A DNA stretch of 64,000 nt. Origin: Mobula hypostoma. Taxonomy: Eukaryota. Where the stretch lies: positions 76,138,001 to 76,202,000 of the forward strand of contig NC_086108.1 of NCBI RefSeq assembly GCF_963921235.1, read 5' to 3'. Below the pieces are notes generated by a model. The model saw only the letters and a list, made by a program, of their open reading frames with translations, was not told the origin of the DNA and did no database searches. Of this stretch, positions 1 to 64,000 are shown piece by piece. Within the stretch, counting starts at the first letter, position 1. The number at the start of each line of letters is the position of its first letter. Made by a program: the position numbers and the translations under genes.

Positions 1-139
1 TGATTAACTGCAGTTATTGCGAGCTTACTTGTAACTGGATATACAAATTAATGGGCTTTGTTAAAACACAGAGGGCAATGTCTAAAGAGTGTTGAATTTG
101 GTGAATAAAGGACTATAGTAAAGTAAGTGGAACAGTAGT

Positions 140-1150
140 GTAGGGTGGTACAGCAGCGTTGCGGTTGGTTAGTGCATCACTTTACAGCACCAGTGATTAC
201 TTATCGGGGTTCTATTCTCATTGTTTTATACACTTTCCCTGAGATGCGTAGGTTTCCTCTAGGTGCTCTGGTTTCCTCCCACATTCCAAAGACGTACTTG
301 TAGAGTTATTGAGTTGTTGCCATTCTGTGTTCGAGCCGAAAGTGTGCAACACTTGCCTAGCATAATCTTTGCTGATGTCAAATCAAATTGAATTAAGTTT
401 AATTATCCTTCAACCATACAAAAATATAGCCGAATGTAACAGAATTCCAAGACCCTGAGTGATATGTCCCACAGTTAATGGTACAGTCTCTTGATAATGT
501 ACAGACACATGCAATCCAGCCTGTCATCCACCGATTGAACACAAAAGGGCAGCATCAACGGGAGAGACCAGCTCCAAGCCAAGTATGGCTGCCACACTGC
601 ACTGTCTCCAGCGTCTCCTCTCCTGGTCAGCAGCATGCAAGCCCGCAACTTGAGGCCTAGTCCTCACTACAACCAGGCTGCCGGCTTCTATGTCATCAGT
701 CGCACCACCAGACAAGGGTAACAGACCTGCGGCAGCTTACATTGTCAATGTCCAAAGAGTCTTGCAATCCCAGGTGAAATGTCAGAGACAAAATCACCCA
801 CTGTTATACTGCATGCTGCTTTTGCAGATCAACTCCATTGCCTTAGAGTAGCAAGAAGCAACACTGTCTGCAGCCAGGTCAACTCCTTCCCCGACATCCT
901 GGTCAGCCCCTTCGACAATAGTCCAGCTACTCCGATCAACAAACAGCTCACTGATGGCATAGCCCTGCAGTACCCAAAGTTCTTGCAGTAGAATTGTCTT
1001 GTGATCATAAAAAAAGCACCTTTGGTTGGCCCCCAAGAGGCTGCTGTATGCAAGCGCCACCATCTTAACAAATAAGACCTGATTTGATTTGACACAAAAC
1101 AATACATTTCATTGGATGTTGCACTGTACATGTGACAAAGTTCATCTTTA
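140..1150 (+). mobile_element. V-SINE (HE1-like) copy, split by an insertion at ~376-1080
   Basis: V-domain core GGTTTCCTCTAGGTGCTCTGGTTTCCTCCCACATTCCAAAGACG at ~251-294. The tail resumes at ~1080-1150 and matches the tail of the 12340-12645 copy. Confidence 0.7.
376..1070 (-). mobile_element. Non-coding, non-autonomous retroposon-like element
   Basis: On the - strand it starts with AAGATGGTGGCG and ends in ATAATTAAAC plus an (ATTTG)n-like tail. It interrupts a SINE. Confidence 0.5.
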
Positions 1151-1589
1151 AAAAAAATCATCACTGCAGTTTTATAATTAAAAGATGAAATAAATTATTC
1201 TGAGTTCTGCTTAGTGAGCTACCTTAAACAGGAACAGAAATGGTTAGTTATCTCAGACTTGTAGAGTGCACAACCTGTGCAAGGCAGAAACTCCAGGCAG
1301 TTTCCTATGCCTTAGATAATCTTATTTGCTGGGCATGTCGTCAGTTGGAAAAGCTCAGGTTTGGGTTTTGTTCTTTGAGCAATAGATGGTCTATAGATGG
1401 TGCTTTGTAGATAGCAAAATTCAAGAGGTGGTCACCTCACAGCTCAAGAAAGTTGTTAAATGAGTGAATTATGTCTATTCAAAATGTTTTCTCATTTATC
1501 TCCTAGTACCAGATAATAGATTGACATTGAAGAAGAGTTGGGGCAGGGTGTAACACCATGCTATGCAGTGGCAAGGAGCAATAAATATT

Positions 1590-1690
1590 CTGCCCTGAAG
1601 AAGGGTCTCGGCTCAAAACGTCGACTGTTTATTCATTTCCATAGGTGCTGTCTGATCTGCTGAGTTCCTCCAGCATTTTGTGTGTGTTGC
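1590..1690 (+). mobile_element. Penelope-like terminal-repeat fragment with degenerate hammerhead motif
   Basis: CTGAAGA-AGGGTCTCGGCTC-AAAA-CGTC-GACTG. Flanked by GCAATAAATATT at 1578-1589 and 1689-1700. Confidence 0.75.
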
Positions 1691-1745
1691 AATAAATATT
1701 TGCTCTTTAGTATCAGCATTCTGTGGAGGATTATACCGTTGCTAT

Positions 1746-1857
1746 AATACATAATACATAATTGTAATACATAATACAATTATGTATTATGTATTAATAG
1801 CATAATACATGCTATTATGTTCTTTTTCTGAACATAATAGCATGTTCAGAAAAAGAA
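1746..1857. repeat. Cluster of three perfect short palindromes
   Basis: Arm pairs 1746-1766/1775-1795, 1807-1822/1830-1845 and 1820-1835/1842-1857. Confidence 0.9.
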
Positions 1858-2274
1858 GAAAACCAGATAAATCATCAATCAAGGCATTGAATTTGGAGAT
1901 GGCAGAGTAATTTGTAGGCCAGATGAACTTGTGACGTTCTTGTCTCAAACATGTGGGGATTGGTATCTAAATTGGCAGAGCTGTCCCACAGATGAATTAA
2001 GCAAAAGCCTGTCATTGTCTGTAAGGTACGATATTGCAACACAACTAGGTGTCAGACTCCTCCTTTACAATCCCTCAAAACTGCAATATAGGACCACATT
2101 AAGAACACAATGAACAGGAGAAGTAGCCAATCAACTCTTTGTGCCCGCTCAGCCATTCAGGATTGTGCCTGAGGCAGTCTGATCTCAGGCAAACTGATCT
2201 CAATACCATTCTCTTTCCTCATAGCACTTCACTCCTTTGTTGCTCAAGTGTCTGCCACTCGCAACCTTGAATGT

Positions 2275-2660
2275 AAAATCAAAGTTTATTGCCAAATGCA
2301 CAAGTACAGATGCAATGAAAATCTTGTAGCTTTATCATTAGCACATGACATCATCGTACAACCAGCATTCGCAAGTAAAACATAAATTACACTTTTTTTT
2401 TACAAGATAGAACATAGAACAACAAAAAAGTCAATTTTTGTGCAAAGTAATCCAAGTAATTATAGTTTTGTTAAACTGTACTGATTAGATTTGTGCCGAT
2501 TGTTTAAGGATAGTAGCTGTTCTTGAATCAACCAGCACATACCTAGTCACTACAGTTTACCAACCAGTAGTGAGGGACTTCATGCTTCCTACTCAATGGT
2601 AGCTGTGAGAAGATAGCATGACTTGGATGGTGGAGATCTTTGAATGGTGCTTTCTTGAGT
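2275..2660 (-). mobile_element. Degenerate Rex1/Babar-type LINE 3' remnant
   Basis: Resembles the 3' ends at 26200-26545 and 56110-56600 (tail, AATAAA on -, then ORF-end-like sequence). Confidence 0.45.
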
Positions 2661-2937
2661 ATAGTGATTCTACCAACATCCCTCTTTGTCTTGGTGCAAC
2701 TTAATGCCCTCCAGTGCTACGTATCACCAGAAGTAAAAACTTACAATGTGCCAATCCCCCCTCAGAATTATGTTTCCATAATTAACTGTCATTTTTCTAA
2801 ACATGGCTCAACCTGCTCAATTTCTCTTTATACTATAACCATTTCATCCTAGAAATCCAGAGAAGCTTCCTCTGCACTTATACCAATAGAGTACTGTACT
2901 GTCCTTAAATTTGGAAACAAAACTGTAATCTGTACTC

Positions 2938-3120
2938 AAACACGAGGAAATCTGCAGATGCTGGAATTTCAAGCAACACACATAAAAGTTGCTGGTGAAA
3001 GCAGCGGGCCAGGCAGCATCTCTAGGAAGAGGTATAGTGGGCTTCCTAGATTTTACTAGAACTTCCTAGAGATGCTGCCTGGCCTGCTGCGTTCACCAGC
3101 AACTTTTATGCGTGTTGCTT
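2938..3120. mobile_element. Penelope-like inverted terminal-repeat pair
   Basis: ~59-bp inverted arms 2971-3029/3062-3120 with an extra ~33-nt tail on the left arm. Flanked by TGTAATCTGTACTC (2924-2937) and TGTAATCAGTACTC (3120-3133). Confidence 0.8.
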
Positions 3121-3216
3121 GTAATCAGTACTCCAGGGCTTTCATTAGTTCCCTTTTTAAAAAAAAATAAATCCCTACTTTTTTATTTCATTATGTTTGC
3201 AAAAAAAAGGGAAATA

Positions 3217-3717
3217 GAGGTTTCCCCACTATCCGAAGCGTTCCTGTGAAACCGTTGGTAAGCGGAAATGGCGTAACGCAAAGAAGCAATTGCCATGAAT
3301 TTATATGGAAAAAATTTTTGAGTGTTCCCAGACCCAAAAAATAACATACCAAAAAGCACATAAAACCTAAAATAACACTAACATATAGTAAAAGCAGGAA
3401 TGATATGATAAATACACAGCCTTATATAAAGTAGAAATAATGTATGTACAGTGTAGTTTCACTTAACAGAATCAGGAAGATTTAGCCAAAACTGACTTGT
3501 AGAAAAAAATCGGCACGTACACGCATGCACACACACTTGCCCGCACAAGGCTTCACGGTCATGGTAGTCTTTCTCGGGGTAAACACAAATTTAAAGTGGG
3601 CGCCTTTTCTCATAAAAGCGAAAATCCTCTTTCGGTTAGCGAAAACAGGTACTAATGTAGGTCTTCCGTAAAAGCAAAGTGCCTTAAAGCGAACGTTTGT
3701 CGGGGGGGGGGCACCTG
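3217..3717 (-). mobile_element. Tigger/pogo-type MITE (~500 bp)
   Basis: TA-flanked, with ends matching the reverse complement of the 5985-7423 element (GAGGTTTCCCCACTATCCGAAG ... GGGGCACCTG). Confidence 0.8.
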
Positions 3718-4139
3718 TATTTATTTAGCCTTCCTGATTCCTTGCTGTAGCTGCATGCCAGCACAATGCATTGTGATCCCCTGATACTTTATACAGCAGG
3801 ATTTTGTTATCTTCATTTAAATATTTTCTGTTCTTTCTAAAGTGGATCACCTCGTCCTTTCCCACAATATGTTTTGCCTGTCAATCTTTCGTTATGCTAT
3901 CTCTTTACTGTTGCAGCTCCTTGTTTTATTAACAATTTGGTAACTCATCTAATTGTGCAACTTCAGCAAATTTGGCTACAGTACACGCAGTTCCTTCATT
4001 TAAGTTAATAAGATGACAAATTGTTGAGATCTGGCATTGATCCCTGCACCCCACTTTTGATCTGAAAATTACCCATTCATCCTGACTTTCTTTCGCTGTT
4101 AAGCTTCTCCCCCTCTAACCTTGTGATTGAAGCAATGTC

Positions 4140-4610
4140 ATTATGATTCAGGGGTGCAAAGGGACTTGAGAACACTTGTGCAGGATTCCCTAAAATTGAA
4201 TGTGCAGTTTGAGTTGGTGATAAAGAAGGCAAATTGAATGTTAACATTAATTTCAGGAGGACTAGAATTTGAAAACATGGATGTAATGCTGATGCTTTAT
4301 AAGGCATTGTTCAGACCTTTATAAGGCATTGTTCAGACCTTACTTGGAATAGTTTCGGCAGTTTTGGGTCCCTATCTGTGGGAAAAAAATATATTGCCAA
4401 TGGAGAAGATCCAGAGGAGGTTCTCAAGAATTATTCTGGAAATGGAAGGGTTAAGGTATGAGGAATATTTGATGGCTCTGGGGCCTGTACTTGCTAGAGT
4501 TTAGTAGGCGGGGGGGGGGAACGATGGTGGAGGGAATCTCATAGAGTGGATGTGGAGAGGATGTTTCCTATAGTTGGGTTATCGAGGGCACAGCCTCAGA
4601 TTGAAGGGAT
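4140..4610 (+). mobile_element. CR1 LINE 3' ORF2 remnant
   Basis: Degenerate KKAN..L..I.RG.E / LYKALxRP.LE / QRRF-type coding. Contains a 22-bp tandem duplication at 4295-4338. Confidence 0.7.
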
Positions 4611-4829
4611 GGCAGCTCACATTTGTTAGCAAAGTGATGGAAGGTTCTGCCAACCATGTTACTAAGTTTACCCAGCAGTAACTTGATGCCTAATTTGAGT
4701 TTTGCTAAGAGGCCTGTGCTTCAGACTTCTTGCCTCCTTGCTCTGAACCTGGAACAAAAGAACTGAACTCTGGGGTGAATAAGAATAACTACAGTTGACA
4801 TCAAGTTGGTAGTTAACTGATTGTGGGTA

Positions 4830-5570
4830 GCATTCAGGTTCATTTACTTATCACATGTACATCAAACCATACAGTGAAATGCGTAATTTGTGTTAACAAT
4901 CAACACATCCTAAAGGTTTTGCTTGGGGCGGCTTGCAAGTGTCACCACACACTCTGGCACCAACATAGCACGCCCACAATGTTCAGTCACAACAACAACA
5001 GAACAACAGCAAAGCAAGCCTCCTTTCTCCCTCCCACCCACTTGCCTATCCATTCACACACACAGACAGGTCTCCAACCCAAGGACAGGATGCCATTGTA
5101 TCTCCCAACATCCAGTCCCTGGCCTGGACTCTCAGACTCGCAGTCATTGGGCCTCTAGCTTCCAAACCCACTGACGCAGGGGCTTTGATTATTGTGCCGC
5201 AGCTTCTGGATTTGCTGAATTCATTCTTCTACCTTCGGGTTTCAGCCTTCGATATTGATCCCAGGATTTGCTGTCACAGAATTTTGAACTCCTGGCCTTA
5301 AACTCTGGACTTTCACGAGCTTCTGACTTTGGAACTTGCTGATCTGGGGGTCATCCCTGGCCCAAACTCATAAACTTGCAGATCTCAGGCCTCTAACTTC
5401 TGGACATGCCAATATTGGGCCTCAACTTCTGTCTTTGACCTTTAAGCTTCAACCCTCTGTTAACTCCAGGACTTGCTGATCACGGGACTCTGAACTCTGG
5501 ACTCATGTAGACCTCCAACCCAGGAATGTGCCTACCAGGTGGTGTCACTGGCCCTCATGCCTCTAATGGT
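4830..5570 (-). repeat. SINE-type tail (4830-4980) joined to a degenerate tandem-repeat body
   Basis: 4840-4980 is the reverse complement of the V-SINE tail at 12510-12640. 5150-5560 has recurring CCAGGA(C/T)TTGCTG and AACTCTGGAC motifs. Confidence 0.5.
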
Positions 5571-5984
5571 TAGGATCACTCCACTTACAAAGGTAGACGA
5601 TTGTTGTTGCAAGACATCAATCACCCTTGTCCCACCGTACTACTGCAGGAGTTCCTGAAGACTTGAGACCTAACGTCCTCCCTCACCTCCACCAGCTCAT
5701 TTATCAATAACCGTCCTTCCGTAAGTCCAGAAGTAAGGTTGCTTAGTTGGGAATGTTTACTGATATATGTACATTATTTATTTTCTTGCAGCACTTCAGC
5801 AAATGAACCAGTTCATTCCTGAATGCAGCAAGGTTTAGTCATCATATGGATATGGACTGATAGGTGTCAAGTAACGTTTGCACTGTATTTGATACTATTA
5901 CCATTGTGAAGCTCCCCCCACCCCCAACCCACTATGATCACATCACAGGCAACTGGAAATTCAAATGGATCAACATCGTAAATA

Positions 5985-7423
5985 CGTGTTCCCCGCTTTT
6001 CGAACGTTCGCTTTACGAAACCTCGCTGTTACGAAAGACCTACATTAGTTATCTGTTTTCGCTAACAAAGTGTTTTCACTGTTTTGAAAAAAGGCAGCGC
6101 ACGCCCCGAACAGCCAAGCTCCTCCCCTGGAACTGCATTCTAGCCAGCATTGCTTAAACATGTGCCTGTGAGTAGCCATTAGCAAGATGAGTTCTAAGGT
6201 ATCAGAAAAACCTAAAAGAGCTTGTAAGGGTGTTACACTTAGTGTAAAACTACTCATAATTAAGTGTTTCGATCGTGGTGAACCAAGTAAGGACAAAGTG
6301 AGTTTGGCTTGTGGAAGTTGACGAAGATGATGTTGAAGAGGTTTTGGCATCCCATGACCAAGAACTGATAGATGAAGAGCTGATGCAATTGGAAGAGGAA
6401 AGGATAACAATCGAAAACTGATGCAGTAGTGAACGGACCAAAAGTGAAGTCGTCCAGGAACTGAACATGAAGCAACTGTGTGAGATTTTCGCTGCAATTG
6501 ACAACAATGATTGCAGAAAAGTACGACTTTAATTTTGAAAGGGTACGTAGCTTTAGGGTATATTTGCAGGATGGTTTGAGTGCTTACAAAGAACTATGTG
6601 ATAGAAAAATGTGCGAGGCTAAGCAGTCAAGCATACTGTCGTTTTTCAAGCCTTCCACAGCAGACGACAAACCTCGACCTTCGACATCGAGGCAGGCAGA
6701 CATAGAAGAAGATGACTTGCCTGCCCTGATGGAAACAGACAACGATGAGATGATACCCCTGTGTCCCACCACCCCAACCCCCGGGCCGCGGACCAATACA
6801 TTGCCGCGGAGAATGCAGCGGTAGCCGGGATGCACCCAGCACATCTTTAAGAAAAAAGCCGAAATAAACAAGCTAATTAATTAGGTGCCGCCCGGCATGT
6901 AAATGTTGGCCCAGATCAGAGGCGATTGCCGATTATGTAACACACCATCATCACTCAGCCTAACACACCATCATCAGTGTGCTCGACGCTGTCTTCCCAA
7001 TTCCAGTAAGCGATACTACACAGTGCATACATTATTTCTACTTTATATAGACACTGTATTTTTATGCGTTATTTGGTATGACTTGGTAGCTTCATAGCTT
7101 AAAGGTTACTGGAGAGAGTGTTTCTGCCGAGAGCGCTTGCGCGAGATTTTCACTACAGAGGAGAGCGGTAATGATTGTAGAAAAGTATTTCTACTTTATA
7201 TAGGCTGTGTACTTATCATATCATTCCTGCTTTTACTATATGTTACTGTTATTTTAGGTTTTATGTGTTATTTGGCTTGATTTGGTAGGTTATTTTCGGG
7301 TCTGCGAACGCTCACAAATTTTTCCCATATAAATAAATGGCAATTGCCTCTTTGCTTTACAACATTCCGGCTTATGAACCGTTTCATACGAACACTCTAC
7401 CTTCGGATGGTGGGGGAAACCTG
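5985..7423 (+). mobile_element. Internally deleted Tigger/pogo DNA transposon
   Basis: TA flanks at 5983-5984 and 7424-7425, with imperfect TIRs. CENP-B-like N-terminal remnant (MSSKVSEKPKRACKGVTLSVK, from ~6187) fused to a Tigger-like C-terminus (DDVEEVLASHDQEL; AKQSSILSFFKP). No DDD domain. Confidence 0.8.
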
Positions 7424-7519
7424 TATAAGAGCAAGTCGGAAGCCAGATAATCCTGCAGTGAGAGACTCTCAATGAAGCATTTCTGCTCTCTCTAAGTCAC
7501 AAATCAGAAAAGTGATGAA

Positions 7520-7960
7520 TAATAATTCTTGCCTGGATGAGTTAGATTTCAAGAAGTTTAACATCATCCAAGACAAAGTAATCTGATCTCATTATCCTAA
7601 ATGTTTATTCCCTCAATCACTATCAGAAAATGTCTGCTGTATATTGCCTACAGAATGTTACATGGTCTAACAATGCCTTACAAACCTATGACCGCTACCA
7701 ACAAGGATCAGGGTGGAAGGTACAACATGCAGGTTTCTTTCTAAGTTGAATGGTTTGGAAATGTATCTTAATTTCTTCATTATTACCTTCATTATTACCA
7801 TTATTTTTAAACTCTCACCTTAGCGGTACCATAGTGATACTTTCACCAGAAAGTTTGTAGCAGTTCAAGAAGGTGGCTCACGGACAGTTTGGCATGAGCA
7901 ATAAATGCTAGCTTTGCCATTGATGTCCGGATTGTGAAAAATGAATTAAATAAAAATAAG
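7520..7960 (+). mobile_element. Old LINE 3' remnant (clade uncertain, Crack/Daphne-like)
   Basis: LAWMS..FKKFNIIQDK-like coding and a 3' end (TTCAAGAAGGTGGCTCA...AATAAATGCTAGC) similar to 37660-37790. Confidence 0.4.
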
Positions 7961-9669
7961 TTGCAAATGTAACTTGTATAGTGGCCACAAGATGGTGATA
8001 CATATTCAGCTGTTCCCCTCATGAAGCATTTGAAAGAATTTCATCCACTTGGTTTGGTTTGTTGTGCATTTATGATTTTCAGTCTGGCAGTTTTTGCAAT
8101 AATTTATTACGGACTCTCTGTGGTGAGATTATGAGATGTTGGTCCAGAACTTGCGGCAAGTGGTAAATCGTTTGTGCTCATTGCTGACCACCAGACAGAA
8201 TTAAAATTTGTTGTATGTAATTTCTCCAGTAGAAATTTCAGTTCAGAAATTCTTTAAGTTTCCATTCTCTTGGGGAAATCAATGATGCCGCCTTTGAAAG
8301 GTAAATTACTGGCTGCAACAAAATCTGCCAACATTAAGGCTGGCAGCTTTAAGCATTTAGTCAGGACTGTTGTCAGTCAGTGATAACTAGAACTTCATTC
8401 CTGAATAGCAGTGCTAATACGGTATATTGTATCGGGGGCACATTGGACCCCCATTGTGTTTCCAGAACTCCATTTCATTGATATCCATTCCTCTCTAAGG
8501 AGTATTCTCTGTAGCAGGATGCTAGTGAGAATTCATGGAAATACAGAGTTAAAGCTTAGTTGAAAACATCAAATTACTTGCAGAAACTGCTAATATTTGG
8601 GTTCTTGTGGAAACCCATGTTACTCATAAGTCCCTACAAAATTCAGGACACTTTTTCAGATGCTTGTACTTTTTTTTGCGCTTTATAATAAAACTATGAT
8701 AAAATGATGATGATAAAACTATTAAATTGGTTAAACATGTTTCACTTAATAAATCTCTGTTTGTTTGTCTTGATCCAATTTCCTTCTGTTGACTGCTGCT
8801 GCTATCACTCACCTATCAGTGTTTCTAAAGCTTCCATGCCACCGAGGTTAATCCAACTGACCTGTAGCAGCTAGGCTTATTCTTCCTTCCTTTTTGGAAC
8901 AAGGGAATAATATTTACTACTTTTCACTCCTTCAACACCTTGGTCCCTACCCCTTGCATTCATAAAACATTGGACGATTATGGTCTGTACCCCTGTAAAT
9001 CCTCCAATACTTAGCTCAAAATCCTAGGATCTTACTTGAAATTCAACTTACTTTCCTAATACTTCCAGGCTATAAATTTTTATTGTATCCAATCTGTCAG
9101 TTATCACCTCCTTGGAAAGGTACATATTCAGTACCTTTACAATAATTGCAGCAATTGTCCCATTTTTTTTGCTCTTAATAGGCATCACTCCTCCAAGTGC
9201 CACCATTTGCTTTGTACATGCTAATTGAACACCTGATTCCTAATCTCCCCTCATTCACTCTCTTTGTTCCTTAATTTTAATTTTGGCTTCTTGTCATTTG
9301 TAATCAGCAAGTACTTACAGCCCTGCATTTACCAAATGTGGCCTTTTTTTTTTGCTTTACCATTCTCTGTATCTTCAGTCATCCAGGGAGCTCTGGGTTT
9401 GTTTGTTCTCCACATGCAAACAATGCTTTAGTCTCTGTCTTTCTTTCTCTCCGTACCCCCTTCCCATATTGTAAAATTCTTTGAACAATGGTTCTACTAC
9501 CCCTTTATATATTTTTTCAACACATTGGATCCATGGGTACTTTATAATCAGCCTTGTCCTATTTTGAACCAAATTTCTGTTGTTGCAGCTTTCTATATAT
9601 GGCTATCTGTTTGCAGAATTCATTAGTCTTATTCCCTACACTGCTCATATTCACATACATGCAGAGTAA

Positions 9670-10720
9670 GGCTACGTCCACACTACGCCGGATAATTTTG
9701 AAAAGGCCGGTTTCGAGTAAAAACGACAGGCGTCCACACTAAGCGTTTTTCAAAATATCTCTGTCCACATTAGACGGATATTTGGGCGAATCTCCTCCTA
9801 CTGGGCATGCGCAGGACACACAGAAAACAAGCGCAGAGGAAACGGTATACTTGGTGCGCGTTTGTCCAGTTACAGAGTAGAAAAACTTAAAAGGAATTGC
9901 TGTTGGCTCTCGCACAGGAGGACTTAAATCTAAGAAAAAAACAAATACTGAAACGTATGGAGGCAACCGACAGGGAATTCACGGACAGTATGACCCGGCT
10001 GACAACGGACATTGAAAAACTGACTAACTCTGTTGCATTAATAAAGCACCTTGTTAAGTGTATGAAACATGACTGCATCAGTGTTATCTTGTATTTCCAT
10101 ACAATGTTACATTAGGCTGTTACACATCTATTGTCAGAGAATTACTTGCATAAATAGGTAAACCATCTTGGTTCTTGATCCTCCAAAATATGCCGCATGG
10201 AATTTAAACTGGAGGTGGCGGAGTGTGTTTTCTGTCCTTACCTTCATACAAGCAAGGACAGAAAACAGGGCAAAGTGCATATACTTATTTATTCAGTAAG
10301 CTATGGGCCGAAGTATTTGGTGAGTACATTTCTAACTCTTCTGGCTTCAGTCTCGTTGTCGTCTGTTCTGAAATTGTTAGGTTCTGCGAAACGCAAAATC
10401 AAATATCGCTGTGATGATTGTACGCTCTAAACAATAAATTAGTAATAATAATAAGGATAAGAATAATAAGAAGAAAACAATGAAATGCCGCGCTGTCGCC
10501 ATTTGTTCCAGCACGTCATGACAGCGGTTTTAAAAAGCTCTAGTTACCCCATACACACCGCAACGGATATTAGGTGTTTTCAGATTTATTCACTCTGGAG
10601 ACAGTTTCTGAAAATCTCCATTTTCGGGGGCTAAAAACGCCGGTTCAGTGTGGACGAAGGCTCAAAACGAAGAGAAAAAGCTTCGTTTTCAAAATTATCT
10701 GACATAGTGTGGACATAGCC
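9670..10720 (+). mobile_element. PIF/Harbinger non-autonomous element
   Basis: 35-bp TIRs GGCTA(C/T)GTCCACACTA...ATAATTTTGAAAA, 3-bp flanks TAA/TGA, subterminal repeats of GTCCACA. CpG-rich relative to the flanks. Confidence 0.85.
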
Positions 10721-10812
10721 TGAGAGTAGTTTAGTTGTTATCTCATTTCCATTTTCACTGACACTGGTAAGAATCCTTGGGTAGACCTTAATGTAGTGTG
10801 AACTGTTTTCTG

Positions 10813-10978
10813 ACCACAAGACAATCTGCAGATGAATAAATAGTTGACCTTTCAGGCCAAGACCCTTTATCAGGACTGGTGCATCCTGATGAAGGAACTT
10901 ATCCGAAACGTTGACTGTTTATTAATTTCCATAGATACTGCATGACCTTCTGAGTTTCTCCAGCATTTTGTGTGTGTG
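10813..10978. mobile_element. Penelope-like inverted pair carrying two back-to-back hammerhead motifs
   Basis: Minus motif at ~10841-10879, plus motif at 10882-10917. Flanked by GTGTGAACTGTTTTCTG (10796-10812) and GTGTGAATTGTCTTCTG (10974-10990). Confidence 0.8.
10882..10917 (+). ncRNA. Minimal type I hammerhead ribozyme motif (best-preserved core in the window)
   Basis: CTGATGA (10886-10892), extra A, stem II GGA/TCC, GAAA (10905-10908), palindromic ACGT stem III, GUU triplet. Stem I is reduced to 2 bp in this copy. Confidence 0.6.
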
Positions 10979-11443
10979 AATTGTCTTCTGCATTTTTCTT
11001 CTGTTTTGCTTCTTGGTTTATTTTATTTTTGCTTTACTGTGACTTTACTTGCCAGTGAACAAATGGCGTGTATGTATTTCCCCCTACCAATGCACCCTAG
11101 TTATCGTTACCTTTATTGATGTTTTATATGGTTGCTTGTTATTTTCCTTCTTTTCATAAGTACTCCTCGTATAAACCTTGACATTCCATTTCCATATATG
11201 TTGATGATGCTATAGCCAGCCTTGACACCTCAAAATTCTGTATTACCATGTTTGATTAAGTTTGTTTGTTCATGAATAAACTAATAAAAACCGGTGTCAA
11301 AATTAAAATTAAAATGTTGATATATTGTTTTGTAGTTGGAAAGTTGATACAAAGGCCTTATTTGTATTGTAAAAAGTAGAAATGATTTTTGTTAACAGGG
11401 TGTTGGCATCTTACATGTATCTTTCTGCATTTGTTGTGTACAG

Positions 11444-11639
11444 GGATGCCCCTCCATTGCTTCCAAGTGACACAACTCAAGGTTACAGAACTGTTAAAGC
11501 AAAGCTTGGCTGTAAGAAAGTACGACCATGGAAATGGATGCCTTTTACCAACCCTGCCAGGAAGGATGGTGCAATATTTTATCATTGGAGACGCTTGGCA
11601 GATGAAGGCAAAGATTACCCTTTTGCTCGGTTTAATAAG
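11444..11639 (+). CDS. DMAP1: DMAP1 coding exon (first one in window): DAPPLLPSDT...DYPFARFNK
   Basis: Translation matches the DMAP1/Swc4 N-terminal region (KKVRPWKWMPFTNPARKDG). AG at 11442-11443, GT at 11640. 196 nt, starting with the last base of a split codon. Confidence 0.97.
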
Positions 11640-12013
11640 GTAAGGTACAGTAATGTATAAAAAGATCAAAAGAACTTGTTGGATTAACTAGATCTGATGA
11701 ATGTTAGGAATTTCTGTCTGTTGCGTTCTAGCTTTAGTGTATGCTTAGTCAGATTGTAGTTTTAAACTAAATGAAAATACTTACAAACTTACTCATGCAA
11801 GCATGTTTTGTTGTCACATTTTTTATATTTTCTTTCATGACTAAGTGATTACAGGGAAGATCCTCCTATGTTTTTGCTGACAATTGAAAATGGCATGTAA
11901 ATGAGGCTTCTTTTTATCACGCCATTGGAATGACAATTTAATATAAATTCTACCAATTTATACCCATCTTTTGCTGAAGAAAAGTTCAAAATAAATTTCT
12001 TTGCAAACTGTAG

Positions 12014-12172
12014 ACCGTTCAGGTGCCTGTATACTCAGAGCAAGAATATCAGATGTATCTACATGATGATGGATGGACGAAAGCAGAAACAGACCATCTA
12101 TTTGACCTCTGCAAACGTTTTGATCTCCGTTTCATTGTCATCCACGACCGCTATGACCACCAGCAGTTCAGG
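12014..12172 (+). CDS. DMAP1: DMAP1 coding exon, SANT/Myb-like domain: TVQVPVYSEQEY...HDRYDHQQFR
   Basis: tag|ACC acceptor, AGG|gtgagt donor, 159 nt, phase 0. Contains WTKAETDHLFDL. Confidence 0.97.
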
Positions 12173-12339
12173 GTGAGTAAAGCCAAAATGAATGGAAAGA
12201 ACCAATGTGAACACTGGAAAATCTAAAGAGCTCTGAGCAATGGAATACATATATTCTTTTTTGTGTGGACGCATTTCTATTTTGTAGACTTTTTATGTTA
12301 TAATATGTCTAAAAGGTAAATGGTGTCTATTGACCTAAA

Positions 12340-12645
12340 CACGGTGGTGTGGTGGTTAATGCTTTACAGTGCTGGCTGTAAGATTGGGGTTTGATTCTCG
12401 CCACTGTCTGTAAGGAGTTTGCACGTTCTTCCTGTGACTGCGTATATTTCCTCCCAATGTTGTAGTTTCTTCACACATTTCAAAAAATTACGATTAGGTT
12501 TAGTGAGTTGTGGGTGTGCTATATGGTGCCGGAGTGTGGATACACTTGTGGGCTGCCCAGTACAATCTTCGCTGACTTGATTGGATGCCAATGATGCATT
12601 TTACTGTGTTTTGATGTACATGTGAAAAATACAGTTAATCTTTAT
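12340..12645 (+). mobile_element. V-SINE (HE1-like)
   Basis: tRNA-like head (GGTGGTGTGGTGGTTAATGC...GGGTTTGATTC), degenerate V core and LINE-type tail. Confidence 0.75.
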
Positions 12646-13399
12646 AAAAATCACCATAAACTGACCAATGGTTACCTAGACAACAGTCATGGAATAAACA
12701 TACGAGGAGTGATTGATAAGTTCATGGCCAAAGGTAGAAGGAGTCAATGTTAGAAAACCTCGCACATTTATTTTTCAACATAGTCCCCTCCTACATGTAC
12801 ACACTTAGTCCAGCAGTCGTGGAGTATATGGATGTCTTCTTTGTAGAAGTGGTCCACAGCAGGGGTGATTGATAAGTTTGTGGCCTAAGATAGAAGGCAG
12901 TGAGTTATTAACTTCAAACTTTATGCATTATCACTCGAAGAGTTGAACCGCACGTGCATGTAACAAGAGCGTCTTGGACCTCCAGATGGTCCACAGCAGG
13001 GGTGATTGATAAGTTCGTGGCCTGAGGTGGAAGGAGATGAGTTATACAGCTCTCGTTACATGCACGTGCAGTTCAACTCTTTGAGTGATAATGCAGAAAG
13101 TTTGAAGTTAATAACTCATCTCCTTCTACCTTGGGTCACAAACATCAATCACCCCTGCTGTGGACCACTTTCTGGAGGTCCAAGACACCGACTTCTACAG
13201 AGAAGGGATCTGTATGCTCCATGACCGCTGGGCTAAGTGTGTAAATGTAGGAAAAATAAATGTGCTGGGTTTTCTAAAATTGACTCCTGCCTTAGAACAT
13301 AGAACATAGAATAGTACAGCACAGTACAGGCTCTTCGGCCCACAATGTTGTGCCAACCCTTAAACCTTGCCTCCCATATAAGCCCCCACCTTAAATTCC

Positions 13400-16200
13400 T
13401 CCATATACCTGTCTAGTAGTCTCTTAAACTTCACTAGTGTATCTGCCTCCACCACTGACTCAGGCAGTGCATTCCACGCACCAATCACTCTCTGAGTAAA
13501 AAACCTTCCTCAAATATCCCCCTTGAAGTTCCCACCCCTTACCTTAAAGCTATGTCCTCTTGTATTGAGCCATGGTGCCCTGGGGAAGAGGCGCTGGCTA
13601 TCCACTCTATCTATTCCTCTTATTATCTTGTACACCTCTATCATGTCTCCTCTCATCCTCCTCCTCTCCAAAGAGTAAAGCCCTAGCTCCCTTAATCTCT
13701 GGACATAATGCATACCCTCTAAACCAGGCAGCATCCTGGTAGTTCTCCTCTGTACCCTTTCCAATGCTTCCACATCCTTCCTATAGTGAGGCGACCAGAA
13801 CTGGACACAGTACTCCAAGTGTGGCCTAACCAGAGTTTTATAGAGCTGCATCGTTAAACTCGCGACTCTTAAACTCTATCCCTCGACTTATGAAAGCTAA
13901 CACCCCATAAGCTTTCTTAACTACCCTATCCACCTGTGAGGCAACTTTCAGGGATCTGTGGACATGTACCCCCCAGATCCCTCTGCTCCTCCACACTACC
14001 AAGTATTCTGCCATTTACTTTGTACTCTGCCTTGGAGTTTGTCCTTCCAAAGTGTACCACCTCACACTTCTCCGGGTTGAACTCCATCTGCCACTTCTCA
14101 GCCCACTTCTGCATCCTATCAATGTCTCTCTGCAATCTTTGACAATCCTCTACAGTATCTACAACACCACCAACCTTTGTGTCGTCTGCAAACTTGCCAA
14201 CCCACCCTTCTACCCCAACATCCAGGTCGTTAATAAAAATCACGAAAAGTAGAGGTCCCAGAACAGATCCTTGTGGGACACCACTAGTCACAATCCTCCA
14301 ATCTGAATGTACTCTCTCCACCATGACCCCCTGCCTTCTGCAGGCAAGCCAATTCTGAATCCACCTGGCCAAACTTCCCTGGATCCCATGCCTTCTGACT
14401 TTCTGAATAAGCCTACTGTGTGGAACCTTGTCAAATGCCTTACTAAAATCGATGTAGCTCACATCCACTACACTACCCTCATCTATATGCCTGGTCACCT
14501 CCTCAAAGAACTTTATCAGGCTTGTTAGACACGATCTGCCCTTCACAAAGCCATGCTGACTGTCCCTGATCAGACCATGATTCTCTAAATGCCCAGAGAT
14601 CCTATCTCTAAGAATCTTTTCCAACAGCTTTCCCACCACAGACGTAAGGCTCACTGGTCCATAATTACCCGGACTATCCCTACTATCTTTTTTAAACAAG
14701 GGAACAACATTTGCCTCCCTCCGATCCTCCGGTACCATTCCCGTGGACAACGAGGACATAAAGATCCTAGCCAGAGGCTCAGCAATCTCCTCCCTCGCCT
14801 CGTGGAGCAGCCTGGGGAATATTCCGTCAGGCCCTGGGGACTTATCCGTCCTAATGTATTTTAACAACTCCAACACCTCCTCTCCCTTAATATCAACATG
14901 CTCCAGAACATCAACCTCACTCGCATTGTCCTCACCATCATCAAGTTCCCTCTCATTGGTGAATACCGAAGAGAAGTATTCATTGAGGACCTCGCTCACT
15001 TCCACAGCCTCCAGGCGCATCTTCCCACCTTTATCTCTAATCGGTCCTACCTTCACTCCTGTCATCCTTTTTTTCTTCACATAATTGAAGAATGCCTTGG
15101 GGTTTTCCTGTACCCTACTCGCCAAGGCCTTCTCATGCCCCATTTTCACTCTTCTCAGCCCCTTCTTCAGCTCCTTTCTTGCTTTCCTATAATCCTCAAT
15201 AGACCCAACTGATCCTTGCTTCCTAAACCTCATGTATGCTGCCTTCTTCCACCTGAGTAGATTTTCCACCTCACTTATCACCCACCCATGGTTCCTTCAC
15301 CCTACCATTCCTTATCTTCCTCACCGGGACAAATTTATCCCTAACATCCAGCAAGAGATCTCTAAACATCGACCACATGTCCATAGTACATTTCCCTGCA
15401 AAAACATCATCCCAATTCACACCTGCAATTTCTAGCCTTATAGCCTCATAATTTGCCCTTCCCCAATTAAAAATTTTCCTGTCCTCTCTGATTCTATCCT
15501 TTTCCATGATAATGCTAAAGGCCAGGGAGCGGTGGTCACTGTCCCCCAGATGCTCACCCACTGGGAAATCTGTGACCTGACCCGGTTCATTACCTAGTAC
15601 TAGATCTAGTATGGCATTCCCCCAGTCAGCCTGTCCACATACTGTGACAGGAATCCGTCCTGGACACACTTAACAAACTCTGCCCCATTTAAACCCTTGG
15701 AACTAATCAGGTGCCAATCAATATTAGGGAAGTTAAAGTCACCCATGATAACAACCCTGTTATTTTTGCACCTTTCCAAAATCTGCCTCCCGATCTGCTC
15801 CTCTGTATCTCTGCTGCTACCAGGGGGCCTATAGAATACCACCAGCAGAGTAACTGCTCCCTTCCTGTTCCTGACTTCCACCCTTACTGACTCAAAAGAG
15901 GATCCTGCTACATTACCCACCCTTTCTGTAGCTGTGGTAGTATCCCTGACCAGTAATGCCACCCCTCCTCCCCTTTTTCTGCCCTCTCTATACCCCTTTA
16001 AAGCACTGAAATCCAGGAATATTGAGAATCCGTTCCTGCCTTGGTGCCAGCCAAGTCTCTGTAATGGCCACTACTTCATAATTCGATGTATGTATCCAAG
16101 CTCTCAGTTCATCACCTTTGTTCCTGATGCTTCTTGCATTGAGGTACACACATTTTAGCCCTTCTACCTTACTGTCTTTACACTGTTTATTCTGCTTCTC
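13400..16200 (-). pseudogene. CR1 ORF2: AP endonuclease plus reverse transcriptase, several frameshifts
   Basis: YLNARSI, ITETWL, GDFNFP, SDH, KSPGPDG, QHGF, DFSKAFD, GVPQGSVLGP, FADD and LVRPHLEY motifs across ORFs 13510-16257. Confidence 0.92.
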
Positions 16201-16292
16201 TTTCCTCAGAGCCTCTCTATATGTTAGATCTGGCTTTACTCCATGCACTTCTTTCACTGCTCTATCGCTCTGGGTCCCATCCCCCTCGCAAA

Positions 16293-17235
16293 TTAGTTTA
16301 AACCCTCCCGAACCATGCTAGCAAACCTACCTGCAAGGATATTGCTCCCCCTTGAGTTCAGGTGCAACCCATCCAATCTGTACAGGTCCCACCTTCCCCA
16401 GAAGAGATCCCAATGATCCAAAAATCTAAAACCCTGCTGCCTGCACTAACTCCTCAGCCATGCATTCAACTGCCATCTCCTTCAATTCTTACCATCACTG
16501 TCATGTAGCACTGGCAGCAATCCTGAGAACGCCACCCTTGAGGTCCTGTTCTTCAGCCTTCTGCCTAGTTCCCGAAACTCACTCTTCCGGACCTCATCCC
16601 TCTTCCTGCCTATGTCGTTGGTCCCAATATGTATCACGACTTCTGGTTGCTTTCCCTCTCGTACCAGGATGTTGTGCACCTGGTCAGAGACATCCTGGAC
16701 CCTGGCACCCAGGAGGCAACAAACCATGCGGGTGCCCTTCTCACATCCACAAAATCTCCTGTCTGCTCCCCTGACTATAGAGTCTCCAATGACGACAGCT
16801 CTCCTCTTCTCCATCCCACCCTTCTGCACCACCGGGTCAGACTCAGTGCCGGAGGCCCTGCCACCGTGGCTCACACCTGGTCGGTCGTCCCTGCCAACAG
16901 TATCCAGGACGGTAAACTTATTATTCAGGGGAATGGCTACAGGGGTGCTCTGTACTACCTGTCTGCTCATCTTCACTTTCCCCCCTCTGACTGTCACCCA
17001 ACGACCTGCTTCCGACAGCCTCGGTGTGACTTACCTCCCTGTAGCTCTCATCTATGACTGCCTCATTCTCCCTTATGAGTCGAAGGTCATCCAGCTGCTG
17101 CTCCAGATTCCTTACATGGTCTTCCAGATCGCGTAGCCGTATGCATTTCTGGCAGATGTGACTCTGCGGGAGATGGGCGTTCCCCCACGACTGCCACATC
17201 TCACATGAGAGGCACATCACCGTCTCAGGAGGCAT
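16293..17235 (-). pseudogene. CR1 ORF1: zinc finger, coiled coil and SGNH esterase, frameshifted
   Basis: MPPETVMCLSCEMW...HICQKC; VVIGDSIVRG; VIHIGTND. Confidence 0.85.
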
Positions 17236-17510
17236 TGTAAAGACTAACTGCAAACAAGCTTGTCCTTTGCCTCTTCTCGTCGACGCCTCTTGAGTCAAAG
17301 CCTCAAAGCTCCACTCCTTCACTGGCTGCTTTCCACAGGCCACAAACTTATCAATCACCCCTCGTACTATTTCCACACAGACAGTACATGAGATCTAATT
17401 GAATCAGGTCCCTGGAGCTGTGCTAACTGCTGCAGTGCCTTCACTTGACCATTTATCTCGTTTAGCATCAATTCCAACAATGGCAAAATACTTATACATT
17501 TCCTTTTTTT

Positions 17511-18120
17511 TAGATTAGATTATGAGGATACTCAGTCCTCGTTTATTGTCATTTAGTAATGCATGCATTAAGAAATGAAACAATATTTCCTCCGGTGTGA
17601 TATCACAAAACACAGGACTGACCAAGACTGAAAAAACTGACAAAACCACATAATTATAACATATAGTTACAACAGTGCAACTTGATGAAGAAGTCCATGA
17701 GCACAGTAAAAGTTCAAAGTCTCTCTAATATCCCACATCTCATGCAGACTAGAGAAGGAAGAACTCTCCCTGCCATGCCGACCACAGTCCGACTCTGAGT
17801 CATCTGGAATCTTTGAGCTCTGATCAGCTCTCCGACACCGAGTACTGTGCGCCATCTCTGTCCGAACGATTCGACCTCAACCTCGGTCGCCAACAGCAGG
17901 CAAAGCCGGGGATTTTGAGGCCTACCCTCTGAAAGATTCCCGACCACGCAGTAACGACAGCAGCAAACGAGCATTTCAGAAATTTCTCCAGACGTTCTTC
18001 TGTGCTTTCACATCCCTCTCCATCAAATCAGAATTGTCCACGTCCCCTATTTAACAGATATGATATCATTTTTCACTAGAGGGCTGCGCACGCACGGTGC
18101 GCCGCTGTCTCTCCTCCCGC
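17511..18120 (-). mobile_element. Non-autonomous retroposon-like element (~610 bp)
   Basis: CpG-rich 5' end at ~18120, AATAAA near the 3' end and an (AATCT)n tail on -. No credible ORF. Confidence 0.55.
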
Positions 18121-18437
18121 CATTTACAACAATTTTTAAAAAGTATTGTTGGACATAATGGAAGATCATGAAAGGCACTATAGAAATGTAAGTTCTCTTT
18201 CTATAACTTAAAGCACTTATTTTTAGATGATTCTTCAAGTTCTGGTTTACTGTTTTTACGATCCTGAATTAACATTAGAGAAACCAGCAGAATATGCAAG
18301 ATTTTTTAATTTAGCCACAACACTTTTTTTAAGCTACAAATTCAATTCTTTTTTACAATTCCTCCACTGAAACAAATGACAGGATAATATTCAAAGCCAC
18401 CAGTGCATTTCTGCCAAAACACATTGTTGTAGCTGGA

Positions 18438-19017
18438 GTAACACATACAAAATGCTTGAAGAACTCAGCAGGTCAGGCAGCATCTATGAAAAGGAATAAA
18501 CAGTTAATGTTTCAGGCCGAGACACTTCCAGGACCAGAAAGGCAGGGTGAAGAAACCAAAGAAAGAAGGTGGGGAAGGGGAAGTGTTATGTGGAAAAGGT
18601 AAAGGGCTGATGAAGAAGGAATCAAATTCCATCATGTCCCTCGTTGGCCTCCTCTACTGCCATGATGAGGCCACGCTCAAGTTGGAGGAGCAACACCTGA
18701 TATTCTGTCTGGGTAGTCTCCAAGTTGATGGCATGAACATCAATTTCTTGAATTTATAGTAATTTTCCCCCTCCCCCTTCCTTTTTTCATTCCTCACTCT
18801 GGTTTCTTTCTTACCTCTTCTCTTCACCTGGTTATCACCTCACCTCCTCCTTCCATTTTTCCTATGGACCTCTCTCCTATCAGATTCCTTATTCTTTAGC
18901 TCTTTATCTTTTCCATCTATCATTTTCCCTTCCCTTCCCCTTCATTCCTTTCCATAGAAGCTGCCTAACTTGCAGTGTTACTCTTGATTTCAGCATCTGC
19001 AGAATCTCTTCTGTTTG
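18438..19017. mobile_element. Penelope-like insertion: inverted terminal repeat plus 3' end of the GIY-YIG ORF
   Basis: GLLYCHDEATLKLEEQHLIFCLGSLQVDGMNINF (~18630-18759, +) resembles a PLE endonuclease C-terminus. Pyrimidine-rich UTR follows. Flanked by TTGTTGTAG(C/G)TGGA at 18424-18437 and 19018-19031. Confidence 0.85.
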
Positions 19018-20374
19018 TTGTTGTAGGTGGACCTAGGAATGAACCTGTTTTATCAACTTAGTGTTGTAAGCAATTTATATGGATTAAACTGTTTCTGAGT
19101 TCTGGTATAATGATTGGGGACTGCAGCATGGCAAAAGAATTTCATGCTGGATCACCTGAGTAGCAGGATTTATTGTAGAAGAAATTGCTTACATTTATCA
19201 TAAATTTCGCGTTGGTCCAGTTCATTGGAGCTTGTTTGTAGTAAAGTGGAAATTTAAGATTGAATGCTTGATATATCTGAAGTATAATGTTATCAGTTGT
19301 AGCTACATGTGCCTCAAAATGCATCCTGGGCATCAACATTTAGGTTTTTTGAAAATTAATGTTGGAAAAATAATATTAATGTATAAGACTATTGTCAAAT
19401 TAAAGGAAGTTCCTGAGCTGCAATATTGGATATTCTTTGTTTTACTTAGTAATTATTAGCTACACAGTATGACTCAATAACAATCTTATTTAGGATCTTT
19501 GCATAATATCAACCATAGTAAGGCAGATTGTTTGCTCAGCTAGTAACGAGAGCAACTAACTAACAGGATATCAAATATCTCCTTTCTTAACCTAGCAACC
19601 GAACATGCATCGATCCAGGATATTGACATAGAGATATGAGAAGCTTGCAAGAAAGCCCAATTTTTTTTCCTTCCTTCTTGCACAATAAGTGAAACTGTTC
19701 ATGCATTTCTTAGCAAAAGAGTCTCAAGTAATGGCAAAATCAGGTCCTGCATATTATTCCAATTGGCCTTTTTCAATACATCGTAAAGACTCTTAACAAA
19801 TTTCAGGTTAGTGATAGATATTCTGAATGAGTAGGTCATCTCAACTGTCATCATCATTTGTCGAACAGCTTCCTGCAGACTTGTATTTCTAATAATCAAG
19901 TAACTACTTTCTCAATCAGTAGCTGAACTTGTAGTAATCTCGAAACCAGCAGCTACAGTAATAAGACTGCACCATCACTGGCCTCTGATGCACACCTTGT
20001 TATACAAACTGTATGTTGTGATTTTTGTACATTCCCCCACAAACACTACTTCATTGAATTGGTTAACACTGAAATGAGCTGAGACTGTATATATTTATTA
20101 ATTGTTTATAGGGTAAATGAACATAATTTATTTCAACTTAACATTGGTTTCAGTGCAAGTATTATTTGCTTCAACTTAATGTTCTCTTGAAAATGTAGAA
20201 AATAACACCATTGTGGTTGATTTAGCATGCTAAGTATGCATATTCATTGGTCGAAGTATGAAATCATAGAATTATTTGAGGCTTGTTTTGTTATTTTTCT
20301 AAGATAAACTGCTACTGCCATACTTGTTTATTTCTTGAATGGACTTTGCTAACCGAATTTATACATAAGAGTCC

Positions 20375-20953
20375 TGTTGTGGGGTGGATGAAATCACGGG
20401 AGAGGCAGAGTTACTGGGAGATACAAAGCAGCTTCTTTATTCGACACAACAAGGTACAGCAGGCATCATACGGAAGGAGACGCTTTCGGTAGAAAGGTCT
20501 GCTAGCCCAATGTGGGCTTGATATTTATATGCTGAACACAAAGGGCAATCACTATTTACAAAGTTGTAGATAATCCATAGACAGTGCTTCCTTTTGAAGC
20601 TACATACAAAACATCACACCTTCTGACTTCATCCTTTCCTCCCGACACCAACATATCTGGGTTGGTACTCACAGCCTTTAGGAGTGCAAGTCAAATCCAC
20701 AATACATTTATTTGGTATTTTACGTGCTTACATAGAGGACAATTAATATTATAAAGTATAGATAAGGCTGTCTTCAAAACTACCTGTAAACTTCCCACTT
20801 CCACCTGCAGCATCTGGCTAGTATTCTGATATTCACAGCTTTTAGGAAATGCATTGTTGTGAACTCAATCCACAGTACTTTGTCTAACAGAAGACTGGTG
20901 GCCAGAGTCATTTAGTTGTAAATGAATCATCTACCCAAAAACTCAATCTAACA
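20375..20953 (-). mobile_element. Solo LTR (579 bp)
   Basis: TGTT...AACA termini, exact 5-bp TSD AGTCC (20370-20374, 20954-20958), with TATAAA (20529-20524) and AATAAA (20441-20436) in LTR order on -. Confidence 0.8.
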
Positions 20954-21689
20954 AGTCCCAACCTTGTTGGCAATGCAAACCACTGGCAATTACTCATCTA
21001 AGTGGAAACAAGGAAAAAGCATGGGAGACCCAAATTCAACTGAAAGATTTAGATGAGTGCCAACAGATTCATTTATCTTCATTGTTAACCTTCCCTGGCA
21101 TCCAGCTCCTTAAAGGCTCTCTCTTGCTGAGATTTCCACTCTAATACTGCATCAGATTTGATACAAAATCCCACTTTGCATTGGTGATTGTCTGACTGCA
21201 TATTATCTATTTCAGGCTAAGGGTCTTAATTATTTGTGACTTTTATAATTTTTCAAGTTAACTTTTATATTTTATTTAATTTTTAACTATCACATTAAAA
21301 ACATTTAAATCCTTCATAGCTTTAACTACTGTCTAAGTTGGGGATGGTGTTTTGCCATCTCTCAAATCTTTTGTGGACAGTGTTTCCTGTTCCTGAGTAA
21401 TGTTCCCGTGCTCCTCTGCTTTCAGACTAACTGAATGCAGGAACATCAAGAATCTTCATTTCCCTGTACTTTGGGAGTTAGTGCTAAGAAGATTTGAACC
21501 TTTGCTTCCTGGTGGGTGAGAGGGGAGAATGAAGATTCCAATCTTCCCTGCCTTAGGGATTGAGAACTGTCAATCATAGTAGTTATCAGTTTCCAAGAGT
21601 AGATTTTTTTATTGATACGAGTTAACAGTCCACGATGGGTAATATTATCAAAAACATTTCCCCTCCCCTCCCCAAGTAGGCCCTCCCTT

Positions 21690-21905
21690 TGAGCCATGCA
21701 ACTCCCCGACAAACACAATTAACCCTAACCTAATCACGGATCAATTTGCAATGACCAGTTAACCTACCCAATACATCATTTGGACTGTGGGAGGAAACTG
21801 GAGAAAATGCATGCATTCCACGGGAAGGACATGTATAGACTCCTTACAGAACGGCACCAGAATTGAACTTTAAACACCTTGAGCTATTGCACTAACCACT
21901 ACTCT
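21690..21905 (-). mobile_element. V-SINE-like copy
   Basis: TGGACTGTGGGAGGAAACTGGAG is the reverse complement of the V core. Confidence 0.65.
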
Positions 21906-22099
21906 TCAGTTTCTTTTGTATTTCTAAGTAATAATAATAATTCTTTACAAGTTAACTATGGTAATCTAATAATATTATTTTAAAATTTTATACTCCTGTT
22001 ATGTAGCTTCTGGATGATTTGTCATTAATCATACTTATAGTTTGTTTATCCCAAAAAGGTGAACACTTCCTCCTCCACCCTTCTTCGTTTTCCACAAAC

Positions 22100-22850
22100 T
22101 ACTCCCTTTCCCACAACAGTTTGCCATTCAACCATGGAGATGAAATACATGCTTTTTTACCTTGTTCCTTTGATCCATCATTTTAAATGGTTCCTTTTGG
22201 TAAAGTAAAATTTGCTTGTGCTTCTTCCAGTCTAGTGCATTATGTTTGGTTTTCACTGTGTTCACTTTTACGTGGAATAAATCAAATGCTAGTTAGGTGA
22301 CCACTTTACGGAATACTTTTGATCTATCTGTAAGCATGAACTTTAAGCTTCCCATCACGTGCCACTTTAACTCTCCATTAACTCTCACTGTGACTTCTCT
22401 ACGTTTGGCTGCTTATACTGCTTGAGGAATTGCACTTTATCGTGCTTGTTGCAGCCCTTAGGACTTGCTGTTTAACTAAACTCTTGAGAAAGCAGTTCTT
22501 TTTCTTCCTTTCCATACCACAGATGTTATTGTATATTATAGATCAATTTATTCCTTTAATTCTTTTATGTAATAGAGCATTACAGCAGGGATACAGGCCT
22601 AACAAAGGGTCTGCAACTACTTGTATATAAAGTAACAGTTATCTTGATAACTTTGATCTGTACCTTTTCTCAAACATTCCTTGTATTTTTGACATCAGTT
22701 TCCCTTTCTGCAGCATAACTATCCTTGTTTTTTCACATTTCCGGTTCTGATAAATGTTCCTTAATCTGAAATATTAGCTTTATTTTTCACTATAATAGCT
22801 GCCTAAACTGTTGAGTACTCATGGCTTTTTGTACATTTGTTCCGCTTATT
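22100..22850 (+). mobile_element. Old Penelope-like element remnant (GIY-YIG region plus 3' repeat)
   Basis: Degenerate FACASSSLVHYV..., LGDHFTEY and LPITCHFNSP peptides. Decayed hammerhead-like CTGATAA...GAAA at ~22747-22771. Confidence 0.6.
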
Positions 22851-23189
22851 TTATTGTCTCACCACAGCATTCAAAATATCTGATTCATGAGAAGGAAACC
22901 CACAGGAAATCTACAAGTATATACAGTTGAAGTCGGAAGTTTACATACACTTAGGTTGAAGTCAATAAAACTCATTGTTTAACCACTCCACAGATTTCAT
23001 ATTAGCAAACTATAGTTTTGGCAAGACATTGAGGACATCTACTTTGTGCATGACATGAGTGATTTTTTCAACAGTTGTTTACAGACAGATTATTTCACCT
23101 TTAATTGACTATATCACAATTCCAGTGGGCCAGAAGATTACAAACAAAGTCAAAAGAAATCAGCCAAGACCTCAGGGGAAAAAAAAATT

Positions 23190-23792
23190 GTGGATCTTAC
23201 TTTTTGGAGAAATGTTCTCTGGTCTGATGAGACAAAAATTGAACTGTTTGGCCATAGTGACCATCGTTATGTTAGGAGGAAAAAGGGTGAAGCTTGCAAG
23301 CTGAAGAACGCCATCCCAACCGTAAAGCATGGGTGTGGCAGCATCATGTTGTGGGGGTGCTTTGCTGCAGGAGGGACTGGTGCACTTCACAAAATAGATG
23401 GCATCATGAGGAAGGAAAATTATGTGGATATATTGAAGCAACATGTCAAGACATCAGCCAGAAAGTTAAAGCTTGGTCACAAATGGGTCTTCCAGATGGA
23501 CAGTGACCCCAAGCATACCTCCAAAGTTGTGGCAAAATTGCTTAAGGACAACAAAGTCAAGGTATTGGAGTGGCCATCACAAAGCTCTGACCTCAATCCG
23601 ATAGAAAATTTGTTGGCAGAACTGAAAAAGCGTGTGCGAGCAAGGAGGCCTACATACCTGACTCAGTTCCACCAGTTCTGTCTGGAGGAATGGAACAAAA
23701 TTCCAGCAACTTATTGTGAGAAGCTTGTGGAAGACTACCCAAAATATTTGACCCAAGTTAAACAATTTAAAGGCAATGCTACCAAATACTAA
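23190..23792 (+). pseudogene. Tc1/SB transposase catalytic DD34E domain; most of the N-terminal DNA-binding domain is deleted
   Basis: WSDETKIELFG, FQMDSDPKH, DLNPIENL, KGNATKY*. Only a SKEISQDLR...IVDL remnant lies upstream. Confidence 0.92.
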
Positions 23793-23983
23793 CAAAGTAT
23801 ATGTAAACTTCTAACCCAGTGGGAATGTGATGAAAGAAAGAAAAGCTGAAATAAATCATTCTCTCTACTATTATTCTGACATTTCACATTCTTAAAATAA
23901 AGTAGTGATCTTAACTGACCTAAGATGGGGAATGTTTTCTAGGATTAAATGTCAGGAATTGTGAAAAACTGAGTTTAAATGTA

Positions 23984-24093
23984 AACACGAGGAATTCTGC
24001 AGATGCTGGAAATTAAAGCAACACGCATCAAAGTTGCTGGTGAACGCAGCAGTCAAACTTGCTGGCTGCATTTACCAGCAACTTTGATGTGTG
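23984..24093. mobile_element. Penelope-like inverted pair nested in the right IR of the Tc1 element
   Basis: Same arms as 2938-3120. Flanked by TGAGTTTAAATGTA (23970-23983) and TGAGTTTAAATATA (24092-24105). Confidence 0.85.
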
Positions 24094-25006
24094 AGTTTAA
24101 ATATATTTGGCTAAGGTGTAAACTTATGACTTCAACTGTAATTCTTGCTTTTGCATTGCTCACTTGCCAATGCAATGTGAATATTTCCCGGGAAAGTTTC
24201 TCCTGGAAGTAAGAATGTTGCTACTTCAGACAAGGACCTTCACGCTCTCCAAGCCCTCACTCTGTTAGCAAGAAGTCCTGCATAGAAGGACCCTTTCCAC
24301 ATTCTTCCTGGTATTTTTTATACCTAAAGTAGTGGCCACCAAATTCCAAATCTAACAGCTCCAGGTTTTGTCTAAAACTTACTTGTAATGTTACCATTGG
24401 CGTAAGCTCAAATTCCAATATTATCCTCACTCCATACAGCAGCACATATTGTGTACCTAATTTTCCTTCTAGACCGTCATTCAGTAATTGGTCTTCTCAT
24501 TAAATTGTGTATTTCAGATGCCAGATAACCTCCCATCATCCAACCAATTTGGCAGCATTGATTTCAAATGAATGTTACATGAATGCAATAATTTGAATAA
24601 AAAAGATTGCTGTAAGAACTCAGTAAGTCAAGAAGGCAAAGGGCGTAGGTCAGAGTTTCATAGCAAGACCTTGCATAGTCCTGAATCATCAATTTGCACC
24701 TTTTGCATCCATGGGTTCTGCTTGACCTACTGAGTTCTTCCTGCATTGTTCCTGTTTTGTAGATTTCAGCATCTACCATCTCTTTCATCTTCAACACAAC
24801 TTGGATGACTGTTTTGGAAGTGTATTGTGTGGTCCTCTTTTTCTAAATACAGTGGATAACATATGCCCAAATACATATGTATATATTGTACATGAAACTT
24901 TAAAACAAATTGGCACCTTTAATACTCAACCAACAGTTACTGCAATGCTTCTTTTTTTGGCCATTCAATCCTGTGGTATGGAAGGAGGCTATTTGGCCCA
25001 TTGTTT

Positions 25007-25702
25007 CATAGAAACATAGAAAATAGGTACAGGAGTAGGCCATTCGGCCCTTCGAGCCTGCACCGCCATTTATTATGATCATGGCTGATCATCCAACTCA
25101 GAACCCCGCCCCAGCCTTCCCTCCATACCCCCTGACCCCCGTAGCCACAAGGGCCATATCTAACTCCCTCTTAAATATAGCCAATGAACTGGCCTCAACT
25201 GTTTCCTGTGGCAGAGAATTCCACAGATTCACCACTCTCTGTGTGAAGAAGTTTTTCCTAATCTCGGTCCTAAAAGGCTTCCCCTCTATCCTCAAACTGT
25301 GGCCCCTCGTTCTGGACTTCCCCAACATCGGAAACAATCTTCCTGCATCTAGCCTGTCCAATCCTTTTAGGATCTTATACGTTTCAATCAGATCCCCCCC
25401 CCAATCTTCTAAATTCCAACGAGTACAAGCCCAGTTCATCCAGTCTTTCTTCATATGAAAGTCCTGCCATCCCAGGAATCAATCTGGTGAACCTTCTTTG
25501 TACTCCCTCTATGGCAAGGATGTCTTTCCTCAGATTAGGGAACCAAAACTGCACACAATACTCCAGGTGTGGTCTCACCAAGGCCTTGTACAACTGCAGT
25601 AGTACCTCCCTGCTCCTGTACTCGAATCCTCTTGCTATAAATGCCAGCATACCATTCGCCTTTTTCACCGCCTGCTGTACCTGCATGCCCACTTTCAATG
25701 AC
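25007..25702 (-). mobile_element. 5'-truncated, young-looking CR1 LINE
   Basis: KKANGMLAFIARG, LYKALVRPHLEYCVQFW, RTRGHSL, FFTQRVVNLWNSLP and a (TTTCTATG)n tail. Confidence 0.93.
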
Positions 25703-26199
25703 TAATTTCTGTGTCTAATTTTCGGAAATGTTGTTCAATTAGCCCCACTCTCCAGCTCTTTCCCCACAACCTTGCAAATTTATTGTTTTCAAGTTTTTTT
25801 TTACATTGCTTTTGGGAATTTAAAAAAATATTCTGCTCAACCAAATTTTGGGCAATGTACATGGATGGGTTCTTTTGCAGGTACTTATTTGTGTCCATTG
25901 GCTATTGATCCTACTTGTGGAAACTTTCCCTGGAGGCATTCCATGATAACCATTCATAAGTTTTGAACATCTCCACTAAATCTTTCCATAACTTTTGCTT
26001 TAATAGGACTAAAGCTAGCATTTTTTGACCTTCAGCATAATTGATATTACTCACTCTGGTGTATTTCAGTAAGTTTGATCTGCTTCCATCATACCTTTGC
26101 TCCAATGTTGTGCCTGGTATTAGGCACAAGGTAGAGGCTTAACCAGTGACATAAAGATGTAGGTTAACTTATTTGCTTTTGCACTCATAGCCAAGATGA

Positions 26200-26545
26200 A
26201 GTCAGAATCAGGTTAATATCGCTGGCATATATTGTAAAAATTTCTTGTTATGTGGCATTGGTACATTGCAATACATAAAAACTGTAAATTACAGTTAAAT
26301 AAGTAGTGGAAAAAACAGAATAAAATAATGAGGTAGTGTTTATGGGTTCAGTGTCCATTCAGAAATTTGATTGCAGAAGGGCAGAAGCTATTCTTAAATC
26401 ATTGAGTGTGTGCTTTCAGGCTCATGTACCTTCTCCCTGATGGTAGCAATGAGAAGAGGGCATGTCCTGGATGCTGGGGAGGCTTGTGCCCGTGATGGGG
26501 CTGACTGAGTTCACAACTTTCTGCAGCCTTTTTTGATCCCGTGCA
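26200..26545 (-). mobile_element. Rex1/Babar LINE 3' fragment
   Basis: Reverse strand gives HPGHALFSLLPSGRRY-like coding and a (CTGATT)n-like tail. Confidence 0.6.
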
Positions 26546-27095
26546 GACACACATTTCTTAGAGGCCCTGTTATTATTATGTGGTTAGTAAACACTAATGA
26601 CAGTTGGTTAGATAGACAGACAACAGATTAAATTTTAGAGCCACATTGTTCTCACTGAGCCACAGTACTTGATATAGGGCCAAACTTATGACCAGTTTTG
26701 ACTGTGTATTGTAGAAAATTATTTCACCTAGTGGGTCATATTGACAATGGCACAGATCCCTATTAATCTAGGGTGGAGTCACCAGATCAGAAAATATGTT
26801 AAGATCACTGAGAATTGCCATTTATACTCCATAAAAGCACCACACAGATCTGAGAGGATACGTTTAAATATATATTCAATCCTAAAGAAAACAGTCAGTC
26901 CCATATGTTAATGACCAGGGTTCCAGGTCCATGTATGATCCATGAAATAGATTCATCTTGTTTTCTGCTCTGTCAATTGCTGGTAACATTAATTTCTGGG
27001 CTACTGAGGCACAGCCTGTAAAAAGTATTTCATACATTTTGGCACACGCTTGATTGTCAGGTTATTTATTAAATCCCTAACCTCTTTTTTTATAG

Positions 27096-27263
27096 AAACG
27101 TTCAGTGGAAGATCTGAAAGAGCGATATTATAGCATTTGTGCAAAGTTAACAAAGATCCGAGCCCCACCTGGTTCTGATCCTAAGCTTTCTGTTTTTGAT
27201 GCTGGACATGAGAGACGGAGAAAAGAGCAGCTTGAGAGATTGTACAACAGAACACCAGAGCAG
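27096..27263 (+). CDS. DMAP1: DMAP1 coding exon: KRSVEDLKERYY...LYNRTPEQ
   Basis: Polypyrimidine tract plus tag|AAA, CAG|gtaaag, 168 nt in frame. Confidence 0.97.
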
Positions 27264-27354
27264 GTAAAGATTTCTGCTCTGCATATGTATAATAAAAGGT
27301 GAAACTTTGTTTTGCAGTTGAGATGAAAAAGAAATAAAATACTTAAAATGTGTG

Positions 27355-27430
27355 GAGACACGAGAGACTGAAGATGTTGGACAAATGGACAGTGACATTT
27401 TGGGTCAAGTCCCTTCATCTGGACTGTGAA
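27355..27430 (-). mobile_element. Short Penelope-like fragment with decayed hammerhead motif
   Basis: Reverse complement reads CAGTC-CAGATGA-AGGGACTTGACCC-AAAA-TGTC-ACTG. Confidence 0.6.
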
Positions 27431-28601
27431 TCTGGTTCCTACAACAATTTTTTTTTAAGTTAAACTATGTATCAGGTCTCCTACCATGTGAACGAAAAGA
27501 TCAGTTGATTTTTCTGACATCAAATGTAAGGGTAAAGAAAAGTTCTTTATTTCCTTTATGAGAATCATATAAACCTGCTGTCATGTGTACCTAAATGATT
27601 TCTATATTAAAAAAAAATCACATTTCAGTAGCATACCAATGGTATGCTGTTTCTTATCGGAGTAACAATTGAGAGGTTGCAGTAATTTTATCATACTTCT
27701 TAGAACAAGGGATTATGGATCCAACCAGAGAAATACATATTTTTAATCTATGGGTTGAGGAGAAGGGATTAATTAGTAATCTCATAGTTTAGGACACTGC
27801 AGAAGAAAGTGATCATGGTGTAAGATTTTCACATTCAGTACAAGAAGGAGAAATCTGTGTCTGAAACTAGACTTAAAGTCGTTTATCTTGAAATGAGGTG
27901 TGAGTTGGCTAGTATAGTTTAGGAAATTAGATTAAAGGGTTCTATGGTAGAAAAGTGATAGACATTTGTGAAATGTGATTTTCTTTTCACAAATTCATGT
28001 TTATTCACCCCTGTTAATAATTTTCAAGTATTAATATTGGATTCAAATATTTTCTCTGCCTACTGATTGAGAGGTCTTTGTTTTTAATTTTCTGCTTTCC
28101 TAAGTAGTGGGATTATATTTATGATTTTTCAAAATTCCAAGTATTATAGAATCTGGAATTTTGCAATATGACCGCTTGTTCATCCAATATCCGTATCCCC
28201 ATCTCTTCAAAAACATTGGGAATGCATGTCATCATATCTTGAAGATTTATGAGTCCTATTACTTTTTCCGGTGTTTTATTTTCAGCGAATGCTTATTTCT
28301 TTAAGCACCATAGTTCATTATTTTCTAGAGGTTTTCTGTCTTCTGTTAAACCAGCACAGTCTAGATGTAGATTAAAGTCCACCAGGATTTTTGACATTGT
28401 CCCGTACATACACTTGTATATTTTTTTAATTCACTCTTGAGATTTGTGTGACTTGAACTACTGAATCAGAGGGCACCAAATATTTTCTGGCCCTTGTTGA
28501 TTCAACTACTTGGTTTCCTGAGATAGGATTCTTCTCTGCTGCTTTTCATCTATCCTATAATATCAGAATAACCTTGCCTGTTTTTATTTCCATTTTGCTT
28601 G

Positions 28602-29060
28602 TTTCTTGTAAATGAGAAGTATCTTGGAATATTAAATTTACAGCTTTGGAGGTCACTTTTTAAGCATGTGTGTCTAAGCTTGCAGATAATAAAGAGATAA
28701 GTGAGAAAATAGTCTGAGACAAACACAAAGTGGGGTAGGTAGTTTAAATGTGTGGACAAAGAGTTAATTGATGGAGTACAGAAAGGAAATTTGAAGTAAT
28801 TTGTTTTGAATTGGTTTTAAAGGAATATGGAGAAACAACTAAAATGTAGTGAAGGTTGGATCAATTATCATATTATTGAATGATGTCAGTTGTTATTGTT
28901 GTAATCGCATGGGGCTTGGAGTAGAAGTGTATGGAAGTCTTGCTATCACTATTTCTTGCAAAACAGAAGTATCTTGAAAAAATTAACTTCCAGCCTTGGA
29001 GGTCGCTTTTTAAGCAAGTGTATCTAAGTTTGCAGATAATAAAAAGATTGGTGAGAAAAT
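28602..29060 (+). repeat. Diverged direct duplication of ~109 bp (28602-28710 and 28952-29060)
   Basis: The two segments align without gaps at a 350-bp offset. Confidence 0.8.
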
Positions 29061-29079
29061 GAAGTCTGATTGCATGAAC

Positions 29080-31597
29080 CATGGGAGGTGCATTCACCAC
29101 ACCAGCATTACTAAGGATTCGTTGCCAGAGCTGAGGAAGAACAGCCAGCATCTTGGTTAGGTTAAGATGGTGGACAAATCGGCCGCTGCTCCCTAGCATA
29201 CTCCTGGCCAACGTACAGTCTCTGGACCACAAGCTGTGTGAGCTGAGAGCCCAAATCTCCTACCGATGGGAAATAGAGCACTGTAACATATTGTGCTTTA
29301 CCAAAACCTGGTTGTTGGAGGAGATACCAGACCAAGCCATTGAACCCATCGAGTTCTCTTTGTTCAGAACGGGCAGGTCTAAAGACCTCTCTGGGAAAAG
29401 TAACGGTGGAGGAGTACGTTTCATAGTGAACAAAGGTTGGTGCGACCCAGGTAGTGTGCATTCCCTCAAATCCTTTTGCTCCCCAGATCTGGAGTACCTT
29501 ATGCTGCTATGTCGACCTTTCTGGCTGCCGAGCGAATTCACATCTGTTATTATTACAGCTCCCACTACAGGCTGGTATTAACCTGGCTCTCAATGAACTA
29601 TGCAAAACCATTAATATCCATGAAACCACACATCCAGAGGCTGCTTTCATCATTGCTGGCGACTTTAACCTAGTGTCGCTGACTAGAGCTTACCCGAAGT
29701 TCTGCCAATACGTCGAAGTGAGCACATAGGGAGGAAGCAATGCTACTCTTCCTTCTGCAATGCCTACAGTGCATTTCTCCACTCTCCATTTGGAAAACCT
29801 GATCATTCCTCCATCTTGCTTCTGCCCGCCTACAGGCAGAAACTGAAACAGGAAGCAGCCATAGTGAAAACCATCCACTGCTAGTCCAACCAATCAGACC
29901 CAATGTTACAAGACTGCTTTGAAAACGTCACCTGGGAGGTATTTCGAGCTGAGATCATCTCTGAATACGTGGAGGCGGTCACAAGCTTCATTCAGAAGTG
30001 CATTGAAGTCATTGTTCCCCAAAAATCAGTCCGGCTCTACCCAAACCAGAAGCCTTGGATAAATAGTTCAGTGCGCGTTGTTCTCAGCACAAGGGATAAA
30101 GCCTTTGCCTCCGGAGGCCCAATAGGAGCTCAAGAGATGCAACTGTGATTTGCATAGAACCATCAGGTTGGCAAAATGGCAACATGGGGACAAAATCTGT
30201 TACAACTACAACAATGACACATGCAGCATATGGCAAGGACTGCACACCATCTTGGACTTCAAGAGGAAACACAGCACTACAACCAATATTGCTGCCTCAC
30301 TCTGGATGAGCCAACTTTTTTCATGCTCGATTTCAGGTTGATAAGACTGAACCCCTGAGGAGAGCCGCTGACGAAACCTGCTCCTTCGTCATCTTCAAGG
30401 CTGAGGTACGTAGAACATTCCTACGTGTCAATAGCTGCAAGGATGGCATCCCAAAACGGGACCTTAAAGTGTGTGCGAAACAGCTGGCTGGTGTGCTTAC
30501 GGACATTTTTAATCTCTCCCTTTCCCAGTGTGTAGTGCCCTCTTGTTTCAAATCATCCATCGTTGTCCCTGTACCTCAGGTAGCATGGCTGAATGATAGG
30601 CGCTCTGTTGAACTCACCTCAGTTGTAAGCGAATGCTCTCAGAGGCTGGTTAAAGACTTACACCTGCAGCATGCTACCACCCATACTGGACCCCTACAAT
30701 TTGACTACTGAAGGAGCTAGTCTACCAATGACGCCATAGCCACAGCACTACACGCTGTCCTCGCTCACCTGGAGAAAAGGGATGCATACGTTAGAATGAT
30801 GTTCCTGGACTATAGTTCGGTATGAATACCATAATTCCCTCCAGACTTGATAGGACATTGATGGGCCTTTTTTGTAGCAATGACAAGACAGCCTACAGAG
30901 GAGAGGTTAACACCCTCTCCCTCAATGTCCAAAAAACGAAAAAGCTGATCGTGGATTACAGGAGGAACGGAGACATGCTCACCCCAATCAGCATCAGTGG
31001 GACTGCAGTTGATGCTGAGTAGTTTCAAGTTCCTTGGTATACATATCACCGAAGATCTCACCTGGACTGCTGGACCGTACACACTGGCTGCGTGGCAAAA
31101 AAATGCACAACAGCGTCTCTTCCATCTCAGGTAACTGAAGAAGTTCAGCATGAGCCCCCAAATCCTTAAGACCTTCTACAGGGTCACCATTGAGAGCATT
31201 CTGACTAGCTGTATCACTTCCTGGTACGGGAACTCCACCAACCTTGATCCTTGATCGCTGGACACCGCAGGGAGTGATATGGACAGCCCGGCGCATCTAT
31301 GGATGTGAACTTCCCTCCATTCAGGACATTTACAGCAACAGGTGTGTAAAGAAGGCCTGGAAGGTCATCAGGGATACCAGTCATCCCAACCATAAAGTGT
31401 TTCAGCTGTTTCCATCTGGCAAATGGTACCGCAGCATTAAAGCCAGGACCAACAGGCTATGGGACAGCTTCTTTCTACAAGCCATTAGACGTATAAATTC
31501 AAATGTTTGTACATTGTGATAGTGACATAACGCAAAGATTTTTACTCGTCACATAGTGGGACGGATGTAAAATTTAAATAAATTCAAATTCAATTCA
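29080..31597 (+). mobile_element. Rex1/Babar LINE, degenerate, with internal RT deletion
   Basis: [74 protein letters not shown]. (AATTC)n tail. Confidence 0.88.
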
Positions 31598-32285
31598 TTT
31601 CTGGGACCATTGGTGAGATCATATTTGTAGTACTGCATACAGTTGTGATCTCCTTACTTAAATAAGGATATACTTGTGTTAAATAGAGCGCAACAAAAGT
31701 TCATGTTGTTTAGTGGTCTGAAGTGGTTGCTATGTCTTTTGAATTGTTTATCCATAGAAGTACAGTTTAAAGGTTATTAAGTTTATTCAAGGCTCAGATC
31801 ATTTGTACTACATAGGAATTAAAGGTTATGGGGATCAGGCAAGAATAAAGCAGAGTTAGGTAAGAGATTAGGTTAATCATGATGTTGAAAGGAAGGCTTA
31901 ACGAGCTAGATGGTCGACAATTTTTTTTTACATTTTATGTTATATGGAGACACAGTTAAAGGTAACCAAGGAAATTAAATAAATCAGGAATAAAATTCTC
32001 ATATCAATAATGGTGTTTGTAAAAATAGCAGATTGTTATGAAACATGTGGTTCCTCAGTTTTTAGGCACAGAATTTAGAATTTTGTCTGAGTGTGACTCC
32101 TGATCCACAACAATGTAGTTACTCACATTTAAATGGGAAATTTAAAGAGAGAAACAAATTCCCTGTTGGTCCATCTCCAAAGACTGTGTATTAGCTAAGA
32201 AATTGACTTTAGTAAAATTGTTCATCTATTCCACCAGACATCAGAAATATTTTCAATAATGTTTAATTATTTCCTTTAATTGTAG

Positions 32286-32471
32286 GTGGCTGAAGAAGAG
32301 TACTTAATACAGGAATTAAGGAAAATTGAAATGAGGAAAAAAGAGCGAGAGAAGAAAACGCAGGATTTGCAGAAACTCATCACAGCTGCAGACAATACCA
32401 CAGAAATGCGCAGGGCAGAGCGAAAGGCAGCAAAAAAGAAACTTCCACAGAAAAAGGAAACAGAAAAACCA
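32286..32471 (+). CDS. DMAP1: DMAP1 coding exon: VAEEEYLIQELRKIE...KKETEKP
   Basis: tag|GTG, CCA|gtgaga, 186 nt. Coiled-coil DMAP1 domain sequence. Confidence 0.97.
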
Positions 32472-32856
32472 GTGAGAGTCCATAAGTGCTCCATAAATTC
32501 TTTTTTTAAGAAAAAGAATAGAATTTTTAAGATAGTCATTATCTTTCTCCCAGTTGCCCAAAACAGATGTTGATCTATTTCTTCCAGTATCTATTTCATA
32601 AAAGTATTCCACTGGCTTTGGTTATAGGTAATTTATTTAATGACTAGATGGAATAGATGCACATGCATTTGTGGTTCATGTCTTTAAAATGACAGATTAA
32701 CTTTTGATATTATTATTTCATTTTGAAGCAAAAGATTACAAATCCATATCCTAGGATTTTAGGAATGAGAAACAGAGTAGCTTCCTCAGCCGAGAATTTT
32801 GCTGAATGTCCATCCTAACAGGAACAGGCGTAAACCATTTAACCTCTTGACTCTAT

Positions 32857-33043
32857 CACAAATAAGAGAAAACTTGCAGATGCTGGAAATCCAAGCAACA
32901 CACACAAGATGCTGGAGGAACTCTGCAGGCCAGGCAGCATCTATGGAAAAGAGTACAGTCGACGTTTTGGGCCAAAGTGTTGACTGTACTCCTTATGATA
33001 GATGCTGCCTGGCCTGCTGAGTTCCTCCAGCGTTTTGTGTGTT
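32857..33043. mobile_element. Penelope-like inverted pair
   Basis: Arms ~32900-32970 and ~32973-33043 meet inside the hammerhead segment (CAGTCGACGTTTTGGGCCAAAGTGTTGACTG). Confidence 0.8.
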
Positions 33044-33250
33044 AACTTGATTCTGCTTTGTCATTCAATAAAATCAAGCTGACCTATGAGAGCAGAAATG
33101 CCCCTTGTATTGAATTATATTTAAATAAAATATGGTTATACTCTGCTTTAAAGTTAACAATTTACTTAGTTTCAATTAAAGTTTGCAGAACAGTTCCAAG
33201 TTTTTACCATTCTTGAAGAGCAATATATTTTCTAAGTTTACTCTTGAAAG

Positions 33251-33515
33251 AGACTCGGCTGGTGGTGTAGTGGCATCAGTTCCAGACTTTGGAACGAAAG
33301 GTCCCGAGTTCGAATCCAGCCGGCTCCCCTGCACGCTGCTCCATCCGTGCTGGATTATGAGCTGGTGATCTCTTTGGAAACTCACCCAGCAGAAGGCAAT
33401 GGTAAATCACTGCTTGCTGTAACTTGCCTCGTACGCGGTTCCCCACTACGTCAGGTGTAGAGGGAAATCGTCCGCTAACCGGAGAAACTCTGAATGTGAT
33501 GTACCTTTCCTTCCC
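33251..33515 (+). mobile_element. tRNA-derived SINE, probably RTE-mobilised
   Basis: Box A TGGTGTAGTGG (33263-33273), box B GTTCGAATCC (33308-33317), GAAGGCAATGGTAAATCAC motif, (CCTTT)-like tail, and a perfect 14-bp TSD TTTACTCTTGAAAG (33237-33250, 33516-33529). Confidence 0.88.
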
Positions 33516-33714
33516 TTTACTCTTGAAAGGGATAGATCGCAGGTAAAAAATAGTAATTGATTATCCTGGATAATTGTGACTGGAAGTGTGAGTTAGAGGT
33601 TTGATTTCCTAACTAAGTGACTTGTCTCCTGACATCCATCTATAAGGCACAAGTGATGGAACACACCTCACCTGCCTGAATAAGTGTGGATAAGAAGCTC
33701 AGCACCAGAACAAA

Positions 33715-34250
33715 ACAGGCTGCACTTGGAGTATTGTCAACAGTTTTGGGCCCCATATTTCAGAAAGGATGTGTTGACATTGGAGAAAGTCCAGAGGATT
33801 TTAACGAGAATGATTCCTGGAATGAAAGGGTTAACATATGAGGAGCATTTGGCAGCTTTGGGCCTGCACTCATTGGAATTCTACCGATTGTTGAAAGGAC
33901 TAGATAGGGTGGATGTGGAGAGGATGTTTCTTATGGTTGGGGTATCCAGAACTAGAGAGCACAGTCTCAAAATTGAGGGTCGACCCTTTAGAACAGAGGT
34001 AATGAGGAATTTTTTTAGCCAGTGAGTAGTAAATCTGTGGAATGCTCTGCTACAAACTGCAATGGAGGCCAAGTCTGTGGATATTTAAGGCGGAAGTTGA
34101 TAGTTTCCTGATCGGTCACAGCATCAATGGATATAGCGAGAAGGTAGATGTACGGGGTTGAGTGGGATCTGGGATCAGCCATGATGGAATGTTGGTGCAA
34201 ACTCGATGGGCTGAATGGCCTAATTCTGCTCCTATGTTTTTTGGTCTTAT
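33715..34250 (+). mobile_element. CR1 LINE 3' fragment
   Basis: HLEYCQQFWAP, RMIPGMKGL, RTREHSL and a CR1 3' UTR with GAATGGCCTAATTCTGCTCCTA. Confidence 0.85.
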
Positions 34251-37200
34251 AGTCCACAAAATCCTGAAAAGGGAGGGTGAGCAACCAGAAGTCTTGGTAC
34301 ATATTGGTACCAATGACTTAAGTAGAGGATGTTCTGAAAACAGAATACATGGAGTTACAAAGAAAGCTGAGAAGCAGGACCTCAAGGGTAATAATCTCAG
34401 GATTTCAGCCTGTGCCACGTGACAGTGAGAATAGGAATATAATAAGGTGGCAGCTAAATGCATAGCTGAAGAATTGGAGCAGGGGGCAGGGATTCAGATT
34501 TCTGGATAATTGGAACCTCTTCTTGGGTAGATGTGACCTGTACAAAAGGGAAGGGTTGCACTTGAATCCGAGGGGGACCAGTATTCTTTTGGGCAGTTTT
34601 ATTTGACCTGTTGGGAGTGGTTTAAACTATTATGGCTGGAGGATGGGAACTGGTATGGTAGAGTTGAGGATGAACCAGCAGGTTTACAAGTAGATGATGG
34701 GTGTTACATGAATGTAAGGAAGGGAAGCCAATTATTGGGTACAAATGCAGACCGAGCAAAGAGTTAAATTGTACCACAGAGGCAAACTTCAAAACAGTGA
34801 AGAATACAGAACTGAAGGTGTTGTATTTAAATGCGTGTAGCATTCGGAATAAGAGGGACAAACTCATGGCGCAATTGGAGATTGGTCAGTATGACATGAA
34901 GAAGGCCATAGTTGGGAGCTTAACATCAAAAGATATACTTTGTATTGAAAGGACAGGCAGGAAGTCATTGGTGGTGGTGTGGTTCTGTTGGTAGGAGATG
35001 GAATTACATCTTTAGAAAGAGGTGCCATAGGGTTATTGAATGTCAAATCTTTATGGGTGGAGCTAAGAAACTGCCAGGGTTAAAAAAATGTAATGGGAAT
35101 CATATATAGGCCTCCAAATAGTAACCAAGATGTGGGGTTAAGATTGCAAAGGGAGCTGGCAAAAGCATGTAATAAAGGTAATGTTACAATTGTAATGGGG
35201 GACTTCAATATGCAAGGGGATTGGGAAAATTAGGTTGGTGTCAGATCACAAGAGAGGGAATTTGTTGAATGCTTACAAGATGGCTTTTTCGAGCAGCTTG
35301 TGCTCGAGCCTAATTGGGGAAAGGCTATCCTAGGTTGGGTGTTGTGTAACAACACAGATCTTATTAGGGAGCTTAATGTAAAGGAACCCTTCAGAATCAG
35401 TGTTCATAATATGATTGAATTCATACTTTAATTCAAGATGCAGGATAGATATGACCCACAGAAGAAGTTGTTCTCAAATGGCAGAGGTAGGTAACTGTGC
35501 CTGACAAGGGAAGTTGAGGACTGCGTAAAAGCCAAGAAAAGTGCATATAAGGTAGCAAAAGTGAGTGGGAAGTTGGATGATTGGGAAGCTTTTAAAATCC
35601 AACAAAAGGCAACCAAAACAAAAGCTATAAGAAGGGTAAAGATGAAATATGAGGCCAGAGTAGCCAATAATATAAAGCAGGAGACTAAAGGTTTTTTAAA
35701 TTATATAAAGAGTAAAATGGAGGTGATAGTTCATACTGGACCACTAAAAAATGATGCTGGTGTGGTAGTAATGAGGGACAAAGAAATGCCAGATGAACTT
35801 AATGGGTACTTTGCATCAGTCTTCACTGTGGAAGGCTGTAGCAGTTCCAGAGGTCCATGAGTGTCAGGGAGGAGGAGTGAGTGCTATTACTATTACGAAG
35901 GAAAAAGTGCTAGGCAAACTCAAAGGTCTTAAGATGGATAAGTCACCTGGACCAGATGGACTACATCCCAGTCATGAGAGAGGTTGCTGAAGAGATAGCC
36001 GATGCATTGCTCATGATCTTATAAGAATCACTTGATTTTGGCATGGTCCTGGAGGACTGGAAGATTGCAAATGTCATTCCACTCTGTAAGAAGGGAGGAA
36101 GGCAAAGGAAGGAAATTATACACTGTTAGCTTAACCTCAGTGGTTGGGAACTGTTGGAATCTATTTTTAAGGATGAGATTTTGGAGTACTTGGAGACTAA
36201 TGATAAAATAAGCTAAAGTCAGCATGATTTCTGTAAAGGGAAGTCTTGCCTGAGAAATCTGTTAAGAGTTCTTCGAGGAAGTAACAAGCAGGGTGGTCAA
36301 AGGAAAGGCAGTAGATGTCATTTACTTGGATTTTCAGGAGGCATTTGATAAGGTACCACACATGAGGCTGCTTAAGAAGATAAAATCAAGGCGTTACAGG
36401 AGAGATACTGTCATGGATTGAGGACTGGCTGACAAGCAGGAGGCAGCGATTGGGAATAAATGGGACCTTTTCTGGTTGGCTGCAAATGACTACTGGTGTT
36501 CCTCAGGGGCAGAATTGGGACCGCTACTTTTCACGTAGTTGTCAGTGGTTTGGATAATGGAATTGATTGCTTTGTGGCAGATTTTGCGGATGATACAAAG
36601 ATAGGTGGAGGAGTAGATAGTGTTGAGGAAGCTATGTGATTGCAGCAGGACTTAGACAAATTGGAAGAATGGGCAATAAAAGTGCAAGTGGAATACATTT
36701 TGGGAAAAGCAACAAATAGTGCAGAGTATTATTTAAATAGGATGAAGGTTCAAACATCAGAGGTGCAGAGGGACTTGGGAGTCCTTGTGCAAGACTCACA
36801 GAACGTTAATTTACAGGTTGAGTTTGTTGTAAAGAAGGCAAATGCAATGTTGGCACTTATTTTAAGGGGAGTAGAATTTAAAGCAAGGAGGTGATGCTGA
36901 ACCTTTATAAGAGACTAGGCCACACTTGGAGTATTGTCAACAGTTTTGGGCTCCATATTTCAAAGGATGTGTTGTCATTGGAGAGAGTCTAGAGTAGGTT
37001 CACGAGGATGATTCCGAGAATGAAGGGGTTGACATATGAGAAGCATATGGAAGCTTTGAACAGGTACTCTCTGTAATTTAGACGAACGTGGTGGGGGCGG
37101 GATCTCAATGAAACCTACCGAATGTTGAAAGGACTAAATTGGGTCGATGTGGAGAGGATGTTTTCTGTGGTGGGGGTATTCAGAACTAGAAGGGTGACCT

Positions 37201-37466
37201 TTTAGAACGGAGGTAAGGAGAAAATTTTTTAGCCAGCAAATGATGAATCCGTGGAATGCTGTGCCACAGACTGCAGTGGAGGCCAAGTCCGTGGGTATAT
37301 TTAAGGCGGAAGTTAATAGTTTCTTGATTGATCAGGCCATCAAAGATGTGGCAAAAGGCAGGTGTATGGGGTTGAGTGGGATCTGAGATCAGCCATGATG
37401 GAATGGTGGAGCATAGTCGTGGGCTGAATGGCCTAACTCTGCTCCTGTGTCTTATGGTGTTATGGA
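34251..37466 (+). mobile_element. Long degenerate CR1 LINE (ORF1 end plus ORF2)
   Basis: VHIGTND, YLNACSIRNK, GDFN, KSPGPDG, FADDTK (~36582-36600), KKANAML and a (CTTATGGT)n-like tail. Many stops and frameshifts. Confidence 0.9.
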
Positions 37467-38458
37467 CTTACAAAAGAAAAACTGAAAATACTGGAATTTG
37501 TGGGAGAAGAAAGAGTCAACTAGTTTTGAAGAAATGCTCGACTTGAAATGTTTTTCTTTCCACAGGTGTTGCCTGACTGTTTGAGTATTTCTATTACTAT
37601 AATATCTTGATTTTCAGGGAGTTGCAGTTATATTGCTATTTATTAACTATGAGTGGCTGTAAGTCCTGGAATTCCTTACCCAACAACATTATAATAGAGT
37701 ATTGAAATAGCTTAGGGAGGTGGCTCATCTTCACCACCTGAAATAATGCTGGCCTTGCTAGTGACACCAACATACCACAAAATTAATACAGTATACAAAC
37801 ACTTCTGGTGTTTCGTTCTACTTCCACTGCTGATAATGCATACTGGAAACCACCAGCTTAAATTGACGTTTTTAAGCAATTTTATACAAGTATGAACATT
37901 TTGCACACAAACATTGTTGCTAATCCCATGTTATCCACTGCAATTTTTAAACTCCTAATCAGATATTCTGGTGCTTTGCCACATTTGACAAAAGTTATAA
38001 AAAGTAAATAAGTTAAACTACATTTGGTCTGCATTTGATGGATTTTTGGTGCTGCTATATAGCACCTGGCCTACCTTAAATCAGTGCAAATTACTGTACT
38101 GTATTGTACTGAGTGACAAAGCATAAAAATCAGGTTTGTGTTTGCAAGCCTGAGTATGGTTAAATATTTTTGTTCATCAAGTTCCATTCTAGAAAGTTTA
38201 AATAATTTTGAGTTGGTCTTAATCAAATGTCTGTTAGCATCATTTGCAATAAAAGTGTAACAAGTTATTTAAGATTGACTTGTGAACCTCTTAGCATTGA
38301 TTAGATTTTGGTTGTTGCTTTTTAAGTTCTTTTCCCCCATGTAAAGCTTCTATAGAATTCCTCAGCCAAGATCAAAAATTACAAATGGTGTGGCATTCAG
38401 ATTTCCAAGAATGTATGTAATTCTGTTCCAATATATTCTGTTTACTCTTGTTTTATAG

Positions 38459-38530
38459 ACTGTACCAGAGACTGCAGGCATCAAATTTCCAGATTTCAAG
38501 TCTGCAGGAGTCACATTACGAAGTCAACGG
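38459..38530 (+). CDS. DMAP1: DMAP1 coding exon: TVPETAGIKFPDFKSAGVTLRSQR (not in the ORF track)
   Basis: Found by manual translation. tag|ACT, CGG|gtaagg, 72 nt. Confidence 0.96.
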
Positions 38531-38914
38531 GTAAGGATTTAAAAATTTTCAGTAAGGTTTAAACTGGGTGGACATTGTATAAATGTGATATTAATGGTAT
38601 AAATGTGATATTAATGGAGTGTCACTTATCAATTTTTATATGAATCATTTGATTTGAATCGTAGTGCAAAGCTTTCTTGTGAGAGGGTCAAATTCACAAT
38701 CAGAAACGTACCAAACATGTAGTAACTGTACATTCTTACTATAATCAGCTGAACCTGTTCTGACATTAGCCTGTTGGAATCCATCAGCAGAGCATCAACC
38801 TCTTGTAGTTTTTCAGCAGTATGCTGGAAAATCTATACACTGAAGAGATATTAGTATCACTGTTAGCTGTGAGGAGAGGCCAGTCGATCTAATGTTAGTG
38901 GTGTGAGGGGATCT

Positions 38915-39745
38915 ACCTGCATTTGGATAGGTAGGCGTTGATTGGGAATAGTCAGCATGGTTTTGTGCAATGTAAACTATGTCTCTTAAATTTAAATTGT
39001 GATTTTCAAGGAGTTTGCCAAGGGGCGGTGGATGTTGTCTGTGCGGATTTTAGCAAGGCCTTTGACAAGTTCTTGCATAGTAGGTTGGAACTGAAAGTTA
39101 GATCACATGTGATTGATGGTGGGTTAGCCAGTGGGATATAAAACTGGCATTGTGGTAAGAGTCGGAGGATGCTGTGGAAGATATTTTTGTTCAGGTTGGA
39201 GGCCTGTGGCCGGAGGATTGATGCTGGGTCTGCCACCTAGGGTTGGCCACCTATAATAACAATTTGAATGAGAACGTAGGTTGCTTGGTTCGTAAAATTG
39301 CAGTTGGTGCAATATATATATATAAACAATGAAGAAGGTTACTTAAGATTACAAAAGGATTTAGAGCAATTGGGAAAGTGAGTCAAGGAATGGCAGATGG
39401 AATTTAATTTGGGCAAGCGCATGATGTGGCATTTTGGAGTTTAAGCCGTGACAGATTTTAGACAGTTACAGCATGGCCCTGGAGAGTGCTGTAGAATAGA
39501 GAGACCTAGGAGTACAAAAACATAGTCCCCTGAAAGTGGTGACGCAGGTAAATAGGGTGGTGAAGAAGGTATTTAGGATGCTTGTCATCATCAGTCAGGG
39601 CATTGAGTATAAGAGTAGGGATGTCAGTTTACAACTTAAACAGGATATTGTTGAGATCACACTTGGAAAATTGTGTACAGTTCTGGTAATCTAGCTATGG
39701 GAAGGATGTCATTAAGCTGGAAGGTTGCAGAAGAGATTCACAATG
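38915..39745 (+). mobile_element. Degenerate CR1 RT fragment
   Basis: SQHGF and DFSKAFDK motifs with downstream CR1 ORF2 similarity. Confidence 0.75.
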
Positions 39746-39965
39746 TTTCCTACTCCTGAAGTCATTAATCAGCTCTTTGTCTTTGCTGGCGTTGAATGAG
39801 GGATTGTAGTTGTGGCACCATTCAGCCAATTTTGCACTCTCCCTCCTATATGCTGATTCGTCACCACCTTTCGTTCGGTCAGCACAGTGGTGTTGTCAGC
39901 ACTCAACCTCACATTTATAAGTAGAAAGTGAGTCGAACAGGCAGCTGAACTCACAGCCGTGTGCT
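39746..39965 (-). mobile_element. Rex1/Babar RT fragment
   Basis: ADNTTV and WCHNYNPSFNASKDKELI-like coding on -. Confidence 0.55.
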
Positions 39966-40190
39966 ATTCTAACTTAATAAAGATTTTGTATTTTGAGAAG
40001 ATATTTGAAACTATAAATTTGTTTAGGTTATGACCTGAGCTGTTTGAGGGACTTTACTGAGGACTGAGCTTAATTCTTATGAATGACCAAAGAGCATACG
40101 ATGACTGTCCTATTCTTCCCTTTCTCCTAAAAAAAACAACAGTGGTAACATTAGCATCTTTAAAGTACATTACCTAACTTGAAACATAAT

Positions 40191-40281
40191 AGAAGGCTTT
40201 TGGCCCAAAATGTTGACTGCACTTTTTTCCATTGATGCTGCCTGGCCTGCTGAGTTCCTCCAGCATTTTGTGTGTGTTGCT
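40191..40281 (+). mobile_element. Penelope-like terminal-repeat fragment
   Basis: GGCCCAAAATGTTGACTG...GATGCTGCCTGGCCTGCTGAGTTCCTCCAGCATTTTGTGTGTGTTGC. Confidence 0.75.
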
Positions 40282-41639
40282 TTTGTTTGTGAGAATTGGG
40301 AAGTTGTTAGCAAGATAAACTGGGGATTATCAAAGGCTTGGCGTAGTAGTCAACATTGGGAAGTCTAGATCCAACCTTCTGCATCTGATTCAATCACTGT
40401 TGATATAATATGAAAAGGTAGAACTACAGGTTATTCATGCATGTAAAATTACTGAATTATTATGCCAGAAAGCGTGATGTTAGAATTTTTGTAAATTTCT
40501 ACAATGCAAGATGCATGTAAATTCACTGATTTTGAAAGATCATCTTGATAATCCGATGAAAAGAAACTCTTAAGCCATATAAGATAAACTTGTTCCATGC
40601 TTCAGTAATATGGAGGGCTAATTTATTAAAAGGGTACACAGTGTCAACAGCTAAAGCGTATTTTAATTTACTATCATTACCAACATTTCATGATTTATAT
40701 CACCAATGTAAAACTCATATCTGAAAACTTAACCATGTCAGTTTATTTGTCTTAAAGACTGATGAGTACAGACGAGTCAGTATGCAAAATTTATTTAATC
40801 AAAGCAAGGAGTTTATTACCCAAATACATTTAATAATGCATTAGCTCCTGTGGATTAACATACTGCAGTTTGTTTATTGGAATGACTGTAAAAAAGTGAT
40901 CATCCAGTTCAAACATCAAATGTTCCTAGGGACCATTTGCAAAAAGTCTCATTTTTTTTTCCTGTAGTTTGCAAATTTCCCTACATTTACTTTAAATTTT
41001 TAATCTTTTCAGTTGTGACTTTTATTTTGAGTTTCTGAGCAATAACCTCATTTTTCTTAAGTATCAATGATCAAGCCAGCTAATTGCAAGCAATGGAAAT
41101 GTTGATTTACATGGGCCTCAAAGGTCAAGATTCGTTTGCTAATAAGTGGCACAACAAAATTACCTTTTGTTAATGACTATTATGTAATTACATTCATAGA
41201 ATAATTGTAGATGAGTTTTATAATCTTGCCCCTGGTGTTCACATAATATTGACTGATTTTGAATATGTTCTAACATCCAAAGGTGCTCAGAAATATTTGA
41301 GATTCACAACAGTTCAATTTTAACTGTTGGAGTAATATCATGACATAATTCTTACCTTCTCCTGGCATTCCCTCCCCTCCCAGCCAGGATTACTATCATC
41401 ACTAGACTTCCCACTAAACCTTCATTCAACAACTCTGAATGTAGTTAGAGAAATAAAGAATGATTATTCTAGGTAATATAGACGCCAGCTGTGGTATCTC
41501 AAAAAAAAGGGAAAATATCATAATTGTTACATGTTAAATGATGCTCTGAATGAGCATTTCATTGTGAATAAAGGAAGACAAAAACAGTTTTTCAATACAA
41601 AGATGCACAATAGTGCAGCTAGTGAAAGTCATCATAGTA

Positions 41640-42230
41640 ATGCATTAGTAGAATTATTTCCTCACAGTTCCAACATCCTGGATTTAATATGGGTAGAAGT
41701 TTGAGCATTTTTTTCCCTATTATTATGTTTGTTCCCTTTGGGTGTTCTGATTTCTTTCGACATTCCAAATACATGTACTTTGGTAGGTTAATTGGTTAAC
41801 CTACATCGCCCCCATTGACTAGGTAAGTGGTAGAATCTGGGGAGCAATTGAGTGAAATCTAAGGGAGAACAAATTGGGGACATAGTTTTAAGATGACAGG
41901 TATGAGCTTCAAAGGGGATTTGAGAGGTAATTTTTTACTTGGAGAATAATATCTAGAACACACTGCCAGAGGTAGTGGTGGAATTAGATATAATTATGAT
42001 GTTTGAACAAAATTGGGATCGTCACTTAAGTAGTAATAGAAATAGCATTGTGGGCATGCTATGTTGGCACTGGAATATACTCCTAATGTGAGTAAAGGCA
42101 GAAGGATTGTTATAAATTTTCTACACAACTCATTGGTGTTAATGTAGAATTAGTGTTCATGTGTGCTAAATGATCAACATGGACTTGGTGGGCCAAAGGG
42201 TCTGATTCTGTGCTGTATGTCTCTGTGACA
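41640..42230 (+). mobile_element. Degenerate V-SINE followed by a CR1 3' remnant
   Basis: Decayed V core at ~41730-41775. GHSFK-like sequence and a CR1 3' UTR (GGGCCAAAGGGTCTGATTCTGTGCTGTA). Confidence 0.5.
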
Positions 42231-42350
42231 AAATGAATCTCGAGTGAAATGCCACATAGTGTTGAAAATGAAATTGGGTCAAATGCAGTTTTACAAGTCT
42301 TAGGCATCTATGTCTTGTACTTTGGTTTACATTTTAAACTATATCTGATT

Positions 42351-43292
42351 TAGAAACATAGAAAACCTACAGCACAATACAGGCCCTTTGGCCCACAAAG
42401 CTGTGCCAAACATGTCCTTACCTTAGAACTACCTAGGCTTACCCATAGCCCTCTATTTTTCTAAGCTCCATGTACCTATCCAAGAGTCTCTTAAAAGACT
42501 CCATCGTTTCCACCAGCAGCCCATTCCATGCACTGACCGCTTTCTCTGCGTAAAAAAACTTACCCCTGATATCTACTCTGTACCTACTGCCAAGTACCTT
42601 AAAACTGTGCCCTCTTGTGCTAGCTATTTCAGCCCTGGGAAGAAGCCTCTGACTATCCACAAGATCAATGCCTCTCATTATCTTGTACACCTCCATCAGG
42701 TCGCCTCTCATCCCCTGTCACTCCAAGGAGAAAAGGCTGAGTTCTCTCAACCTATTCTCATAAGGCATGCTCCCCAATCCAGGCAACATCCTTGTAAATC
42801 TCCTCTGCACCCTTTCTATGGTTTCCGCGTCCTTCCTGTAGTGAGGCGACCAGAAATGAGTACAGTACTCCAAGTGGAGTCTGACCAGGGTCCTTATATA
42901 GCTGTAACATTACCTCTCGGCTCTTAAACTCAATCCCACGATTGATGAAGGCTAATGCACCGTAAGCCTTCTTAACCATAGAGTCAACCTGCGTAGCAGC
43001 TTTGAGTGTCCTATGGACTTGGACCCCAAGATCCCTCTGATCCTCCGCACTGCCAAGAGTCTGGCCATTAATGCTATATTCTGCCATCATATTTGACCTA
43101 CCAAAATGAACCACCTCACACTTACCTGGGTTGAGCTCCATGTGCCACTTCTCAGCCCAGTTTTGCATCCTATCAAAGTCCTGCTGTAATCTCTGACAGC
43201 CCTCCACACTATCCATAACACCCCCAACCTTTGTGGCATCAGCAAATTTACTAACCCATCCCTCCACTTCCTCATCCAGGTCATTTATAAAA
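42351..43292 (-). mobile_element. 5'-truncated CR1 LINE
   Basis: KFADATKV, KKAYGALAFINRG, TRGHSFK and a (TTTCTATG)n tail. Confidence 0.92.
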
Positions 43293-45199
43293 TTTGTGTT
43301 TCAAACCTACAATTTGGTACATTTCAAATCTGTAGTAATGACAAATTTATTTGTTGCCTGCACAAATCAAATATATAGTTACATGAAGGAGGCCACATCA
43401 AAAGAGAAATTTAAAATACGTAAAATTAAATAAAGTTCACAGCACCTGCCTGTGATAATAAACCTGATTATGATTCTTTGGTCGGTTTCAGTTATATTTT
43501 GACTGCCGCTTTTAAATGCCAAATTAAAAAACAGGATTAATATTTCTGACCTATTATAGTAATGGAAGACAGTTCCCTTCATTGTATTTGTTGTGTATAA
43601 AACATAGCCATACATCAATTCATAGAACCTAAAATATTTTACATATTTTGTATACCTAACATTATTATGCATCTTTACTTTGTGTTCCATTGACTGGTTG
43701 TGTAATATAAATTCCAATTCTATAGATCCTAATGTGATTCTTAAAAGTCTGAAATGCCCTGGGCATTGGAATTACTGTTGATAAATCAGGTTTAAATTAA
43801 AATAGGGAAAACATAAACACTACCATTTGCAAGTGTGTAATCTTATGTTATGTCATACATTATTAATATATAGATAACATTTTTTTAGTGTAGCATAAAG
43901 TAGCTTTGGGGGCTAATGGTGACTGATCATGTTACCCTTTTGTTACTGGACTTGTGTTCCAATTTAAAGATTGATAAAAATGATAATTGTCATCTACCTG
44001 AAATTAATTGAAGAAAATGCAGGTCTTAGGAGGCACAAGCCAAAGTAAGGTAAAACATCTCATGATCATTCATACATTTGCATTATTAATAATTGTATTT
44101 AGAGAAACCACAAAATAGTTGAATACACAAATATGCATCATTACTGCTTGGCCAACCCTTTTTTTGAAGTCTGAGAATCCTGACACTTGGAATTCCAATT
44201 AAAAAGTTCCCTGCTTATTTCTGGGACCAAGAAGCCCAAGTCAAGATGTCCAAAAGAAAGGTCTTGTATGCTCCTCTGGCCCTACTTATTACAAGACTGC
44301 AGAGGGCCTAACATCATACCTGGTTTAGTGCCATTCCTGAAGGCATGCTAGAGCCCAGTATTGTGCTTGCTTGGCGACATGGTCTTAGATAGATGAGTGA
44401 AAAGGTCTTGCTCCTACAATGCCCTGATAAACTTTTCCAGCAGCATAACCAGGGTAGATCTTTGCTGGCAGAAACATTGCATTTGGTTTTAATGGTTTAT
44501 AAATGCGAGAAATTTTGAAATTAATTTTGAAGTTCACAATTAAAACAGAACTAAAGTAAAATAATTAAAAACAAAAACTTAATTAAAGCAGAATGATTAA
44601 AATGATCATTTTGCCTTCCCTCTTGTTTCATGTTTCGATGTGATAGCATAATGATACAATGAGCAGCTTGTATCAATAATTTAAAAGTGAATCAGAAATC
44701 TTTGCATCCTGTTTGTCAGTTTAGATTACATTTTTGAAAAATACAGTACTCTTTTGAGTGGAAGTTAGATAAAGAAATAGGCATTTACAAGAACAGTGGG
44801 CCTTCCATGTTAGTCTGGATTAATGGGTATATGCAAAGCAGGATGCCAGAAGAAATCACAAAGGGAGATTTTGACATCATGTGCTGAAGTTTAGGATTTA
44901 CTGCATATTCAGTAGCATTCAGAACTGCTGGCAGTAGACAGCACAATATGGCCGTCTTTGTTCCATCTTCCAACAGATTTTGTTCTATCTGTTCATGAAA
45001 AAGCACCTATTGGCCTGTGATTTCATGTATGCATGTTTTGTAATAACAATGTAAGTTTCACTTGATTTGAGAATGTGGTAAACAACAAAACAGTAATCCA
45101 TATAGAAAATGAAATTTTCACCAATCAGTGTGTAATTATTTGCATGTAATTTTGTTTGAACTCTCTGGGATCTTTCCAAAATACATCTCATACATACGA

Positions 45200-45553
45200 C
45201 ACAAAAAATGCTAGTGAATGCAGCAGGCCAGGCAGCATCTATAGGAAGAGGAACAGTTGACATTTCGGGCCGAGACCCTTTGTCAGGACGAACTGAAAGA
45301 AGAGATACCAAGAGATGTGAAAGTGGGAGGGGGGAGGGGGAGATCCGAAATGGTAGGAGAAGACAGGAGGGGAGGGGTGGATCTAAGAGCTGGAGAAGGG
45401 AGAGGATCATGGGACGGGAAGCCTGGGGAGAAAGAAGGGGGAGGGTGGAGAGCAGGCAACGAGTTGTAGTGAGAGGGACAGAGGGAGAAAAGAGAGAGAG
45501 AGAGAAAAAAAGGGGGGGAATTAATTTCCAGCATCTGCAGATTTCCTCGTGTA
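45200..45553 (-). mobile_element. Penelope-like terminal repeat (-) with inverted tail piece
   Basis: Hammerhead-like motif on - at ~45254-45290 (GTC-CTGACAA-AGGGTCTCGGCCC-GAAA-TGTC). Exact 10-bp flanks ATACATACGA (45190-45199, 45554-45563). Confidence 0.85.
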
Positions 45554-45712
45554 ATACATACGATATATTTCTTCCTTTGTATGCTGAATGTTGTGACTGA
45601 AAAAAATAATTTCAAAGGAACTGACATATTTATTAATGAAACACTAACTACTTTAGTTTCAATATTTTTGTAAGTCATCTGATTATTACCTTCTCCTACT
45701 TTCTGGATTTAG

Positions 45713-45785
45713 ATGAAACTGCCTAGCTCAGTTGGCCAGAAAAAAATCAAAGCTATTGAACAGATGCTGACAGAATTGGGAGTTG
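45713..45785 (+). CDS. DMAP1: DMAP1 coding exon: MKLPSSVGQKKIKAIEQMLTELGV
   Basis: tag|ATG, G|gtaagc, 73 nt ending in phase 1. Confidence 0.96.
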
Positions 45786-47896
45786 GTAAGCAAAGAATGG
45801 ATATCCTGATTATGTTATTGATTACTGTATTAAAAATGTGTACATTGATTATGCTATTAATTTTGAAGAATATATTATCAGTGAAATTGCCAGACCAGTT
45901 AGTGTATGGAAAAAGGACAATCTGAAACATATTAATGTACAATGTCATACTTCTAAAACTGTTGCAGCTTCAATCTATTTAACACCAAAAGATTGGTTGA
46001 GTTTCTGTTTTGGTTCCAGAATCTGGATTAAAACCAATCCAAGTGGATGGACTGAAACTGCTGTTCTTTTTGTTCAATGTTTAACCATTTGCAGAACAGC
46101 ATGAATTCAGTTTCTTACAACACAAATAAAGCAACAGCAAAATACTGTCCAGGTGAAGGGTTTAAATACCAAATCTCAACTGTCCATTTCCCTTCACAGT
46201 TTATGCCTGACCAGTTCCTTTAGCATTGTGTTTGTTCAGCGCAATACTGTCAGTGACTTTCCAGTAAATAATAAATGCAGGTAATTTAAAAAATTCTAAT
46301 TGGTTAAAAAAATTTCAATAGGATTAGGTCATGATGCTAGAGGATCAAAAAGAGGTAACCAGTATCTAATGACATTTTTCACATTATCAGGACCCGGGCC
46401 AAATGTTACTTTTGAAGCTCAGATTTTTATATATTGGAAAATGCTGTTGTTGCTGTGCAGAATATTTCCACACACAATCTCTTGTCAGTGTTGCTGCTTG
46501 AAGAATGGGAAGCGATCATGTTCAGTTGTATTGAATACAAAGATGTTTTAGTTCTATTCAACAATACAACCTTAAGAAAATCAGCACTTCTTTAACATGA
46601 CATTGAGCTGTTAACATGGATTGTGCATTCAAATTTGCTCAATAATGTGTCATACAAAACTTGATAAAAATTGACAAATTAGCTTGAATTTCTAGTTCCC
46701 TGAATTAAAGGAACACATTCTAATATAATTCCAGTGCCTAATTGTCAACACTATATGCATTAGGTGATTTTGGATTATCTGATGTGAAGTTATTTACCAA
46801 TTATGCATTGTTTATTGCAGAATTACAGTGGACAGCATCATGGCTCATATGTCTTTACAATCAAATATTAGCCGTACTTATTGTATCTATGATATATTCT
46901 ACAGATAAATTTCCAATTTCCTAAATAAGTTAAGAATGCAACACTATTTTGTAAAGTCAAGAAAATCTTCACAAACAAATGTGTTGTATGCTTTAATTAA
47001 ATTGCTTCACCCTGTGACCTCACATTTATCAGCAAAGCAATACTGCTTTCTTCCAAGTCACAATTGTTTATATTTTTAATTTTAGAAATTGACATGAGAA
47101 AGATATATGATGGTGCCAAAAATCATTAAAAATAACTTTCTTTAAAAGTAAATTTACTGGCTATTCAAACATATTTCTGTTAGTAATGTTGTAGGAAATG
47201 CAGATACGCAAGCAATCCATACTCTAGATGTGCTCTGTCATCTTGAGTTGCTAGTTCAGAATTATAGAAAGTTGGTTACAAGTCTTTTGAATAGTCCATT
47301 GAATTGGACAACAAGTATTCCAGACTTTTATTGTACTTTTCCAGTTGCATCTCTTCAGACTTTAATAATAACCAAGGGTATTTTGTGTAGTACTATTGTA
47401 TAATGTGACCATTTCAGTTTGAGTAATGCTATACTTTCAGTGGAAGTTATCATATGATAGTAAGTTTTTCCTCCCAGAACATATCTGGCAAGACCAGTAA
47501 ATCACTGTGGTATTATAAAGAGACCTATAATACTTCCCTTCAGGTCACTTTGATGTGTCCAGGTCTTGCTTGGTGCCAGTAGTCCTAATATTCCAGTGAT
47601 TTAAAGGGATTCTCTAATGGTGATATTCATGTTGAAGGTAAACTAATGTATCAACTGCACACAATTGTAAGCAGAATAAGCCAACTTTGGAGGAATGGTT
47701 TATATGCTCCCATAGTTCTGAAGTTTGATTTTATCAACCCTGAAGTTATACTGTATTACATATTTGGACACATTTTGATTGTTCGATCAACCTTCCATTC
47801 TTTCTAATATTAAACCACTTATATAGATTAGAAAGGTGTAGTTTACATTTCCTGGAATTTAGGAATGTGTTTACTTTGATTGATCTTGATTTGCAG

Positions 47897-48189
47897 ATCT
47901 AAACCCAATGCCCACAGAAGAGATAGTGCACATGTTCAACGAACTTCGCAGTGATCTGGTGCTGTTGTATGAACTCAAGCAGGCATATGCCAATTGTGAA
48001 TATGAGCTTCAGATGCTACGACATCGATATGAGGCCCTGGCAAAAACAGGGCCAACTAACCTGTCGTCAGAAGGTTTTGGCATAGATGGGCAGATAGGAA
48101 CTGTGGGACCCAGTTCTGAAGAAATGAAAGGGGAGGGAAAAGATCAGTTCATTGATGTTGTTGGAGCTGCACCTCTTACACCGAACTCG
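47897..48189 (+). CDS. DMAP1: DMAP1 coding exon: (D)LNPMPTEEIVHMFNELRSDLVLLYELKQ...PLTPNS
   Basis: cag|AT completes the phase-1 codon, TCG|gtaagc, 293 nt. Confidence 0.97.
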
Positions 48190-48350
48190 GTAAGCACAAA
48201 TAACGTGAAAATATCCAACAACTTTGAACATTTTGCCTATATAATTAGTTAGTTTGTAGTGGCTAATTAAATAATCAGCCTGCCAATAAACTGAAATTTT
48301 TAATCCATGAATTATGTCTTTTTGTATTGAATTATATAGTTTTCTATTCT

Positions 48351-48565
48351 TAAACACAGAAGATTCTATAAATGCTGGAAATCCAGTGTAACACACCCAG
48401 ATTGCTGGAGGATATTTATGTCCTCTGAAGTAGTTAACATTCTGGGCCAAGGCTCTTCATCAGGTCCTGATGAAGGATCTCGACCCAAAATATTGACTTG
48501 TTTATTCCTCTCCATAGATGATGTCTGACCTACCGAGTTCCTCCAGCACTTTGTGTGTGTTACTC
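48351..48565. mobile_element. Penelope-like inverted pair
   Basis: Axis CTTCATCAGG-T-CCTGATGAAG. Flanked by TAG(T/C)TTTCTATT (48337-48348, 48566-48577). Confidence 0.8.
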
Positions 48566-48944
48566 TAGCTTTCTATTTGTTAATTTATACATATATATTT
48601 AAATGTTGATGTCCATTCCATTTATATAATAATGACTTTTCTTAATATTATAAATATTTGTACAAAGCTTTTAATATGTTAATAGATATTACCAGTGGGA
48701 ATCTACCTTTTTAGCCAAACTGGTATCTTTACATTGTAAATAGTGTGTAAATATTTAGCACTGTATTCAATTATCAGTGCCTGCTCAGATTTGGGCAATT
48801 AGTGATGGGTAATAAATGTTGACATTGCCAGGAATATCTATATCTGTTATTCCTAAGTTTGTTAAATGTATGTGTAAGTATAATATTGACAAAATATCAA
48901 GGTATATGGAACCAAGAATGGCAAATGAAGCTCAGATCTGTAGT

Positions 48945-49383
48945 CACAAACAAGAGAAAATCTGCAGATGCTGGAAATGCATGCAATACACACAAAATGC
49001 TGGAGGAGCTCAGCAGGCCAGGCAGCATCTATGGAAAACAGTATAGTCTACGTTTTGGACCGCGACCCTTCATTAGGACTGGAGAAAAAAAAGTGAGTCT
49101 GATAGTTCTCTCCTATCAGATTCCCTCGTCTCTCGCCCTGTATCTCTTTCACCAATCAAAATCTCAGCTCTTTACTTCACCCCCTTTCTCCTCCCTCCTC
49201 ACTTCCAGGTTTCACCTATCACCTTGTGTTTCTTCCTTCCCTCCCCCTACCTTCTAACTCTGACTCCTCATCTTTTTTTCTCCCCCAGTCCTGCTGAAGG
49301 ATCTTGGCCTGAAACATCAGCTATACTCTTTTCCATAGGTGCTGCCTGACCTGCTGAGTTTCTCCAGCATTTTGTGTGTATTC
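48945..49383. mobile_element. Penelope-like inverted pair
   Basis: Hammerhead-like motifs on - (~49042-49082) and + (~49286-49322). Flanked by CTCAGAT(C/G)TGTAGT (48931-48944, 49384-49397). Confidence 0.85.
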
Positions 49384-50814
49384 CTCAGATGTGTAGTGAT
49401 GGTTATTGTATAGGGAACCTGGTTCTGCTCTGGATAGCCAGCTCCATTTCTCATCTTTCTCTGCCATAAGAATAGATTTAAAAAAACAGCTTCTAAAGTC
49501 CAAATAACTTTTCTTTGTAAGATTCAATGATATAGTTACTTAGTGCAGGAACAGAAGTTAAGTAATTGCAAATTGCTGGCAATATTTAAAGAACGTGTCT
49601 GTAATATAATTGTTATTTTTCCATGGGGAAATCCAAAATAAGGATGATTTCAGAGAGACCATTGTATTTAAATGCATTTTAATATATTTATTTAAATACT
49701 GCTGAGATATAATAAATGATTTATCCCTATAAAAATCTTAAAAATGTTTCTTAAGATCTGAATGGCTTTACAATATTAGAATGTGGTTATGATATGCATG
49801 TAAGAGAGCCTGAAATCAATTGTTAATTGCTAAGTCGTCACCACAGAGACTTTAGCATAGAAATTCGATCTTGTTGCAGGTTTTTTAAGCAGTACAAGTC
49901 TGAAATGCTTCATAAAATCAATTCCAAATTGCATTTGGTCGATTGCAGCAAGCCATGCGCATATTGAAAGACTTCATCAAGTTTTCTATGTATGCCACCC
50001 ATATTCACATGAAACAGTGTTGAGTGACATCACTATCCTGCAAAGCACATTCAGTGCCTGCCCCAGATGGTTTCATTGGGAAGTTAGTTGGAGTAACATG
50101 GGATCAACTAGGATTATAAGTGGAGCTACAATACTTCTAGAAGTATTCTCTCAATATTAAGGTGTATCCATTTTTAAAATTTTGTTGCTCCAGCATGAAT
50201 GTGAACAGGACGTGATTAGCTGGAAATAAAAGCTCTGGAGCTTCTGTGTTTCTCTAAAAGCAAATTCCACTCACCCTGCACTCGGATGAGGAACAGTATT
50301 TCCAAAAGCTAAAATTTTCTAAGGCAATTGTGACTGAGATCTTCCACTGTCTACAGTAATGCTGCAGCTGGGTCTATGTTCCTGTAGAAGTAAAGTTAAG
50401 TGTTGTCCAGGACTAATTGGTTTTCAAATCATTCCACTCAATGGTGGCTGATGTCTGTTGTGCACATTGCTGTATTCAGTTATGGAGGTCTTAGAGTTCA
50501 TCATCTCTCTTATTGGAGAGCAATAGGTACAGTGGTGGCATCTGAAGTTCAGAGGAAATAAAATTATGTGCACACATTATATTAAGGGCTATATATGTAA
50601 ACAAAGGAAAAGCAATTAATCATATAGGCATGTTCAAGATCACAACAATATTCACCCATGGTCAGTGCTATGCACCTGGGATTTTTGAATGCTTCTTCCA
50701 GCCTGAAGTTGCTTTTTCTGCATGGCACATTTCTACCCTATGCTGGACATCTAGCTTTTTGAAAACACAGATTTTCTCCATTCTTGAAACCTCACTCCAG
50801 TCTGGATTTCCTAC

Positions 50815-51135
50815 GTAGGTGGTAGAATGGCATAGAGCTAGTAGAGCTGCTGCTTCACAGCTTTGGTAACCTGTGTTTATTCTCGACTTCCACCACCAGA
50901 TTTCCAGTGCTCACATTCTCCATGTATTCATGTGAGTTTGTTGTAGACCTCAATGTACTTCACATTCCAAAGGTTAACTAGACATCATAAATTGCCCCTA
51001 GTGGGTGTATGAAGTGTAGAATTGGGAAAAGGAGGAAAATTGATAGGTATGTGGGGAGTGTAACTGTGATTAGTGTAAATAGCTTCTTGGAGATCGCACT
51101 GGAGTCCAACATGTTTCTGTGCTGTATGACTTCAT
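50815..51135 (+). mobile_element. Degenerate V-SINE/HE1-like copy
   Basis: tRNA-like head, CACATTCCAAAG, TAAATTGCCCCTAGTG and a CR1-type tail GTTTCTGTGCTGTATGAC. Confidence 0.6.
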
Positions 51136-51819
51136 GAGATCTATGGCATCTTTGAAAATTATATGTTAAAATATAATATATGTAGGCCCACAAATGCCTG
51201 TCTGCAGCATAAAGAAACATTTGCATCAAAAGGACTGACCCATAACATTTAATCATTTCTGTATCTCTAAGGAGATTTCACTACATGGATTTCTGCAATT
51301 TTAGAGCTTGTTTTATGTATTTCCAGTTTGCCTGAATGATCAATCTCAGCTGCACATTAGATAACAATGCACAGAATGCAACATGGTCACACAGGTCAAC
51401 TCTGGTTGCCAAATGACAACTTTTCATTAGAAGGTGGCACAAAGGAAACTGAAGCCTAACAGTCTGTATTGAAGCATTTCACACCGTAAAATTTCAAAAT
51501 GTTTACATTCACTGCAATTTAAATATATCACCTCATTTAATTTAACCCCAATCAATCTTTTTTTTAAATTTCAAAGTGGATAAAAATTGTCTGCATTTTA
51601 CTGATTACAATAGAAGAGATTGAATATAACTGCATATCTCTTGAGTTTCATAGTTTAAACCTATCCTCAAGGTTTGTTTATTTTGGAGTATTTGGAAAAA
51701 ATTGAAAGCATTTCCTTTTTTGTCCGTCAATTTTTAGGTTGACCATGTTGCCGTGGAAAAGGCTATATATTTAATAATTCATTAGCTAAAATTACCAACC
51801 AGGCAGTGGCTTTTTGGAG

Positions 51820-52490
51820 ACAGAAACGGTTAATGTTATAGGTTGATAATCTTTCACCCATACTGGGAAAAGTTATAAATGAAACAAATTTTGGTTTGCC
51901 ACTGTGGTGTCTGCTGAAAGAGATTGGCAATATTTGTTAGTTCTAGTTCCTCTGTTTGGAGGAGGCGAAACTGGAAGGAAATGAATGAAAATAGTGAGGG
52001 AAAAAAAGGATGAAAATGAATAATTCTGGACTGGTGAGGTACAAAATATTGCAGGTGCTAGAAATCTGAATGCTGAAATCTATTAAGTCTTTCTCTTCCC
52101 ATAGGTGCTGCGTGACCTGCAGAGTGTTTCCGGCATGTTCTGATGTATGGGATGTTTCAGGTTGATATTCCTTCAGAACGGACCAGTTTTAACTCAAAGT
52201 AGAAAGGCTGGTTATCTAAATTGTTGAATTCAGTGTTGAGTCTTGTGAGCTGTACCAAACCTTGTTGAAAGATGAGCCGTTACTTCTTGAGCTTCTTTTG
52301 AATTTTGTTGAACAGTGTAAGAGTCCAGGGGAAGAATTCAGAATTGAAGTTACAGGCAGCTGGAAGCTAAGATTCACGCCTATGGACTGAACTAAGTTGT
52401 TCTGCAAAGTGTCACTGTGTCCGTTAGAATTCGCCTGTGTGGAGCATGCCATATGATGAGTATAAAATGCTGTGCTCTAACTTGGAGGAG
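51820..52490 (-). mobile_element. Old Penelope-like remnants including the GIY-YIG C-terminus
   Basis: On -, ~52216-52490 gives QLPVT..., PGLLHCS and RLIFQQG...LNTEFNN-like peptides. Terminal-repeat-like pieces at 51820-52190. Confidence 0.55.
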
Positions 52491-53959
52491 TTTCTGCTTA
52501 ATTAAGAGGTTAATTTGATATGATCCTTGTGTGAAAAGTTTGTTCTAACAAGTGTCTGATTTACACATTTGCATTCCTGATTTGTTCTGTAGTAAAGTTT
52601 ATGATTTTGGGAAGGATCTGAGTGAAAGCCAAAGCTGAGATCTGGGTGGCACATTTAACAATAGTGTAGAGAGTATGCAGGAGGACTGACTGTATTTTGC
52701 ACACAGGAATGGGAAACACAAGTTTCAAAATCTCAAGACTAGATCTTTCCAAATAGCTTAAGCGCATAAAATCAACTGAAAGATCGCTGTCATTGCCAGA
52801 CATTTATTTGTACGAAATTGGACTAGTCTCTATTTCACATAATTGTTTTGCAAGTTATCTTAAAAATGCTTGATTAACTTAATTCTATCTTTGCTGCTAA
52901 TGTCAGTCCAAGATTATCGGAATGTAGAGAGTATAGAGATGCTCAGTATTAACAGGAAGTTCAGTGGTTTATTTCTTGTTTGGTGGACTTGGCCAAGTAC
53001 ACTAGATAACATTTCCATCAATTAGTTTGCAATCAGTGGAAATCCATCATTCATATCTTCTCAAAATTGCCTTTTTCCTTTAGTGATTTGAACACATCTT
53101 CCTTCAGTAAGGCAATATCTGTCATGAGAGCAAATAGAGAAATCTTGAATTTGAATCAGATACATAGTTGTGGCTTTGGTGTAGTTAATGAATATTAATG
53201 GGTCTCTCTGATGTTCTTTATATAAATCAGTATAAAATTGAACAGAATGTCAGTTTTGAAAAGTTGGGAATGAAGATTTGCTGCAGGGCATTTTCAGTGG
53301 TGTACAAAATAGTTAAAATGTTAAATACAGCTTTGACCTTTACTGGCTGATTAAACAATGAAGATGGCATTAGATTAGAATAAGACTGAAGGTCAAACCA
53401 ATTCACTGTACAACCATTTTAGAGTGCTTCACATATTGTTTTTACCTCCAACCTACCCCATGACACCTGTTTCCCCCTCCCCCCAAAAAATTCCCTGTAC
53501 TTGGAAAAAATGAAAAAATAATCTGGTTTTGGTAATTTGGGATTCTTCCAAATTTGAGAATTGAAAATGCTTTTGCAAAATTTTAAATGTTCTATGCAGT
53601 TGTAATACTTCTTGATGTGAACCTCTGTTAAGTTTGGATAGTTCTTGGGTGACTGAATTGCAACAGTCTGTCAGAGGAGCCAAGTTTGGATCAACGTCTT
53701 CATCGCAATTACACTACTTTGGTGGAAGAGATAAAGGTGGTAGTAGCTGATACTAAGATGCCTAATATGTTTTGAAGATGCTGCTATATGGAATTATGAA
53801 GTTACTCAAACCTAACTGTAGTACTAAGCTATTGAATACAGAGTTTTAAATTTCTGAAAAGTTAAACTTGCTATTATCTCCTAGGGAGTTAAAGTTCTTC
53901 AATATTAGAGAGTATCTGTTAGGATAATTCGAAAGTTCCGGAAAGAACAATTTTTGTAA

Positions 53960-54482
53960 GCCTACAGAAAGTAGTGGATACACCCCAGTCCATGATGGTA
54001 AACCCCTCACCGCCACTGAGGAGAGCTGTCACAGGAAAGAAACATCCATCATCAAGGACTTGCACTATCCAGGCCATGCTCTCTTCTCCCTGCTGTCATC
54101 AGACAGGAATCACAGGAGTCTCGGGTGCCACACCACCAGGTTCAGGAACAGTTACTTCCCATCAACAGTCAGGCTCTTGAACTAAAGGGAATAACTTCAC
54201 TCACCCCAAAACTGAATTAGGTCTACAACCTATGGACTCACTTTCAAGGACTCTAACTCATGTTCTCGATACTTGATGCTTATTTATTATTATTTCGTTT
54301 ATGTCTCTTTTGTATTTGCACTGTTTGTTATCTTTTGCACATTGATTGTTTGTCCATCTTTGTTGTGTGTGGCTTTTCATTGATTCTAATGTACATCTTC
54401 ATTACCACTATGTATGTCTGCAAGAAATTGAATCTCAATGTAGTATATGATGACATATATGTACTTTGATAATAAATTTACT
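53960..54482 (+). mobile_element. Rex1/Babar LINE 3' fragment
   Basis: SIIKD.HYPGHALFSLL and TTRFRNSYFP-like coding. 3' UTR ends GATAATAAATTTAC. Confidence 0.7.
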
Positions 54483-55999
54483 TAGAGCTTTACAAAGACA
54501 AAAGCATGCTTCATTCTTCCAATTTTTATTTCTCTTCCTAATAACTACCTTCAATTCATTTACATCTTGCCCCCAACTCAATGTCTCAATTATTCATCAT
54601 TCGTGTACCCTCCACAGCTCTGAGCAACCTTTAACAAAGTCACACATCATATCTTGTGTGACTGTGATCATAGTTAACTATCTCTCAACATTCTTCACAT
54701 TAGTCTGAAGAGAATTGCCTGCCATGGCTTTACTTCTTTTCCTTTGCTACACTTTTTTTTCAAACTCCAGCAGTATTATCCGAAAACATTCTGAGGATGG
54801 ATATGTATGCAGTTGGTACCCAACTGTCTTTTCACAATTGGTCCTTCTATTTCCCATGATTCACTACTTGATGGACATCTACTTCTTGATAAGCAGAAAA
54901 CGCCTCCAGTTAGATATTGGGAAGAACATAACTATTGTCTTCATTTCTGCTATATTTTCCATTTTCTAATCATTGATTCCTTTACTTTCTGGGTCCTTTC
55001 TGATACTGAACCATTTTGATTGTCACAACAATAACTTGTTTAACCTGGGTGAGCTCTTGACATGTATCCTGTCCATTAATGATGCTCCATCTGTCATTGA
55101 CAGTTTTCAAGGCTGTCCAGTCTAACCTTTCACAATCTGTAAACTTAAACTCATCCATAACTCTGTTTAATGTAAACTGTAGTGACACTGAAATTTCTAA
55201 TTAGGCATGACAGAAGAAAGTGAACACAGATTTTGTTGAATATAGAGAGAAGTAATAAGATGGGGTGGGGATATTTTCTATGGAGATACTTTTTAGGACT
55301 TCCCTTGCTCTCCTCACCAATGTCTTTCCAGAAGTAATAAAGGAGTAAGTAACCAAAATTAACATAATCAAAAATTTTAACGCTGAAAATCTTTTAAAGA
55401 GTTTGATTAAAATATAGTTTGGAAATTCAATATGGTGACCTAAGGAACTAGTTAAGGAATATTTATAGCCTTACCATGACTACATGTAAGACAATGATTA
55501 CATCTGTGCAATAGTTAGATTAAAATTATTTTTTTCCTTTTTGTTAAATATAGGAAAGCTTGGTTCCTGACTGAAAAGTACAAATTTTTTCCTTGGAATT
55601 AAACCTTAACGAATTGTGCTAAACTTAGTCCTATTAACAGATTGGATAGTTTTGTGTAAGGTGTTGGAATCTGAATTAGTATGATAGTGGTATGAATGGA
55701 ATTCGTATACTAATGTTTTAGTACCTTTCATAATTCCTTTATGGTAGATTTGTATAAGCTTTGCTGATTCACACTAATTAAATGATCCCAGATTTTCAAT
55801 TACAAAACATATATTTATAATAGCAGCTATCTAGTAATTTCTGTTCATCAATTTTATTAAGCAAAATATTTCTGGTCGGATAATTGCAAGGTATTGTATT
55901 TTGGGAAGGCAAATGAAGGTAGGACTTCCGCACTGATGGTAGAACCTTTGCGAAAGTACAGATACATCGTTCTATGAAAGTATCGTCACAGGTAGACAA

Positions 56000-57990
56000 C
56001 GTGGTTTAGAAGGGTTTTGGTATGCTGGCTTTATCAGTCAGAGCATTAAGTACGAAAGTTGGGATGTTATGTTGCAGTTCTACAAGATGTTGGTGAGGCC
56101 ACGTTTGATAAATTGATTTACTATTGTCACATGTACTGAAGTACAGAGAAAAGCTCGTCTTGCATACCACCCATGCAGATCAATTTATTACAACAGTGCA
56201 TTGAGATCGTACAAGGAAAAACAATAGTAGAATGCAGAATAAAGTGTATAGTTCTGAGAAAATATAGTGCAGGTAGGTCCTAAGGTGTAAGATCACAACA
56301 AGGTAGAACTGAGAAGTCAAGAGTCCATCTTATCTGACTAAAAAAACATTCAGTGGTGTTATAACAGCAGGGTAGAAGCTGTCCTTAAGCCTGCTGTTGC
56401 ATGCATTTTCAAGCTTTTGTGTCCTGTGCTTGATGGGAGAACTGGATGGGAAGACAAGAAAATGCCCAGAGTGGGCAAGATCTTTGATTCTGCTGACTGC
56501 TTTACTGAGGCAACGAAAAGTGGAGACAAAGGCTACTGAGGGGAAGCCGGTTTCTGTGATGTGCTGAGCTGTGTCCACAACTGCATTTTATGTGTTGTTG
56601 GGTAGAGGAGTTGCATTACTGAACTCTCCATGCTTTCTATGGTGCATGTATAATAATTAGTAAGGATCAAAGGGAACTTGCCTTTTTTTTTGTAACTTCG
56701 TAAGGAAGTAGAGGTGTCAATGAGCTTTTTTGACAGTGATGTCAGTGTGGCTAGATCAGGACAGCCTATTGGTGATGTTCAATCCTAGGAACTTGAAACT
56801 CTGTCAACCTCAGATCTGGACTTTGACTCCCAGAAACTTGAAATTGCTCACTCTCCCATTTCTGATCCCTCTGAGGATTGGTTCGTGTTCCCTTGTCTCA
56901 CCTTTCCTGAAGTCCACAATCATCTTTTTCATCTTGCTGACGTTGAGTGTGAGGTTGTTCTGTGACACCACTCAACTGACTGGTATATCTCGCTCCTCTA
57001 TGCTCTCTCATCTCCATCTGAGATTCTACCAACAATGGTTGAGTCATCAGCAAAGTTATAGATGGCATTTGAGCTATACCTATCCACACAGTCATCAAGA
57101 TAGAAAGGGTGGTAAAAGGTGGGGGGAGGTGAGGTTATTGCAATACTGATCAGCTAGAGTCAAAAAGAGCCCTTGAAGATTATAAGGAAGCCAGAAAAGA
57201 CTTCAAGAAGGGAATTAAGAAAACCAGGAGGGTCCAGGAAAAGTCCTTGACAAGTAGGATTACAGACGATCCCAGGGCATTCTATACACACATCAAGAGC
57301 AAGAGGATAGCCAGGAAGAGGGCAGAATAAAAGGGGGAACATTTGCTTGGATGCAGAGCATATGGGTGAGCTCCTTAATGGGTATTTTACATCAGTATTT
57401 ACCAAGGAGTAGGATGTGGAAGATGGAGAGATCAGTGCTGAGCATATTAATATTCCAGAGCATGTTGCTGTAAAGAAGGAGGATTTGATGGGTCTTTCAA
57501 AGAGTTTCAAGGTGGAATATTGCATACAGTTTTGGTCACCCCATTATGGGAAGGATGTTGAGGCCTTGGAGGGTGGGTGGATGCTGAGGAGATTTACTAG
57601 GATGCTGCCTGGATGAAATGGCATGTGCTATAACAAGATGTTGGACAAACTTGGGTTGTTTTCTCTGGAGTGGCGGAGGCACAGATAGAGTAGACAGACA
57701 GTATCCTTTCCCCAGGATTGAAATGTCTAATACCAAAGGGCATGCATTTAAGGTGAGAGGTAATTTCAAAGGAGATATGAGGGGGAAGTGCTGCCTGGGG
57801 TGGTGATAGAGGCAGATACATCAGAGATTTTTAAGAAGTGTGTGGATAGGCACAGGAATCTGAGGAAAATGGAAGGATATGGACATTGTGAAGGGAGAGG
57901 GTATTAGATCAGTTGTCAACTTGATTACTAATTTAATTGGTTCAGCACAACATTGTTGGGCGTAGGGCTTGTTTCTCTGTGGCATGTCCA
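56000..57990. mobile_element. Nest of CR1 remnants (+, 56000-56105 and ~57100-57990) and Rex1/Babar fragments (-, ~56110-57100)
   Basis: CR1: GMLA..SQSIKY, VEYCIQFWSPHYGKDV, NTKGHAFK. Rex1: TAQHITETGFPS, RLKDSFYP, NFKFL. Confidence 0.7.
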
Positions 57991-58169
57991 TTTCGTCCTT
58001 CATTCCTTACATCCTTAAATTTTGTCAGCTTTGCTTCCCATTTCCCATTGTCATTTTACCCTTTCCACTTTCTTGATTTCTTTATCTCTGTTTCTGGTTA
58101 TAACCTTTCAACTAATAACCTCTGCAAGTGCACATTAGATATTAAATGCAGGCAACTTTGTAAAGGACA

Positions 58170-58372
58170 TAACTCAACCTCTCCCCTCTCCCCTCTCCCC
58201 TCTCCCACCTTCTGGCTTTTGGCCCCTTTCCTTCCGGTCCTGATGAAGGGGCTTGGCCTGAATCGTTGACTGACTGTCCATTCTTCACCATAGATGTTGC
58301 TTGACTTGCTGAGTTTCTCTAACATTTCGTATATGTTGCTTAGATTTCCAGCATCTACAGAATCTCATGTTA
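58170..58372 (+). mobile_element. Penelope-like terminal repeat
   Basis: GGTC-CTGATGA-AGGGGCTTGGCCT-GAAT-CGTT-GACT, then the family 3' tail. AACTTTGTAAA on both sides (58154-58164, 58374-58384). Confidence 0.75.
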
Positions 58373-59641
58373 TAACTTTGTAAAACATCTTTGTTCTGTC
58401 CACAGGCCTTACCCTGACATTCAATTTGCCTGTTGCTTTAATTTTTGACCCATATCCCACTCTGATTTCTCTGCCTTTATCATTCCTTTAAAAATGTTCC
58501 GTTGAATCTCGGAGTAAACTTGTGAACTGCATCTTTTTACAGATACAGATTTGATGTGGTGTTCGTTCAATAGTTTCCATCCACAGACCATCTTTAGCTG
58601 CTTCTCTGTTCCTCCTTGCATTATTATCCTTCTCTCCATTGAATTTTCTGCAGTCTTACTCCATCAGGGAGCTTTCTTTCTTTCCCACCCTCACTCTTCC
58701 TCTGCTTTATTTCGCTTGGAACTTGTAAGTTGCATCTTTTTATAGTCTGGTGGTAGGGTAGTGACTTGAAATTTTGATTCTGTTTTCCCTTCTACAAATC
58801 TTGCCTGACACGCTAAGTATTTCCAGCGTTTACTGATTTTATATATAGCTTATTCTTAATGTGAGACAGCACTATGGAAGATAATTTTGTTCTGGTACCA
58901 TTTGATTGTTATTGTTTATTGATTTTGCAGTTATGGGAACTATCTATACTTGAATGATATTATTTTGCAAGCTACATTTATCAATAAGGTCATCTATTCC
59001 CAACACATTTCTATCTCCCATTACATTTGTTTTCCTTTAAGTGGCACCCCATTGCTCCTATCTTCACAAGGCACTTTGACTAGTAGGGTCGTTAACACCT
59101 TAGGTTTGTATTAGTTTTGTTCCACTGTCTGTGAAAGTCACTTTGAAAGCCTCAGAGAAGAGGTGCTATATGGCCATTGGTATCCTTTCGCTTCCAAAAT
59201 AACCATGCAGTACGTGCTCTAGTTAGTTACTAGTATTTCCAAGTAGGTAAAGGTCATGAAATCAAAACTTCGTAGAGAAAAAAATATTAATTGATACAGA
59301 CTCCTGTGATCTTTTTGACTGTTTAAGATGTCAGTGAATGTAATGCTTTAGATGAAACTCAAACAAGCTCATGTTAACTATCGGGCATCCCAGATGAATT
59401 GACAGGTGCATTGAGATTTCCTTCAATTATCAATTGAGACAAGTCATTTTTCACCTTTATTGTTTGATTCACACTGGCAATCCAGTTAGTGCATAATCTC
59501 AGCTTTGGAAGAAGACCTTTATCTTTTTTGGGAAACAGTAATTGTTATTTTACTTACTACTCAAGCTTTCAGTTATTTAATAATGTTGATATCCCTGTTC
59601 ATGCAGAAATGTTTCATACATCCTCATTCTTGTTTTCACAG

Positions 59642-59701
59642 AGGAAGCGAAGAGAATCTGCTTCAAGCTGTTCTTCTGTAAAGAAATTGAAGAAGCCCTA
59701 A
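59642..59701 (+). CDS. DMAP1: DMAP1 last coding exon: RKRRESASSCSSVKKLKKP*
   Basis: Polypyrimidine tract plus cag|AGG. Matches the basic DMAP1 C-terminus. TAA ends at 59701. Confidence 0.96.
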   Translation, partial: RKRRESASSCSSVKKLKKP

Positions 59702-60198
59702 ACTAATCTTATAGTCTAGAAAAAGGGTGAAATGTGGTTAAGTGAACCATTTACTGCATAACAGTTATGCAGAAAGGCCATCAAAACCCCAGGAAAATTG
59801 GGAGCAGTGAGCACCAGTGATAAAATTATAAAACAGTGTTAGAAACCAATGAATATTGAGATCACGACAACAGGAAAAAAATACCTGCCAACCTATGTTC
59901 GGTAGAAGTTCCATCAAATACCCCAGCTGACCTAGAACTTAATTGACAGCACATTTTTCTTTTTTTCCTGAACTGGATTGCAGTCCTTTGGATACTTATA
60001 TAAATGTTTCCTCTCTATAGAAGGTTTTGTTCTTTGGGCAATGAATATCTTCGAGTGAAGAACACTGACATAACCAGAGCTTTGTTACAAATTATCCTCA
60101 AAGAAAGAAACTGCTGCAAGTATATACAGAATCGAGTTCCTAGGAATTGTTCAAATTACTTTGTAAACAGCTGTTGTAGTACAGAGATATCAATGTAG

Positions 60199-60204
60199 AA
60201 TAAA
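60199..60204 (+). promoter_or_regulatory. Probable DMAP1 polyadenylation signal (3' UTR ~59702-60225)
   Basis: First AATAAA I find after the stop, about 500 nt downstream, followed by T/GT-rich sequence. Confidence 0.6.
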
Positions 60205-60733
60205 ATATTTTTAAGAAAAAAATATTTGTGGATCATATGATTTGAAGTTGGTGGTAGAAATTCCTGTCAGGCTTGTGAATAGGGGTAATAATATTACAGA
60301 CGAACGTACACCTTGTGCACCTAACTTGAAACTTCTGTGAAGATGAGAGATTTGGATCACAATACTGCAATGTCATTGTTTTTCTATTGATTTCATCTTT
60401 CAGTTTTGTTTTCAGACAGCAATGCAGTAATTTGTTTCAGAACTTTAAAGCTATTTAAGTTATAACATTCCTGTTTTTTCTCTATTAATGGGGCTTGTGA
60501 GTTATTCTATCACTTCTTAAACTTTTTCCCACACTTTTAGTGCCTGTAACAATAGCAGTCCCTTTATTTTCAGTTCATTGGTTTCTGGGTCTTTCTCTCT
60601 CAGGTTGTGCCTGTTGTGCCTATATTTTCTTTTCCCTTTGTCAAGTGCCTCCTCTGATGAATTCTTGGGAAACTAACACCATAAGAGCACATGCCACGCA
60701 GTATATTTTTGCCTCTTTTGAGAAAAGAATAGT

Positions 60734-61660
60734 GAGATTTAAAGTACATTTATTATCAAAGTATGTATACAACCCTGAGATTCATCTTCCTGCACACAGC
60801 CATGAAACAAAGAAACACCATGGAACCTGTATAAAGAAAACAACAAACACCCAACGCGCAAAAAAAAGTCTCACAAATGGCAAAAAACGAGCAAGTAAAT
60901 ACACAGAATATTAAACATCAAACTACAGGGTCTTTGAAACAGTCTCGGAAAATTCTGTTCAGTTCAATTTTGTGCCGTGTCATTCATCGGCTGCAGAGCC
61001 AGTCCACCCTGATCAAAGTAGCACAAAATAGCAATAAGGACCAGCTAGAAACCAGAAACACATATAACATAAACTAAGGTCCTCTAAAAACAAGTCCAAT
61101 CCATAAACTGTGCCGATGAAACTTGTCCAAGACCCAAGGCTCCTAAACCTTCCTCTGGCAGCAGTGAGGGAGAGAGAAACCAGTCAAACACAGGCATACG
61201 CTGCTGAACACACTCACCTTCGGCTCTTCTCATTAATTTCAATCTTGCTTGATGCGTTAATTGGAGAGTTGGTTGAGAATTGGAGCCAATCATGGGTTCA
61301 CGCTCCAACATTAGGCTGCATGCTCCATTCCCAACCTTACTCTCAACCGTGCTGAATTCCCTTGAAGACGGCGAAAGTACCAGACCATTTAATTGGCCCA
61401 AAAACACATTATCAAAATGTAAATTACAGCCTCCACTCACAGACAGATTAGTAATAGAAATACATTTAAAAGAAGTAGTTTCAAGAACTGTCTGCAGGAT
61501 GTCGCCATTGGTCATTGACACCATCTTACCGTACGGGTGAATATTCAAGATTCGTGATTCAAAGTACATTTATTATCAAAGAATGTATAAATTATACAAC
61601 GTTGAGATTTGTTTGCTTACAGGTAGCCACAAAGTGTAAAATCCAAAAGAACCCAATTAA
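60734..61660 (-). mobile_element. Non-autonomous retroposon-like element plus a second truncated tail copy
   Basis: On - it begins AAGATGGTGTCAATGACCAATGGCGAC (~61527) and ends TTTGATAATAAATGTACTTT. The same tail recurs at ~61556-61625. Confidence 0.5.
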
Positions 61661-63524
61661 GTAAGAAATATAAATATGAAACAGTTATTGGGATGTAGAG
61701 GATATTTTAAAAAATGCATTGACAAATACAATGTAAATTGAATGAAGGAGATAAGGCACTAAGTGGAAACTGGAAAACTTAAAATACAGACCATGTGTCG
61801 GTCGGCATGGACACGGTGTAGATATTTATTATCCTATTCTGCATCCCCATAGAGAACATGGAAATGTTCTGTTTTTCTCACTGTTTTGGTGTGCTGTACT
61901 TTTGGTCTGGCATCTAAATCAGTCATAAAAGAGAGCTGGATATTCCCAAAATCTTTTGACCCATCCCATCCCATCTCCCATTGTGTATTACCTACCATAC
62001 CCTATAGAGGCTCATCCTAACCCCATCCACATATATTCATGTTTCACAACTGTTAAATGCAGATGACGAATCATTTCCTCTGTTTTACATGTCTCTCTTG
62101 ACCAGTCTAAAACAGTCCTTCAAATTAATATATTTTCTACTACAGTATTTGTGGTCTTTGCTTTACCAAGTAATACATTCTGTGTAATAGGAATACTATC
62201 GTGACATTGAGGCCTAAATATATTATTCCTATGTTTTATTTCTTTAAAATAACAATGCCATTTCAAATGTTCAATCAAGATAAATTTGTAGACATTAATA
62301 TTTTGTATGTAGTGTGAGGTAAAACGGTGTCCTTTGATTTAGTGAGAACAATCCACAGGCAATTTGTTTCAAATAATAGCATAATTACAAACCATTGTAT
62401 CAGGAGGACTGTTCTTTAGAAGCTGACCTGGATAGTTCTGAGGAACACGAAAGAATTACTGTACTGAGTTATGACCCAAAATTCTAATTCAGCAAGTATT
62501 GGTTAACTGTATTCTTTAAAATTTATATATATATTGTGAATATGGTTCCAGGCAATAACAGCAGAGCCTGGGCAGGAGTTGCACAGGTAGAAAAAAATGT
62601 GTTAACCTTTGCTTCTGGCAATCTTTGTAGACAGTGTTGAGATCCAGATGCTGCAGCTGCTCATGTTCATGTGCAAAGCTGGAGGCCTTGATTAAAAGTT
62701 AGCAACTGTGGAGCTGCTCCAATCATTATCTGCAAATAGCATTTCTGTTTTTATGAAATTTGTATGGTGTTTTACTTGCCAATAATTGTTCTGTTATATT
62801 GCCTTGGAATCTAATTAGGAATTAAGCACAGCACACTTTTAAGTACGTAACGCAGAAGAAATTGAACTGTTAAATAATGGATCTGATGCAGCAAAGGGGC
62901 AGAAAAAGAAATAGTGAAGGGTTGATGATAGAGGGACAACAACAGTTGTGTTATAAGTGTGGTTTGCATCTTATTGAAATTGGAAATGAGCCTACTGATG
63001 ATCTTATCTCTGTAACTAAAATACAATGCATGTTATTTTTGCTAAATATATAATCCAGCGGTATTCAAGAAAATTTATCTACTTCATTTCTGTTTCTGCT
63101 TCAATAATGTGCTTCTGCTCTTTTATTATTTTAATTTAAACCTATTTATAGCTACTATCTGTTCTAACTTTTATAGTGTCATCATCACATTAATGACAAC
63201 CACCTTTGGCACTTTTTTTTTATCAAATTAGTTGGATCAAACTTGGGGGAACACTTGTGGAGGCTGGGAAGGTAGGGGTGAATTCATTGGTGCAGAGTTG
63301 CACTGGAACCAGTGTTGGAATGATGCTAACACTGGTTTCTATAAGCTGAGTAAACAGAATACTGTGCTACTTGGAGATTTCTTTTAAGTGTATTGTAATG
63401 ATTTGCTTGACAGATTTGTTTTTGCCTTTAAAAATAAGTTGACATTTATTTTTCCTAATTTGTAACTACCTGGTATGGAGGTTCCAATGCACAAGATCGA
63501 TTAAAAAAAAAAGTATCAGGGTTG

Positions 63525-63885
63525 TAGGCTCAACCAGCACAAGCCTCCCCACCATCAAGGACATCATCAAAAGGCAGTGCTTCAATAAGGTGGCATCTAT
63601 CATTAGTGACCCTCACCATTCAGGACTTGCCCTTTTCTCATTACCACTATCACTGAGGAGGTACAGGAGCCTGAATAAGTACACTCAACGTTTTAAGAAC
63701 AGCTTCTTCCCCTCCATCATCAGATTCTGAAAGGTCTGTGAATCTATGAACCCTGCCTAACTATCTTGCTCTCTTTTTGATCTTTTTATATATTTCCAAT
63801 TATAACTTATAGTTCTTTTGTCTTGTACTACTAAACTACTGAAAAAAGGCATGACATGTCAGATAATAAAACTAATTCTGAGTAC
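63525..63885 (+). mobile_element. Rex1/Babar LINE 3' fragment
   Basis: SLPTIKDI, ASIISDPHHSGLA and QRFKNSFFP-like coding. Ends ATAATAAAACTAATTCTGA. Confidence 0.7.
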
Positions 63886-64000
63886 TTAGGTTCAGGTCCT
63901 TTATCTTAACAAATAATTTGTGTGTAGACAGAAGAAACCTTCCAAGTCTTACCACTAGAAGGCATTATAGCACAAGGGTTTGGATTTTATAGTCAGATCT

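Follow-up and report, generated by a model that had tools for sequence, protein, structure and literature searches.

How did a transposon resembling the Sleeping Beauty (SB) elements of salmonid fishes come to lie in the genome of what looks like a cartilaginous fish, by descent with its host or by arrival from elsewhere? In the window, i.e., the whole 64-kb stretch of DNA analysed, an SB-type element occupies positions 22924-24138 on the plus strand and is bounded by TA on each side, the left TA duplication (22922-22923) ending a TATATA run (22918-22923, plus strand) and the right one lying at 24139-24140 (plus strand). Between the terminal arms (22922-22945 and 24117-24140), 22 of 24 nucleotides are paired, the next-best match to the arm sequence elsewhere in the window reaches only 18/24, and the 64 kb hold no further SB copy. 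The element thus combines the target-site duplication of TA with the terminal inverted repeats of Tc1/DD34E transposons. TA targeting is documented for SB in the accessible text of PMC3952818, and a preference of SB and ZB elements for AT-repeat targets in that of PMC9777934.

The reference for all comparisons was a complete element of 1,639 bp with a 340-aa open reading frame (ORF), carried by a metagenome contig (L001) among the 43 loci returned by a metagenome scan. It is called salmonid-type here on account of its protein, which shares 98.5% identity with P0003, from a cluster that includes Oncorhynchus and Hucho proteins; a second locus (L005) differs from it at 7 of 1,097 shared positions. 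On its contig, the L001 element (1613-3251) abuts a second Tc1 element (223-1224, minus strand; 36% identical), with which it apparently shares the junction TA, possibly through an assembly join of high-copy families. In SB elements, the inverted repeats (IRs) are long (~230 bp) and contain two direct repeats (DRs) apiece, one outer and one inner, in the so-called IR/DR layout, and the window element fits this layout on comparison with L001. Its left IR/DR (22924-23146, plus strand; 88.9% identical to L001 over 225 bp) has an outer DR from 22924 and a degenerate inner DR (~23116-23146, with a 12/17 core match at ~23133) that is clipped by a deletion. Its right IR/DR (23793-24138, plus strand) is interrupted by an insertion, before which it is 93.2% identical to L001 over 191 bp, in line with the close likeness of the non-coding right IR claimed by the sequence-only reading; the right inner DR, from 23795, matches the core at 16 of 17 positions, and the outer right DR, ending at 24138, shows a 4-bp loss and two substitutions.

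The host had been assumed to be a cartilaginous fish, with the reservation that a teleost host would undo any case for transfer, and its DMAP1 gene bears the assumption out. The element lies within a DMAP1 intron, between exons at 12017-12172 (plus strand; 52/52 to five chondrichthyan DMAP1 proteins) and 27096-27263 (plus strand; 56/56 to Hypanus sabinus). The host is placed by a variable exon (47899-48189, plus strand), which matches Hypanus at 97/97 residues, skates at 92/97, sharks at 87-90/97, the chimaera at 85/97, the coelacanth at 70 and teleosts at 66-67/97 (66/97 for five of the teleosts compared). Across seven DMAP1 exons, 346/346 residues agree with Hypanus sabinus, the eighth exon being skipped in the Hypanus isoform; the chondrichthyan DMAP1 cluster was represented by the 15 listed of its 26 members, none of which is a mobulid, so that the placement covers stingrays and devil rays alike. 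Judged by these protein matches, the host is a batoid ray close to Hypanus. The same intron also contains a near-complete LINE (13510-17030, minus strand) with reverse transcriptase, endonuclease and an esterase-like ORF1, for which Pfam returned RVT_1, Exo_endo_phos and a weak GDSL match.

Within the element, an open frame of 227 codons (23109-23792) carries the catalytic triad of D153, D244 and E279 at 23226, 23499 and 23604 (numbering as in the accessible text of PMC4820933), with 34 residues between D244 and E279 as in DD34E transposases. The catalytic-domain remnant (23193-23792, plus strand) corresponds to SB codons 142-340 with the stop, as delimited by the frame, the alignment with L001, a Pfam match to DDE_3 (E=2e-15) and the sole PDB match of the window transposase, SB100X (5CR4, E=6e-113). 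The IR/DR structure, the TA duplication and the open DD34E domain of ~200 aa announced by the sequence-only reading are all present, and that reading was right about the element and its open domain; what it missed is that the copy is dead, along with the internal deletions, the lack of an ATG ahead of D153 and the host-repeat insertion in the right IR. Relative to L001, a first deletion of 170 bp (junction 23146-23147, plus strand) takes the end of the inner left DR, the 5' untranslated region and the start codon, and a second, of 370 bp (at 23193-23197, plus strand), takes codons ~18-141, i.e., the DNA-binding half. What lies between is a remnant of codons ~3-18 (23147-23197, plus strand; 10/10 to residues 3-12 by tblastn), frameshifted by four extra bases in a G/A run that appear as a blastn gap. 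No in-frame ATG precedes D153 in the window copy, and the Pfam domains HTH_SB and HTH_Tnp_Tc3_2, present in L001, are absent from it, so that it has neither the intact 340-aa ORF nor the N-terminal paired-like DNA-binding domain of an autonomous SB element.

The catalytic region differs from L001 at 23 of 199 residues (88.4% aa identity), close to the one residue in nine that had been estimated by eye. Of these changes, 17 are not of the type found in Prochilodus and strike highly conserved sites, the near-invariant positions changed including W169, G189, N245, W257, P273 and W282. Read from its letters, the window copy is a dead, non-autonomous element that makes no functional transposase. 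Its ends could at best be mobilised in trans, and of these the right one has a damaged outer DR. One could imagine selection acting on the open 200-codon frame, either as a catalytic domain that has been domesticated or as an exon linked to DMAP1, given its 227 open codons, its intact DDE triad and a dN/dS of ~0.5 against L001. We consider this very improbable. The frame has no ATG ahead of D153 and has lost its DNA-binding domain, it carries private changes at near-invariant residues, and with just 38 substitutions relative to L001 an open frame is unremarkable. Moreover, the DMAP1 exons on either side carry on the normal protein, and a dN/dS below 1 fits selection on active lineages before insertion. 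The window copy is a dead fossil within an intron, and nothing points to a function for it.

The insertion that interrupts the right IR measures 108 bp (23984-24091, no strand assigned), folds back on itself (hairpin z=-5.1) and derives from an abundant host repeat, with relatives at seven or more further sites in the window, among them ~2938, 3125, 19016, 32875, 45552, 48948 and 58371. The insertion is absent from L001 and L005 and is flanked by a 14-bp target duplication (23970-23983 and 24092-24105, plus strand) that is single-copy in L001. The same repeat family forms long fold-back arrangements at 2938-3125, 19016 and 32875-33042, and further ones at 45521-45552, 48948-49382 and 58334-58371. 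Rfam at gathering scores gave no match in the window, the insert repeat included, and this family may resemble Penelope-like terminal repeats.

This nested host repeat bears on whether the element belongs to the ray genome at all. SB elements are abundant in fishes and in vectors and appear in metagenome assemblies, and the ray assembly might have had a teleost fragment or an SB vector from the laboratory joined into it. Against such contamination or chimerism, which we regard as very unlikely, stand the insertion with its 14-bp target duplication and the 81 differences and two deletions that separate the copy from L001. A vector origin would further conflict with the missing SB100X changes, since the copy retains RKEN214-217 and M243 as does natural, pre-engineering SB. 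A plasmid collection gave no match.

Further evidence of residence came from four of the 24 listed sequencing runs (X21, X3, X4, and X10), compared over positions 21200-27400. X21 is a run from the host, which may be the source sample and hence is not independent. It showed no differences from the unique flanks in the listed pieces, and one of its contigs crosses the right junction (24028-25034) with 0 differences, which also speaks against contamination; at the left junction, the overlap is only ~25 bases. Summed X21 depth over the element (four bins over 22856-23683 and the next) was 14,000-180,000, compared with 14-59 over the unique flanks, and, although contig depth does not equate to copy number, this points to a large SB family in the ray. 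The other three runs, salmonid-type by their letters only, cover the element and leave the flanks, the LINE pieces and the DMAP1 exon bare, such holes being uninformative.

The letters of these runs distinguish the ray family from the salmonid type. Among the 40 variant sites listed out of 169, picked by support, 11 are sites at which X21 copies share the letter of the window copy and X3, X4, X10, L001 and L005 carry the alternative, 10 of them nearly fixed in X21 and one at ~82%; the remaining 29 are private to the window copy. Hence, the ray has its own SB subfamily and the element is not stray teleost DNA, a further point against contamination. Scaled from these sites, the ray family would lie ~2% (1.2-3.1%) from L001 and the window copy ~5% (4.2-6.1%) from its own family, both estimates being rough because the listed sites were picked by support. 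X21 depth varies along the element: listed sites in the left IR and N-terminal remnant show ~1,000-8,000, most of those in the catalytic region and right IR show 35,000-190,000, and depth is far more even in X3, X4 and X10. Many ray copies may be without the left end, or may have a different one, contig depth being an unreliable measure that gives only a hint of this.

The window copy differs from L001 at 81 of 1,107 aligned bases (7.3%), and ungapped alignment gives 93.6% identity over 791 bp, with 93.7% for the catalytic domain. The non-coding part differs at 41 of 465 positions (91% identical), and over 199 codons dS is 0.105 and dN is 0.056. For salmonid copies that have a name but are decayed, identity to the window copy is no higher than 82-85%. 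The best 120 of the 4,949 transposase hits all stood at 88% identity or below, and neither a chondrichthyan name nor an intact ORF of the ray family was among them, most hits being unnamed.

Likeness is nevertheless not membership. As in SB100X (5CR4) and the salmonid type, the window copy has the D153/D244/E279 triad, IR/DR ends and a TA duplication; it is unlike them in lying in a chondrichthyan, in its 11 family-fixed letters and six Prochilodus-type residues, in lacking a start codon and DNA-binding domain, and in carrying an insertion. The six residues (143, 230, 303, 312, 313, and 317) are of the Prochilodus and not the salmonid type; because the window copy keeps them, its lineage would have split before the salmonid-specific changes. 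With these residues and the family-fixed sites differing, the copy does not bear the Tss1/SB10 letters diagnostic of the salmonid subfamily. The salmonid likeness claimed by the sequence-only reading stands; by this comparison of sequences, the ray family, which has its own fixed letters, is closely related to the salmonid type and distinct from it. In Prochilodus magdalenae itself, many full-length 340-aa SB-clade proteins were found (P0005, cluster 4), which suggests a recently active natural relative of SB.

Such closeness has to be set against the age of the hosts. Silent sites saturate over a split as deep as that between rays and bony fishes. Ray DMAP1 and that of Chinook salmon or whitefish share 329 of 398 residues (82.7%), and the replacements in the protein by themselves require a difference at 79 or more of 1,188 bases (6.6%), silent changes not counted. 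The remnant of a dead transposase, at 88.4% aa identity, has therefore diverged less than a host protein under constraint, and a nucleotide difference of 7.3%, a dS of 0.105 and 91% identity in non-coding DNA make it implausible that the element shared the history of the DMAP1 split. We consider it very likely that horizontal transfer carried an SB-clade family across between the batoid lineage and ray-finned fishes, either directly or by way of a third carrier; the transfer proposed in the sequence-only reading is upheld by these figures, with a control that is at the protein level and from one gene. The timetree in the accessible text of PMC7070016 dates the ray-bony fish split to 473 My, and the transfers retained there involve hosts separated by more than 120 My and alignments of at least 300 bp and at least 75% identity, to which 791 bp at 93.6% across 473 My corresponds. 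The same text also requires the transposon Ks to fall below 99.5% of orthologue Ks, and finds DNA transposons to be neutral within genomes.

Vertical inheritance from the jawed-vertebrate ancestor, the likeness being kept by slow evolution of cartilaginous fishes, would find some comfort in a shark mutation rate of 7x10^-10 per site per generation (accessible text of PMC10587355), in the 96% identity of ray and chimaera DMAP1 and in an approximately unbiased (AU) test that did not reject the ray lying basal to the SB rows of teleosts (p=0.24). Divergence, however, accumulates along the paths of both lineages, and a slow shark rate slows only one of the two; moreover, 91% identity in the non-coding IRs (41/465) and a dS of 0.105, next to a DMAP1 protein at 82.7%, leave persistence since the common ancestor hardly credible.

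Transfer thus being the preferred reading, its direction was sought in the transposase trees, built with rows that we selected among the hits by coverage and name. The tree of 38 rows places the window copy in the SB clade (99/99), where it joins salmonid, Prochilodus and Coilia elements, as sister to the salmonid type (96/70); in a 12-row tree, the SB clade receives 92/97 and the grouping of the window copy with the salmonid type 65/68. The copy therefore groups with SB-type proteins and, at 93.7% nucleotide identity to L001, exceeds the 80% coding identity that delimits the SB clade in the accessible text of PMC9777934. The AU value cited above was obtained with the ray placed outside all teleost SB rows. 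Passage from a teleost to the ray is the likelier direction, one we favour with moderate confidence for the sole reason that the clade is broad in ray-finned fishes.

Other geometries, namely passage from a ray to teleosts or separate invasions from a parasite, an invertebrate or a virus carrier, are variants within the transfer reading and not rivals to it, and we regard them as possible but doubtful. The six residues shared with Prochilodus, which imply a split before the salmonid-specific changes, and the weak nesting inside teleost elements (96/70 and 65/68) would suit them, as would, in the accessible parts of the sources, an SB-clade element in a mollusc (PMC9777934) and possibly related salmonid-like Tc1 elements in Anisakis with PCR bands from salmon shark (PMC12441823). 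Opposed to them are the 107 ray-finned species in which the 2022 survey recorded the SB clade, with no finding in chondrichthyans in its accessible material (PMC9777934), and the share of vertebrate transfers that involve ray-finned fishes, 93.7% according to the accessible text of PMC7070016. With the teleost-to-ray direction preferred, we propose that an active SB-clade element, near but distinct from the salmonid type, would have entered the batoid germline, and, as the data support, would then have multiplied to high copy with its own fixed letters. As its anatomy shows, and by the mechanism known from SB biology, the window copy was pasted into the TA of an AT-repeat in the DMAP1 intron, with duplication of the TA; it lost 170 and 370 bp, gained the host-repeat insertion and underwent decay at conserved positions.

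Transposons are well known to pass between aquatic vertebrates. Jia et al. (2022; PMC9777934) list, in the material accessible, 107 ray-finned species and one mollusc as hosts of the SB clade and no chondrichthyan, the sole chondrichthyan record being ZB-like; six batoid labels tried in that material were not found, which is weak evidence. The window copy shares long IRs and an AT-repeat target with the elements of that clade and differs from them in its chondrichthyan host. The Tc1 transfers between teleosts and lampreys in the accessible text of PMC3516227 represent the same process, i.e., Tc1/mariner movement across a deep vertebrate split, and the Group 1 elements of lampreys gave no amplification there from cartilaginous fishes. 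The 975 vertebrate transfers of PMC7070016 again represent this process with ray-finned fishes involved; in its accessible list of 307 genomes, Callorhinchus and Rhincodon appear and Leucoraja and Scyliorhinus were not found. The salmon-shark bands of PMC12441823, as far as its accessible text goes, may constitute partial prior art. The word Tc1 is absent from the accessible text of two batoid genome preprints, and the literature searched, a scope that excludes most subscription journals, Dfam and Repbase, contained no report of SB transfer into rays. This probably adds a new host, a cartilaginous fish, to the record of the SB clade, the process and the clade both being known already.

Ray-finned fishes predominate in the transfer records consulted. 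The ray case extends the SB clade, on which a clinical tool for gene delivery is based, over the deepest division among jawed vertebrates. Rays have internal fertilisation, and SB transfer into such animals weakens the idea that transfer needs shed gametes. The expansion of Tc1/mariner elements in batoids, stated but unexplained, also becomes testable: the TcMar share is 3.28% in skates, 2.30% in rays, 0.14% in sharks and 0.03% in the chimaera in the accessible text of PMC12361510, where the families are unsplit and the word "horizontal" is missing from the main text. That an imported SB lineage accounts for a sizeable part of the batoid excess over sharks and chimaeras is speculative, and we think it rather unlikely. 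If true, the batoid Tc1/mariner burst would have come from bony fishes, shared insertions would allow it to be dated, and the SB tool would gain a naturally occurring sister variant whose residues differ at the C-terminal end.

Other elements populate the same window. Inverted repeats of 64 nt lie ~2.3 kb apart at 3651-6049, with a frame nearby (6471-6824); Pfam gave no match for this frame, the middle of which we take to resemble the tails of pogo/Tigger transposases. A 1.05-kb element (9669-10721) has 45-nt inverted ends and no long ORF, its ends resembling those of PIF/Harbinger non-autonomous elements. At 12700-13290, a nested palindromic element contains three pairs of arms of 38-95 nt, and its left end resembles a mariner terminal repeat.
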